A DNA stretch of 64,000 nt from an uncultured Aquimarina sp. (lineage in GTDB: Bacteria > Bacteroidota > Bacteroidia > Flavobacteriales > Flavobacteriaceae), in NCBI RefSeq assembly GCF_947492405.1, contig NZ_CANLMP010000008.1, positions 225,435 to 289,434 of the forward strand, in the 5' to 3' direction. Position 1 is the stretch's first letter, and the number at the start of each line of letters is the position of its first letter. Below the pieces are notes generated by a model. The model had not been told where the DNA came from. It ran no database searches and saw only the letters and a list, made by a program, of their open reading frames with translations. Shown here piece by piece: positions 1-64,000 of this stretch. A program made the translations under genes and the position numbers.

Positions 1-8659: not shown

Positions 8660-8699
8660 TTCCTACTCTATTTAAAAGAGGCTTTTCAGATTCCGCCTT
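8660..8699 (-). promoter_or_regulatory. Repeated leader element, copy 2
   Basis: Minus strand AAGGCGGAATCTGAAAAGCCTCTTTTAAATAGAGTAGGAA; ends 22 nt upstream of the ATG at 8637. Confidence 0.7.
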
Positions 8700-8873
8700 T
8701 TAAATTTTGTTAGTAAACCATAAATCCATCCTTGATTGTACTCTTATTTGAAATATGTATTTCTGTGATGCTTTGTTTACTATCAAAATTTTGATGTAAT
8801 CAACCTAAATACTAGTGGCTACTTAATCGAATATGTGGTTTTGATTAATTACAATGTAAAGGTGTCTAAAATG

Positions 8874-8946
8874 TAAGCACGTGAAATGAATTTGTAGATA
8901 AGCGTGTAAATCGTAGTGATCAACGAACTATTAACGCACCTGAACG
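8874..8946 (-). promoter_or_regulatory. Helically phased direct repeats, candidate LytTR binding sites
   Basis: Minus-strand hexamers CGTTCA (8941-46), CGTTAA (8931-36), CGTTGA (8920-25), CGCTTA (8899-8904) at 10/11/21-bp spacing, between the LytTR gene and the cassette. Confidence 0.5.
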
Positions 8947-9019
8947 TATCGTCCAAAATTGTGTAATCTTTAATTACAAAAGGAAGTAGTTGGTAATAAG
9001 GAATAAAAAATAAAAACTA

Positions 9020-9754
9020 TTACTTTATAATGTTATGGATATTAGTGAATTGTTTTTTAAATCGATCACTTATGGTTATTTGAATTCCAGAGTTTAGATA
9101 AACAGCGTTTTCAGTAAGATTGATTTCTTTTATTTTGTCAAAATTGATTAAGCGTTTTCTGTGGATTTGCTCGAAGTTTTTATTAGAGAGCATTGTTTTA
9201 ATTTTGGACAAAGATAATCTCACAATATGCTTTTCATTTTCCGTAAAAAGTGAACAATAATTTTCTTCGACTTCAATATATTCTATGGTATCAAGAATTA
9301 TTTTACAGATTTTATGCTGCTTTTTTATGAACAGATAATCGGATGCTAAAACTCCCGTATTTGATCTCAAGGTATTTTCTTGCTGAAAATGTTGTTCAAT
9401 AGCTAATTCAATGGAGTATTGTAATTCTAAAGTGTTAAATGGCTTTAGGATATATGTAAATGGCATGGTCAATTTAGCCTTTTCAAAAACAGCCCTACTT
9501 TGCATATTGGTAAGAAATAAAAAAGGGATAGGATTATGAGTAGCTTGGATATGTTTTGCAAATTCAATTCCATCTAATTTCCCATCAATACTAATATCCA
9601 AAATCGCAAAATCGAAAAGAGAAGAAGCCAAAGCATCTTTAGCTTTTTTTAAAGTATTCACTAATGTAATATTATAATCTTTGGATAAAAGATTCATGAT
9701 ATTTTGCGAGTCAGAAATATTGTCTTCTAATAGAATAATATGAAGTGATTTCAT
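9020..9754 (-). CDS. LytTR family response regulator
   Basis: Receiver (LLEDN, AILDI, FLT, YILKPF) plus LytTR domain (YIEVEENY, FEQIHRKRLIN). Confidence 0.92.
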   Translation of the reverse strand: MKSLHIILLEDNISDSQNIMNLLSKDYNITLVNTLKKAKDALASSLFDFAILDISIDGKLDGIEFAKHIQATHNPIPFLFLTNMQSRAVFEKAKLTMPFTYILKPFNTLELQYSIELAIEQHFQQENTLRSNTGVLASDYLFIKKQHKICKIILDTIEYIEVEENYCSLFTENEKHIVRLSLSKIKTMLSNKNFEQIHRKRLINFDKIKEINLTENAVYLNSGIQITISDRFKKQFTNIHNIIK

Positions 9755-9756
9755 TT

Positions 9757-11463
9757 TTAAGTTTCTTTAATGAGTAGACCTATTGCTACTGTCATTCCTA
9801 AGTTGTCATTATTGCTTAACGTAAAGGTACCTTTGTTTTTTGTAATTAAAGTTTTACTTAACAGTAAGCCAAGCCCTAGACCTTTGGATCTATCTATTTT
9901 TTCAATAGTTAATACTTTATAATTATTAATTATATCTAAAACTTTAGAAGGCATTCCGGTACCAGAATCTCTAATCTTGAGAATACATTCTTTATTTTGA
10001 ATAGAAGTCTCTATAGTTATTTTGCCACCATTCGGTGTGTATTTAATAGCATTGTCAATTAAATTTCTAAAAGCAATTTTAAACAATTCTTTATCTAAAA
10101 ACACCTGTGCATTAGAGCTTAGATACTTAGTGTTTAGTTCAATGTTCTTTGCAGAAGCTAAAGGTCTAAAATCAAATAAAATAGCATCTACCAAAACTTC
10201 TATTGGATGTGTTTCTGGGTTAAAGAGCAATTGGTCACTTTGTTGTAAAGCCCAATTAAGAATATTATCTAATAATTGAGAAGTGCTTTTAGCGATAGAA
10301 GTATTTTCGTTATTCAAATTCTTGGCTGAATTAATATTATTGATTTCTAATAAATCAGATAATTTTTTATGATTATTTTTTAGCAGATTGATGGGGGTTC
10401 TTAAATCGTGAGAGATTACAGAAATTAAATAATTCTTTGTGTTATTTGATTCTTCTAATTGTTGTCTCTGTAAGTTTATAAATTTGTTTTGTTTTATTTT
10501 TATTCGATACAAGTAGAGAAGAGCTCCTAAAAAAACGGATATAATAATAAAAGCTATTACAAACAACTGTATACGTTCTTTTTGCTTTTTTGTAATTTGT
10601 TTCTGAGCAAAAACCTCTTTCTCTTTAACAGCGACAGCAATTTGTTTGTCTTTTTCTAAAAGTGCAGATATTTTATCTCTATTCCAAAGAGAATCTTTCC
10701 ATTTTATATACTCCGTATAATAGTCGACACTTTCTTTATAGCGTTTTCTGTTTTTCTCTACTACTGCCATGTTTTGAGCAGTATTTTGTTTTGCTGTAAT
10801 ATTCGAAAATAATTGAGCAACATGGTATGCTTCTTCAAAATATTGTATAGCTTCTGTGTCTTTATATTGCTCATAAAACAAGTTGCCTAAATCCAATTTC
10901 GCATAAATGATACTTAGTGTATCTTTTTCATTTTGAGATATTTTTAATTCTTTAAGCAGAAATTTTTCGGATTCTGGATACTTTTTTAAATGCAGGTAGC
11001 ATAATCCAATATTGTGATATGCTCTTTTTAATTTATTAGTACTTTGTATCCTATTGGATTTAATTACAGAATTATAATAATTCAAAGCTTTATTATATTC
11101 TCTATTCTCCAATGATATAGATGCAAGATTATAATCTACTAGATATTTATATGGAAATGAATTAGGAATACTTTCTAATTTTTCCAGAGCGATGGAATTG
11201 AATTTTTTTTCTAGCGCACTTACGCCATAAATATAATCTAAGTAATTCCTTATTTCAGTTGTGTCTGATAATTGATTATATGCTTGACTGCTATAGATAA
11301 AAGAAGAATCAATTTGTTGATTAAAATAGAAAATATGTGCTTTATGAAAACTTGTAATGTTCTTTTTACATATTTTTTCTATATTTTTTTTTAAATCAGA
11401 ATAATCCTTGTCTTTTTGCGCAAACAGACAGAAAGGGAATAAAAATAAAAGTAGTACTCTCAC
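9757..11463 (-). CDS. TPR-repeat sensor histidine kinase
   Basis: Signal-like N-terminus, TPR repeats (YHNIGLCY, DLGNLFY), TM helix, SHDLRTP H-box, NLIDNAIKYT, DSGTGM, GLGLGL. Confidence 0.92.
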   Translation of the reverse strand: MRVLLLFLFPFCLFAQKDKDYSDLKKNIEKICKKNITSFHKAHIFYFNQQIDSSFIYSSQAYNQLSDTTEIRNYLDYIYGVSALEKKFNSIALEKLESIPNSFPYKYLVDYNLASISLENREYNKALNYYNSVIKSNRIQSTNKLKRAYHNIGLCYLHLKKYPESEKFLLKELKISQNEKDTLSIIYAKLDLGNLFYEQYKDTEAIQYFEEAYHVAQLFSNITAKQNTAQNMAVVEKNRKRYKESVDYYTEYIKWKDSLWNRDKISALLEKDKQIAVAVKEKEVFAQKQITKKQKERIQLFVIAFIIISVFLGALLYLYRIKIKQNKFINLQRQQLEESNNTKNYLISVISHDLRTPINLLKNNHKKLSDLLEINNINSAKNLNNENTSIAKSTSQLLDNILNWALQQSDQLLFNPETHPIEVLVDAILFDFRPLASAKNIELNTKYLSSNAQVFLDKELFKIAFRNLIDNAIKYTPNGGKITIETSIQNKECILKIRDSGTGMPSKVLDIINNYKVLTIEKIDRSKGLGLGLLLSKTLITKNKGTFTLSNNDNLGMTVAIGLLIKET

Positions 11464-11473
11464 TATTAATATC

Positions 11474-11986
11474 TTAATTAGTCCCTGTTCTTACCGTAGT
11501 AACTGTGCCTCTTGATGTTTCTGGGTCTAAATTGTTATCGTGTACAATAATTGCCTCAACAGATTGTCCATAATTTTCTTTAATACTGTAATGAATTTTA
11601 ATGTGGAATAAATCATACGTCATTGGTTCTAATTCATTATAAGTTTCATAATCAATACCAAAATTTCTACATAAGATTATATCACTATCAGTAACTGTAG
11701 ATATTTCAGTCTCTATGGTGGATACTCCATTATAACTAAAGTATATTTTATTTTTAAGGTCCTTTGAAATTAATTCAAAACTACTTTGATTAGGGTTTTG
11801 AATAGTTTTAAAATTAACAGGGATATGAATAATAATATTTACAGCATACGTTCCAGAATCTTCACTATTATAGATATTTGCTAAGGGTATTCTTGAAACT
11901 TCCCATACATCAATTGGGTCTTTATTTATTTTTTTACAAAATTTAGGTTCAAATTCTAGCCCTGCAATAGTAATCTTGTTTCCCAT
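11474..11986 (-). CDS. Hypothetical protein with C-terminal DPETSRGTVTTV segment
   Basis: 170-aa ORF ending 10 nt before the kinase start; no signal peptide. Confidence 0.7.
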   Translation of the reverse strand: MGNKITIAGLEFEPKFCKKINKDPIDVWEVSRIPLANIYNSEDSGTYAVNIIIHIPVNFKTIQNPNQSSFELISKDLKNKIYFSYNGVSTIETEISTVTDSDIILCRNFGIDYETYNELEPMTYDLFHIKIHYSIKENYGQSVEAIIVHDNNLDPETSRGTVTTVRTGTN

Positions 11987-12384
11987 TCAAATAATTTTAG
12001 GTTTTAGTTGATAATTTAAATGTACTAAATATAAAACTGTAAAACCTTATTTATGAAGAAAATCATAAGGTAAAATATAATGAAATTTCCCCTAATTCTT
12101 TATTTAGTAGGTTCTTCAATTATCTCAAGTAAATAATTTAGATCACACTTTAAGAAATACTTTCGGTTTTCTTAATAATGTATTCAGAAACTATTAAAAA
12201 AAACATATTTCCGAAACGATACAGTATCGTAGTCTGGATCGGGATGGTTGGTTGGGGTAAATTAAAGTATGACTAACCAAATCTATTTTAAGAAGTTATA
12301 TCAGTTATCTTGCTTTTCAAGTTTATAACTCAGATCTATTAACTTCTCTTTGTAAATATTATCTAGTTAGTCAATACTATTTTA

Positions 12385-15300
12385 TTAAACTTTTTGATCT
12401 ATTACTTCAATTTTAGGAGGTATAAGTTTATAAATAACTGTACATACTAAAAATGCGAGCAATGTGGAGCTTATTAACCCTCCTATCAAAACAACTACCA
12501 ATCCTTCATATAGAGGATTTGCTTCGAGAACCAAAGGCGTTAATCCACCTATAGCGGTACTTGCGGTTAAGATTATTGGTATAAAACGTGTTTTTGCTGC
12601 TTTTTTGATAGCATCTTCTAAAGCCATGCCTTCAATTCTTAGTTGATTGGTAAAGTCAACAAGCAAGATGGAGTTTTTGATTTCAATTCCGATCAATGCG
12701 ATAAATCCAACAAGTGCCGTAAATGATAAAGGGTTTCCTGAGAGATATAATGCAATAAAAGCACCAATTAATCCTAAAGGAATAACAGACAATACAATTA
12801 AAGAACTTTTAAATGATCCAAATTCCAGTATGAGTATAAGTAAAAAAATGACACCAGCAATTAAAGCTGTAATTCCAATTCCATCAAAAGCATCTGATTT
12901 ATTTTCTAATTCTCCTGCAGCGACATAATGATACCCTTCCGGAAAATCAAATTGATCTAACTTTTCTATAATAGCAGCATTTAGTGCTGCATACGTATAT
13001 CCTTTTTTGGCGTATGCATTTATAGTAACATAGCGGGACTCGTCATAGTGTTTTATGGATTGTGTTTCTGTTTCATATTCTAGATCAGCTACCTGATTTA
13101 AGGGGATAGATGCTCCAGAAAAAGAATTCACATACAAGTTTTCTAAAACAGTAGGTGTTGTAAAGCGATCTCGAGCTAGTGTTACCGTAATGTTCATGTT
13201 ATCCTGACCTTCACCTGGAGAATATTCTGCCATGGGTAAGCCAGCAATTGCCATTCTAATTGTTTGATCTATTGTTGCCGTCTGAATTCCTAAAATACCA
13301 GCTTTCTCTTTATTAATTTTAAATTTGAGATTGGTTTTATTGGTAGCAACAGGATTTGTAATGTAGAGCGTACCAGGTGTTTCTTTTAATATGTTCTCTA
13401 CTTGAATGGATAGGTTTTGAAGCGTTTTTAAATCATCCCCAAAGACGCGAATAGCTACCGGAGCTTCAAAAGGAGGTCCTTGTTCATAATCAATTATTTG
13501 AATTTTTGCATTTGGATAATATTGGAAATCTTTACGAAGACTTTCAATAATATCTTCTTTTTCGTCATAAGAATCTACATCGGCTTGAACAAAAATTTGA
13601 GCAAAGTTAGTTTGTTCATTACGCTGACGCACATTATAATAAACTGTTGGATTTCCCTTACCTACATTAGTTGTAAAGTATTTTATATGCTTTGTTTCTT
13701 GTAATTTAGCTTCTACATATCTGGCTGCACGATCTGTTTCCAATAAAGTTGCTGTTTGAGGTAATTCAATATTAATTTGAAACTGAGGCTTTTCAGATTT
13801 CGGAAAAAGACTAAAACCAATTACCGGTATAAGCGCAAAAGATCCTAAAAGCATTCCTCCAGCAATTAGAAGTGTAACATAGGGTTTTCTTAGTACCCAA
13901 TCCAGAACTCTGGAATAATAGCTGTCTATAAATTTTTGTAGCACTCTTAAGAAAATATTTCCTTGAGATTTGGTATGTGTTTTTAAAATTTTATTTGATA
14001 GAAAAGGAACTACTGTTAAAGAGACCAACAATGAAGCTAAAACTGTTGTAACCACTGCCATGGGTAATCCTCTTATAAAATCTCCAGATCCGCCGGGTAA
14101 TTTTAAAATAGGCAAAAATGCTGCGATTAAGGTAAATGTCACTCCAATTACTGCCATAGAAATTTGTTTTACGGATTCTATGGAGGCTTCCATTCTAGAA
14201 GCACCCTCTCTTATATAGCGTTCAATGTTTTCTACAACAACAATAGCATCATCTACTAATATACCAAGCGCTACAATAAACCCCACAATACTTAATTGAT
14301 TTATAGAATACCCTAAGGCATCCATAACAAAAAGCCCAATAGATAGTGATAGAGGAATAGAAATCATTACTACCCAGGCGGATCTAAATCCTAAAGGTAA
14401 TAGCGTAATGGATACCAGAAGAATCGCAAATAAAAAATCTTTACCAAATCTGCTAAGACGTGTTTTTACGGTTTTTGATTGATCAAAATTAACTACCAAA
14501 TCCATAGATTTTGGTAGTTTTTCCTTAAAATCGTTAATTATTGGCCAGGCTGCATCACCAACTTTGAAAATGTTTTCTCCATCATTTTGGCTTGCAGAAA
14601 TAAGAACTGCGCGCTTGCCATTTAGGCGAGTAATATGTCGCTCTTCTTCATAGGTAGAAACTACATTAGCAATGTCTTTTAGTTTAATTATTTTTCCATT
14701 TGAAGCATATATTACTGTGTTTTTAATGTCTTCAATGCTTTCATAATCACCACTGGTTTTTACATTAAATTTTCTGGAATTGATATTAATTGCTCCTCCG
14801 GGAATATTTACATTTTCGCTTTGTAGGGCACCATAAACATACTGCAATGGAATATTTTGTTGCGCTAGTTTTTGTAAGTTTAATTCAACTCTAATTTCTT
14901 GTTCCGGATATCCCCAAGTTTCAACTTTTTTAAACCCTTTTATTTTTTCAAGCTGCTCCTCAAGTTGTTCTGCGGTTTTTTCTAAATCTGCATATGAAGC
15001 ATTTTCTGAGGTAATTGCCATCTGAAATATGTTGACATCAGATGAGTTAAATTCCTGAACTTCCAGTGCATATAAGTTTTCGGGTAATTCACTTCTTGCG
15101 GCATTAACTTCTCTAACAATTTCCTGATACTTTTCATCTTTATCCACCTCAAAAATGTATTCTACATCAATAACAGCTAATCCGTCTTCAATGGTAGTTT
15201 TAATTTTTTTAATATCATCGAGCTCATTAATCTTTCCTTCTAAAATATCGACTACTTGATCTTCAATATCTAAAGGAGAGGCTCCCGGATATATGGCAAC

Positions 15301-15444
15301 CACAAAGAATCTAGGAAAGTTAACCTCTGGATCTTCACCTCTTGGCATATTGAATAGAGAGTTTGCTCCAAGAGCAAGTATCGCTATTAAAATGACTACC
15401 GAAAAAGAGGTGTTTTTTACAAAAAAGGATGTTATGTTTTTCAT
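12385..15444 (-). CDS. RND efflux permease (AcrB/CusA superfamily)
   Basis: 1019 aa, 12-TM pattern, LGILVDDAIVVVENI, IKNSILLVDF, RFIPIILT. Confidence 0.93.
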   Translation of the reverse strand: MKNITSFFVKNTSFSVVILIAILALGANSLFNMPRGEDPEVNFPRFFVVAIYPGASPLDIEDQVVDILEGKINELDDIKKIKTTIEDGLAVIDVEYIFEVDKDEKYQEIVREVNAARSELPENLYALEVQEFNSSDVNIFQMAITSENASYADLEKTAEQLEEQLEKIKGFKKVETWGYPEQEIRVELNLQKLAQQNIPLQYVYGALQSENVNIPGGAININSRKFNVKTSGDYESIEDIKNTVIYASNGKIIKLKDIANVVSTYEEERHITRLNGKRAVLISASQNDGENIFKVGDAAWPIINDFKEKLPKSMDLVVNFDQSKTVKTRLSRFGKDFLFAILLVSITLLPLGFRSAWVVMISIPLSLSIGLFVMDALGYSINQLSIVGFIVALGILVDDAIVVVENIERYIREGASRMEASIESVKQISMAVIGVTFTLIAAFLPILKLPGGSGDFIRGLPMAVVTTVLASLLVSLTVVPFLSNKILKTHTKSQGNIFLRVLQKFIDSYYSRVLDWVLRKPYVTLLIAGGMLLGSFALIPVIGFSLFPKSEKPQFQINIELPQTATLLETDRAARYVEAKLQETKHIKYFTTNVGKGNPTVYYNVRQRNEQTNFAQIFVQADVDSYDEKEDIIESLRKDFQYYPNAKIQIIDYEQGPPFEAPVAIRVFGDDLKTLQNLSIQVENILKETPGTLYITNPVATNKTNLKFKINKEKAGILGIQTATIDQTIRMAIAGLPMAEYSPGEGQDNMNITVTLARDRFTTPTVLENLYVNSFSGASIPLNQVADLEYETETQSIKHYDESRYVTINAYAKKGYTYAALNAAIIEKLDQFDFPEGYHYVAAGELENKSDAFDGIGITALIAGVIFLLILILEFGSFKSSLIVLSVIPLGLIGAFIALYLSGNPLSFTALVGFIALIGIEIKNSILLVDFTNQLRIEGMALEDAIKKAAKTRFIPIILTASTAIGGLTPLVLEANPLYEGLVVVLIGGLISSTLLAFLVCTVIYKLIPPKIEVIDQKV

Positions 15445-15455
15445 CTTGTATTATT

Positions 15456-16508
15456 TTAGTTGAGGACTTTTACAGATACGAATTCATTTAGAAAACCTGA
15501 ACCTGACGTAACTACATTATCTCCGTTATGTATTCCTTTTGAAATCGCAATCCGTTCTTTATCCATAAATGCAATATCAACAGGTATCTTTTTAACTTTG
15601 CTACTACCATCCAAAACAAAAACAAACCCATTATTGCCATTTGCATCTACCAATGCTTCAATGGGTATTATCATATAGGATGACGCCGTTTGTGTTTTTA
15701 TTGCTGCGCTGGCAAACATTCCAGTAGCAAATTTGACACCTTTGGGATTTACTTTTATTTCAATAGCATAGGAACCATTAGTAGGATCTGCTCCTTGAGC
15801 CAGGCGAATAATTTTTCCTTCGAATGTTTTATCTGGATACGCGTCGATATGAATTGATGCTACATCTCCTTTCTGGAGTCTTGCCCAGTCTTTATCAGAA
15901 ACTCCAATTTCTAATTTCCATTCATCTTCTGTTGTGTCATTCATGAATAGGATAGGAGTTCCAGGATTTACTAACTCACCTTCATTCATCATTTTTCGAA
16001 CAATGGTACCATCACTTATGGCTCGTATTTCTGCATAATTTTGATTAAAAATTGCTATTTGTAGATCTTGTCTTGTGATATCCAAAAGGGTTGTCAGATC
16101 TTGAACTTGCTCCAAAGTGGCAGCGTCATCTTTATAAAGGCTATTTACTCGTTTTAAATCTCTCTTTGCTTTGTCATGAGCTTTCCTAGCCTGTGTTACT
16201 TTGGCATTTATTTCTGTTAGGTTTAGTCTGGCCAAGACTTGTCCTTTTCTTACTGATTCTCCTTCTTCAACGTATATTTTATGAATTACACCACCTATTT
16301 TAAATGATAGTGTTGCTTCTGTATCAGAGGACAATAGTCCAGAACCTTTTACAGGTAGTGAAACTGTTTCTTCCGATACAGTTGCTATTGATACAGCAAT
16401 TTCGTGGGTTCCAGAATCATCATTTGTATGATGATTATCTTTACAGCTTTGTAATAGTGTTGTTATTACCATAACCATTACCAGGTGTTTTAATTGTTTT
16501 GTTTTCAT
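15456..16508 (-). CDS. RND periplasmic adaptor (MFP), lipoprotein
   Basis: Lipobox LQSC, LSFKIGGVIHKIYVEEGESVRKGQVLARL lipoyl motif, alpha-hairpin. Confidence 0.9.
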   Translation of the reverse strand: MKTKQLKHLVMVMVITTLLQSCKDNHHTNDDSGTHEIAVSIATVSEETVSLPVKGSGLLSSDTEATLSFKIGGVIHKIYVEEGESVRKGQVLARLNLTEINAKVTQARKAHDKAKRDLKRVNSLYKDDAATLEQVQDLTTLLDITRQDLQIAIFNQNYAEIRAISDGTIVRKMMNEGELVNPGTPILFMNDTTEDEWKLEIGVSDKDWARLQKGDVASIHIDAYPDKTFEGKIIRLAQGADPTNGSYAIEIKVNPKGVKFATGMFASAAIKTQTASSYMIIPIEALVDANGNNGFVFVLDGSSKVKKIPVDIAFMDKERIAISKGIHNGDNVVTSGSGFLNEFVSVKVLN

Positions 16509-16520
16509 TTTTTTTGATTT

Positions 16521-17879
16521 TTAAAGCGCTAGAACTCTATCAAGTTCAGCTTGTTTTTTAAGTACATTATATTGTGCGATCACTAAACCCAATTGTGAAT
16601 TAGTGTATTGAACTCTGGCATCTAAAAACTCAACCAGTATGACAAGGTTTTCTTCGTATTTACGCTTGATGATTCTGAAGTTTTCCTTGGCACTTTCAAA
16701 GGCAGATTTTTTGGAGGAAACAACAGTGTTAGATGCCTCCAAATTGTAGTAGGCGTCTATAACTTGCAGTCTAATTTGTTGTTCCAATTCTTGATAACGT
16801 GTTTGATACTGTTCTACTTGTATTTTTGTTTTTGTCTTTTTTGCTTTATTCTTTAATCCTGTAAATAAGGGAATTGATACATTAAACTGTAGTACGCCAT
16901 AATCCTGATTTCCATCAAACTCATAACCAAAACCTTGATAACCAATAGAGCCACCAAGAGAGAATTTAGGTATCCAACTGTATTTTTCTATTTTATGAGC
17001 ATATGTATTAGCCTTGATAACATGATCTAGTTGAACTAGCTCTTCCCTTTCAGATAGGGCAGTAGTTTGTAGCGTGTTTAAATCACTAAATAGAAAACCT
17101 TCTGAAATTTTTAAAGACGTATCGATTCGTATTTGTTCATTGAGTTCTCTATTCAATAAGAAATTAAAGTAGCTTTTAGCAATATTGTGTTGTTGTACTG
17201 CTAATGCTCTATCGGCATATAATTGGTCTAGTTCGAATTGTGCTCTAAACACAACATCTTTGGTTGCTTTGTTGTTTTTTACTAATGCTTTATTAATACG
17301 TACTAATTCTTTTAATACAGTTTCTGAGCTATCATAAATATGTAATACTTCTTCGCTCTGGAGATAACTGTAATAACCTTGTTTGATTTCTTTTTTTAAC
17401 TCTTGTACATAAGCATCTTTTTTAGCCTTTTGAAAAGATGTAAGAGCAGATTTTGCTTTATAATTGAAATAAACATCTGTATTGAAAATGACTTGCTTAA
17501 ACTCAAGACGTGTATCATGAAAATCATTTGGTATAATTGGTTCTTCTACGTTTTGAAGATTTATAGGGAAATTTTCTGAACCCGTTAACTGATTTAATGT
17601 TGTATATACCGGATTTAGGAGATCACCTACAGGAATATCAATGGTTCTACCCCCATTAGCGATCATATATGATGCATTAAATGTAACATTAGGGAGGAAT
17701 AATGCCTTTGCTTGTTTTAAATCCTCAAAGCTTTGCGACAATAGTTGATGCTCTTGTTGTAAAGCTAAATTGCTTTTTAAGCCTTCTTCTACATAATCTT
17801 CTATAATAGATTGCCCTATGGATAGGTTAGTAATCATAAGAAAAAAGAGAAGGTTATACGGTGTGCTTTTAGTTCTCAT
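16521..17879 (-). CDS. TolC family outer membrane efflux protein
   Basis: Signal peptide, two OEP-like halves, FNVSIPLFTG, position in the RND operon. Confidence 0.9.
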   Translation of the reverse strand: MRTKSTPYNLLFFLMITNLSIGQSIIEDYVEEGLKSNLALQQEHQLLSQSFEDLKQAKALFLPNVTFNASYMIANGGRTIDIPVGDLLNPVYTTLNQLTGSENFPINLQNVEEPIIPNDFHDTRLEFKQVIFNTDVYFNYKAKSALTSFQKAKKDAYVQELKKEIKQGYYSYLQSEEVLHIYDSSETVLKELVRINKALVKNNKATKDVVFRAQFELDQLYADRALAVQQHNIAKSYFNFLLNRELNEQIRIDTSLKISEGFLFSDLNTLQTTALSEREELVQLDHVIKANTYAHKIEKYSWIPKFSLGGSIGYQGFGYEFDGNQDYGVLQFNVSIPLFTGLKNKAKKTKTKIQVEQYQTRYQELEQQIRLQVIDAYYNLEASNTVVSSKKSAFESAKENFRIIKRKYEENLVILVEFLDARVQYTNSQLGLVIAQYNVLKKQAELDRVLAL

Positions 17880-17913
17880 AATTATAGTATTAGATTGATA
17901 TTCATTGTTTTTT

Positions 17914-17932
17914 TAGTAAACAGTGTTTACTA
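17914..17932. promoter_or_regulatory. Palindromic operator (TetR candidate) upstream of the TolC gene
   Basis: TAGTAAAC-AGT-GTTTACTA. Confidence 0.75.
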
Positions 17933-17948
17933 TATGTGTAAAAAAATA

Positions 17949-18566
17949 TTATACTTTGGTCATTGTCAAAATTTCATGCATAATTTCTGATGATTCTTTA
18001 AGTAGCGTCAACCTGTTTTCTTCTGGATACATCTTCATTCTATTTCTAATTTTTAAGGATACCATGCCGTGCACATAAGACCATATGGAAAATGCTACTG
18101 CTTCGGCATTCATATTCTTGAAATAACCGTCTTTTATACAATCTGTAATGATATCTAATAAAATTTGATGGGCCGACATTCCAATATCCCATCCGGATTC
18201 TGTTTGGTCTGATTGCATTGGTTCATTAAGGATGAACATTAAATCATAATATGCAGGATGCTCAATTGCAAATTTTACATAGCGCTGGTTTAATTGTTTT
18301 AAACGATCTATTGGTTTTTTTATGGACAATACAGATTCGAATTCTTTTTTAAAAAGTGTAAAAGCCTTTACACTAATTTCATATAATAAAGCGTCTTTGT
18401 CTTTAAAATATAGATATATAGTACGCGGACTGTATTCAATCTCTTTAGCAATACTTCTAATAGTGGTCTTACTATAACCTAAAGTAGAAAATTGTCTTGT
18501 TGCCGTATCGAGAATTAATGCTTTTAACTCTTCTTTCTCCCTTTGTCTTCTTTCTGTTATACCCAT
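17949..18566 (-). CDS. TetR/AcrR family transcriptional regulator
   Basis: GYSKTTIRSIAKEIEYSPRTIYLYFKDKDALL HTH; WSYVHGMVSL C-terminal motif. Confidence 0.93.
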   Translation of the reverse strand: MGITERRQREKEELKALILDTATRQFSTLGYSKTTIRSIAKEIEYSPRTIYLYFKDKDALLYEISVKAFTLFKKEFESVLSIKKPIDRLKQLNQRYVKFAIEHPAYYDLMFILNEPMQSDQTESGWDIGMSAHQILLDIITDCIKDGYFKNMNAEAVAFSIWSYVHGMVSLKIRNRMKMYPEENRLTLLKESSEIMHEILTMTKV

Positions 18567-18592
18567 AGCTAAATTATTAAACGATGTAAATA

Positions 18593-18611
18593 TAGTAAAC
18601 GCTGTTTACTA
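18593..18611. promoter_or_regulatory. Palindromic operator (TetR autoregulation candidate)
   Basis: TAGTAAAC-GCT-GTTTACTA, same arms as 17914-17932, 26 nt upstream of the TetR ATG. Confidence 0.75.
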
Positions 18612-18729
18612 AAAAAACAAATTATCATATTTTAACATATTAGGATGGGTTTTAGGCGAGAGATATTCTTGAATATATAATTAATAAAGGAGGTAGTCCC
18701 TAATGTCTCGTCTTGAAATAGTATCACAT

Positions 18730-18760
18730 AAAAAAAGCCCGTAATACAAAACTACGGGCT
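18730..18760 (-). terminator. Intrinsic terminator downstream of the second RND operon
   Basis: Minus strand AGCCCGTA-loop-TACGGGCT followed by a T run. Confidence 0.75.
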
Positions 18761-18883
18761 AACTTAGATTTATAGCGATTGATCTGAAAAACTAGTGAGC
18801 ATAAATTAGTTATAAAAATCACACTATAAATCTACCGAAACAAACAAATCATATCAGTTCTTATATAAAATTATTGAAATACG

Positions 18884-18982
18884 AATTGAACTATTTTGAT
18901 TTCAGGCAAGGCATAAAATTTATTGATAGCCATAGCTATCGATCAATTTTGTAACGAAGCATCAAGTCAAAAGAGACAATTT
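18884..18982 (+). ncRNA. Flavo-1-like structured intergenic element
   Basis: GCAAGGC...AAAATT-tatt-GATAGC-cata-GCTATC-gatc-AATTTT...AACGAAGC extended hairpin; resembles my recollection of the Rfam Flavo-1 motif, not verified. Confidence 0.5.
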
Positions 18983-19017
18983 TATACAATTATTTCATAT
19001 GAGAAATGGTATCTTTA

Positions 19018-20328
19018 TTATTCTAATAAGATTCCTCCTAATTGAAGTAAAGTAATCTCAGCAATCTTTAAATCATATTTTGCTTTTGCATTATTATTTA
19101 AGGCATTGAATAAATTGATTTGTGCTTGCCTAAATTCTACAGCAGATACCTGACCAAGACTAAATTGCTTTTGTGTACGATTAAAATTCAGTTGGTTTGT
19201 TACTATATTATGATTTTCAGCTTTAAGAGTAAATTGCTTATTTAAGTAATCTTCATAGGCGTTATAAACTTCTGTTTTTAATTCTTCTTGAGCCTTATAA
19301 AGTTCAATTTCCCGATTTTGTTTTGTTATTTTAGATGTTCGAACTTTCGTTTTTGTTTTTCCTCCATCAAATAAATTCCACGATAAATTCAGTCCTAAAT
19401 TAACACCGTACGTTTCGTTATTAAGTGCGAATGAGGTTACGGGATTCATACTTTCGTTCCAATTATAACTTGCACTACCATTAATTTTAGGAAGAAATTT
19501 AGCTTTACTTATTTTGATATCTAACTCGCTCAATAATATGTTTTGCCTATTCAGTAAAGAGGTTACATTATTATTAATTGCATTTTGTAAGATGATATCT
19601 TCTTTAAGTGTTTTTTGAAAAATTACTGTGGTGTCTATAGCATATTCAGTAGTAATATCTCTACCTAATAGCAGATTTAGGTTGCGTTTTAGGTTTTTAA
19701 AATCTTTGTATGCAGAAGCATATGAAATACTATCATTATTAAGATCTACTTGTGCGTTTAGTTCATCTAATTTTGAGCCTTGTCCATATTTTAATTTCTT
19801 TTTGGTACGCTCTAGACGATCTTTAGAGTTTTTAATATTTAGAAGGAGGTTCTCGGTAATCTGTTTTTGATATGCTACATTATAATAAGTATCATATAAT
19901 GAGACAATGGTATTCTCTATTAATTGTCGCTCTTCAATTTTTTTAAGATTGAAATTTTCACTGTTTTTTTTATTATTGAATTTACGTTCCAATCCATCAA
20001 AAATTGTATACTCTGCAGTAACAGAAGCATTATAGGATTCTGTTATGGCATTGGTTATATTGGTATTACTACCATCAGAAAAAGTTACATTTTGAGCTTC
20101 ATCAGAGTAGTTGATTCCACCCGAAAGTGAAACGGTAGGCAGATAACCACTATTGAATACTCCTTTTTCAATATCAGAAACTTTTGTATTATTTTTTGCA
20201 ATCCGGAGATCATAGTTCTTTTCTACCGCAATTTTTATAGCTTCATCCACAGTAAGTACATTTTGTGAAACCACTGGAGAACTAATAAGAAAAACTAATA
20301 GTATTGTTAAAGTTTTAAAATTTTTCAT
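19018..20328 (-). CDS. TolC family outer membrane efflux protein
   Basis: Signal peptide, YTIFDG and WNLFDGG OEP motifs; overlaps the permease stop. Confidence 0.9.
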   Translation of the reverse strand: MKNFKTLTILLVFLISSPVVSQNVLTVDEAIKIAVEKNYDLRIAKNNTKVSDIEKGVFNSGYLPTVSLSGGINYSDEAQNVTFSDGSNTNITNAITESYNASVTAEYTIFDGLERKFNNKKNSENFNLKKIEERQLIENTIVSLYDTYYNVAYQKQITENLLLNIKNSKDRLERTKKKLKYGQGSKLDELNAQVDLNNDSISYASAYKDFKNLKRNLNLLLGRDITTEYAIDTTVIFQKTLKEDIILQNAINNNVTSLLNRQNILLSELDIKISKAKFLPKINGSASYNWNESMNPVTSFALNNETYGVNLGLNLSWNLFDGGKTKTKVRTSKITKQNREIELYKAQEELKTEVYNAYEDYLNKQFTLKAENHNIVTNQLNFNRTQKQFSLGQVSAVEFRQAQINLFNALNNNAKAKYDLKIAEITLLQLGGILLE

Positions 20329-23300
20329 TTGCTACTTTTTGTTCTATGATTGCACGTTCTACTTCTTCTCTTGTTGGTTTTTTACCTGTTCTTACATATT
20401 TTATATAGACTTTAACTGTATTAGAAAACGATAGAAAAACAGGAAGAATGAATAGGGTTAATATGGTTGCAATTGCTATTCCATAAGAAATAGCGATAGC
20501 CATTGGTATTAAAAACTGTGCCTGTAGGCTTCTTTCTAACATCAAAGGAGCAAGACCTGCTATGGTAGTTATCGAGGTCAAGAAAATAGCTCTAAAACGT
20601 GCCCTCCCGGTTTCATAAAGAGCATCCTCAAACTTTAATCCTTCTTTTAAAAATGAATTAAACTTATTCGTAAATACAAGACCATCATTTACTACAATTC
20701 CTATTAAACCAACAATACCTAAATATGACAAAATACTCATTGGAAAGCCGTGTAAGTAATGTCCCCAAGCCACGCCTATAATACTAAAGGGTATAAGTGA
20801 TAACAATATAAATGGCTGACTGAATGATCTAAATGTGAATACTATAACTACATATATCAGAAAAATAATGACAGGGAAAACAGCAGTTGCTGAGTCTGCA
20901 ATTTTATTAACTTCTCGATTTTGACCTTCTGCAGAAACTGTAACTTCAGGGTATTTATCTTCTATGAGTTTAGCAACTCTTGTTTGTAAATCTATCATAA
21001 TATCTGCAGCACTGGCTTTAGCATTATCAACATCCGCTTCTACAGTTACCTCTCGAATTCCGTTTAAATGATTAATGGCTACTTCGCCTCTTTCAATAGT
21101 ATATGACGCTACTTCTGATAACGGAACCCGTCCATTTGATGTACTGATTTCAATAGTATTGATATTATTGATTGTTGATCTGTTCTGTTTATCGTATCGT
21201 ACCCAGATTTTTACTTCGTCTTGACCTCGTTGAATTCGCTGTACTTCATTTCCATAGAAAGCATTTCTAACTTGTGTCATTAAACTATTATAACTTAAAC
21301 CCAACAATTGTGCGTTATCCTTCAGTTTCAAATTAATCTCTTTGATACCTTTTGGGCTTGAATCTGTAATATCCTTAACATTAGGGTTCTTATTTAATTC
21401 GGAGTATATGATCTCCTTAGCTTTATTAATCTGTTCAATATTTTTGCCTTGCAAGGATACCGAGATAGGCGCTCCACCAACATTAGCACCAGAATTAAAG
21501 GATAGTTTTTCGAGAATCGGAATATTACCCACAGAAGCTCGAATTTTATCTGTAATTTCTATAGAAGAAATAGAACGTGTTTCGCTAGGGGATAGGTTTA
21601 TTGTAATACTACTGGATGAACTACTTGGACCTATACGCTTCACGGTACCGGTAATATGAGATTCGTTTATCTCGTTTGGACCTAAATCTTTATTGATTTT
21701 CCAAACATTATTTTCTATGTAAGTGGCAATTGAATCTGTAACACGTTCGCTTGTTCCTTTGGGTGTGTTTATTGTTGCAACAATTTGATCACTTGCGTTC
21801 GTAGGAAAAAATGTTAATTTTATGATACCACTTGTGAAAGCGCCAATTGTAATTATGAACAAGAATAATATGATAGCAAAAGACAAAAACTTGTTCTGCA
21901 GACATTTTTTATAAACAGGACTGTATATCTTATCCCGTAAATAGTTCATAAATCTTTCTCCAAGTTTATTAAACTTACTTACTTTACTGATGTTCTTAAT
22001 ATCTTTAGAATGTGCTAAATGCGCGGGAAGAATCAATAACGCTTCAATTAGAGATACAAGTAAAGTTAAAGTAACTACAAGAGCAATATCTCCAAAAAAG
22101 TCACCTATCTGTCCATCTAAAAAGAAGAATACCGAAAATGCCAATATTGTAGTGGCAATGGCAGAAAGGATAGGTTTTAGTACTTCTAATGTACCATTTA
22201 CGGCTGCTTGTATTGGCGACTCTCCTTTTTCTCGTCGACTGTAGATGTTTTCGGCAATTACAATACCGTCATCAACGAGTATACCTATAACCAGAATCAT
22301 CCCAAACATGGAAAGCATATTTAAAGTAACTCCATAATTAGGTAAAAGAATAAACATCCCGAAGAAAGATATTGGTAATCCAAAAGCTACCCAAAATGCT
22401 ACACTAGGTCTTAAAAAGAAAGATAAAAGTATTAAAACCAGTAACATCCCAACGATGGCATTTTCTAGTAATAGCGAGATCCTATCTTCTATAAGGTCTG
22501 CAGTGTTGAAAGTTGATTTTAATTCAATATTTTTATTAGTATCATTAAACTCTTTTATATAGTTTTTTACACTTTCTACGCTACTAATTAAGTCTTCAGA
22601 ATTCGTATTTTTTAAGTCAATTTGTATTGCTTGTTCTCCATTGTAGAAAAGCTTATCGGGATTTTCACTAAAGGTGTCATTTAATTTGGCAATATCTCTA
22701 AGATATACTTTTGATCCATCTGTAGAGGATTTTACAACTATATCCTTAAGGTTATCTGCAAAATACTCTTTATTATTAGCCCTAATAAGAAATTCTTCAT
22801 CCTTAGTTTTTATGGAACCTCCGGAAATACTAATGTTAGCTTCTGCAATAGACTTTGCAATTTCTTCGAATGTCAGGTTATAATTTCTAAGTTTAGCTTC
22901 TGAAATAGAAATTTCTATTTCTTCATCAGGAAATCCTGTTAGCGAAATTTGCGAAATTCCATCAATCCTTAGTAAGTCATTTTCTATATCCTGTGCATAC
23001 TCTTTTAAAATTCGTAAAGGAATATCTTTACCAGTAATAATGAATGAAATAGCTGGTCTTGTTGGTTTAATTGTCTCTATGACCGGAGGTTCAATAGTTT
23101 TTGGAAATGAAGGAATTCTGTCGACTGCGTTTTTTACTTCATCTAATACCAAATTGATGTCAAAACCAGACAGAATTTCAATTGTTACAGATGCACTATT
23201 TTCTTGCGAAACAGAACTTACTCTGTCGACACCTATAATACCTTTAAGGTTTCGTTCAATTTTTTCTACGATACCTTCTTCAACCTCTTCAGGAGAGGCT

Positions 23301-23461
23301 CCTGGGTAAGTGACCGTAATCTGTATAGTTTTGGCATCAGATAAAGGGAAAAATGAGGAATTCATTTTTTGATACCCCAGAAAACCAAAAATTAAAAAGC
23401 CTACTATAAAAATATTTACAGCAACAGGATATTTTATAAAGTAACCAAGAAAGTTTTTCAT
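20315..23461 (-). CDS. RND efflux permease (AcrB family)
   Basis: 1048 aa, IGILVDDGIVIAENI, VVNDGLVF, RFRAIFLTSITT. Confidence 0.93.
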   Translation of the reverse strand: MKNFLGYFIKYPVAVNIFIVGFLIFGFLGYQKMNSSFFPLSDAKTIQITVTYPGASPEEVEEGIVEKIERNLKGIIGVDRVSSVSQENSASVTIEILSGFDINLVLDEVKNAVDRIPSFPKTIEPPVIETIKPTRPAISFIITGKDIPLRILKEYAQDIENDLLRIDGISQISLTGFPDEEIEISISEAKLRNYNLTFEEIAKSIAEANISISGGSIKTKDEEFLIRANNKEYFADNLKDIVVKSSTDGSKVYLRDIAKLNDTFSENPDKLFYNGEQAIQIDLKNTNSEDLISSVESVKNYIKEFNDTNKNIELKSTFNTADLIEDRISLLLENAIVGMLLVLILLSFFLRPSVAFWVAFGLPISFFGMFILLPNYGVTLNMLSMFGMILVIGILVDDGIVIAENIYSRREKGESPIQAAVNGTLEVLKPILSAIATTILAFSVFFFLDGQIGDFFGDIALVVTLTLLVSLIEALLILPAHLAHSKDIKNISKVSKFNKLGERFMNYLRDKIYSPVYKKCLQNKFLSFAIILFLFIITIGAFTSGIIKLTFFPTNASDQIVATINTPKGTSERVTDSIATYIENNVWKINKDLGPNEINESHITGTVKRIGPSSSSSSITINLSPSETRSISSIEITDKIRASVGNIPILEKLSFNSGANVGGAPISVSLQGKNIEQINKAKEIIYSELNKNPNVKDITDSSPKGIKEINLKLKDNAQLLGLSYNSLMTQVRNAFYGNEVQRIQRGQDEVKIWVRYDKQNRSTINNINTIEISTSNGRVPLSEVASYTIERGEVAINHLNGIREVTVEADVDNAKASAADIMIDLQTRVAKLIEDKYPEVTVSAEGQNREVNKIADSATAVFPVIIFLIYVVIVFTFRSFSQPFILLSLIPFSIIGVAWGHYLHGFPMSILSYLGIVGLIGIVVNDGLVFTNKFNSFLKEGLKFEDALYETGRARFRAIFLTSITTIAGLAPLMLERSLQAQFLIPMAIAISYGIAIATILTLFILPVFLSFSNTVKVYIKYVRTGKKPTREEVERAIIEQKVANEKF

Positions 23462-23463
23462 AA

Positions 23464-24576
23464 TTATTCTAGAATTTCAATTGGCATACCAGGGTAAGCA
23501 TTGGCAATGCTTTGATTTACAATAAGATTTCCTGATTCCAGACCAGAAATAACAGACGTATCACCTTGATAATTGACAATTCTTATGGATCTCAATTCTA
23601 ACAGCTTATTATTTACAACATAGACCATGTTGTTTTCGAGAATAAGCGCATTGTCTATTTTAAAAACATCTATTAAATCGTCACCATCTATTTGAGCTTT
23701 TAGGTATTGACCATCCTTTAGGTCTTCATTGCTAACTTCTACAATAACATTAACACTCTGTGTATCTTGATTTATTTTACCGTTTATCCGTGTTATTTTT
23801 CCAATAAATGACTGAGAATTATCTATTGTTTTAAGGTGAACAGAAATTCCTTTTTTAAGATATTTATTATCAGATGCGGGAATCGCAAGATGGAGTTCAA
23901 AATTAGAATCATCTGTAAATTCTCCGATTTTCTGACCACTTCTAATTAAGGTTCCAACATTTATAGTAGACTCTGTGACTATTCCATTAAAGGGGGCATT
24001 GATATGATATTTACTTAATCGTTCTTCTAAATTTATGATGTTGTAATACGCACTATAAATATTCTTTCCGGAGACAAAAAGTTTCTCTTCATTAGAACTA
24101 AATTCTGGCAGCTCTGGTGTTTTTGAATTAACAGTAAGATTTTCTAAATAAGTTCCCCATTTTTTGGAGATATCAGGGTAATCTATTTCCATATCGGGCA
24201 ACATAGCCGCAATTTGATTCATTAAATCGCTGCGCGCGGATTTAATTTGGGCAGCATGTTCTTTACTATCCATTACAATTAAAGCTTGTCCTTTTCTAAA
24301 TCTATTACCGATCTTAAAAGCCGTATTTGTTTGTTGAATCACTCCTTGCACTTCGCTATATAGTTCTATTTTTTCTTTAGCGTGAAGTATGCCTGTAGCT
24401 TCTACGAGATATGGCACATTGGTTAATTCTACTTGTGTTACTTTAATTGCTTTTATAGCCGTCTCGACTACGACTTCTTCCTTTTTTTCGTTGTCTTCAC
24501 TGTTTAATAAATTAAAAGCCAACAAGCCTAAAATTACAATTGAAATTCCTATAATGATACTTACATATTTTTTCAT
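23464..24576 (-). CDS. RND periplasmic adaptor (MFP)
   Basis: N-terminal anchor, IELYSEVQG, INAPFNGIV, GTLIRSGQKIG. Confidence 0.88.
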   Translation of the reverse strand: MKKYVSIIIGISIVILGLLAFNLLNSEDNEKKEEVVVETAIKAIKVTQVELTNVPYLVEATGILHAKEKIELYSEVQGVIQQTNTAFKIGNRFRKGQALIVMDSKEHAAQIKSARSDLMNQIAAMLPDMEIDYPDISKKWGTYLENLTVNSKTPELPEFSSNEEKLFVSGKNIYSAYYNIINLEERLSKYHINAPFNGIVTESTINVGTLIRSGQKIGEFTDDSNFELHLAIPASDNKYLKKGISVHLKTIDNSQSFIGKITRINGKINQDTQSVNVIVEVSNEDLKDGQYLKAQIDGDDLIDVFKIDNALILENNMVYVVNNKLLELRSIRIVNYQGDTSVISGLESGNLIVNQSIANAYPGMPIEILE

Positions 24577-24582
24577 TTTGAT

Positions 24583-24945
24583 CTATAGTTTCATGTTCTT
24601 TCTCAAATGTTTTTTAATTTTTGGAGCTACATCGTCTTCATACTTTTCTAATTGTTCTTGAGACAATACTTTTTCCAGTTCAGCAGATTTTCCTTTTTTT
24701 ATTTCGTTCATCTCTCCAATTTTACCAAACATGCTTCCCTCTGCTTCCATTAAAACAACCATTTTCTCTGTATACTTTAGATTGATTATTTCTACTTTTT
24801 CAGTTTGTTCTTTAGTAAGATTCAACTCCTTAACCATCTGCTGTGTCTGATATTCAGACATTTCAGTTACATTCATTTTTTGCTGTGCAAAACTGTTTGC
24901 ATTACAAAAAAGAATTATTATTACTGTTAGAATGTTATTTTTCAT
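24583..24945 (-). CDS. Small exported helical protein (DUF4890/LTXXQ-like)
   Basis: Signal peptide ending SFA-Q; MVKELNLTKEQ and VLSQEQLEKY repeats. Confidence 0.6.
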   Translation of the reverse strand: MKNNILTVIIILFCNANSFAQQKMNVTEMSEYQTQQMVKELNLTKEQTEKVEIINLKYTEKMVVLMEAEGSMFGKIGEMNEIKKGKSAELEKVLSQEQLEKYEDDVAPKIKKHLRKNMKL

Positions 24946-24955
24946 ATAGTTTTTT

Positions 24956-26215
24956 TTAATTAAACTTTAGTTTCCTAAACCATATATCTTTAAGACTTAT
25001 GTTGACATTGATCATGTTAAATCTTTCTTCTACCAGAATACCCGAAACTGTTCCTCGTTGCCCGGTCGCATATGAAATATTGATCATGGAACCTCCTCTA
25101 ATGCTAATAGGAAAACCTATTCCGGCGGTAAGACTGTAATTATTGATTGTTTGATCATTTACTTTTAAGTATCCAGAATCATAATTAAGTCCAGCTCTGA
25201 ATTCTATATTTTCCCAATATTTTAGTCCAATCTCTTTTGCTCTATATTGAGCTCCAAGACTGATTATGCTTTGGTCCACATAATCACCGATATCATCACT
25301 TTGATTGGTAAATCCCCACAAACTTCCCTTATAATCTAAATTAACAGTAAGTGAGTTGAAAAATCGAGCACTAGCTCCAAAACCGATTTCTAGTGGTAGT
25401 TTAAAGCTGTCGATAGTTAGATCGTTTTCATCTTCTACCTCAGTAGGAATAAAGTCAAGACTTTTAAAAACACTTCTGTCCTGTGATCCCCTTAAGGATG
25501 TGGGGAAATCAGTTGTAAAACCCAAAGCATATTGGTCATTTATTTTATATTGTAATCCAAACCCTAGTCTGAAACCATTATAAAAATTCTCTTCTGCTAT
25601 ATTCAGGAAGCTTTCTTCAAAAATGATGTTTTCTGTTTGGTCAATAGCGCCAAATAAAAATGAAGATTTAATACCTAAACTTAGATTATCATATAATTTA
25701 TATCCATAATGCAAGCTTAAATCATTAAGACCTCCAGAACCGATAATGTTACTAACAAATTCATTTTGAGAACCTTCGATGTTAGTTGCAATTCCGATCA
25801 AAGCATATCCGACGTCTGTAAATGGAACTATGGATAAACCCATTCCAGACCTTTCATTAAGGCTAAATCCCATGGACAGATTAGAAAAGTTAGACGAAAA
25901 CCTGTTTTCATCTTTATCATTAGTAGAAACTTTATTAAGCTCTCCTAGAAAACCAATATCTAATAAAAAACTCTGTTCAGAAATACCTGTGAAGGATGCT
26001 GGATTTAAGGTATTCAATAAGTAATTACTTTCTAAAGCAATTCCTCCTTTTCCTAGAGCACTATTTCTTCCTGTATTAGAATTGGTCTGTACACCTAAGC
26101 CAAACAAGGAATATGGAGATCCTGTCAAAGAATTGGTTTGTGCTTTTGATATAGAAATCCAAAAAAACAATACTCCTAATATTTTTAAACAATTATTATT
26201 CATCATAAATAGCAT
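24956..26215 (-). CDS. Outer membrane beta-barrel (FadL/PorV-like)
   Basis: Signal peptide, SPYSLFGLG and LNPASF motifs, amphipathic strands, C-terminal Phe region. Confidence 0.7.
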   Translation of the reverse strand: MLFMMNNNCLKILGVLFFWISISKAQTNSLTGSPYSLFGLGVQTNSNTGRNSALGKGGIALESNYLLNTLNPASFTGISEQSFLLDIGFLGELNKVSTNDKDENRFSSNFSNLSMGFSLNERSGMGLSIVPFTDVGYALIGIATNIEGSQNEFVSNIIGSGGLNDLSLHYGYKLYDNLSLGIKSSFLFGAIDQTENIIFEESFLNIAEENFYNGFRLGFGLQYKINDQYALGFTTDFPTSLRGSQDRSVFKSLDFIPTEVEDENDLTIDSFKLPLEIGFGASARFFNSLTVNLDYKGSLWGFTNQSDDIGDYVDQSIISLGAQYRAKEIGLKYWENIEFRAGLNYDSGYLKVNDQTINNYSLTAGIGFPISIRGGSMINISYATGQRGTVSGILVEERFNMINVNISLKDIWFRKLKFN

Positions 26216-27509
26216 ACGTCAATATTAATCGAGCTCTAAAGTCTGTACTGCTTTCGCCTTCTAGTACAAAACGATCTACGGTTTGATTAAAGCTTTGGGA
26301 AAAAAGTACTAGAGCATTATCTATAATAGGAGCTTCTTCAAGTTCTTGCTCTAAATAAAACCCAATAGGTATTTCGTATACCACTTCATTGAATTCTATG
26401 TTTTCTTCATTAATAATTGCAAAAACATTTCCTTGTCCATTGAACAATCGATCTACCAGCTCATTGTTTTGATCAGCTATGTCAACATTAAGAGAGTCCC
26501 TAATAGGAAGGACTTCACTAAAAACTTGCGGGGGAGGTTTAATTTGCAGCGTGGCGTTAAGAATGGTTCCGGTACCAGGAATATCATAAATCTTGCGAAT
26601 AGTAGGAAACTGAATACGAGTTGCATACCCAACGCCAGCTTGAATATAACTTCTGTTTTCGCTGTCTTTGGACAATAAATTAGTTTCTTGATCAATCAAT
26701 GGTTCAAGAAAAGTACCCGTTACATTACTTCTAATATTGTTAAAGGATTTAGGAATGACTGTAGCAGAATTTATAAACAAATCAAATGTTTCTTCATTAT
26801 CCCCAAATTCTCCGGGAACCGTATAGAAAAATCGGAGATAGGTATTTCCATTACTTTTTGAAAAACCTAAAACAGAAGCATCATCATCATCTCCGGGTTG
26901 TAAAGTAAACCCCTTAAAATTTCTTATTAACTCTTCATCGTCATTAATATCTCCATCACGTATCAAATCAAACAATGTTTGACCAAAGGTAATAGGTATT
27001 GATATATGCAAAGAATCTTCATCAAATGGTTCAGGAATATAGTTTCGTGTAACTATTGGAGTAGTTTCGAAAGGAAGTAAACTTGTATTATAAAACACAT
27101 CCTCTTCTGGATCAACTTCGTCCGTAAGAACGTGAATATTTACTTGTGCAACCTTAGTAGTATCACTATAAAAATATCGATCATATCCTAAAATCAGAGC
27201 AATACTGTCTAGCTCAGCATCATCCGGTAGACCGTAACTAAGAGCGGTTAACTCGAAATAATTAGAAGCACGCACAGTACCAAAGAACTCGTCTTTATAC
27301 TGTCCTAATAATAATCTATTGCTACTGGAGCTATTAATACTATCAAACTTAAAAGTCGATAACTCAACTGCAAAAGTATCAATAGATATTATCCGCACAT
27401 TAGAATCTGTAAAATCCTGCCCTACTTCTAACGTAGGAATATCTTCTTCTCGATCAGAACAAGAAATTATAGATAATATCAATAGTAATAAACCTAATAG
27501 TTTCCTCAT
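26196..27509 (-). CDS. DUF4270-like lipoprotein
   Basis: Lipobox IISC followed by acidic SDREED; IDTFAVELSTFKFDSI, LLLGQYKDEFFG. Confidence 0.7.
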   Translation of the reverse strand: MRKLLGLLLLILSIISCSDREEDIPTLEVGQDFTDSNVRIISIDTFAVELSTFKFDSINSSSSNRLLLGQYKDEFFGTVRASNYFELTALSYGLPDDAELDSIALILGYDRYFYSDTTKVAQVNIHVLTDEVDPEEDVFYNTSLLPFETTPIVTRNYIPEPFDEDSLHISIPITFGQTLFDLIRDGDINDDEELIRNFKGFTLQPGDDDDASVLGFSKSNGNTYLRFFYTVPGEFGDNEETFDLFINSATVIPKSFNNIRSNVTGTFLEPLIDQETNLLSKDSENRSYIQAGVGYATRIQFPTIRKIYDIPGTGTILNATLQIKPPPQVFSEVLPIRDSLNVDIADQNNELVDRLFNGQGNVFAIINEENIEFNEVVYEIPIGFYLEQELEEAPIIDNALVLFSQSFNQTVDRFVLEGESSTDFRARLILTYAIYDE

Positions 27510-27733
27510 TTTTTATTATTTGAATAACAAAACAAAGAGACTATTCAGAATTAAAAAACTAGAATCTACAGATTAGGAATACCTCTATACCAGCTCCTGT
27601 TTTTATCCTACCAATCTATTAAATAGAGTTTCATCGAGGTAAATCACATTTTGGTATATAAAAAATATAAACCGGTATATCTTTTTTTTTGATGCTTTTA
27701 AGCTGGGTTATTTTTACTCAAAACTCGTATTAA

Positions 27734-28642
27734 ATGAGGTGTCATTTTACATTAATAATAATGCTTTCAGGAATTGCTAATACACTATGGAGTCAGAATC
27801 CACAAGGTGAGATAGGAGGTTTTGAATATTCGGTTGTTCCTGATATTGGTGATACCCAGATAGAAAAATATGCTACAAATCTAAATTTTGGAACTAAACT
27901 AGGAACGGGTATGGTAGGTTTAGGGGTTTCCTATACGCTCTATGACTTTTTTTATAAGAAGGACTCTTTTGTCGATTTTAATCTAGCTCCCTATGAAAGG
28001 ATTCATAATATAAGATTACGAATATTTTATAGGTATATGATTAATGAATCCTGGTCAGGAAATATTCTATTTTCTCCGATTATATCATCCAACTTAACAG
28101 GGAGTTTAAGTAATGAGGATCTCATCATAAATTCTATACTTTCTGTATCCAAAAAATGGGGCAATGAAGAGAATTTGTCGGTACTAACGTTTGGATTAGG
28201 TTTCGGAACTCCGTTTGGTGAACCTCAGTTTTTTCCTGCTATTTCTTTTAGAAAAAAAATAAATTCTAGTTGGAGTTATATATTGGGAATTCCGGAAACA
28301 AGTATAAACTATACGTACAGAGAGAGACATGTTTTTTCAGGGAAAGCTACTTTTGAGGGGCTTTTTGGAAATGTGTCTTCGTCCATTGCTTTGCCTGATA
28401 GTAGTTTACAAACGAATACAAAATTGCAGTATAATTCACTAAATACAGGATTTCAATATAATTATAGAATCCAACCCAACTGGACTACTACCATTAGTTT
28501 AGGTTATGCGCCTTGGAATCAATTAAAAATACTTGACAATAACAATAATGAGCTATATGATATAGGATCAGATAGTTCCTTTTATATATCTATGGGATTA
28601 AAGTTTAACTTAAATAAAACAATGAATGAAAACAAAAAATAA
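27734..28642 (+). CDS. Outer membrane beta-barrel (DUF6268-like)
   Basis: Signal peptide, FFPAISF...YILGIPET, alternating strands. Confidence 0.65.
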   Translation: MRCHFTLIIMLSGIANTLWSQNPQGEIGGFEYSVVPDIGDTQIEKYATNLNFGTKLGTGMVGLGVSYTLYDFFYKKDSFVDFNLAPYERIHNIRLRIFYRYMINESWSGNILFSPIISSNLTGSLSNEDLIINSILSVSKKWGNEENLSVLTFGLGFGTPFGEPQFFPAISFRKKINSSWSYILGIPETSINYTYRERHVFSGKATFEGLFGNVSSSIALPDSSLQTNTKLQYNSLNTGFQYNYRIQPNWTTTISLGYAPWNQLKILDNNNNELYDIGSDSSFYISMGLKFNLNKTMNENKK

Positions 28643-29645
28643 TCCATATCTAATAAATCCATTCCAATTACAAAAATTAGTATTGGCATCACTAATGGTT
28701 ATTGTCATTACTAGTTGTTCTGATGATGATGATGATGAGTTATTAGGAAATTGGGTAGAAAGATCCGTTTTTGATGGAACTCCTAGAAGCAGTGCTGTAG
28801 CATTTACTATTAATAACACCGGATATATGGGTACCGGATTTGATGGTGATGATTATCTGAAAGATTTCTGGAAATATGACCTGGAAGGAAATTTCTGGAG
28901 TCAATTGGCAGATTTTCCCGGAGTAGAACGCAGCGCTGCTGTGGGGTTTACAATTAGTGGTAATGGGTACGTAGGTAGCGGTTTTGATGGAGATAATGAA
29001 TTAAATGATTTTTATCAATATAATTCTTCAACCAATATATGGTCTCCTATTGCTGATTTTACAGGAGGGAACAGACGAGGTGCTGTTGCTTTTAATTCTG
29101 ATTCTTCTGGATATGTAGGAACCGGTTTTGACGGTGATAATGACAAGAAGGATTTCTGGAAATACAATCCTGTTAGTGATGAGTGGAACGAATTAGTAGG
29201 CTTTGGCGGGGATAAAAGAAGAGATGCCATAACTTTTTCTATCGGAGATAAAGTATATCTGGGAACAGGTATTTCTAATGGTATAAATCAGGAAGATTTT
29301 TGGGTGTTTGATATTACAACAGAAACCTGGAGTGTACTAACAGATCTTGATGATAATGATGACTATACAATTACAAGAAATAATGCTGTAGGCTTTAGTA
29401 TAGGAAACAAAGGATATGTTGCTTGTGGAAATAGTGGACTAGGTCCATCTACTTCTATATGGGAATATGATCCTACAACTGATCTTTGGGTGGAGAAAAC
29501 AGAATATGAAGGTATATCCAGAGAAGATGCGATTGCCTTTTATAATGGATCACGAGCTTTTGTTGGATTAGGTAGAACAGGAACTTTATATCTGGACGAT
29601 AATAGAGAATTTTTTCCATTTGAAACTGAAGATGAAGATGATTAA
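28626..29645 (+). CDS. Kelch-repeat beta-propeller lipoprotein
   Basis: Lipobox ITSC then SDDDDDE; about six repeats of R..AV.F.I...GY.GTG.DG....DFW.Y. Confidence 0.85.
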   Translation: MKTKNNPYLINPFQLQKLVLASLMVIVITSCSDDDDDELLGNWVERSVFDGTPRSSAVAFTINNTGYMGTGFDGDDYLKDFWKYDLEGNFWSQLADFPGVERSAAVGFTISGNGYVGSGFDGDNELNDFYQYNSSTNIWSPIADFTGGNRRGAVAFNSDSSGYVGTGFDGDNDKKDFWKYNPVSDEWNELVGFGGDKRRDAITFSIGDKVYLGTGISNGINQEDFWVFDITTETWSVLTDLDDNDDYTITRNNAVGFSIGNKGYVACGNSGLGPSTSIWEYDPTTDLWVEKTEYEGISREDAIAFYNGSRAFVGLGRTGTLYLDDNREFFPFETEDEDD

Positions 29646-29728
29646 TAATTATTAGCTACGATCAGACAGTATTCTTTTTTTACCAATACTTTCCTCCATA
29701 AATACTGTCTGGTCTATTTTAAACAACT

Positions 29729-30070
29729 ATGAAAGAGTTTCTTAAATATACGATCGTCTTTATCACAATTGTCACAGGGGTTTTAGTATCGAGTTTCTTT
29801 CTTCAAAAAGGAACACTAAAAAATGATAATGTATATATACTAAAGATTAGTGAACGTGCAGAAAAAGAATGGTATTACGAAGTGTATTTGGATTCTAAGT
29901 TAATTATAAAACAAGAAACCATTCCTGGAATTCCAGGGGTGCAACGCTTTAAATCTAAAGAAGAGGCAAGAAGAATTGGTTTGTTAGTAATTACTAAACT
30001 AAAATCTGGTAACCTGCCAATGATATCATTAAATGAATTAAAGAAGTATGATATCACTTTCAAAAAATAA
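29729..30070 (+). CDS. DUF4907-like protein
   Basis: TM anchor then WYYEVY..IIKQETIPGIPG..F.SKEEA..IG.LV..KL. Confidence 0.7.
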   Translation: MKEFLKYTIVFITIVTGVLVSSFFLQKGTLKNDNVYILKISERAEKEWYYEVYLDSKLIIKQETIPGIPGVQRFKSKEEARRIGLLVITKLKSGNLPMISLNELKKYDITFKK

Positions 30071-31130
30071 CTATCTTGATCCATATAAAAAAGTAGTTGC
30101 TTTGAAAAAAAGCTTTAAAATTAAAGAGATCTGGATTCACGTAATTATCTGGTTGTGTTTTTTTACATTACCTATAATAATCGCAATTCCAGAATTAGAT
30201 CAAATACGATTAGATTTTTTTTATAGAGGATTTAGTAGCGCAATCTTATTTTATATTAACTACTTGCTATTAGTTCCCAGATTGCTTCTGAAGAAAAAAA
30301 TCCTTCTATACATCATACTTTCAATTAGTGTTTTGGTTTCTTTTAATTACCTTCTTAGAAATTTTTATCCAATCCCACCATTGGAGAATTTAGATAAATA
30401 TTTGGAATTAGAAAATGAATTCCATCCTATAAAAAAATTGAAATATATTGTTCCTGCGATTTTCTCTTTTGTCTTTTTTCTTTTAGGAGGCATCTTTAGT
30501 CTTATTGTTGATTTTTATAAAAGAGATCAAGTTTCTAAAGAAATAGAAGCAAAACGAACTGAAACGGAGCTTCGATTTCTAAAAACTCAATTAAACCCAC
30601 ACTTTTTATTCAATTCTTTAAACAGTGTTTATTCATTAGTACGTAACAAATCTAATGAAGCTCCGGAAGCAGTAATTACACTATCCGAGTTAATGAGATA
30701 TATGTTATATGAGGCTAATCAGGAAATAGTGTTTCTAAAAAAAGAGATTGATTATATAAAAAACTATGTATCTCTACAGCGACTTAGACTTGCTAATAGT
30801 GAACAAGTAAGACTACTTATAAAAGGAAACTATGAGGACAAAAAAATTTATCCTCTTCTATTGATTTCTTTTATTGAAAATGCTTTTAAATATGGTACGG
30901 ATTTTAAAGGAAATACTATTATAGACATTACGATTGAAGTCATTGAAAATAAACTGATAATGAGTATAAGTAATATCATCGGAACTTATAAGAAGAATGA
31001 AGATTCTTCGGGTATTGGTCTTAGCAATATAAAGAATCGTTTAGAACTTTTGTACAAAGATGCCTATACGCTTACTATAAAGGAGGATGAAGACTTTTAT
31101 AAAGTCGATTTAACATTAACACTTAAATAG
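30048..31130 (+). CDS. LytS/YehU-type sensor histidine kinase
   Basis: Three to four TM helices, LKTQLNPHFLFNSLN H-box, LSELMRYML, FIENAFKYG, GIGLSN. Confidence 0.93.
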   Translation: MISLSKNNYLDPYKKVVALKKSFKIKEIWIHVIIWLCFFTLPIIIAIPELDQIRLDFFYRGFSSAILFYINYLLLVPRLLLKKKILLYIILSISVLVSFNYLLRNFYPIPPLENLDKYLELENEFHPIKKLKYIVPAIFSFVFFLLGGIFSLIVDFYKRDQVSKEIEAKRTETELRFLKTQLNPHFLFNSLNSVYSLVRNKSNEAPEAVITLSELMRYMLYEANQEIVFLKKEIDYIKNYVSLQRLRLANSEQVRLLIKGNYEDKKIYPLLLISFIENAFKYGTDFKGNTIIDITIEVIENKLIMSISNIIGTYKKNEDSSGIGLSNIKNRLELLYKDAYTLTIKEDEDFYKVDLTLTLK

Positions 31131-31131
31131 A

Positions 31132-31860
31132 ATGAAGTGTATTATAATTGATGATGAGCCACTAGCGCTTAATATAATAAAATCCTATTGTGAGGATTTA
31201 GGTACTCTAGAAGTTGTTGGAACTTTTACAAATGCATTAGAGGCATTAGACATTATTAATAATACGAATGTTGATCTTGTTTTTTCTGATATCGAAATGC
31301 CTCAAATCAATGGGATCGATTTTATGAAAGCTATAGATCACAAACCGCTTTTTATTTTTACTACTGCCTATTCCCAATATGCTATAGAAGGATTTGAGTT
31401 AAATGCTGTAGATTATTTGGTAAAACCTATACCTTTTCCAAGGTTTATAAAAGCAGTAAATAGAGCTAAGGAAATTTTTGAATTAAAAAAAGACAATTTA
31501 AAAACACCAAATACAGTAAAGAAACCCACAGAATCGATTACTACTCCTGATCAATTTATTTTTGTGAAATCAGAATATGAAAACATAAAAATAGAATTGG
31601 AGCTTATAAAATATATCGAAGGTCTTAAAGATTATTTGAAAATTCACATCACTTCCGGAAAACCTATATTAACATTGATGAGTTTTAAAGACATTGAGAC
31701 TAAATTACCGTTGGATGTTTTTTTGAGAGTTCATAGATCATTTATCATTAATATAAACTACATCGATTCTGTTCAAAGAAATAGAATAATCATTGATACC
31801 GTAAGAGTTCCAATTGGAGAAAGTTATAAGAAAGCTTTTTTAAAACGTTTAGGGATATGA
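31132..31860 (+). CDS. LytTR family response regulator
   Basis: IIIDDEP, VFSDIEMP, DYLVKP, YIEGLKDY, FLRVHRSFIIN. Confidence 0.94.
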   Translation: MKCIIIDDEPLALNIIKSYCEDLGTLEVVGTFTNALEALDIINNTNVDLVFSDIEMPQINGIDFMKAIDHKPLFIFTTAYSQYAIEGFELNAVDYLVKPIPFPRFIKAVNRAKEIFELKKDNLKTPNTVKKPTESITTPDQFIFVKSEYENIKIELELIKYIEGLKDYLKIHITSGKPILTLMSFKDIETKLPLDVFLRVHRSFIININYIDSVQRNRIIIDTVRVPIGESYKKAFLKRLGI

Positions 31861-32006
31861 TTTAGATAAAACATTTGTTAATGTAAATTCGTTATTTAAT
31901 TTTTGTGTAAAAAGGAAATATAAATAGTTAATAAAAATAATAATGAAGAAAAACCGAACAAACTCGCTCATAAATTAAAAGGAACTAAGCTTTTAATTCT
32001 TTTATT

Positions 32007-32357
32007 TTACGAATTATTATGTTTAATTTTTATTTTTTGCACCAGTTTACAAACATATTTTTTAAATTCCATATTCCGAACCCCATAACCATCAAGACCT
32101 ATTAACTCTACGTTCTTTGAGTCTCCTGATGTTAACTGAATATAGAACAAAGAATATCCATCTCGTTTAAACCAAACCTCATTTTCTTTACATAAAATTT
32201 CATATGTGCTGCACTCTTCGGAAAAAGGAGATTCTTTAATTAATGAATAGTTTTCATAATTAATACATTCATAGTGTCGTTCGATTTTCGCCCAGTATGA
32301 TTGATAATATATTACTATAATAGCGATAAGTATGATCAATAAAATAATTACTACCAT
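32007..32357 (-). CDS. Hypothetical membrane-anchored protein
   Basis: 116 aa with hydrophobic N-terminus. Confidence 0.5.
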   Translation of the reverse strand: MVVIILLIILIAIIVIYYQSYWAKIERHYECINYENYSLIKESPFSEECSTYEILCKENEVWFKRDGYSLFYIQLTSGDSKNVELIGLDGYGVRNMEFKKYVCKLVQKIKIKHNNS

Positions 32358-32381
32358 GATTATGTGAAGTTTATAGAATGC

Positions 32382-32951
32382 CTAGTAATTACCTATAGAT
32401 TGACTAACAGAAAAGAAGTTTAGATCCGTTGATTGAGGATTTAAAATTAACTCACTTTTTTCTATATCATTTTCGAACGTTACAATTTTTTCTAATGCTC
32501 CTAATGGGTTATATACTTTCCATGGACCTTGTCGTTTACCTTTTACAAAGGCACCTTCAATTTTTATCTTCCCATCAGAATAAAAAGCTTTCCAAGTACC
32601 ATGTTCCTCACCATCATTATAATTTTCTATAAAGCTTAAAGCTCCATTTTTATCATAAATTTTCCACTGCCCCTGAGTTTTATCATTTTTGAATGTTCCT
32701 TCTTTTTTTAATTTTCCATTGGTATAAAAGAGTTCCCAAGATCCGTTTAGCTTGTTTCCTGTTGTTTCTCTTATCTCTTTAACCGAACCGTCAGTATAGT
32801 ACAATGTATTCTGAATATTTTTCTGTTTACCAATATTAGAATAAGTGTTATTGGTCATTTTATTTGTTAGAGATGTCAATTCCTGAGCGTTAGTCTTAGT
32901 ATAGAAAAATAGATTTAAAAATGACAACAGTGTGAAGAGTATCTTTTTCAT
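32382..32951 (-). CDS. Exported MORN-variant repeat protein (YwqK-like)
   Basis: Signal peptide; repeats G.W..(F/Y)Y.NG.(L/I)..EG.F..G...G.W. Confidence 0.8.
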   Translation of the reverse strand: MKKILFTLLSFLNLFFYTKTNAQELTSLTNKMTNNTYSNIGKQKNIQNTLYYTDGSVKEIRETTGNKLNGSWELFYTNGKLKKEGTFKNDKTQGQWKIYDKNGALSFIENYNDGEEHGTWKAFYSDGKIKIEGAFVKGKRQGPWKVYNPLGALEKIVTFENDIEKSELILNPQSTDLNFFSVSQSIGNY

Positions 32952-33382
32952 AATAAAAGTGCTTTTGGTTTTATTCCTTACAAAGATTCACAATAAACCA
33001 GATTTTTATTACACCTCTTATAGTGAAAATACATTCACTGTTTTCAGGGAATGGAACTTTAACAACGTATGATTTACATCATTTATACTTATATTTTAAT
33101 AAGAGTACAATAAAACAGTAATTTCTTAGGGGGATTTAACCCATTATCTAAAAGTTATTTTCCTGCATAGAATCCGTGTTTTAGCTATGTTAACTTATGC
33201 ATCTAAAACATAATTTTATATCATCTTAATCAAACCTATAATTCCCTTTTTAATTGATTGAGAATATGTACCCCACTTATTAGTATAAGCACGCCCTATT
33301 TCTTTGGATTTTAAAATGTAAATCATCTTTTGATACAGAAAAAGTGATTTATAAAAACAGTTAATTCTATAATTAAAAGAGT

Positions 33383-33973
33383 ATGATATTCGAGGTACTA
33401 CAGATTATTACAGAAGAGGTTAACAATTTCTTCAATATAGAGATCGAAGAAAAACCAGTTTCATTGGATAACATCGCCTTTATAGAATCAGACACTAACG
33501 AGAATTCAAACACCAGTAATAATGTAGTACTATCATTATTACATACTGAGGAGGAGGCCACTTTAAAAAACATATTAAACCATCAAATAGAAGGAACTAA
33601 GGTTGTCTATAAAAATAATAAGGTGCATTTGAACCTATATGTAATGTTTTCCGCTAACAGAAGTGATTATACAGAATCACTAAAAAGTTTGTCAAAAATC
33701 ATTGAATTTTTCCAGTCAAAAAGAATTTTTACGCAAAGTAATACCAGTTTTGATAGAGAAGTAGATGGAATGGACAAGATTAAAGATTTCAGATTCACTG
33801 TAGAGCTTTTTAGTCCATCTTTTGAAGAGATGAATTTTATCTGGGGTACACTTGGCGGCAAACAATATCCCTCAGTGATATATAAAGCTAGCGTTCTCGA
33901 GATAGAAAGGGATGTTACACAATCAGAAGGAAGTTTAATTACTGAAATAAATGGAACTCTAAATCATAAATAA
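33383..33973 (+). CDS. eCIS cap protein (DUF4255, Afp16/Pvc16-like)
   Basis: LSLLHTEEE..LKN, LNLYVMFSAN, WGTLGGKQYPSVIYK; first gene of the locus. Confidence 0.85.
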   Translation: MIFEVLQIITEEVNNFFNIEIEEKPVSLDNIAFIESDTNENSNTSNNVVLSLLHTEEEATLKNILNHQIEGTKVVYKNNKVHLNLYVMFSANRSDYTESLKSLSKIIEFFQSKRIFTQSNTSFDREVDGMDKIKDFRFTVELFSPSFEEMNFIWGTLGGKQYPSVIYKASVLEIERDVTQSEGSLITEINGTLNHK

Positions 33974-33974
33974 A

Positions 33975-34985
33975 ATGGCATTTAGAACACTATATAAAAC
34001 CTTGTTTGAGATAGAGTTGCTGCACTCTTATTTTCTGGATGACGGATTATCCCCTTTTGTATCTATGAATGATGATGATAAAAAAGAGCAACTAAAAAAG
34101 TACAATTTTTTGGACTACATCAATATAATTCCTTCGTATGCAACTCAGGGAATTTTAAAAAATCATAAACTGGTTTTGAGAAAAGGGCTGAAAGGTTTCA
34201 GGATATTGGGTAGTGTGGTTGAAGAAAATGATAAATTTAAATTGCATAGGTTTTTAGAAAATGATCTAAAACTTACCTTTTTAGTCTATATAAAAGATTA
34301 CTTATTTGATAATTATACTGAGCTCACAAAAACAGATAATAGACTTTACTATTTCTCTAATATCAAACCAGCCACAGAAACAGATCCTTACTCCTATATT
34401 CCACTTAGTTCCTCAAGTGACTTAATTACCGATGATTTTTTGTTAACAGAAGAAAGCACTAGACAGTTATGGTTTGATTTGGAACAGGACAATATAAGGG
34501 CAGAAATAACGAAACGATTAGATCTGGTCGCAGAGCTCAAAAACGATGATCTAATTACAGACGAAGGAAAACAGATTTTAGATCAATCTATTCAAAAAGA
34601 ACATGGCAGAGGCCTATTAGGAATTATTGAGCTACGAATGATTGGTGACAATACTATGGATGTTATAGAGATTGATAGTACTGATCCTAATGATATCAAA
34701 AGTTTTTTATTAAACCCAACACCAGCATATAAACTTCATTTCGAAAACAGAAAAACCATTTGGAAGTACATCAAAAAATCTGATGAAAACGAATTAGAAA
34801 CTTCTTCGGTAAAACCTTTAACCAGGAATGGTTTTATAGAAATTGATCCAGATACTGATTTTTCGGGTCCATTGCCCACTGATATAGATAAATACATTTT
34901 TCCGAACCCTACGGCAAATATCATAAAACAGATAACTGACGAAAACACAAATATAACAACAACATATTCTGAAATTTTTATTTAA
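33975..34985 (+). CDS. Conserved eCIS protein, cap-adaptor candidate
   Basis: Sits between DUF4255 and sheath; LFEIELLHSYF and F.NRKTIWKY motifs. Confidence 0.55.
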   Translation: MAFRTLYKTLFEIELLHSYFLDDGLSPFVSMNDDDKKEQLKKYNFLDYINIIPSYATQGILKNHKLVLRKGLKGFRILGSVVEENDKFKLHRFLENDLKLTFLVYIKDYLFDNYTELTKTDNRLYYFSNIKPATETDPYSYIPLSSSSDLITDDFLLTEESTRQLWFDLEQDNIRAEITKRLDLVAELKNDDLITDEGKQILDQSIQKEHGRGLLGIIELRMIGDNTMDVIEIDSTDPNDIKSFLLNPTPAYKLHFENRKTIWKYIKKSDENELETSSVKPLTRNGFIEIDPDTDFSGPLPTDIDKYIFPNPTANIIKQITDENTNITTTYSEIFI

Positions 34986-35000
34986 AAAACAATTAAAATT

Positions 35001-36965
35001 ATGGCAACTACGTACAAAACACCAGGGGTCTATATCGAGGAGATTGTAAAATTTCCTCCTTCGGTAGCCCAAGTAGAAACAGCAATTCCGGCATTTGTTG
35101 GATACACGCAAAAAGCTAGGGAGAAAGAAGAAGATCTTACCGAGACACTCCATATGGATCCGAAAAGGATTACATCTATGTTAGAATACGAAGTACACTT
35201 TGGATTTCCACAGAAGGAGACCGCATTGGGTATTACTATCACGGAAGTTGATGGCGAAAAATCAATAAAAGTGACTGAACCGGCATCCGATGCAAAGTCA
35301 CCATTTTTAATGTACTATGCGATGCAAATGTATTTTGCAAATGGAGGCGGTCCTTGCTATATAGTTTCTGTAAATACATATGCAGATGCAATTACTAATA
35401 ATTCAGCAACTCCAGTTCAGTTTAATGATCTATCTGATGGTCTGGCCACATTAGAAAAAGAGGACGAACCAACATTATTATTATTTCCAGATGCAACTTC
35501 ATTAGCAAATGAAGCAGATTTTTATAACCTGTATAATAATGCATTATCACAGTGTAAAAAGATGCAAGATAGGTTTGCAATAATTGATACTTATACTGAT
35601 GACGAAGATGTAGAAATGAATGATCCAGAAGGAGTTAGATTTCTTATCAGTTCTGATATTGATGAAAAAAAATATGGAGCAGTATATTTCCCATACTTAA
35701 AAACGATTTTGGATTATCATTATGATGAAGATGTACTTCAGATTACACATAATTCTGATGTACCAGTTGGAGGTTCATTACAATCAGACAGTAATGATGC
35801 TGCAACGAGTATAGCAGCAGAGCAAGTAGCAATGACAGGTCTAGTAACAGATCTTACTACAGCAGATACTACTTTACAAGCAGGAACAGCACCGGACGCA
35901 TTGACTAATCTGACAACAATAACAGACGCTTTAGCGCCAATTATTACATCATTAGAGCAGGTAGTAAGTGACGCAAATACCGTAGTGAGTAGTGCAAATA
36001 CAGCAGCAGCAACTTCGAGTGAGGATGCCGTTTTATCCGCAGCAGCTACTGCAGCAGCAGATACTTTAGAAGTAGCGGTAGGATCAGGATCTGCGATAGC
36101 TAACTTAATAGACACTGTAAATGGACATGTAGTAAACCTTACTGGAGCCGCTAATGGTACCGCTGTTAAAGCAGAATCTACAGCTTCTATAGCCTCATTA
36201 TCGACAGTAGATGCAACCATACAATCAGTAGAAGATTTGATAGCATCTACCATATTGGCTATTACTGCAGCTATTGCGGTAGACACTGATAGTGGTAGTC
36301 TAGATGGCTTAATTCTAAGTGCAATAAAGGATAAAGACAGCGCTACTTACAATAATATTAAGACAGCTATTAATAATCTCCCTCTAGAATTACCACCATC
36401 ATCAGCTATGGCAGGGGTGTATGCTCGAGTAGATAATGATCGTGGAGTATGGAAAGCACCTGCAAATGTATCTGTTAAATATACTGTAAAACCAAGTCAG
36501 AAGATTACAAATGATATTCAGGATCGCCTTAATGTTGATACAGTAGCAGGTAAATCAATTAATGCTATCAGAACATTTACAGGAAAAGGAACATTAGTTT
36601 GGGGAGCACGAACACTGGCAGGAAACGATAAAGAATGGAGATATGTTCCAGTAAGAAGGTTTTTTAATATGGCAGAAGAGTCTATCAAAAAAGCTACAGA
36701 ACAGTTTGTTTTTGAACCAAATGATATGAATACATGGGTTCGAGTAAAAGCAATGATCAATAATTTCTTAACACTGCAATGGAGAGCAGGAGCATTAGCT
36801 GGACCAACACCAGATAAAGCATTTTACGTAAATGTTGGTTTAGGAGAGACAATGACTGCTAATGATATCCTGGATGGTAATATGATTATAGAAATAGGAA
36901 TGGCAGTAGTGAGACCTGCAGAATTTATCATTCTTAGATTCTCTCATAAAATGCAAGAAGCTTAG
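35001..36965 (+). CDS. Contractile tail sheath protein with Ala/Thr-rich insertion
   Basis: YKTPGVYIEE, TAIPAFVGYT, PPSSAMAGVYARVD..RGVWKAPAN, WGARTL, WRYVPVRR, FVFEPND. Confidence 0.95.
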   Translation: MATTYKTPGVYIEEIVKFPPSVAQVETAIPAFVGYTQKAREKEEDLTETLHMDPKRITSMLEYEVHFGFPQKETALGITITEVDGEKSIKVTEPASDAKSPFLMYYAMQMYFANGGGPCYIVSVNTYADAITNNSATPVQFNDLSDGLATLEKEDEPTLLLFPDATSLANEADFYNLYNNALSQCKKMQDRFAIIDTYTDDEDVEMNDPEGVRFLISSDIDEKKYGAVYFPYLKTILDYHYDEDVLQITHNSDVPVGGSLQSDSNDAATSIAAEQVAMTGLVTDLTTADTTLQAGTAPDALTNLTTITDALAPIITSLEQVVSDANTVVSSANTAAATSSEDAVLSAAATAAADTLEVAVGSGSAIANLIDTVNGHVVNLTGAANGTAVKAESTASIASLSTVDATIQSVEDLIASTILAITAAIAVDTDSGSLDGLILSAIKDKDSATYNNIKTAINNLPLELPPSSAMAGVYARVDNDRGVWKAPANVSVKYTVKPSQKITNDIQDRLNVDTVAGKSINAIRTFTGKGTLVWGARTLAGNDKEWRYVPVRRFFNMAEESIKKATEQFVFEPNDMNTWVRVKAMINNFLTLQWRAGALAGPTPDKAFYVNVGLGETMTANDILDGNMIIEIGMAVVRPAEFIILRFSHKMQEA

Positions 36966-37058
36966 AGTAGATTTTTAGTAGCTAGTAAATAAAATAACCA
37001 TAAAGTAAATCATTAATAATAACATTTCTCTTTTGCCAAACAAGTAACTTAAAAAAAA

Positions 37059-37102
37059 AGCTTCTCCCTTTTTTAGGGGAGATGCCTGAAAGGCAGAGGA
37101 GG
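37059..37102 (+). repeat. Twin-hairpin REP-like element, copy A
   Basis: TCTCCC..GGGAGA then TGCCT-GAA-AGGCA, flanked by AGCT and GAGG; upstream of the tube gene. Confidence 0.6.
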
Positions 37103-37118
37103 TTAAAACATAGAAATC

Positions 37119-37565
37119 ATGGCAGAATATCCATTACCAAAGTTCCATTTTAAGGTTACAATTGGCGGTGATACCGAATTAAATTGTACCGAAGTATCAG
37201 GTTTAGATTTTGAAACCGAAGTGATAGAATACAGAGGAGGAGCGGACAATGATTATTTTAAGAAAAAGCAACCTGGAATGACCAAGTTTGCGAATATTTC
37301 CATCAAGAGAGGGACTTTTGCTTCAACAAAAGGTCAGTTCTACGATATGTGGAAGAAAAATGTATTCTTTCAGGAAGGCGAAGAACAATTTAGAAGTGAT
37401 CTTACCATCAGTTTACTGGATGAGAAACATGAACCAATCGTTACTTGGGAAGCAGCAGATGCGTGGTTGCTAAAAATCCAGTCAACAGATCTGAAAGCCG
37501 ATGGAAACGAGATTGCAATAGAATCTGCAGAGTTTGTAATTAACAGTCTTAAACTTGCTTCGTAA
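37119..37565 (+). CDS. Tail tube protein (T4 gp19-like, Afp1)
   Basis: YPLPKFHF, EVSGL..ETEVIEYR.G, KQPGMTKFANISIKRG, DGNEIAIES. Confidence 0.93.
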   Translation: MAEYPLPKFHFKVTIGGDTELNCTEVSGLDFETEVIEYRGGADNDYFKKKQPGMTKFANISIKRGTFASTKGQFYDMWKKNVFFQEGEEQFRSDLTISLLDEKHEPIVTWEAADAWLLKIQSTDLKADGNEIAIESAEFVINSLKLAS

Positions 37566-38008
37566 TGGCTACCTATTATCCACCAGTAGGATTTCATTTT
37601 AGTGTAGAGTTTACCGGTTTATCTACTGGTGATAAAGATCATCAGTTTCAATCCGTCTCTGGACTAACCGTGGATATCGAAACTGAAGAAATTACAGAAG
37701 GTGGAGAAAATAGATTCAAGCATAAAATTCCAGTAAGGACAAAGTATCCCAATCTTGTTTTAAAGAGAGGTTTACTAGTTGATTCAGAAGTAGTGGATTG
37801 GTGTAAAAAAGCAGTAGAGAATTTTGATTTTGAGCCAATAGATCTTATTGTCAAGCTCCTTAACGAAAAACACGAACCACTACTATCTTGGAATATTGTG
37901 CACGCATATCCTATAAAATGGTCAATAGCAGATTTTAATGCAGAAGAAAGCAAAGTAGTTATAGAAACAATTGAGTTGGTATACAACTATTATAATACCA
38001 TAACATAA
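37565..38008 (+). CDS. Second tail tube protein (Afp5-like)
   Basis: YYPPVGFHF, EGGENRF, KYPNLVLKRG, HAYPIKWS; TAATG coupling to the first tube. Confidence 0.93.
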   Translation: MATYYPPVGFHFSVEFTGLSTGDKDHQFQSVSGLTVDIETEEITEGGENRFKHKIPVRTKYPNLVLKRGLLVDSEVVDWCKKAVENFDFEPIDLIVKLLNEKHEPLLSWNIVHAYPIKWSIADFNAEESKVVIETIELVYNYYNTIT

Positions 38009-38009
38009 C

Positions 38010-38177
38010 ATGGGCGCAATAGAGATCAAAGAACTTCATATCAAAATTAATGTTGATAATGAAAAAAGTAAATCCAGTGGTAATGCTTCTAAAAAACCTG
38101 AGGCTAATAAGGATGTGATCATTGCCGAATGTGTAGAACAAGTCATGGAAATCATTGCTAAACAAAAGGAACGATAG
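38010..38177 (+). CDS. Small Afp6-like/DUF5908-like protein (55 aa, missed by ORF track)
   Basis: Translated by hand: MGAIEIKELHIKINVDN...IIAECVEQVMEIIAKQKER*; fills the gap between tube 2 and the Afp7-like gene exactly. Confidence 0.8.
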   Translation: MGAIEIKELHIKINVDNEKSKSSGNASKKPEANKDVIIAECVEQVMEIIAKQKER

Positions 38178-38179
38178 TT

Positions 38180-38905
38180 ATGAGTACGGGAGAATTAACA
38201 AAATTAAAGATTAAAGCCTATAGCGATCCTCAGTTTAATAACGAGGTAGCCGATGGAGAATTCACCACTTTGGTAAATCCAGAGAAGTATACCTTTAATT
38301 ATAAGATCGAACAAAATGAAGATCAGGCATCAGGGACGAGTGATTTATCTCCTAGATTTAATAAAAAACTTCCAGAAGACCTCGAATTAGAATTCCTTTT
38401 TGATAGAACCGGTGTGATTATACATTATGGTAGTAATCCCGATGAAAGTTCGGATGATACAGTTTTTAAGGATAATGGAGAAGGTGTTATCGATGATATC
38501 GAAAAGTTTAAAAAAGTAATTCTTGATTATAATGGTGATGAGCACAAACCCAATTATGTAATGATCTATTGGGGAACCCTTTTGTTTAAAGGAAGTCTCA
38601 CCGAAATGAATGTAGAATTTAAGCTTTTTAAATCAGATGGCACTCCCATACGAGCAGTTGCAAAGGCAAAATTTCAGGGATTTGTAGAAGATGATCTACG
38701 GGTAGCGAAAGAGAATAATCAATCTCCCGATTTAACACATATCCGTTTGGTAAAAGAAGGAGATACATTACCGCTGATGTCGCATCGTATTTATGGAGAT
38801 TCAAAGTATTATCTGGAAGTAGCCAAAGTAAACGAGCTTTCTTCTTTTAGAAAACTAGAAGTAGGAAAAGAAATCTTTTTTCCACCTATAGAAAAAATAT
38901 CATAA
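38180..38905 (+). CDS. Tube initiator / LysM protein (Afp7-like)
   Basis: VNPEKY, FKSDGTPIRA, SPDLTH..VKEGDTLPLM..RIYGD..YY.EVA..N.L LysM. Confidence 0.9.
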   Translation: MSTGELTKLKIKAYSDPQFNNEVADGEFTTLVNPEKYTFNYKIEQNEDQASGTSDLSPRFNKKLPEDLELEFLFDRTGVIIHYGSNPDESSDDTVFKDNGEGVIDDIEKFKKVILDYNGDEHKPNYVMIYWGTLLFKGSLTEMNVEFKLFKSDGTPIRAVAKAKFQGFVEDDLRVAKENNQSPDLTHIRLVKEGDTLPLMSHRIYGDSKYYLEVAKVNELSSFRKLEVGKEIFFPPIEKIS

Positions 38906-38907
38906 TT

Positions 38908-40653
38908 ATGGCAGAAGGTAGCGTTATACAAACTTCGAAGAATGCAGATCTGGTTACTCATAAACTTCTTGTGGGCGGGCAGGAACTTTCAAAAAAATAT
39001 CAGGTTAAGACGATTTCTATAGAAAAAGAAGTGAATAGAATCTCAACGGCTAAGATCATTTTGATAGACGGCGAGCCGGCAAAGCAGGATTTTGAATTAA
39101 GTAATGAAGAGTTATTAATTCCAGGTACAGAAGTCGAAATCACAGCCGGATATCATTCCGATGAGGAAACAGTTTTTAAGGGTATTGTAATCAAACACAA
39201 TATAAAGATAAGAACGAATGGTTCCTACTTAATTCTAGAATGCAAAGATGAATCGGTTAAACTTACCATAGGTAGGAAGAGTAAGTATTTCTACGAAAAT
39301 AAGGATAGTGGAATTATTGAAGAAATTATTGATACCTACGGAATTGATAAAGAAGTAGAAGCTACCAATTATGAACATAAAGAACTAGTGCAGTATAATA
39401 TTTCTGATTGGGATTTTATAGTAAGTAGAGCACAGGCAAATGGGAAACTTTGTTTTGTTGATGACGGAAAGTTAAGTATTAAAAAACCTGATTTCGGCGC
39501 TACCGAAATAGAAACAGTCACTTTTGGTGCTACCATGTTAGATTTAGATGCAGAAATAGACGCAAGGCATCAGATAGATAAAGTAACATCGTATAGTTGG
39601 AATTATGCTGACCAGGAGCTTGTGGAGATTGAAGCGGCTGATCCCGCTGTATCCTTAAACGGAAATTTAGAACCGTCTGATCTATCATCCGTTATTGCTC
39701 TAGAGAACTTAGAACTAAGACACGGTGGTGCACTTTCTACCACAGAAATGCAGGATTGGAGCGATGCTAAATGGATGTTCCAACAGCTTTCTAAAATTAG
39801 AGGTAGAGTAAAGTTCCAAGGGATTCCAGTAGTAAAACCAGGAACGATTCTAAAACTTCAGGGTGTAGGAGACCGCTTTAACGGAAAGGTATATGTAACC
39901 GGGATAAGTCATCATATTTCTGAAGGAAATTGGACTGTAGATGCACAGTTCGGAATTAACCCCAAATGGTTTTCAGAAACCTATGATATTAACCCAATGC
40001 CTGCATCTGGTTTATTATCAGGAGTATGTGGATTACAGATTGGTGTTGTGAGTCAGTTAGAAGAAGACCCGGATGGAGAAAATCGAATATTAGTGCAATT
40101 ACCTATAGTTAATAGTGAGGAACAAGGTATTTGGTGCCGTATCGCTTCTTTAGACGCTGGAGAAAACAGAGGTGCTTTTTTTCTCCCAGAAATCTCTGAT
40201 GAGGTAATTGTTGGTTTTATTAATGATGATCCCAATGATGGAGTAGTATTAGGTATGTTAAATAGCAGTGCTAAACCTGCGCCACTTACAGCAAGTGATG
40301 ATAATCACGAAAAAGGGTTCATTACCAGAAGTGAGATGAAAGTACTGTTCGATGACGATAAAAAATCAATAAGTATAGAAACACCTGCAGGTAAAAAAAT
40401 AGTACTGGATGAAGATGCAGGATCTATAGTTGTAGAAGATGACAATTCTAATGTAATCACCATAGATGATTCGGGAATAGCGATAGAAAGTGCTAGTGAT
40501 ATTAACCTAACAGCATCTGGAGATGTAAATATCGAAGGAACCAATGTAAATATTACTGCCAGTGCACAGTTTAAAGCAGAAGGATCAGCAGGAGTCGAAA
40601 TGTCATCAAGCGCCACAGCAACCTTAAAAGGTTCTTTAGTACAGATAAACTAG
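38908..40653 (+). CDS. vgrG: VgrG-like spike (Afp8-like)
   Basis: QYNISDWDFI..RA, FLPEISDEVIVGF..DDP, C-terminal gp5-like beta-helix repeats. Confidence 0.92.
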   Translation: MAEGSVIQTSKNADLVTHKLLVGGQELSKKYQVKTISIEKEVNRISTAKIILIDGEPAKQDFELSNEELLIPGTEVEITAGYHSDEETVFKGIVIKHNIKIRTNGSYLILECKDESVKLTIGRKSKYFYENKDSGIIEEIIDTYGIDKEVEATNYEHKELVQYNISDWDFIVSRAQANGKLCFVDDGKLSIKKPDFGATEIETVTFGATMLDLDAEIDARHQIDKVTSYSWNYADQELVEIEAADPAVSLNGNLEPSDLSSVIALENLELRHGGALSTTEMQDWSDAKWMFQQLSKIRGRVKFQGIPVVKPGTILKLQGVGDRFNGKVYVTGISHHISEGNWTVDAQFGINPKWFSETYDINPMPASGLLSGVCGLQIGVVSQLEEDPDGENRILVQLPIVNSEEQGIWCRIASLDAGENRGAFFLPEISDEVIVGFINDDPNDGVVLGMLNSSAKPAPLTASDDNHEKGFITRSEMKVLFDDDKKSISIETPAGKKIVLDEDAGSIVVEDDNSNVITIDDSGIAIESASDINLTASGDVNIEGTNVNITASAQFKAEGSAGVEMSSSATATLKGSLVQIN

Positions 40654-40721
40654 AGGTAAGTATTCAGTAGTGAGTACAAAATATAAAATACAAAATACAA
40701 AATTGAATAAGAACGAATTCC

Positions 40722-40771
40722 AGCTTCTCTCCCTCTGAGAGAGATGTCCGCCCAAGGCGGACAGAGAGGGG
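40722..40771 (+). repeat. Twin-hairpin REP-like element, copy B
   Basis: TCTCTC-cctct-GAGAGA then TGTCCGCC-caa-GGCGGACA, same flanks as copy A; upstream of the PAAR gene. Confidence 0.6.
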
Positions 40772-40837
40772 AATTGTAAAAAAATGCTAGTTATAAAAAA
40801 ACTATAAACGAACAACTAATAACATAAACTAAGAAAT

Positions 40838-41128
40838 ATGCCACCAGCAGCAAGAATAACAGATATGCATGTATGTCCTATGGTAACCGGTGTAGTACCA
40901 CACGTTGGAGGACCAATACTTCCAGCAGGAGAACCTACAGTACTTATCGGCGGACTTCCGGCAGCAAGAGTTGGAGATATGGCAACTTGTGTCGGACCAC
41001 CAGATACTATAATCGTAGGTTCCGGAACAGTAATGATTGGTGGAATGCCAGCAGCAAGAATGGGAGATAGTACTGCGCACGGAGGAACTATTGTTTTAGG
41101 ATTACCAACAGTAATAATAGGAGGTTAA
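40838..41128 (+). CDS. PAAR spike-tip protein
   Basis: MPPAARITD.H.CP, PAARVGD..TC, PAARMGD.TAHGG. Confidence 0.95.
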   Translation: MPPAARITDMHVCPMVTGVVPHVGGPILPAGEPTVLIGGLPAARVGDMATCVGPPDTIIVGSGTVMIGGMPAARMGDSTAHGGTIVLGLPTVIIGG

Positions 41129-41130
41129 TT

Positions 41131-41550
41131 ATGGATATAAATACATCATTTTTAGGAACAGGTTGGGGATTTCCACCTGAATTTAATAAAGAAGGGGTTG
41201 AATCTGGAAAAGTAGCAATGTTATCTGATGAAGCAGATATAAAAAGTAGTTTGGAGATTCTACTTTCCACTCGACTAGGTGAGCGTGTGATGGTTCCAAA
41301 TTATGGATGTAATCTCGATGAACTGTTGTTCAAACCATTAAACCTAACGCTGAAAACTTTTGTAAAAGAACTGATTAAAAATGCGATCCTGTATTATGAA
41401 CCTAGAATTGATGCAGAGAAAATACAGATTGATCAAACGAACGAATTAGACGGAGAATTATTGATCCTTATTGACTATAGAATCAGAGCAACCAATGCTA
41501 GAAATAATCTGGTATTCCCATTCTACAAAGAAGAAGGAACTAACATATAA
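41131..41550 (+). CDS. GPW/gp25 baseplate protein (Afp9-like)
   Basis: FLGTGWGFPP, ILLST.LGERVM.P.YGC, YEPRI, NLVFPFY. Confidence 0.93.
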   Translation: MDINTSFLGTGWGFPPEFNKEGVESGKVAMLSDEADIKSSLEILLSTRLGERVMVPNYGCNLDELLFKPLNLTLKTFVKELIKNAILYYEPRIDAEKIQIDQTNELDGELLILIDYRIRATNARNNLVFPFYKEEGTNI

Positions 41551-41568
41551 TAGAAAAAATAAAATACG

Positions 41569-44500
41569 ATGAGTAACAGTTGCGAACATAACGATTTATT
41601 GCTGATGCGGAATGGAACATCCCAGAATCAACGTTGTATTGATGCACTGGACCCGAATAATATTCAATTGCATGATCTAACTACAGAAGATTGGATGCGA
41701 TTTGCACTTAAGTTTTCCGAAAATGTACACTATTTTAAAACTGAAACAAATAGTATTTCAGGAGATTGGACTAATTTCTTTGTAAAAGAAGATGAAATTT
41801 TAGCTTTTGTAGAAAAACTAAAAAAATTAGAAGAACCTTCAGAAGATAGTATAGTAGAAAAAAATGTAGAACCACATCTTACGCTGTTTGCAGCCTTTTT
41901 AAAGTTGACTTCATTCTCGCAAGAACGATTAAACACTTTATCCAAAAAGCATCTGGATTTTTACTATAAAGAAGTTTTAAAATTAGATAATAAAGCTCCC
42001 GTTGAAGATAAGGTACATATACTATTTGAATTAGCGAAAAATGCTACTGAAGTTAGAATCGAAGAGAAAACTTCTCTTGATGGAGGAAAAGATAATGACG
42101 GATTAAAACGAGTATATAAAACTCAGGAAGAAATTATAGTAAATAAAGCGACAGTAGCTTCTTTACGGAATGTTTTTTATGAAGATGGGGTGGGAATAAA
42201 AAATGCTTTTGTAGCGAATTCTTATGATGGAATCGGAGAAGATTTTCCTGGAGATGAAATTAGGTGGTGGCCATTTGGGTATCCAACGGATACTCCTGGA
42301 GCTACACAGGATTCTGGATCATATCCAGACCTTCCTTTCGCAAAAATAGGATTTGGATTATCCTCTCCGGTATTATTATTAAAAGAAGGGAGAAGAACTA
42401 TCACATTCACTTTTGATCTTAGTCCCTTTAACGCAGCACAATTGGATACTTCTGATCTTACAGATGCAATAGCAGTTTTTTTTAGTGGAGAAAAAGAATG
42501 GATCGAAGGCGAAATTATAGCAAGTGAATCTTCAATTGCATCCGGAGAATTAAAAATAGTAGTTGTACTTAACGAAGGTTTAGATCCAATAATTAATTAT
42601 GATAAAGAAGTATTAATTGAACCTTATAATACAACAGATCCTGTAGTTAGATTTGTGATTAGAAATAGTATTACAAATAATAAAGGCAATACGTTTCAGC
42701 AACTATTCTCTTCCACGGTAATAAATAGTGCAACAATAGATGTGTCAATTGATGCCATACAGGATATTACAGTTGAGAATGATTTAGGAGTTTTGGATGC
42801 TTCTAAACCATTTTACCCTTTTGGTCCGCAACCTAAAAGAGGATCTAATTTTTTTATAGGATTACCAGAAGCATTAGATAAAAACTGGACTAAAATAAAT
42901 ATAGATTTTGAATGGAAGGATAAGATAAATCTAGTAGACAATTATGTTGCTTACAGGACAGAATTTATTGATAAAATTAGTAAAGACAGATATACATTAA
43001 CGCTAGATGCAAATGGAGCTATTGGTAATCCTAATACTCTTGATGCTATTGTAGATAGTGAGGATTATTTTACGTCAAAAGTACAAGTTCTTGAGAATGG
43101 AGTTTGGGATACTAAGGATTTAAATCATCTTTTATTTAGTACATCCGATCGCAATAAGAGTAGCATAGAAATTACAAAAACTGCGGATACTGCTGCTGAT
43201 AAAGAAGATTTTTTTGATTTCTTCTTTCAACCTGGAAGAAAGTTTCAAAAAGGGGGAAATATATTTCAAAGCAAACAACCTCCAAAAGAAAAATTTACAG
43301 CCGCTGTTAAAAAGGGTTTTGTAAAACTCATCCTGAATACATCATTTTTGCACGATTTGTTTCCTAGAATTTTTTCCGTAGCGTTGTCCAAAGAAAATGT
43401 ATCGAATACACTTATTCCCAATGCTCCATATACACCACAAATCGAAACAATCAAGGTTGGATACGATGCTCAAGCGAGTACGACGGATAATGATGTGAAG
43501 TTATTTCACGAACACCCTTTTGGAGTTTCTGAAGAAAATGAAGAACTAAAAAATAACTCCGTTTTAAAAACAACAGATCGGGTAATTAAATTATTGCCTG
43601 CATATAAAAACGGATCTTTGTTTCTAGCATTAGAAAATGCAGAGAATCTTCAGAGTGTATCACTACTTGTCCAAACATTAGAAGGAAGTGAAAATCCAGA
43701 AACAACTAATGATTTTGCCAAAGGAGAAAAATTAGAATGGTCCATATTATGCGATAATGAATGGTTATCCTTAAATACAGATTTTATCCTGGCTAATAAT
43801 ACAGATAATTTCTTAAAATCTGGCATAGTAAAGCTTTCAATTCCTAAGCAAGCTACTAAGGAAAATACAAAATTACCGACTGGATATTTTTGGCTTAAAG
43901 TTGATAACCCAAGAGATTTTGATACTGTGAGTCAGCTGATTGATATCAAATCCCAAGCAGTATTAGCTCAATTTGAAAATAACAATAATAACCTGAATCA
44001 CTTACAGTATGGAATTCCGGCTGGAACAATTTCTAAGTTGGTGGAACGCTTGGCCAATGTAAAAGGAGCCATTCAGGAGTATGGATCATTTGATGGTAAA
44101 CCAGAGGAAACTGATAAAGAATTCTATAGAAGAATAAGCGAACGATTAAGACATAAACAACGAGCGATTACGATCTGGGATTATGAACATTTAGTTTTAC
44201 AGGAGTTTCCTGATATCTATAAGGTAAATTGTTTGAATCATACATCGTTGACTTCTTTTCTGTCTCCAGGAGATGTGACCTTAGTGATTATACCTAATAT
44301 CATAAACCAAAATGTGTATGATCCGTATAAGCCTAGAATTAGTAAAGCAAAGAGAAATGAAATACAAAACTTCGTCAATCAGTTAAATACACTTCATGTA
44401 ACAGCACAGGTAATTAATCCTATTTACGAAGAAGTAAAAGTAATCCTGAAAGCAAAGTTTTATGAAGGAAAAGATGAAAATTTTTATTCAACTCAACTGC

Positions 44501-44811
44501 AAAAGGATGTCGCAAAATTATTGGCTCCTTGGGCTTTTGAAGAAACTTCGATTATCGATTTTGGAATTACCCTACATGAAAGTGTGGTGATTAATTATAT
44601 AGAAAAACTGGAATACGTAGACTATATAACAGATTTTCAGTTGCAAAAAGAAACGGGTGTAACCAATTTAGGAGTAAAAATATTCTCATCAGTAAAGAAA
44701 GTAGAGCCAAGTAGTGCAAAAGTGATTCTCACTTCGGTGAAATTCACAAGCCATGAAATAGGAGTAGTAACTCCAGAAGAAGGATGTACAGTATTAACAT
44801 CAGGACAGTAA
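41569..44811 (+). CDS. Baseplate J/gp6-like wedge protein (Afp11-like)
   Basis: PHLTLFAAFL, HLDFYY..VL, FYRRISERLRHKQRAITIWDYEHLVLQEFP. Confidence 0.9.
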   Translation: MSNSCEHNDLLLMRNGTSQNQRCIDALDPNNIQLHDLTTEDWMRFALKFSENVHYFKTETNSISGDWTNFFVKEDEILAFVEKLKKLEEPSEDSIVEKNVEPHLTLFAAFLKLTSFSQERLNTLSKKHLDFYYKEVLKLDNKAPVEDKVHILFELAKNATEVRIEEKTSLDGGKDNDGLKRVYKTQEEIIVNKATVASLRNVFYEDGVGIKNAFVANSYDGIGEDFPGDEIRWWPFGYPTDTPGATQDSGSYPDLPFAKIGFGLSSPVLLLKEGRRTITFTFDLSPFNAAQLDTSDLTDAIAVFFSGEKEWIEGEIIASESSIASGELKIVVVLNEGLDPIINYDKEVLIEPYNTTDPVVRFVIRNSITNNKGNTFQQLFSSTVINSATIDVSIDAIQDITVENDLGVLDASKPFYPFGPQPKRGSNFFIGLPEALDKNWTKINIDFEWKDKINLVDNYVAYRTEFIDKISKDRYTLTLDANGAIGNPNTLDAIVDSEDYFTSKVQVLENGVWDTKDLNHLLFSTSDRNKSSIEITKTADTAADKEDFFDFFFQPGRKFQKGGNIFQSKQPPKEKFTAAVKKGFVKLILNTSFLHDLFPRIFSVALSKENVSNTLIPNAPYTPQIETIKVGYDAQASTTDNDVKLFHEHPFGVSEENEELKNNSVLKTTDRVIKLLPAYKNGSLFLALENAENLQSVSLLVQTLEGSENPETTNDFAKGEKLEWSILCDNEWLSLNTDFILANNTDNFLKSGIVKLSIPKQATKENTKLPTGYFWLKVDNPRDFDTVSQLIDIKSQAVLAQFENNNNNLNHLQYGIPAGTISKLVERLANVKGAIQEYGSFDGKPEETDKEFYRRISERLRHKQRAITIWDYEHLVLQEFPDIYKVNCLNHTSLTSFLSPGDVTLVIIPNIINQNVYDPYKPRISKAKRNEIQNFVNQLNTLHVTAQVINPIYEEVKVILKAKFYEGKDENFYSTQLQKDVAKLLAPWAFEETSIIDFGITLHESVVINYIEKLEYVDYITDFQLQKETGVTNLGVKIFSSVKKVEPSSAKVILTSVKFTSHEIGVVTPEEGCTVLTSGQ

Positions 44812-44821
44812 ATAGAAACTC

Positions 44822-47635
44822 ATGAAAGAAACGATTTCCATACCAAAGAATGTAAATACAGGAGATGATCTGGACTATGATTATCTAAGAGATGTAGGTG
44901 TTGATTATATCGAAAAGATCGGAAGTAAATTATGGACAGATTATAATGTTCACGATCCCGGCGTGACTATGTTAGAGATGTTGTCATATGCAATTACCGA
45001 CCTTTCTCAACGAATCGAGATGCCAATTCAGAATTTATTAGCCTCCAAGGAGAATAATAAAAGTAACATGCACCAACAGTTTTTGTCAGCGATACATATC
45101 CTTCCTACAAAACCTGTAACAGCATTGGATTATCGAAACTTGTTTGTTCACGTACAAGGAGTAAAAAATGCTTGGATCAAAGCTCATGATCAATACATCC
45201 ATATTAATTGCAAAACACATCCCGCTGAACTGTCGTATAATGCTATTGACGAAAATCAGGTGTTACCGGCTCCGTTTAAACTAAAAGGACTTAATGATAT
45301 CATTTTAGACCTTGAAGAAGAAGTGGTAGATCAAGATAGTGTTATTAGCTTAGTAAAGAATGTATACCATCAAAACAGGAACTTGTGCGAAGATATAGTG
45401 GATGTTACGATTGTAAAAGAATATCCAATAGCTATTTGCGCTTATATAGATTTAGAAGCTGGAGCAGATGAAGAGTATATTTTAGCATTGATTTACCAAG
45501 CTATAGATCATTATTTTTCTCCATCAGTAAACTTCTATTCTTTACAGCAGATGTTTGATAAAGGGTATACTACGGATCAAATTTTTGAAGGACCTATTCC
45601 TTTTTCTGAAGCTTGTGTTGATTTTGATAATATCAAAGGAGGGTTTATTGATAAAGAAGAACTTATAAATGCGGATCTTAGAAAAGAAGTCCGGCTCTCT
45701 GATATCATTCAGTTGATCATGAATATAGAGGGAGTTCATGTGATTAAGGATATTTCTATTGGTAATTGTGGCGGAACTTTAGGGTTAGAAGGATCCTGGA
45801 ATATCTGTATTAAAGACTGGCACAAACCAGTTAGATGTGATAAGAGCACTTTCAATTTTACCAAAGGATTATTACCTATAGGTGTTAATGAATCCAGAGT
45901 AGCCACTAATATAGCAAAACTTAAAGCAGAAGAAAAAGCAAAACAGCAAAGTGTAAGTATTGAAGATGTAGAAATTCCTTTGGGGAGTTATCAAACACCA
46001 GAAAGGTATACTACAATTCAAAATGATTTTCCAGATACCTATGGGATTTCTTCATTCGGACTTCCTGGAAATGCAAAAAAACAGCGCAAAGCAAAAGCAA
46101 AACAGTTGAAAGCATATTTATTGTTTTTTGATCAGATACTGGCTAATTATTTTAAGCATTTATCTCAGGTTAAAAATTTGTTGTCCGTAGATGAAAATCT
46201 TAAAAAATTATATATAGATGATGTTGTACTTACAGAAATAGAAGAGTTAAAAGCGAAACAAACCTATTATACACAACAGGTAGAGGATATTACCGATATA
46301 GAAACTATAATTTCTGATCACACGAATTATGAGCAGGATCTAATAAAAATTATGAGTGATGTAAAAGGAGAAGAAACCAGTAGTGAGGTTTTTTATAAGA
46401 GGCGTAATGAGCTTTTGGATCACTTGATAAGTCGATTTTCTGAACGATTTGGAGATTATGTATTCGTTATGAAGTTGTTATATGGAGATAATCAAAGTGC
46501 TAATGATGAAATTTTAAGAGCAAAACTCAGCTTTTTGCAAGACTATAAAGAAATTAGTTGTGCTAGAGGTGTAGGATTTAACTATTGTAATCCCAAAACA
46601 GAAGCAGATGATAACGGGATTTGGGATACAGCTAATGTTTCTGGAGTACAGAAAAGAATATCAAAACTTCTAGGAGTATTGGACTATACAAGAAGAGATC
46701 TGGCATCAGAGTTTTTAGAAGTTTACGAAGAGCTGGATGATGATGAAATTACAGAGTACAGATGGAGGATTAAAAATGAAGACCAGATACTATTATCTTC
46801 TAGTAAACACTATCACAATCTTACTGATGCTTTCGAAGAACTTTTTCGAGCATATCATTTGGCTAAAAATGCAGATAATTATGATTTTAGGCTGACCGAA
46901 GATGGTACACAAACCTATTTTAATTTAATCAATCCGGATATCTCTGATCCAGAAAATGAAGATTGGATTATTGCAAGAAGGATTGCTTTTACTGATACAG
47001 AAGAGGAAGCAATAGATGCTAGAGATACTTTAATAAGACTTATTAAGGAAATTAGTGCTGATGAAGGAATGTATATAATAGAGCATATTCTACTACGCCC
47101 AGATACCAATAATCTAAATCAGTTTGATGTCGAAAATCCAGATGATTTATTACCAGATGCCGGTCCACAAGATTTTATGCCCACCTGTTTAGATACTGAT
47201 TGTAAATCTTGTAGCCCAGTAGATCCTTACTCCTTTAGAGTTTCTATAATACTACCTGGTTGGACAGAAAGATTTGGTAATAAAGATTTCAGAAGATTTG
47301 CAGAACAATTAATCCGAGAAGAATTACCGGCTCACGTGTTAGCAAGAATCTGTTGGGTTGGATATCCCATAGGTTTAGTACCTGATGAAGAGAATGACAT
47401 GTTCAATCTACAAGAAAAGTACAAAAGCTTTTTAGAACAACTGCATTGCGATACGATCATTGATAGTACATCAGCAATAGAAAATTATAGAACTACAGTA
47501 AATGAATTGGTGAAATGTATGAACGATGCACATACAATTTATCATACCGGACGATTACACGATTGTGATAATGATGATACGGAAGAAACAGGAAATAAAA
47601 TAATACTAGGAAGAACAAATATTGGCAACCTTTAA
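44822..47635 (+). CDS. Baseplate protein (Afp12-like)
   Basis: WTDYNVHDPGVTMLE, QLKAYLLFFDQILANY, EGMYIIEHILLRP, DPYSFRVSIILPGW, IREELPAHV. Confidence 0.88.
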   Translation: MKETISIPKNVNTGDDLDYDYLRDVGVDYIEKIGSKLWTDYNVHDPGVTMLEMLSYAITDLSQRIEMPIQNLLASKENNKSNMHQQFLSAIHILPTKPVTALDYRNLFVHVQGVKNAWIKAHDQYIHINCKTHPAELSYNAIDENQVLPAPFKLKGLNDIILDLEEEVVDQDSVISLVKNVYHQNRNLCEDIVDVTIVKEYPIAICAYIDLEAGADEEYILALIYQAIDHYFSPSVNFYSLQQMFDKGYTTDQIFEGPIPFSEACVDFDNIKGGFIDKEELINADLRKEVRLSDIIQLIMNIEGVHVIKDISIGNCGGTLGLEGSWNICIKDWHKPVRCDKSTFNFTKGLLPIGVNESRVATNIAKLKAEEKAKQQSVSIEDVEIPLGSYQTPERYTTIQNDFPDTYGISSFGLPGNAKKQRKAKAKQLKAYLLFFDQILANYFKHLSQVKNLLSVDENLKKLYIDDVVLTEIEELKAKQTYYTQQVEDITDIETIISDHTNYEQDLIKIMSDVKGEETSSEVFYKRRNELLDHLISRFSERFGDYVFVMKLLYGDNQSANDEILRAKLSFLQDYKEISCARGVGFNYCNPKTEADDNGIWDTANVSGVQKRISKLLGVLDYTRRDLASEFLEVYEELDDDEITEYRWRIKNEDQILLSSSKHYHNLTDAFEELFRAYHLAKNADNYDFRLTEDGTQTYFNLINPDISDPENEDWIIARRIAFTDTEEEAIDARDTLIRLIKEISADEGMYIIEHILLRPDTNNLNQFDVENPDDLLPDAGPQDFMPTCLDTDCKSCSPVDPYSFRVSIILPGWTERFGNKDFRRFAEQLIREELPAHVLARICWVGYPIGLVPDEENDMFNLQEKYKSFLEQLHCDTIIDSTSAIENYRTTVNELVKCMNDAHTIYHTGRLHDCDNDDTEETGNKIILGRTNIGNL

Positions 47636-47650
47636 AAAAGAAGAAAAGTC

Positions 47651-50600
47651 ATGGCAACAATAAGATTAGAAGAAATTACAACGCAATATCGATCCTTTGT
47701 CGATGATCAGGTATTGACGGCAGAACAACTTAATACAATAATAGAATATTTTGAAGATCAGCATAGACTAACCCGTATTTGTTTAAATGGAGTAGGTATT
47801 GTGTGCGGTCTTGATGTAACCTTTATAGAGAATACTTCTATTACCGTATCGGATGGATGTGCTGTAACCACGGATGGAGATTTAATAAAGTACTTGGCTA
47901 AAACGTATACTCATACTAAACTGTTTGAGGACAAAGATGCTAACTACAGTAAATTTATAGGTGTCTCCGATATTCATGAATTATTGACTACAGAAGAGTC
48001 TCAATCGACAGAGGCTTCTGCATTAGATGCTATGGATGATATTGCAGATAAAGTAGTTGTGCTATATCTCGAAAATTTTGCAAAGGAAGAAACGCCATGT
48101 ACTTCTACCGATTGTGATACTCAAGGTAAAGAACAAGTTGCTAACATTAGAATGTTATTACTATCTAAAAATGATGTAAAGACCATCAGCAATAAGGACA
48201 ATGACCCAATATTTGATAAGCATAATAATATCAAAAAATTTATCAATCTTCCGGAGATTTCTGTTAAACGTGTGATTCTTAAAAATGAGTATGTACTTGG
48301 TAACCTCAGAAATGCAGTTATTTCAAAAAACTCTAATACTGCAGATTACTTTAAATTAAAAAACAGTTATTATGATGTTATAAAAAATACTTCCGTTATT
48401 ACAGATCTAAAAGCAGGAATCACCAGATTTTTTACAGATTTCAAGACCTTGCTGGACACAGATTCTTTGGTAGTAAACACATCAAGTGCTATTAATAATA
48501 GAATTGATTCGATATTCAATTTTAAGATTACCAATATACCGCTGGATATTCAATATCGTTATGATGTGCTAAAGGATGTGGTAAGTACTTATAATGAAAT
48601 TAAATGCCTTTTATTTGATTTAAGAGTCATCTGTTGTCCGGATAAAAATTCATTTCCTAAGCATCTACTATTGGGAGAATTAACTCCCGCTTCAACATAC
48701 CTAGAATGCAGACATAGTTTTTATCCTTCGCCTATAATACCTCACGGTAAAGAAAAGTGGGAAGAGATCAGAAATCTGATATTGAAGATATATTATATGT
48801 TACAGGAATATAATATCACACAATCAGCACTTACAGATATCAAAGTTACTCCATCATTGGGATATGATACTTCTCTTAGTAAGCGCTCTATTCCATATTA
48901 TTACAGTACCTCAAAAAATCTTATTGAAAATTGGGACTACTTAAAAACCAAGAAATATGAAGAAGATCAAAATTTAGGTTACAGAAGTACAAACCTTTCT
49001 GATAGTGACCCAATTCAAAATCCTTTAGATTATAATATCGATGGAAATGATTTTTATAGAATCGAAGGACATTTGGGTAAAGATTATCGAACAGCGATAA
49101 AAGATTTGGATACGATCAAAAATGAAAAAGGATTAGCTTTTGATATTAAAGTATTAAGTATTGACGAAACTTTAGAAAGTCTTGATCTTTCTGATTACAA
49201 GTGTCAGTTTGAGGATTTGAATGCAGTGTTAAAAGCTTGGCGAGCAGAGCAGAATTGTCTAAATGCTAATGTGGCAAAATTTTTCTCAGGATTTAGTACA
49301 AAAGATAAGGGGAGACATAAATACTATAAAGTAGATAGTTTTGAAACCGCTGCAAACTCTGTCGTTTCAGAAGAACCGATGGTGTCAGAAAGAGTGTTAT
49401 TATCACCAATAAGCTCCATAACGAATATAAACATCCCATTAGATACGGTAACATTAGACGCTTCTTTTCGAGAGATAGGTGGATTTCAAACTGTATATGA
49501 TGTGGATACAGTGGTGGTTGATAATATTATAAAAGAAGAAGATGTTCTGGGTAAAGTTATAGATAAAGCCTTTAAGGAAAAACCAGAAGGCTCGGCAGAG
49601 GATATTATTGCAGTGATCAAAAAAGATATAGATGAAGATCCGATTATTTCTTCTTGGGAAACTGAAGTAAAAGATGTAGCAATTAATCAGCCAGCAGAGA
49701 TTCTGGCACATACCAAAGTGGCAACGAGGTACATCCCCAATAGTGTCGAAGAAATGGACGTTAAGAGGATCAATGATTACAAGATAACAATAGAGAGTTT
49801 ATGCGAAAAAGTAGAGGCTTATAAAAAAAAGACGACGGGTTTATTATATGCAGAATCTACAAATTATAGAAGAGCAGGTTTTGAACAACAATATGCTTTA
49901 TTATTGAATCAATTATCTATCAATTGTTGTGCGGCCGAAAAAATTGAAATATTACTAGAAGAAATTCAAAAGCGTAAAGAAGAAGTATTAGCGCAAAAAC
50001 TTTTATCCAAGTTTGTCGAAAAGCATAGTGGATTAGAGCATAAAGCTGGAGTAAAACCTGGCGGTACATTTGTAATGGTGTACAAAGGAAAAAGTGAATC
50101 AACAGGTAGAACACCTTCTTTAGTAAGTAATGCGATTGCATCTACGGCAATTACTACTGCTAACTTGCCCTCGCTTAATTTATTGGGAGTCAATAATCCG
50201 ACAGTGAGTGTGGCAGGAATTAATCCAACAGCAGTCATAAATCCTAACATCTTAGAAGCTAATTCGGCATTAACAGCATTAAGTACAGTAGATTTTTCGA
50301 GATTTAGAGATTTGTTAGTACCTCCAATTGCTAATGTAACAGAGAATACTGTGGTAGCTGATTTTGCATTACCATATTTATGTTGTTCTGATTGTGCTCC
50401 AACGGCCTTTATTATTCCAAAACAACCAGTTTCTCTTCGTTTACCAGTCGATTTTGTTTGTCTTCATGAAGGTAGAACACCAATAGCATTCGAAGTGATT
50501 CCTGCGGATGGAATTGTTGCAGCAAATGTAGATGAAGGTCTTAATGGAGGTGTTACACAGATTGATGGTAAATACTTCTTTGATGCGACACAAATTAGTG

Positions 50601-51490
50601 ACTCATTATTAGGTAAACAGATTGAGTTTACTGTGAATGAGCAGATTACTGATTCCAAAATTATTGTCTTCAGAAAACCTGATTTTGATTTCATTAATTC
50701 AGAACCAAAATATTTTAATGATGATACAGTAGCTTCTGTAAACTTTACCGTTCAAGGAGTTGATTTACCAGCAGGTGTTAAATATTTCTGGGATTTTGGA
50801 GATGATACCCTTCCAGATAACAGAACTGATGAGAATCCGCGACACGAATATAAGTTGCCCGTAAACGAAGAAAACTTAGTTACTGTAACCTTAACAATTA
50901 CTAATGGTAAATGTAGTCATTCAGTTTCTCACGACATACAATTTGAAGTGGAAGTAGTGGATAGAGAATGTATTGAAAATGCAAACACAACTATCGAAAT
51001 AGGTTTACAAGAATTACCTGAGTTTAATGATATCTCAGAGAATATAAAACAAGAAATCTTTGATCCTACGATGACTCAGTATAAAGAAGTGTTGGAACAG
51101 TTCGAAGCATTTGTTAATGGAGATCTTGATGAGGAGTTAAATACAAGGTTTGTAGACTTAATACAAACTACAGCAAAAACAATTCTAACATTAGATGATC
51201 AAGATACTTTCGAATTTTTTGCCGTTACAAATATATTTAGGCTACAAGTACAATTAGTGTATAGCATTCTATGCTGTCAATCCAATGAATTACTGGAGAA
51301 GTTCGAAACAATAATTGAGGAGGTACTGCTAGAAATTAATCAATCTCTCGAGCAATTCAGGGAGAATCAGATAGAAGTAGATAAAGAAGGAAGACTTAAG
51401 GAGTTCCTAAATATTACTTTGGAGAAAGTTGAAGAAAAAGAACTTTTACTAAGGAATATTAAAATGCAATTAGAAATTCTCAATTCTTAA
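47651..51490 (+). CDS. Tail-fibre/crown protein (Afp13-like) with PKD domain
   Basis: FVDDQVLTAEQLN, RLTR..L.G.GIVCGL N-terminus; GLEHKAGV..GGTFV.VY; ADFALPYLCC; YFWDFGD PKD motif. Confidence 0.8.
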   Translation: MATIRLEEITTQYRSFVDDQVLTAEQLNTIIEYFEDQHRLTRICLNGVGIVCGLDVTFIENTSITVSDGCAVTTDGDLIKYLAKTYTHTKLFEDKDANYSKFIGVSDIHELLTTEESQSTEASALDAMDDIADKVVVLYLENFAKEETPCTSTDCDTQGKEQVANIRMLLLSKNDVKTISNKDNDPIFDKHNNIKKFINLPEISVKRVILKNEYVLGNLRNAVISKNSNTADYFKLKNSYYDVIKNTSVITDLKAGITRFFTDFKTLLDTDSLVVNTSSAINNRIDSIFNFKITNIPLDIQYRYDVLKDVVSTYNEIKCLLFDLRVICCPDKNSFPKHLLLGELTPASTYLECRHSFYPSPIIPHGKEKWEEIRNLILKIYYMLQEYNITQSALTDIKVTPSLGYDTSLSKRSIPYYYSTSKNLIENWDYLKTKKYEEDQNLGYRSTNLSDSDPIQNPLDYNIDGNDFYRIEGHLGKDYRTAIKDLDTIKNEKGLAFDIKVLSIDETLESLDLSDYKCQFEDLNAVLKAWRAEQNCLNANVAKFFSGFSTKDKGRHKYYKVDSFETAANSVVSEEPMVSERVLLSPISSITNINIPLDTVTLDASFREIGGFQTVYDVDTVVVDNIIKEEDVLGKVIDKAFKEKPEGSAEDIIAVIKKDIDEDPIISSWETEVKDVAINQPAEILAHTKVATRYIPNSVEEMDVKRINDYKITIESLCEKVEAYKKKTTGLLYAESTNYRRAGFEQQYALLLNQLSINCCAAEKIEILLEEIQKRKEEVLAQKLLSKFVEKHSGLEHKAGVKPGGTFVMVYKGKSESTGRTPSLVSNAIASTAITTANLPSLNLLGVNNPTVSVAGINPTAVINPNILEANSALTALSTVDFSRFRDLLVPPIANVTENTVVADFALPYLCCSDCAPTAFIIPKQPVSLRLPVDFVCLHEGRTPIAFEVIPADGIVAANVDEGLNGGVTQIDGKYFFDATQISDSLLGKQIEFTVNEQITDSKIIVFRKPDFDFINSEPKYFNDDTVASVNFTVQGVDLPAGVKYFWDFGDDTLPDNRTDENPRHEYKLPVNEENLVTVTLTITNGKCSHSVSHDIQFEVEVVDRECIENANTTIEIGLQELPEFNDISENIKQEIFDPTMTQYKEVLEQFEAFVNGDLDEELNTRFVDLIQTTAKTILTLDDQDTFEFFAVTNIFRLQVQLVYSILCCQSNELLEKFETIIEEVLLEINQSLEQFRENQIEVDKEGRLKEFLNITLEKVEEKELLLRNIKMQLEILNS

Positions 51491-51494
51491 AAGG

Positions 51495-53171
51495 ATGATT
51501 GAACAAAAACATATCATAAATAAAGTTTTCTTTGAGGTTAATACGTCGAATACTAAGACGGCGTATGATCTCAAGGATAATCTTGATACGTTTTTAAAAC
51601 AAAGTTTGTTTCCTACAATTCAGGCATATTTTGACAGTTTAACTTCAGGAAAAGATCAAATAATCCGATTTGATAAACTAGAATTAAATATTGATAGTAC
51701 CGATGTAAAAGATCAAGTACAATTACAATTAGACATTATTAAGTCACTACAAAAACAATTAAAACCGAAAAAAGAATCAAAAACTTTTACAGAAAAGGAT
51801 CCTGCATTTTTGATCACTAACCAAGAAAAAAGTGATATCGAAACGTTCTTCTATTTCTTGAAATTCGGTCAGAACCCTTGGTGGGTATCAAAAAATGATA
51901 TAGAAGATAATACGTTTTTGGAAGCAGTCATTTCTAGTAAAAACTTCAGAAAAAAACTTAATCCGTATTTATTAGATACGAGTGTTCGTCAAAGATTAGT
52001 GTATCAATTTTCTGATGAGGTACTACTAAAAATTTTGGGCAGTGATAAATTAGATTTTCAATTTCCAAAAATCCTTAAAGCAAAAAAAGTTAGAGAACAC
52101 TATTGGGAACTACTTTTTAAATATATAGGAGATAGAAATATAAGGGTTTTACAAGGTGGTTTTGTAATGCTGTTTTCAGAACTAAAAAAAGACGATAAAA
52201 TTCAAAAAAATGTCAGTAAAATTTTATCAAAAGAAGTAACACGAATAATCGAATTAGAAAAGACGGATATACTTCAAAAAACAAACAAACATCTCAAAGT
52301 ATTAGAACTAAGGAATTCTATACTAAAAAGTGTAGAAAAAATAGTTGTTAAGGAACTGAAATCAATTAAGAAAAAAGAAGAAGTAAAAGAAGCTTTCAAA
52401 ATTAAAGTTTATAATGAACTACACGGAGAGTTTAAAGAGTTTATTAACACCAGATTTTTAAATGAAATCATAAAAGTAAGCGCTGAGCTATTCCATCAAA
52501 TACTCCAAGAAGAGTTTTACAGTTTTCAAGAAAAAATACTTCCTTTTACTTCAGAATTGATATCAAAAAAACTAGAGGGATTTCGATATAATGAGATAGA
52601 ACTTTTAGATAAACCAATAAACAAAAATCAATATCTAGAACTTCAGGAAACCCCAAAAGTAGCAACTGATTTTTATCAATATATCCAAAACGGAGGGTTG
52701 CTTTTATTACATCCATATATAGAAAGGTTGTTTTCTGAATTAAAGTTACTAACCAGGGAAAAGAAAATTAAAGAGAAAAAAGTAGCATTGGCCATTCATT
52801 TATTACATTATCTAGCTACTAAGAGAGAAAAACAAATAGAAAGTGATTTGGTTTTTGAAAAATTCTTATGTGGATATCCCATAAATAAACCAATCCGTAA
52901 AAATATAAGATTACCCCAGAACTTTAAGGAAGAAGCAGAGCTTTTACTAAAAGCTTTATTGAACAATTGGAAGGCGTTAAAAAATACTTCTACAGACGGT
53001 TTAAGAGAGAATTTTATTAAAAGAGAAGGTAAGTTAATGTCAGATGATCCTTCGAGATATCGAGTTATTGTAGAGCGTAAGACACAAGACATTTTATTAG
53101 AAAAATTACCATGGAATCTAACTATTATTAAGCTTCCATGGATAGATAGACTAATTTTTGTTGAATGGTAA
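51495..53171 (+). CDS. Contractile injection system tape measure protein (Afp14-like)
   Basis: HII.KV.FEV N-terminus; NGGLLLLHPY, HLLHYLA, LKNTS.DGLR.NF..REGKL, QDILLEKLPW C-terminus. Confidence 0.88.
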   Translation: MIEQKHIINKVFFEVNTSNTKTAYDLKDNLDTFLKQSLFPTIQAYFDSLTSGKDQIIRFDKLELNIDSTDVKDQVQLQLDIIKSLQKQLKPKKESKTFTEKDPAFLITNQEKSDIETFFYFLKFGQNPWWVSKNDIEDNTFLEAVISSKNFRKKLNPYLLDTSVRQRLVYQFSDEVLLKILGSDKLDFQFPKILKAKKVREHYWELLFKYIGDRNIRVLQGGFVMLFSELKKDDKIQKNVSKILSKEVTRIIELEKTDILQKTNKHLKVLELRNSILKSVEKIVVKELKSIKKKEEVKEAFKIKVYNELHGEFKEFINTRFLNEIIKVSAELFHQILQEEFYSFQEKILPFTSELISKKLEGFRYNEIELLDKPINKNQYLELQETPKVATDFYQYIQNGGLLLLHPYIERLFSELKLLTREKKIKEKKVALAIHLLHYLATKREKQIESDLVFEKFLCGYPINKPIRKNIRLPQNFKEEAELLLKALLNNWKALKNTSTDGLRENFIKREGKLMSDDPSRYRVIVERKTQDILLEKLPWNLTIIKLPWIDRLIFVEW

Positions 53172-53183
53172 AATATAAAAGTA

Positions 53184-53672
53184 ATGAAAACAACACTCTA
53201 CATTTTAGCACTATTTACACTCACTATCATTTTATTGTATCAGTTTGATATGGATATTTTAGAACTGAAACCATTAAAGGATATAGATCTAAGTACTTTA
53301 TTGATTTCATTTCCAATTTTATTGGCATTAGTAGAGCGATTCAATGAACTTTTTGTAATAAAAAGAATCAATCAGATCCAGACCGATGAAAACCCCGAAA
53401 ATCGGACTCCTAAAAAAAACTTTAGACATACTACTTTAACATCATTTACGATAGGATTACTGATTGCAATTGTTGGGTTTAGAATTTTAGAAACATTTAT
53501 GAATCCGCCTATAGAAACCCAAGTATTCCAAAACGTAGCATTCAGAAGTCTGGATTGTATTCTTACTGCGGCTATAATAGCAGGAGGAACAGATGGCTGG
53601 CATCAATTGGTCAGTCTAATCAGCGATATCACAAAAGCAAAACGAAAAGAAATTAAGGAGGATACAGCATGA
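53184..53672 (+). CDS. Small multi-TM membrane protein (holin-like candidate)
   Basis: Three to four hydrophobic helices, IIAGGTDGWHQL, basic C-terminus; ATGA overlap with the next gene. Confidence 0.55.
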   Translation: MKTTLYILALFTLTIILLYQFDMDILELKPLKDIDLSTLLISFPILLALVERFNELFVIKRINQIQTDENPENRTPKKNFRHTTLTSFTIGLLIAIVGFRILETFMNPPIETQVFQNVAFRSLDCILTAAIIAGGTDGWHQLVSLISDITKAKRKEIKEDTA

Positions 53673-55489
53673 GATTACAAAGAAAGAAAAAAACAAGAAC
53701 ACAAACCCAGGCAGAAGGTGCTTTTATACAACCAAAGTTAAAAGTTGGACAACCAGGTGATAAGTATGAAGTAGAAGCAGATACGATGGCGGATAAAGTG
53801 GTAAGTAAAACATCTTCTAATTCAGAAGGTGCTATTCAGAAGAAAGGAACTTCAGAAGAAGAAGTACAACAGAAACCATTAGCATCTTCAATTACTCCTT
53901 TGGTGCAAACCAGTATGTTTAAAGATAAAAATGAAGGAGCGGTTCAGAAGATGGAAGAAGAAGAGCCCGTTCAGGCAATGGAGGAAGAAGAACCCGTTCA
54001 AAAACAAGAAGAGGAAGAAGCTGTTCAGGAGATGGAAGAAGAGGAATCAGTTCAAGCAATGGAGGAAGAAGAATCAGTTCAAGCAATGGAAGAAGAGGAA
54101 TCAGTTCAAGCGATGGAGGAAGAAGAATCAGTTCAGGCAAAGTGCGACGAATGCGAAAATGAAGAATCTGTACAAAAAATGGGAGAGGAAGAGGAAGTGC
54201 AAACTAAATCCAAATCAAATTCTCCTATAGAGTCTAAGTTAAAAAATAGTAAAGGAAAAGGAAACCCTATTTCCGGGGACACTAAAAATGAAATGGAATC
54301 TGGTTTTGGAGCAGACTTTAGCAATGTAAACATTCATACAGATGCCAATGCGATTCAAATGAGTCAGGAACTAGGAGCTCAGGCTTTTACCCATGGTAAT
54401 GATGTATATTTTAATAAAGGAAAATATAATCCAAATTCTAAATCTGGGAAACATTTGTTGGCGCATGAGCTTACACATACTGTTCAGCAAAGCGGAATGG
54501 TAAATAAAAAGATTCAGAAGAAACACAAACTAGAAAATGATCCAAAAGATGCGCCTTCAGCAATGAGTTGTAACATTGCAAATAGTAGTGCATCTGGGAT
54601 TCAAATGAGTATTAATCATGGAATCGGAAGTAGTAATTTATCCGCATCTGATAAAAGTATGTTGTCCAATCTGGCAATGAACTGGCATGCTTCTGGAGGT
54701 ACAGATGTTATCAGGATTGATGGGTTTGCAAGTATCGATGGAAAACCAGAACTTAATTGGGGACTATCGTGCGATAGAGCTGAAAAAGTAGCACAAGAAC
54801 TAATGCATCCATCTGATGGATCAAAAGGAATACCGTTAACAAGCATCAAAACATTTGCAAATGGAGAAACCAATCAGTTTTCTAAGTCCTTAGGACCTAA
54901 TAGAAGAGCCATGATGACCATCCCAAAATCAGTACCACCACCAACTCCCAAGAAAAAGAAGCCAAAACAAAAAACGATCACGTTAAATGTTGTGCATGTA
55001 AAAGGAAGTAGCGGTAATGTATCCAGTGCTATAAATTATGCAAACAACGAAGTGTATTACCAGGCTAATATCAAAGTGGTTAAAGGTAAGGAGGTTACAT
55101 TGTCTAGATTTATTTCTACAGCTCTAATAGGAAGTGATCTTGTCCTCGAAGAGTTTAGTAGTGCAACTAGTCCGACAACCGAAGAAAGAGCCTTATTACC
55201 GCTGAATCAGAAGAATAATCAAATTACATTGTTTTACGTCAAAAAGTTAAGTAAAGGCAGTTTGGGTGAAAACTTTAGACCTGGTCACGGTACGGGACTT
55301 TTAGGGACTGTAGTGAGTAATTCAGGAACCGATAATACAGTATCTCACGAAATGGGACATATGCTGTTAGATCGCGGAACACATAATGTTCCGGATGACA
55401 CGTATTTGATGCATGCGACCGCTTCCAATCCTAAAAAATTGACACCAGAAGAAATCAAAACAATAAGATCAAGCCCTTTTGTGAAATAA
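53669..55489 (+). CDS. DUF4157 (eCIS core) protein with OmpA-like and zincin-type C-terminal domains
   Basis: QPKL leader, acidic repeats, AQAFTHG...LLAHELTHTVQQ, IDGFASIDG..N..LS..RA OmpA-like motif, HEMGH at 55346-55360. Confidence 0.82.
   Translation: MRLQRKKKTRTQTQAEGAFIQPKLKVGQPGDKYEVEADTMADKVVSKTSSNSEGAIQKKGTSEEEVQQKPLASSITPLVQTSMFKDKNEGAVQKMEEEEPVQAMEEEEPVQKQEEEEAVQEMEEEESVQAMEEEESVQAMEEEESVQAMEEEESVQAKCDECENEESVQKMGEEEEVQTKSKSNSPIESKLKNSKGKGNPISGDTKNEMESGFGADFSNVNIHTDANAIQMSQELGAQAFTHGNDVYFNKGKYNPNSKSGKHLLAHELTHTVQQSGMVNKKIQKKHKLENDPKDAPSAMSCNIANSSASGIQMSINHGIGSSNLSASDKSMLSNLAMNWHASGGTDVIRIDGFASIDGKPELNWGLSCDRAEKVAQELMHPSDGSKGIPLTSIKTFANGETNQFSKSLGPNRRAMMTIPKSVPPPTPKKKKPKQKTITLNVVHVKGSSGNVSSAINYANNEVYYQANIKVVKGKEVTLSRFISTALIGSDLVLEEFSSATSPTTEERALLPLNQKNNQITLFYVKKLSKGSLGENFRPGHGTGLLGTVVSNSGTDNTVSHEMGHMLLDRGTHNVPDDTYLMHATASNPKKLTPEEIKTIRSSPFVK
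53942..54130 (+). repeat. 27-bp in-frame tandem repeat (VQxMEEEES) x7
   Basis: Units start at 53942, 53969, 53996, 54023, 54050, 54077, 54104; degenerate copies continue to about 54200. Confidence 0.9.
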
Positions 55490-55517
55490 ATTATGACGTG
55501 TGATAAAATAAGAAATC

Positions 55518-56189
55518 ATGAAAACTTTACTAAACGATTTACATCTATACGAATTAATACTCCTGTTTTTAGGCGTATTCTTATTTTTAATTCTAAGTGC
55601 AGGATTAGTGTACTACATTCTTAAAAAAGAGGAGATTAAGAAATTACTGTTGTTTTTCCCTATTCCTATTTTAATGATAGGGTATCCTAGTGTTAAAGAG
55701 GTTACTATTTCTAGCGATAAAATTGCGTTTTCTAAATACCAAGAAGAATATATTCAAAATCCTAATGATACTATAACCAAACAAAGATTAGAAGAACTCA
55801 CAGAAAAACTGGAAGAAAGAGCAAATACACCAGAAGATATCATACAAATTAGTAAAGCAAAATTGCTCTTAGGCAATGCCAAAGAAGCAATCGAATATGC
55901 AGATAAAGCCATTAAAATCGAGCAAAAAAGATCGGGTTCGGATGGTGGTGAGACACTCATGGTAGACACAAGTACTGGCGACATAAATACTCCAACAAAA
56001 CAATCTAAAACTACTAACAAAGCGATTCAGTTAAAACAGTTAGCTCGAGTTCAAAATATGGAAAATGATAATCTGGATACTGCTGCTTTAAAAGCCAAAA
56101 TACGAAGTATCAAAGTTGATGATGAACTAAAAGGAACTAAAAATATCATAGTTAAAAGAAAAACCTTAGAAAGGTTACGGGATCAATAA
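55518..56189 (+). CDS. Membrane protein with TPR-like segment
   Basis: Two N-terminal TM helices, AKLLLGNAKEAIEYADKAI TPR-like helix pair. Confidence 0.65.
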   Translation: MKTLLNDLHLYELILLFLGVFLFLILSAGLVYYILKKEEIKKLLLFFPIPILMIGYPSVKEVTISSDKIAFSKYQEEYIQNPNDTITKQRLEELTEKLEERANTPEDIIQISKAKLLLGNAKEAIEYADKAIKIEQKRSGSDGGETLMVDTSTGDINTPTKQSKTTNKAIQLKQLARVQNMENDNLDTAALKAKIRSIKVDDELKGTKNIIVKRKTLERLRDQ

Positions 56190-56251
56190 TTATCACTTGA
56201 AAGTTTCAGAAAATAAAAATCAATCATAAGAATGAGATATAATAATAAGTA

Positions 56252-59200
56252 ATGTTTAAAACGGCAACGGCACATACTACAAATGCTAAATCAAGCAATT
56301 CTTCTCTTTTTCAAAAAGAGACAGGTGATAGTGCCTTTATTCAGCCTAAATTAAACATTGGTAAACCCGGAGATAAGTACGAAGTAGAAGCAGATCGAGT
56401 TGCAGATACTATTGTAGCCAAAGGGAATGATCAAAGCAATTCGTTTTTTAGCCCGGCACCACTTGTACAAAAACAATCAGAAGAAGAGGTTCAAAAACAA
56501 GAATACACCGAGAATCAGATCCAACAGAAACCATTAGTAGAACATATAAGCCCTCTAGTTCAAAGACAGGTTGAAGAAGAACCTTTACAACAAAAAGAAG
56601 AGGAAGAAATTCAAAAACAACCAGAGGAAGAAGTACAGCAAAAAGAAGCAGTTCCAGAAACAACGATCCAGGAAAAAACAGAAAGTAGTTCTGTAGTTCC
56701 GGAGATACAGAAACAAGAGGAAGAAATTCAGGAAAAAGAAGAAGAAGAGGAAGATATGCCGGTTCAAACCAAAGCGAATACGGCTGTCAGTTCGAGCGGA
56801 GTCGAGAACTCATCCATAGAATCTCGATTACATAGCTCTAAAGGAGGAGGTTCTCCCTTACCAAAAGATACTAAAACCCAAATGGAGTCTGGTTTTGGTA
56901 CTGATTTTAGTAATGTAAGAGTACATACAGATTCCAATGCGAAACAAATGAGTCAAGATATGGGTGCACAAGCGTTTACCCATGGGAATGATATCTATTT
57001 TAATGAAGGGAAATTTGATACATCTTCCAATTCCGGAAAACATCTATTAGCTCATGAGTTGACTCACACTGTACAACAAGGAGGAGGTATTAAGCGTAAA
57101 GTTCAGAATGTAACTTCAGCTCCAAAAATGATTCAAGGTTTTGGTATTCTAGATTTAATACCAAATTGGATTATAAACAACGCGCGTCATATTCCTGGAT
57201 ATCTATTGTTTACAGTGATCATACAATATGATCCGTTGTTAGGTCAGCGTGTAGAGCCAACACCAATCAATTTACTTAGAGGTTTAATGGGATTAGTTCC
57301 TTTTGGAACAGCAATTTTTGATAAACTACAGGAATATAATATCATCCAACGAGTATTTGATTGGGTAAGTGGAAGATTAGGAGAACTCAATCTAACCACG
57401 CAGGGAATATTGGATCTGGTTGAAGAAGCTTGGGATGAGTCGTCTCTTACTACGTTTATTGACGTTGTTAGAGAAAAATTTAATGAATTACTCAGCAGAA
57501 TTGAACTCTTCGCTATTTCGCTAGTCGATCAGATTCTTACTTGGATTAAAGAAGCACTAATCGATGTAGCAGAGCCTATTTTAGAGGAAAATCGTGCCTG
57601 GTCACTCATTAAAAAAATCATACACTACGATCCACTTAGAGATGAAGAAGTAACAGCTACTACGGTAGAAATTCTAGAAGATTTCTTAATGCTTATCGGT
57701 AAAGAAACTGAACTCGAGCAAATGAGAGAAAGGGGAACCTTGCAGGAAACAGCGGATTGGCTGGATACACAGGTAGGTACTTTTATGTCATTATTAGGTG
57801 AGTTACGTGGTTTGATTACGGCAGCTTGGGATGCGATTCGACCTGCTAATCTAACAGAGATAGCAACTAACTTAACAGCATTATCAGGTCGTGTTACAGG
57901 CTTCTTAGAACGCGTATGGGCATTTGCACTGACTGTGGCTATAGAAGTATTGAAACTTATTAAAAAAGCATTACTCAGTTGGCTTTCTTCGGTAGCTAAT
58001 GAAACCAGAGGATTCTCTCTTGTAAAAGTAATCATTGGAAAAGATCCTTTTACTGATGAGCGAGTGCCCAGAACTGTTCCTAATCTTATCCGTGGATTCA
58101 TGAGTCTTATGGATGGAGGAGAAGCACAATATGCGCAGATGGTTGAAACCGGTGCCATAGCAAGAATAACGGGTGAAATTGAAGCCGCCGTGGAGACATT
58201 AAACATGACTCCAGAGTCCATTGTACAGTTGTTTACAGATTTATGGAATTCGTTTTCTATTGATGACCTTCTCAATCCAATAGATGCATTCATTAGAATT
58301 ATTGACACATTCGGAGAACCAATTGGCAGATTAATAGCTTTTGTAGCAGAAATAGTGAGAATAGTGATCGTTGCGATTTTGGAAATAATGAATTTCCCAT
58401 TTGAGTTGATCGGAAATATTATTACAAGATCACTTCAAGCTATGGAAGATATCAAACGAGATCCAATAGGCTTCCTGAAAAATATACTAAGAGCTATTAA
58501 GGAAGGTTTTGTGAAATTCTTTGATAATATCGTTACTCATTTAATCAATGGAGTGATGGGCTGGCTCATGCGAGAGTTAAGAGATGCTGGCATTCCGGAG
58601 TTAACAGACTTCTCCTTGCAAGGAGTGATCAGTTGGGTCTTAGAAGTATTAGGGCTGTCTATGGAAAGGATCTGGGAGAAATTGGCAGAACATCCACGTA
58701 TAGGACCAGAGCGAGTAGCTCGAATACGAGGAGCTATTAATACACTAGAAGGTATTTGGACATTTATCAAAGATGTACAAGAAAGGGGTATCGCGGCGAT
58801 CTGGGATAAAATTCAGGAGCAGCTTAGTAACCTTTGGAATATTGTGCTAGATGCGGTTAAAAATTTCGTAATGACACGAATCATTACCCAAATAACCACA
58901 AAATTATTGAGCATGTTAGATCCAACCGGTATCATGGCAGTGATCAATGGTGCTATGGCCTTCTTTAATGCAATACAGAGTTTTATTCAGTATCTCCGTG
59001 AAATGCTGGAAGTGATAAATTCATTTGTCAATGGAGTAGCTGATATTGCTCAAGGAAATGTAGCAACTGCAGCAGATTATCTGGAACGAACCATGGGACA
59101 ATCTATGCCTGTAGTTATTGGATTCCTTGCCAATCAAGTTGGGTTGGGTGGAATAGGAGCTAGAATAGCAGAGATTATAGGATCAGTGAGAGCGTTAATA

Positions 59201-64000: not shown

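Follow-up and report, generated by a model that had tools for sequence, protein, structure and literature searches.

A Conserved Protein Tail as the Probable Partner of a Periplasmic TPR Sensor Kinase in a Three-Gene Module of Bacteroidota

In the present work, we describe what is probably a dedicated three-component unit for signalling, inherited as a block, that consists of a small protein, here called p170, a TPR sensor histidine kinase, and a LytTR-family response regulator. The conserved C-terminal tail of p170 is probably what the TPR sensor of the kinase binds, because residues of the tail co-evolve with this outward-facing domain. The analysis started from the window, i.e., the whole 64,000-nucleotide stretch of an uncultured Aquimarina sp. 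to which all coordinates refer, and was extended to related loci in marine Flavobacteria and other Bacteroidota.

Results and Discussion

Organization and Conservation of the Module

In the window, the p170 gene (11986..11474, 170 aa) is followed after 10 nt by the gene of the sensor histidine kinase (11463..9757, 568 aa) and, after a further 2 nt, by that of the regulator (9754..9020, 244 aa), all on the minus strand. These open reading frames match exactly the trio of 170-aa protein, TPR kinase, and LytTR regulator named in a preliminary description of this DNA. The regulator has the Pfam domains Response_reg (E 2.4e-11) and LytTR (PF04397, E 1.4e-17). The presumed promoter region of the module covers the 398 bp upstream of p170 (11987..12384, minus strand). 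On the other side, a spacer of 382 bp (8638..9019, minus strand) separates the regulator from a neighbouring cassette coding for p133, a MACPF protein (514 aa), p113, and p79 (5737..8637), and the seven genes from p170 through p79 all lie on the minus strand. Contractile injection particles are encoded 21 kb away.

The family gene stands immediately upstream of an orthologous TPR kinase gene in 96/96 distinct modules (the complete loci examined), with the LytTR regulator third in 93 of them, so that the constant kinase neighbour, proposed as a check in the preliminary description, is found throughout. The modules span at least six named genera (Aquimarina, Tenacibaculum, Polaribacter, Flavivirga, Flavobacterium, and Chitinophaga) and two classes. 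The distance between the p170 and kinase genes ranges from -64 to +152 nt, many of the pairs overlapping. The flanking genes vary between loci: within neighbourhoods of 5-14.5 kb, no gene besides the trio recurs across non-syntenic loci, and no conserved exporter or processing enzyme, such as a C39-ABC transporter or AgrB, was found beside the module.

The p170 Family and Its Tail

p170 defines an unannotated family whose members are leaderless, 120-200 aa long, and predicted to fold as a beta-sandwich. The genome holds a single copy, and the homologues comprise 21 close ones and, in the wider set, 115 representative clusters. Neither Pfam nor NCBIfam has a family for p170, the Pfam search being likewise empty for 90 members and revealing no catalytic or binding motifs, and a profile search of the PDB sequences gave no match. 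The AF2 model (pLDDT 79) has ten beta strands. Compared with the PDB, its best Foldseek hit has an E of 0.06, none rising above noise, the best VIA-align Z of 4.0, to NigD-like lipoproteins, falls inside the noise range, and the ESM Atlas returned no usable match.

The protein was initially described as cytoplasmic-looking, which agrees with the lack of a signal peptide and of any N-terminal hydrophobic stretch, the N-terminus belonging to the predicted beta-sandwich. The accompanying idea of a classical peptide precursor is not supported, as the proteins are leaderless, 130-190 aa long, and predicted to be folded, and short or fused forms were not found (tail-bearing proteins of 30-92 and of 299-2000 aa were sought, in a weak search that required three shared 5-residue words).

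The p170 C-terminus reads ...NNLDPETSRGTVTTVRTGTN, and the alignments define a tail core D154-P-E-T-S158-R-G-T-V162-T-T164 (11495..11527, minus strand). Among 90 diverse homologues, the columns conserved to at least 90% are M1, P34, and Y133 together with D154, P155, R159, G160, and T161, such that the tail dominates, and this check of the preliminary description likewise came out in its favor. The mean column identity outside the tail is 17%, and in distant members the conservation is confined to the tail, DPxT[S/D]RGTxT. Within it, the anchors D, P, R, G, and T are near-invariant, while S158 and V162 are variable and co-vary with the kinase. The tail is predicted to be flexible (pLDDT 47-66 in the AF2 model), and its motif has no second occurrence when the 6.37-Mb genome is translated in all six frames. 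The body of p170 evolves faster than the kinase: the identities for the Flavivirga locus L050 are 68% for the kinase, 74% for the regulator, and 39% for p170.

The Sensor Domain of the Kinase

Pfam assigns TPR_12/TPR_2/TPR_1 to residues 111-215 of the kinase, HisKA to 343-403, and HATPase_c to 459-561. The N-terminus, MRVLLLFLFPFCLFA ahead of QKD, reads as a signal peptide, and one 22-residue hydrophobic helix precedes the kinase core. This single transmembrane helix (residues ~297-322 as read from the sequence; 10498..10575, minus strand) links the periplasmic stalk to the DHp domain. The signal peptide and the single transmembrane helix before the core place the TPR part outside the cytoplasm. 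Only ~20 residues connect the membrane helix to HisKA, and the kinase carries no further sensor domain in the cytoplasm.

In the AF2 model (pLDDT 84), residues 19-258 form 13 helices arranged in TPR-like pairs, after which one long stalk/TM/DHp helix runs continuously from 263 to 373. The periplasmic TPR-like sensor domain covers residues ~19-258 (10690..11409, minus strand). Foldseek with the full kinase model matched kinase cores only (HK853, WalK, and others, E 1e-14) and gave none to the TPR part.

Four motifs of the TPR domain are specific to the module, namely YHN[IL]G, DLxNLYY-x198-QY, x226-xxxx-NMAVVExNRK, and WxDS, and they are missing from 9 TPR kinase paralogues that are encoded in this genome without a p170 partner. 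The conservation of residues 181-280 equals that of the catalytic boxes, with Q199, A205, N231, E236, D257, and S258 invariant across the 96 kinases. Two variable positions are embedded in this region. E198 (10870..10872, minus strand) ends the A-helix 182-198 and is flanked by Y197, present in at least 90% of the kinases, and by the invariant Q199. Q226 (10786..10788, minus strand) is part of the A-helix 222-238, five residues before the invariant N231. In the AF2 model, the two positions belong to A-helices of consecutive TPR-like repeats. TPR A-helices line the concave ligand groove.

Co-Variation between Tail and Sensor

When the S/D state of the tail was compared by mutual information with every column of kinase and regulator, the deep phylogenetic split dominated the result, and event-based and independent-pair tests were used instead. 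The first relation concerns tail position 158 and kinase position 198 (HK198), which is acidic in 0/33 modules with a D tail vs 37/63 of the others (Fisher 1e-9). At least three independent switches of the pair were found, including that of L030, which is nested in a D-clade, and that of L050 relative to the window and L064. HK198 is the sole column of 942 in kinase and regulator that is consistent at all three S/D events.

The second relation involves the residue after RGT (RGT-x, tail position 162) and kinase position 226 (HK226), and is one of charge. Where the tail has E at RGT-x, HK226 is K or R in 12 of 13 modules. An acidic HK226 occurs in 3/8 modules with a K/R tail vs 1/88 elsewhere, and is found almost exclusively with K tails. 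HK226 ranks first of 679 columns for charge complementarity to RGT-x (15 complementary, 0 anti), and none of the regulator columns is as specific.

The co-variation rule came from 51 modules. In 45 that were retrieved later, both sides of the RGT-x relation with HK226 recur, E tails with K/R (7/8 vs 11/37, Fisher p 0.004) and K/R tails with an acidic residue (3/6 vs 1/39, p 0.005). Phylogenetically independent pairs gave ~11 concordant and 0 discordant cases over three relations, numbers to be read with the fact that the pattern was partly found post hoc and that the independent events are few, single sign tests reaching p 0.06-0.13. One genome (G134) carries three co-resident modules with V, E, and K at RGT-x, as would be expected for insulated channels. 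Co-variation of this kind between tail and TPR residues is what one would expect of a ligand and its receptor.

The location of the co-varying columns also bears on an alternative in which p170 is a cytoplasmic accessory regulator (an anti-kinase, phosphatase adaptor, or connector) acting on the DHp/CA part or on the LytTR regulator, the co-variation with the TPR domain being indirect or due to chance. The lack of an export signal on p170 and its translational coupling with the kinase are in favor of this alternative, for which KipI, Sda, FixT, and PII-NtrB are precedents. However, no regulator column changed at both nested S/D switches, and the single cytoplasmic kinase column that did so, 418, does not follow the clade pattern. 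Moreover, the five kinase columns that rank highest for charge complementarity all lie in the periplasmic part, the regulator columns lack specificity, and the kinase offers no additional cytoplasmic sensor domain. We consider the alternative unlikely.

Proposed Mode of Action

The analysis shows how the genes are linked, how the family is built, how the sensor is oriented, and how tail and kinase co-vary, whereas physical binding, release, the direction of regulation, and the target genes are inferred. The flexible tail DPETSRGTVTT would dock in the A-helix groove of the periplasmic TPR-like domain, where the invariant anchors (D-P, T, R-G-T, and T) would meet the kinase motifs YY-x-QY and NMAVVE-NR, and the variable S158 and V162 would face the variable E198 and Q226, conferring specificity on the pair. 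Binding would alter the output of the kinase through the long stalk/TM/DHp helix, and the signal would pass to the LytTR regulator. Lacking an export signal, p170 or a fragment bearing the tail would have to enter the periplasm independently of Sec, most simply upon release from lysed siblings, in which case the tail would be a cue derived from self or kin. The proposal as a whole, comprising a dedicated unit, docking of the tail in the TPR groove, non-Sec release, and signalling to the LytTR regulator, is one that we favor on balance, with modest confidence.

Two observations speak against reading the tail as a ligand. One is that p170 and the sensor domain are predicted to be separated by the inner membrane, since p170 lacks a signal peptide and the locus has no conserved exporter or processing enzyme. 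The other is that the tail core is near-invariant across genera, unlike typical strain-specific pheromones. In addition, gene overlap and translational coupling point more to a stoichiometric partner than to a signal that diffuses. The interpretation in the preliminary description is supported in part: the conservation of the tail, the linkage in all modules, and the co-variation with the TPR domain argue for its idea that p170 or its C-terminal peptide is the kinase ligand, while the form of a peptide precursor does not fit a leaderless protein predicted to be folded. The circuit may, as was also suggested there, sense cell density or lysis.

A more far-reaching version of the proposal is protein-borne signalling between cells, or kin-lysis signalling, in Bacteroidota. 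The tail of the leaderless cytoplasmic protein would be freed when siblings lyse, for instance upon release of contractile injection particles or under attack, and would be sensed by the periplasmic TPR kinase of the survivors; the two residue pairs would act in a pherotype-like manner, and the LytTR regulator would switch on locally variable, signal-less toxin-like genes. We regard this version as rather doubtful.

The stoichiometry suggested by the gene overlap could also mean that p170 is a constitutive co-sensor subunit, the tail anchoring it to the TPR groove and the fast-evolving beta-sandwich binding an environmental ligand, in the way of LuxP for LuxQ, TorT for TorS, and ExoR for ExoS. 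The linkage and co-variation data fit this arrangement equally, overlapping genes point to stoichiometric co-expression, and the p170 body diverges much faster than the kinase (39% vs 68% identity in L050). Nevertheless, it meets the same export problem, known periplasmic co-sensors having signal peptides, and the beta-sandwich has no recognizable ligand-binding fold, which makes it quite unlikely in our view. A role of p170 outside signalling, as an output or cargo simply transcribed along with the other genes (e.g., a protein for stress or storage), would fit its lack of catalytic or binding motifs but is very improbable, as order and adjacency are kept in 96/96 modules while other neighbours vary, and the invariant tail and its co-variation with the kinase would be left unexplained.

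The MACPF Cassette and the Regulatory DNA

The 514-aa product of the cassette matches MACPF (PF01823) at residues 97-290 with E 5.7e-19 and 69.5 bits, the gathering cut-off being 21.5 bits. It is assigned to the MACPF family by Pfam, and pore formation is predicted; no PDB sequence is related to it at E 0.01 or better. None of p133, the MACPF protein, p113, and p79 has a signal peptide. An aegerolysin-like nature of p133 was considered and is not supported by Pfam or by the PDB sequence search. Other modules have signal-less toxin-like genes of their own, coding for PixA, PI-PLC, a C58 peptidase, and lysozyme.

It had been suggested at the outset that the module controls production of the pore-forming toxin. 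This arrangement is not conserved: no MACPF homologue adjoins the module in the ~56 loci for which 14.5 kb of surrounding sequence was read, and the only cassette homologue beside another module is a relative of p113, in L034. The cassette is local context, its link to the module being seen in this genome only.

The spacer between regulator and cassette contains no terminator-like site, and five CG[TA]T words cluster in it at 8906-8953. The window yielded no LytTR box, and in the search for LytTR-type direct repeats, those in its three intergenic regions stayed within the shuffle null. Two other loci, L035 and L041, contain 21-bp repeats. A sigma-70 promoter scan, a method unsuited to Bacteroidota, remained at background. 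The Bacteroidota -7 box TAnnTTTG occurs only once, 299 nt upstream of p170, and no promoter element was identified in the 398-bp region.

Comparison with Known Systems

The module resembles the Gram-positive pheromone operons (ComC-ComD-ComE, BlpC-H-R, PlnA-B-CD, and Agr) in that a signal gene, a kinase gene, and a LytTR regulator gene follow one another in a tight unit, the regulator coming after the kinase in 93/96 modules. It also shares with them the frequent vicinity of toxin or bacteriocin-like genes and the pairing of variable ligand positions with variable receptor positions. However, the module belongs to Bacteroidota and differs from ComCDE and Agr in its components. The short (<~60 aa) precursor with a GG leader or of AgrD type is replaced by p170, with 170 aa and a predicted fold, and no exporter or processor of the ComAB or AgrB type recurs within 5-14.5 kb of the modules. 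The kinase is of the HisKA type, with a signal peptide, a periplasmic TPR domain, and one transmembrane helix, rather than a polytopic HPK10 kinase with 5-8 such helices.

As in the RRNPP systems (Rap-Phr, NprR-NprX, PlcR-PapR, and PrgX), the C-terminus of a linked product is proposed to bind to a TPR domain, and the R-G core of the p170 tail may recall the Phr pentapeptides. The RRNPP receptors, however, are cytoplasmic effectors (transcription factors or phosphatases) that bind re-imported peptides, whereas the TPR domain of the module is the extracytoplasmic input of a kinase. Furthermore, RRNPP ligands derive from short, exported pro-peptides, and such systems are known only from Firmicutes. 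The p170 tail is conserved and co-varies with the TPR domain, but its carrier is a leaderless protein predicted to be folded.

The kinase shares its architecture with the FimS/FimR-type kinases of Porphyromonas gingivalis, with a signal peptide, periplasmic TPR, transmembrane helix, and HisKA-HATPase. HK_Porph_FimS (NF053520) is the best NCBIfam match of the kinase (111.3 bits, E 3.9e-32), a score that, against the equivalog cut-off of 600 bits, indicates a shared architecture and not an orthologue. We know of no p170-like partner or ligand described for FimS. In LuxP-LuxQ, TorT-TorS, and ExoR-ExoS, as in our proposal, a separate protein binds the periplasmic part of a kinase and sets its activity; LuxP, TorT, and ExoR, however, have signal peptides and known folds (periplasmic binding proteins, Sel1/TPR), whereas p170 is a leaderless, predicted beta-sandwich and the TPR domain is on the kinase. 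For the binding mode itself, Hop with the EEVD of Hsp70/90 and PEX5 with PTS1 accommodate a flexible C-terminal tail in a TPR groove by means of conserved Asn, Lys, and Arg residues on the A-helices, a likeness by analogy only, both being eukaryotic cytosolic proteins.

Implications

Our search of the literature found nothing on a module of p170, TPR kinase, and LytTR regulator. To our knowledge, hardly any autoinducer system based on a peptide or protein has been described in Bacteroidota (the same search found none), and we know of no ligands for their abundant periplasmic-TPR kinases. The present module supplies a genetically linked candidate ligand for such a kinase and predicts two contacts, one between tail residue 158 and kinase residue 198, the other between tail residue 162 and kinase residue 226. 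Tenacibaculum, Flavobacterium, and Aquimarina are relevant to fish disease and algal interactions. If the release of p170 depends on lysis, the module would constitute a molecularly defined "danger signal" circuit.

Organization of the module and topology of the kinase

The gene of the 170-aa leaderless protein p170 (11986..11474, minus strand; C-terminal end NNLDPETSRGTVTTVRTGTN) is followed on the same strand by a 568-aa ORF for the kinase (11463..9757), which starts 10 nt past p170, and by a 244-aa ORF for the regulator (9754..9020), which starts 2 nt past the kinase. In Pfam, the kinase gives TPR_12, TPR_2, and TPR_1 matches at residues 111-215, HisKA at 343-403, and HATPase_c at 459-561, and the regulator gives Response_reg and LytTR. 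The top NCBIfam model for the kinase, FimS of P. gingivalis, scores 111 bits where the cut-off is 600, the two proteins having a common architecture but not being orthologues.

The N-terminus of the kinase reads MRVLLLFLFPFCLFA followed by QKD, with the predicted cleavage site between the two. In Bacteroidota, a Gln just past the cleavage site marks exported proteins (the "Q-rule"), and the Gln at this position fits the rule. The kinase has a single 22-residue hydrophobic helix, at about 297-322. In the AF2 model, built from 96 orthologues (pLDDT 84), residues 19-258 form 13 helices in TPR-like A/B pairs, and a continuous helix (263-373) forms the stalk, crosses the membrane, and continues as DHp helix 1 up to a standard catalytic domain; Foldseek matches this core to HK853, WalK, and others (E 1e-14). 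From the signal-like start, the one hydrophobic helix, and the modeled layout, the TPR sensor domain is predicted to be extracytoplasmic. The ORFs, the Pfam matches, and the AF2 model bear out the preliminary description of the trio in all details.

The conservation of kinase residues 181-280 equals that of the H, N, and G boxes among the first 51 orthologues. Across 96 kinases, the periplasmic residues Q199, A205, N231, E236, D257, and S258 are invariant, and the near-invariant ones include Y196, Y197, Y200, D202, M232, A233, V235, N238, R239, and W255. These motifs are absent from nine paralogous TPR kinases of the same genome, which have no p170 partner and carry one extra repeat.

To judge from ORF size, order, and appearance of the sequence, the module is immediately preceded on its own strand by two RND-type efflux operons (12385-27509, minus strand), with pumps of 1019 and 1048 aa, each accompanied by an adaptor and an outer-membrane factor. 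A probable TetR-like regulator (17949-18566) lies among these genes.

The p170 family and its tail

A word-indexed search returned 21 close homologues of p170 (161-185 aa), all unnamed or "hypothetical", in which conservation runs over the full length, and the p170 profile matched 115 clusters among 1.84 billion representatives. Column identity averages 17% when 90 diverse members are aligned, and only M1, P34, and Y133, together with five residues of the tail (D154, P155, R159, G160, and T161), are at least 90% conserved. In distant members (120-150 aa), the profile match is restricted to the last ~70 positions, and these still terminate in DPxT[S/D]RGTxT, followed by 3-12 variable residues. 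The searches brought up no tail-bearing proteins of 30-92 aa or of 299 aa and above. p170 is single-copy in its own genome, and the tail pattern occurs once only in the six-frame translation of its 6.37 Mb.

The predicted fold of p170 is a ten-stranded beta-sandwich (pLDDT 79) with the N-terminus inside the fold and a poorly ordered tail (pLDDT 66, 55, and 47 over the last three blocks). Comparison of this model with PDB folds stayed within noise (Foldseek best E 0.06; VIA-align best Z 4.0), PDB sequences and the ESM Atlas yielded no relative, and Pfam gave no match over all 90 members. Judged from these sequence and fold comparisons, p170 founds an undescribed family that is defined by its tail.

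Linkage and distribution

The order p170-kinase-regulator is kept in six other genomes of the genus Aquimarina, none of which has the MACPF cassette found in the window, and the trio recurs in thirteen divergent modules from ten further Flavobacteriaceae genomes. A pattern scan with one genome per species gave 38 loci, from Aquimarina, Polaribacter, Flavivirga, Tenacibaculum, Flavobacterium, and Chitinophaga (another class), with the family gene adjoining an orthologous kinase in each; family-wide and genus draws added 46 complete loci, all with the trio. After removal of duplicates, 96 distinct kinases were aligned. The linkage holds in every locus sampled, with gaps between family gene and kinase of -64 to +152 nt and many overlaps. 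The LytTR regulator comes next in 93 of the 96 modules; the exceptions are an absent adjacent regulator in L040, L073, and L077 (L-numbers denote loci in other genomes), and in L054 the kinase is split. The remaining neighbors vary among non-syntenic loci.

The split kinase of L054, the second module of Flavivirga jejuensis, consists of two ORFs of 227 and 256 aa and is possibly a pseudogene. A 516-aa protein adjoins this module, and its N-terminus, MSLTLKTPGVYIEE, resembles a contractile sheath by appearance of the sequence. A family of ~205-aa proteins with no Pfam match (MNEIKLNFINQSADTNNS and MADIKLNLINRSNDRNNSS at their starts) abuts the module on its upstream side in two different classes, at L048 (Aquimarina muelleri) and L074-L076 (Chitinophaga).

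The distribution is patchy: the module is present in 8 of 41 relatives, 21 of 400 Flavobacteriaceae (from 19 of 302 genera), and 29 of the 151 species sampled in one large genus, and a phylum-wide draw found it in none of 373 genomes from other families.

Co-variation of the tail and the TPR domain

Ahead of the invariant R-G, the tail has either S or D. Position 198 of the kinase, flanked by Y197 (at least 90% of kinases) and the invariant Q199, is acidic in none of the 33 D-tail modules versus 37 of the 63 others. Raw mutual information is uninformative here, because the S/D state tracks a deep split. Two nested switches are found, namely L030 (tail S, kinase E) within a Tenacibaculum D/N clade, and the window together with L064 (tail S, kinase E) versus the sister L050 (tail D, kinase Q). 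Five of 942 kinase and regulator columns change in both events, and only 198 does so in the direction of the deep split.

The residue after R-G-T is mostly V, and also E, K, T, I, S, or R; one genome carries three modules, with V, E, and K. All five E tails of the first set have K or R at kinase position 226, with a within-clade contrast (L031 and L033 versus L032 and L036). Among 45 modules fetched after this observation, K or R occurs at 226 in 7 of 8 E tails versus 11 of 37 other tails (Fisher 0.004), and E occurs in 3 of 6 K/R tails versus 1 of 39 (Fisher 0.005), the latter pairing being absent from the first set. Over the 96 modules, position 226 ranks first of 679 kinase columns for charge complementarity (15 complementary, 0 anti), the top five columns are all periplasmic, and no regulator column has comparable specificity.

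A tree built on the 96 kinases was used to draw phylogenetically independent pairs. The relation of tail E to basic 226 gave 7 pairs, 4.8 in the expected direction (median p 0.06), tail K/R with acidic 226 gave 5, 2.3 in the expected direction (median p 0.5), and tail D with non-acidic 198 gave 4, 3.8 in the expected direction (median p 0.125), with 0 opposite in each case. Pooled, the three sign tests amount to about 11 concordant and 0 discordant pairs, every single test being underpowered.

In the AF2 model, residue 198 ends the A-helix 182-198, and 226 lies within the A-helix 222-238 of the next repeat. The A-helices of TPR solenoids line the concave ligand groove. The four-residue spacing of tail positions 158 and 162 fits an extended peptide across two adjacent repeats.

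Neighboring toxin-like genes and putative regulator sites

Downstream of the regulator, after a 382-bp spacer, the minus strand carries p133 (8637..8236), a 514-aa protein (8173..6629) with a MACPF match of 69.5 bits (cut-off 21.5), p113 (6406..6065), and p79 (5976..5737), and the gene run ends after p79 at a bidirectional terminator-like hairpin (5691-5730). Pfam gave no match for p133, p113, and p79, which have no family, and all four proteins lack signal peptides. The preliminary description had the module controlling this cassette. The shared strand and the absence of a terminator-like site in between agree with this; however, no MACPF, p133, or p79 homologues lie beside any other module read with 14.5 kb of context, and the spacer shows neither repeats exceeding the shuffle null nor a Bacteroidota promoter box. 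For these reasons, the module controlling the MACPF genes is a local possibility of low probability and not a trait that is conserved with the module. The one cassette relative seen elsewhere is that of p113 (34% identity), which L034 carries on the downstream side of the regulator and beside a DUF1842 protein.

Many modules adjoin differing toxin-like or lytic genes without signal peptides: L035 has PixA (an inclusion-body protein), a PI-PLC-X phospholipase, and a weak leukocidin-like protein, L037 has a C58 (YopT-like) peptidase, L042 has a GH25 lysozyme, and eight loci (L030, L034, and six further) have DUF1842 proteins, two of them recognized by Pfam and the rest by BLAST clustering.

Near-perfect direct repeats with a 21-22 bp period, AGAGTCTTGTGCTA in two to three copies, TTCCATTCACAAC in three, and TTCATGACAAT in two, occur at approximately L035:14500-14560, L035:2990-3040, and L041:5140-5175. 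Those of L035 lie upstream of the family gene and also between the regulator and the phospholipase/leukocidin-like genes, and that of L041 lies downstream of the regulator. A 21-bp period is typical of LytTR sites. In the window, a cluster of five CG[TA]T words, all oriented alike and about 10-12 nt apart, occupies 8906-8953 (minus strand), 66-113 nt past the regulator stop codon, where the GC content is roughly 30%; the words could form an array of binding sites.

A complete extracellular contractile injection system (eCIS) locus was recognized with Pfam at 33383-64000 (plus strand), about 21 kb from the module, with Pvc16_N, tail sheath, CIS tube, VgrG-like spike, baseplate J, CIS tape measure, and eCIS core with OmpA. 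Neighbors of the eCIS without signal peptides, the MACPF cassette for one, are possible payloads. In the large genus of 151 species, the tape-measure gene is present in 12 of 29 module-bearing species versus 11 of 122 without the module (12 with both, 17 module only, 11 eCIS only, 111 neither), a co-occurrence above expectation, but between loci that lie at a distance from each other and with genome size and kinship as confounders.

Role of p170

We assign p170, with high confidence, the role of a dedicated third component in the signaling system. The family anatomy, the linkage, the kinase motifs, and the co-variation are as expected if the tail is bound by its cognate kinase in the periplasmic TPR groove, and with moderate confidence we take the tail to be the ligand of that domain. 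The conserved anchors of the tail would meet the conserved receptor motifs of the kinase, and the two specificity positions of the tail would face the two kinase positions. The tail as ligand is the core of the inference in the preliminary description, and the two checks suggested there, on tail conservation and on linkage to TPR kinases, both speak for it. The data are accounted for equally well by p170 being a docked co-sensor with the tail merely as its anchor, a rival reading that faces the identical export problem. The second rival, a cytoplasmic accessory regulator, would suit the absent leader but is at odds with the location of the co-varying residues.

For the tail as ligand, leaderless p170 must meet a periplasmic domain, and release by lysis would be the simplest route, one that is compatible with the neighborhood of the module; lysis or density sensing by the module is given low confidence. 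Unlike a classical pheromone, p170 is a folded protein carrier without a leader, the module locus has no exporter or maturation enzyme, the module genes are translationally coupled, and the core of the tail hardly varies between genera. We place the module outside the ComCDE/Agr and RRNPP families because defining features of these, when tested, were absent. A literature search found no paper on the module, which is real, conserved, and undescribed, and which, as far as its sequences tell, would work like a signal-kinase-LytTR three-component system.
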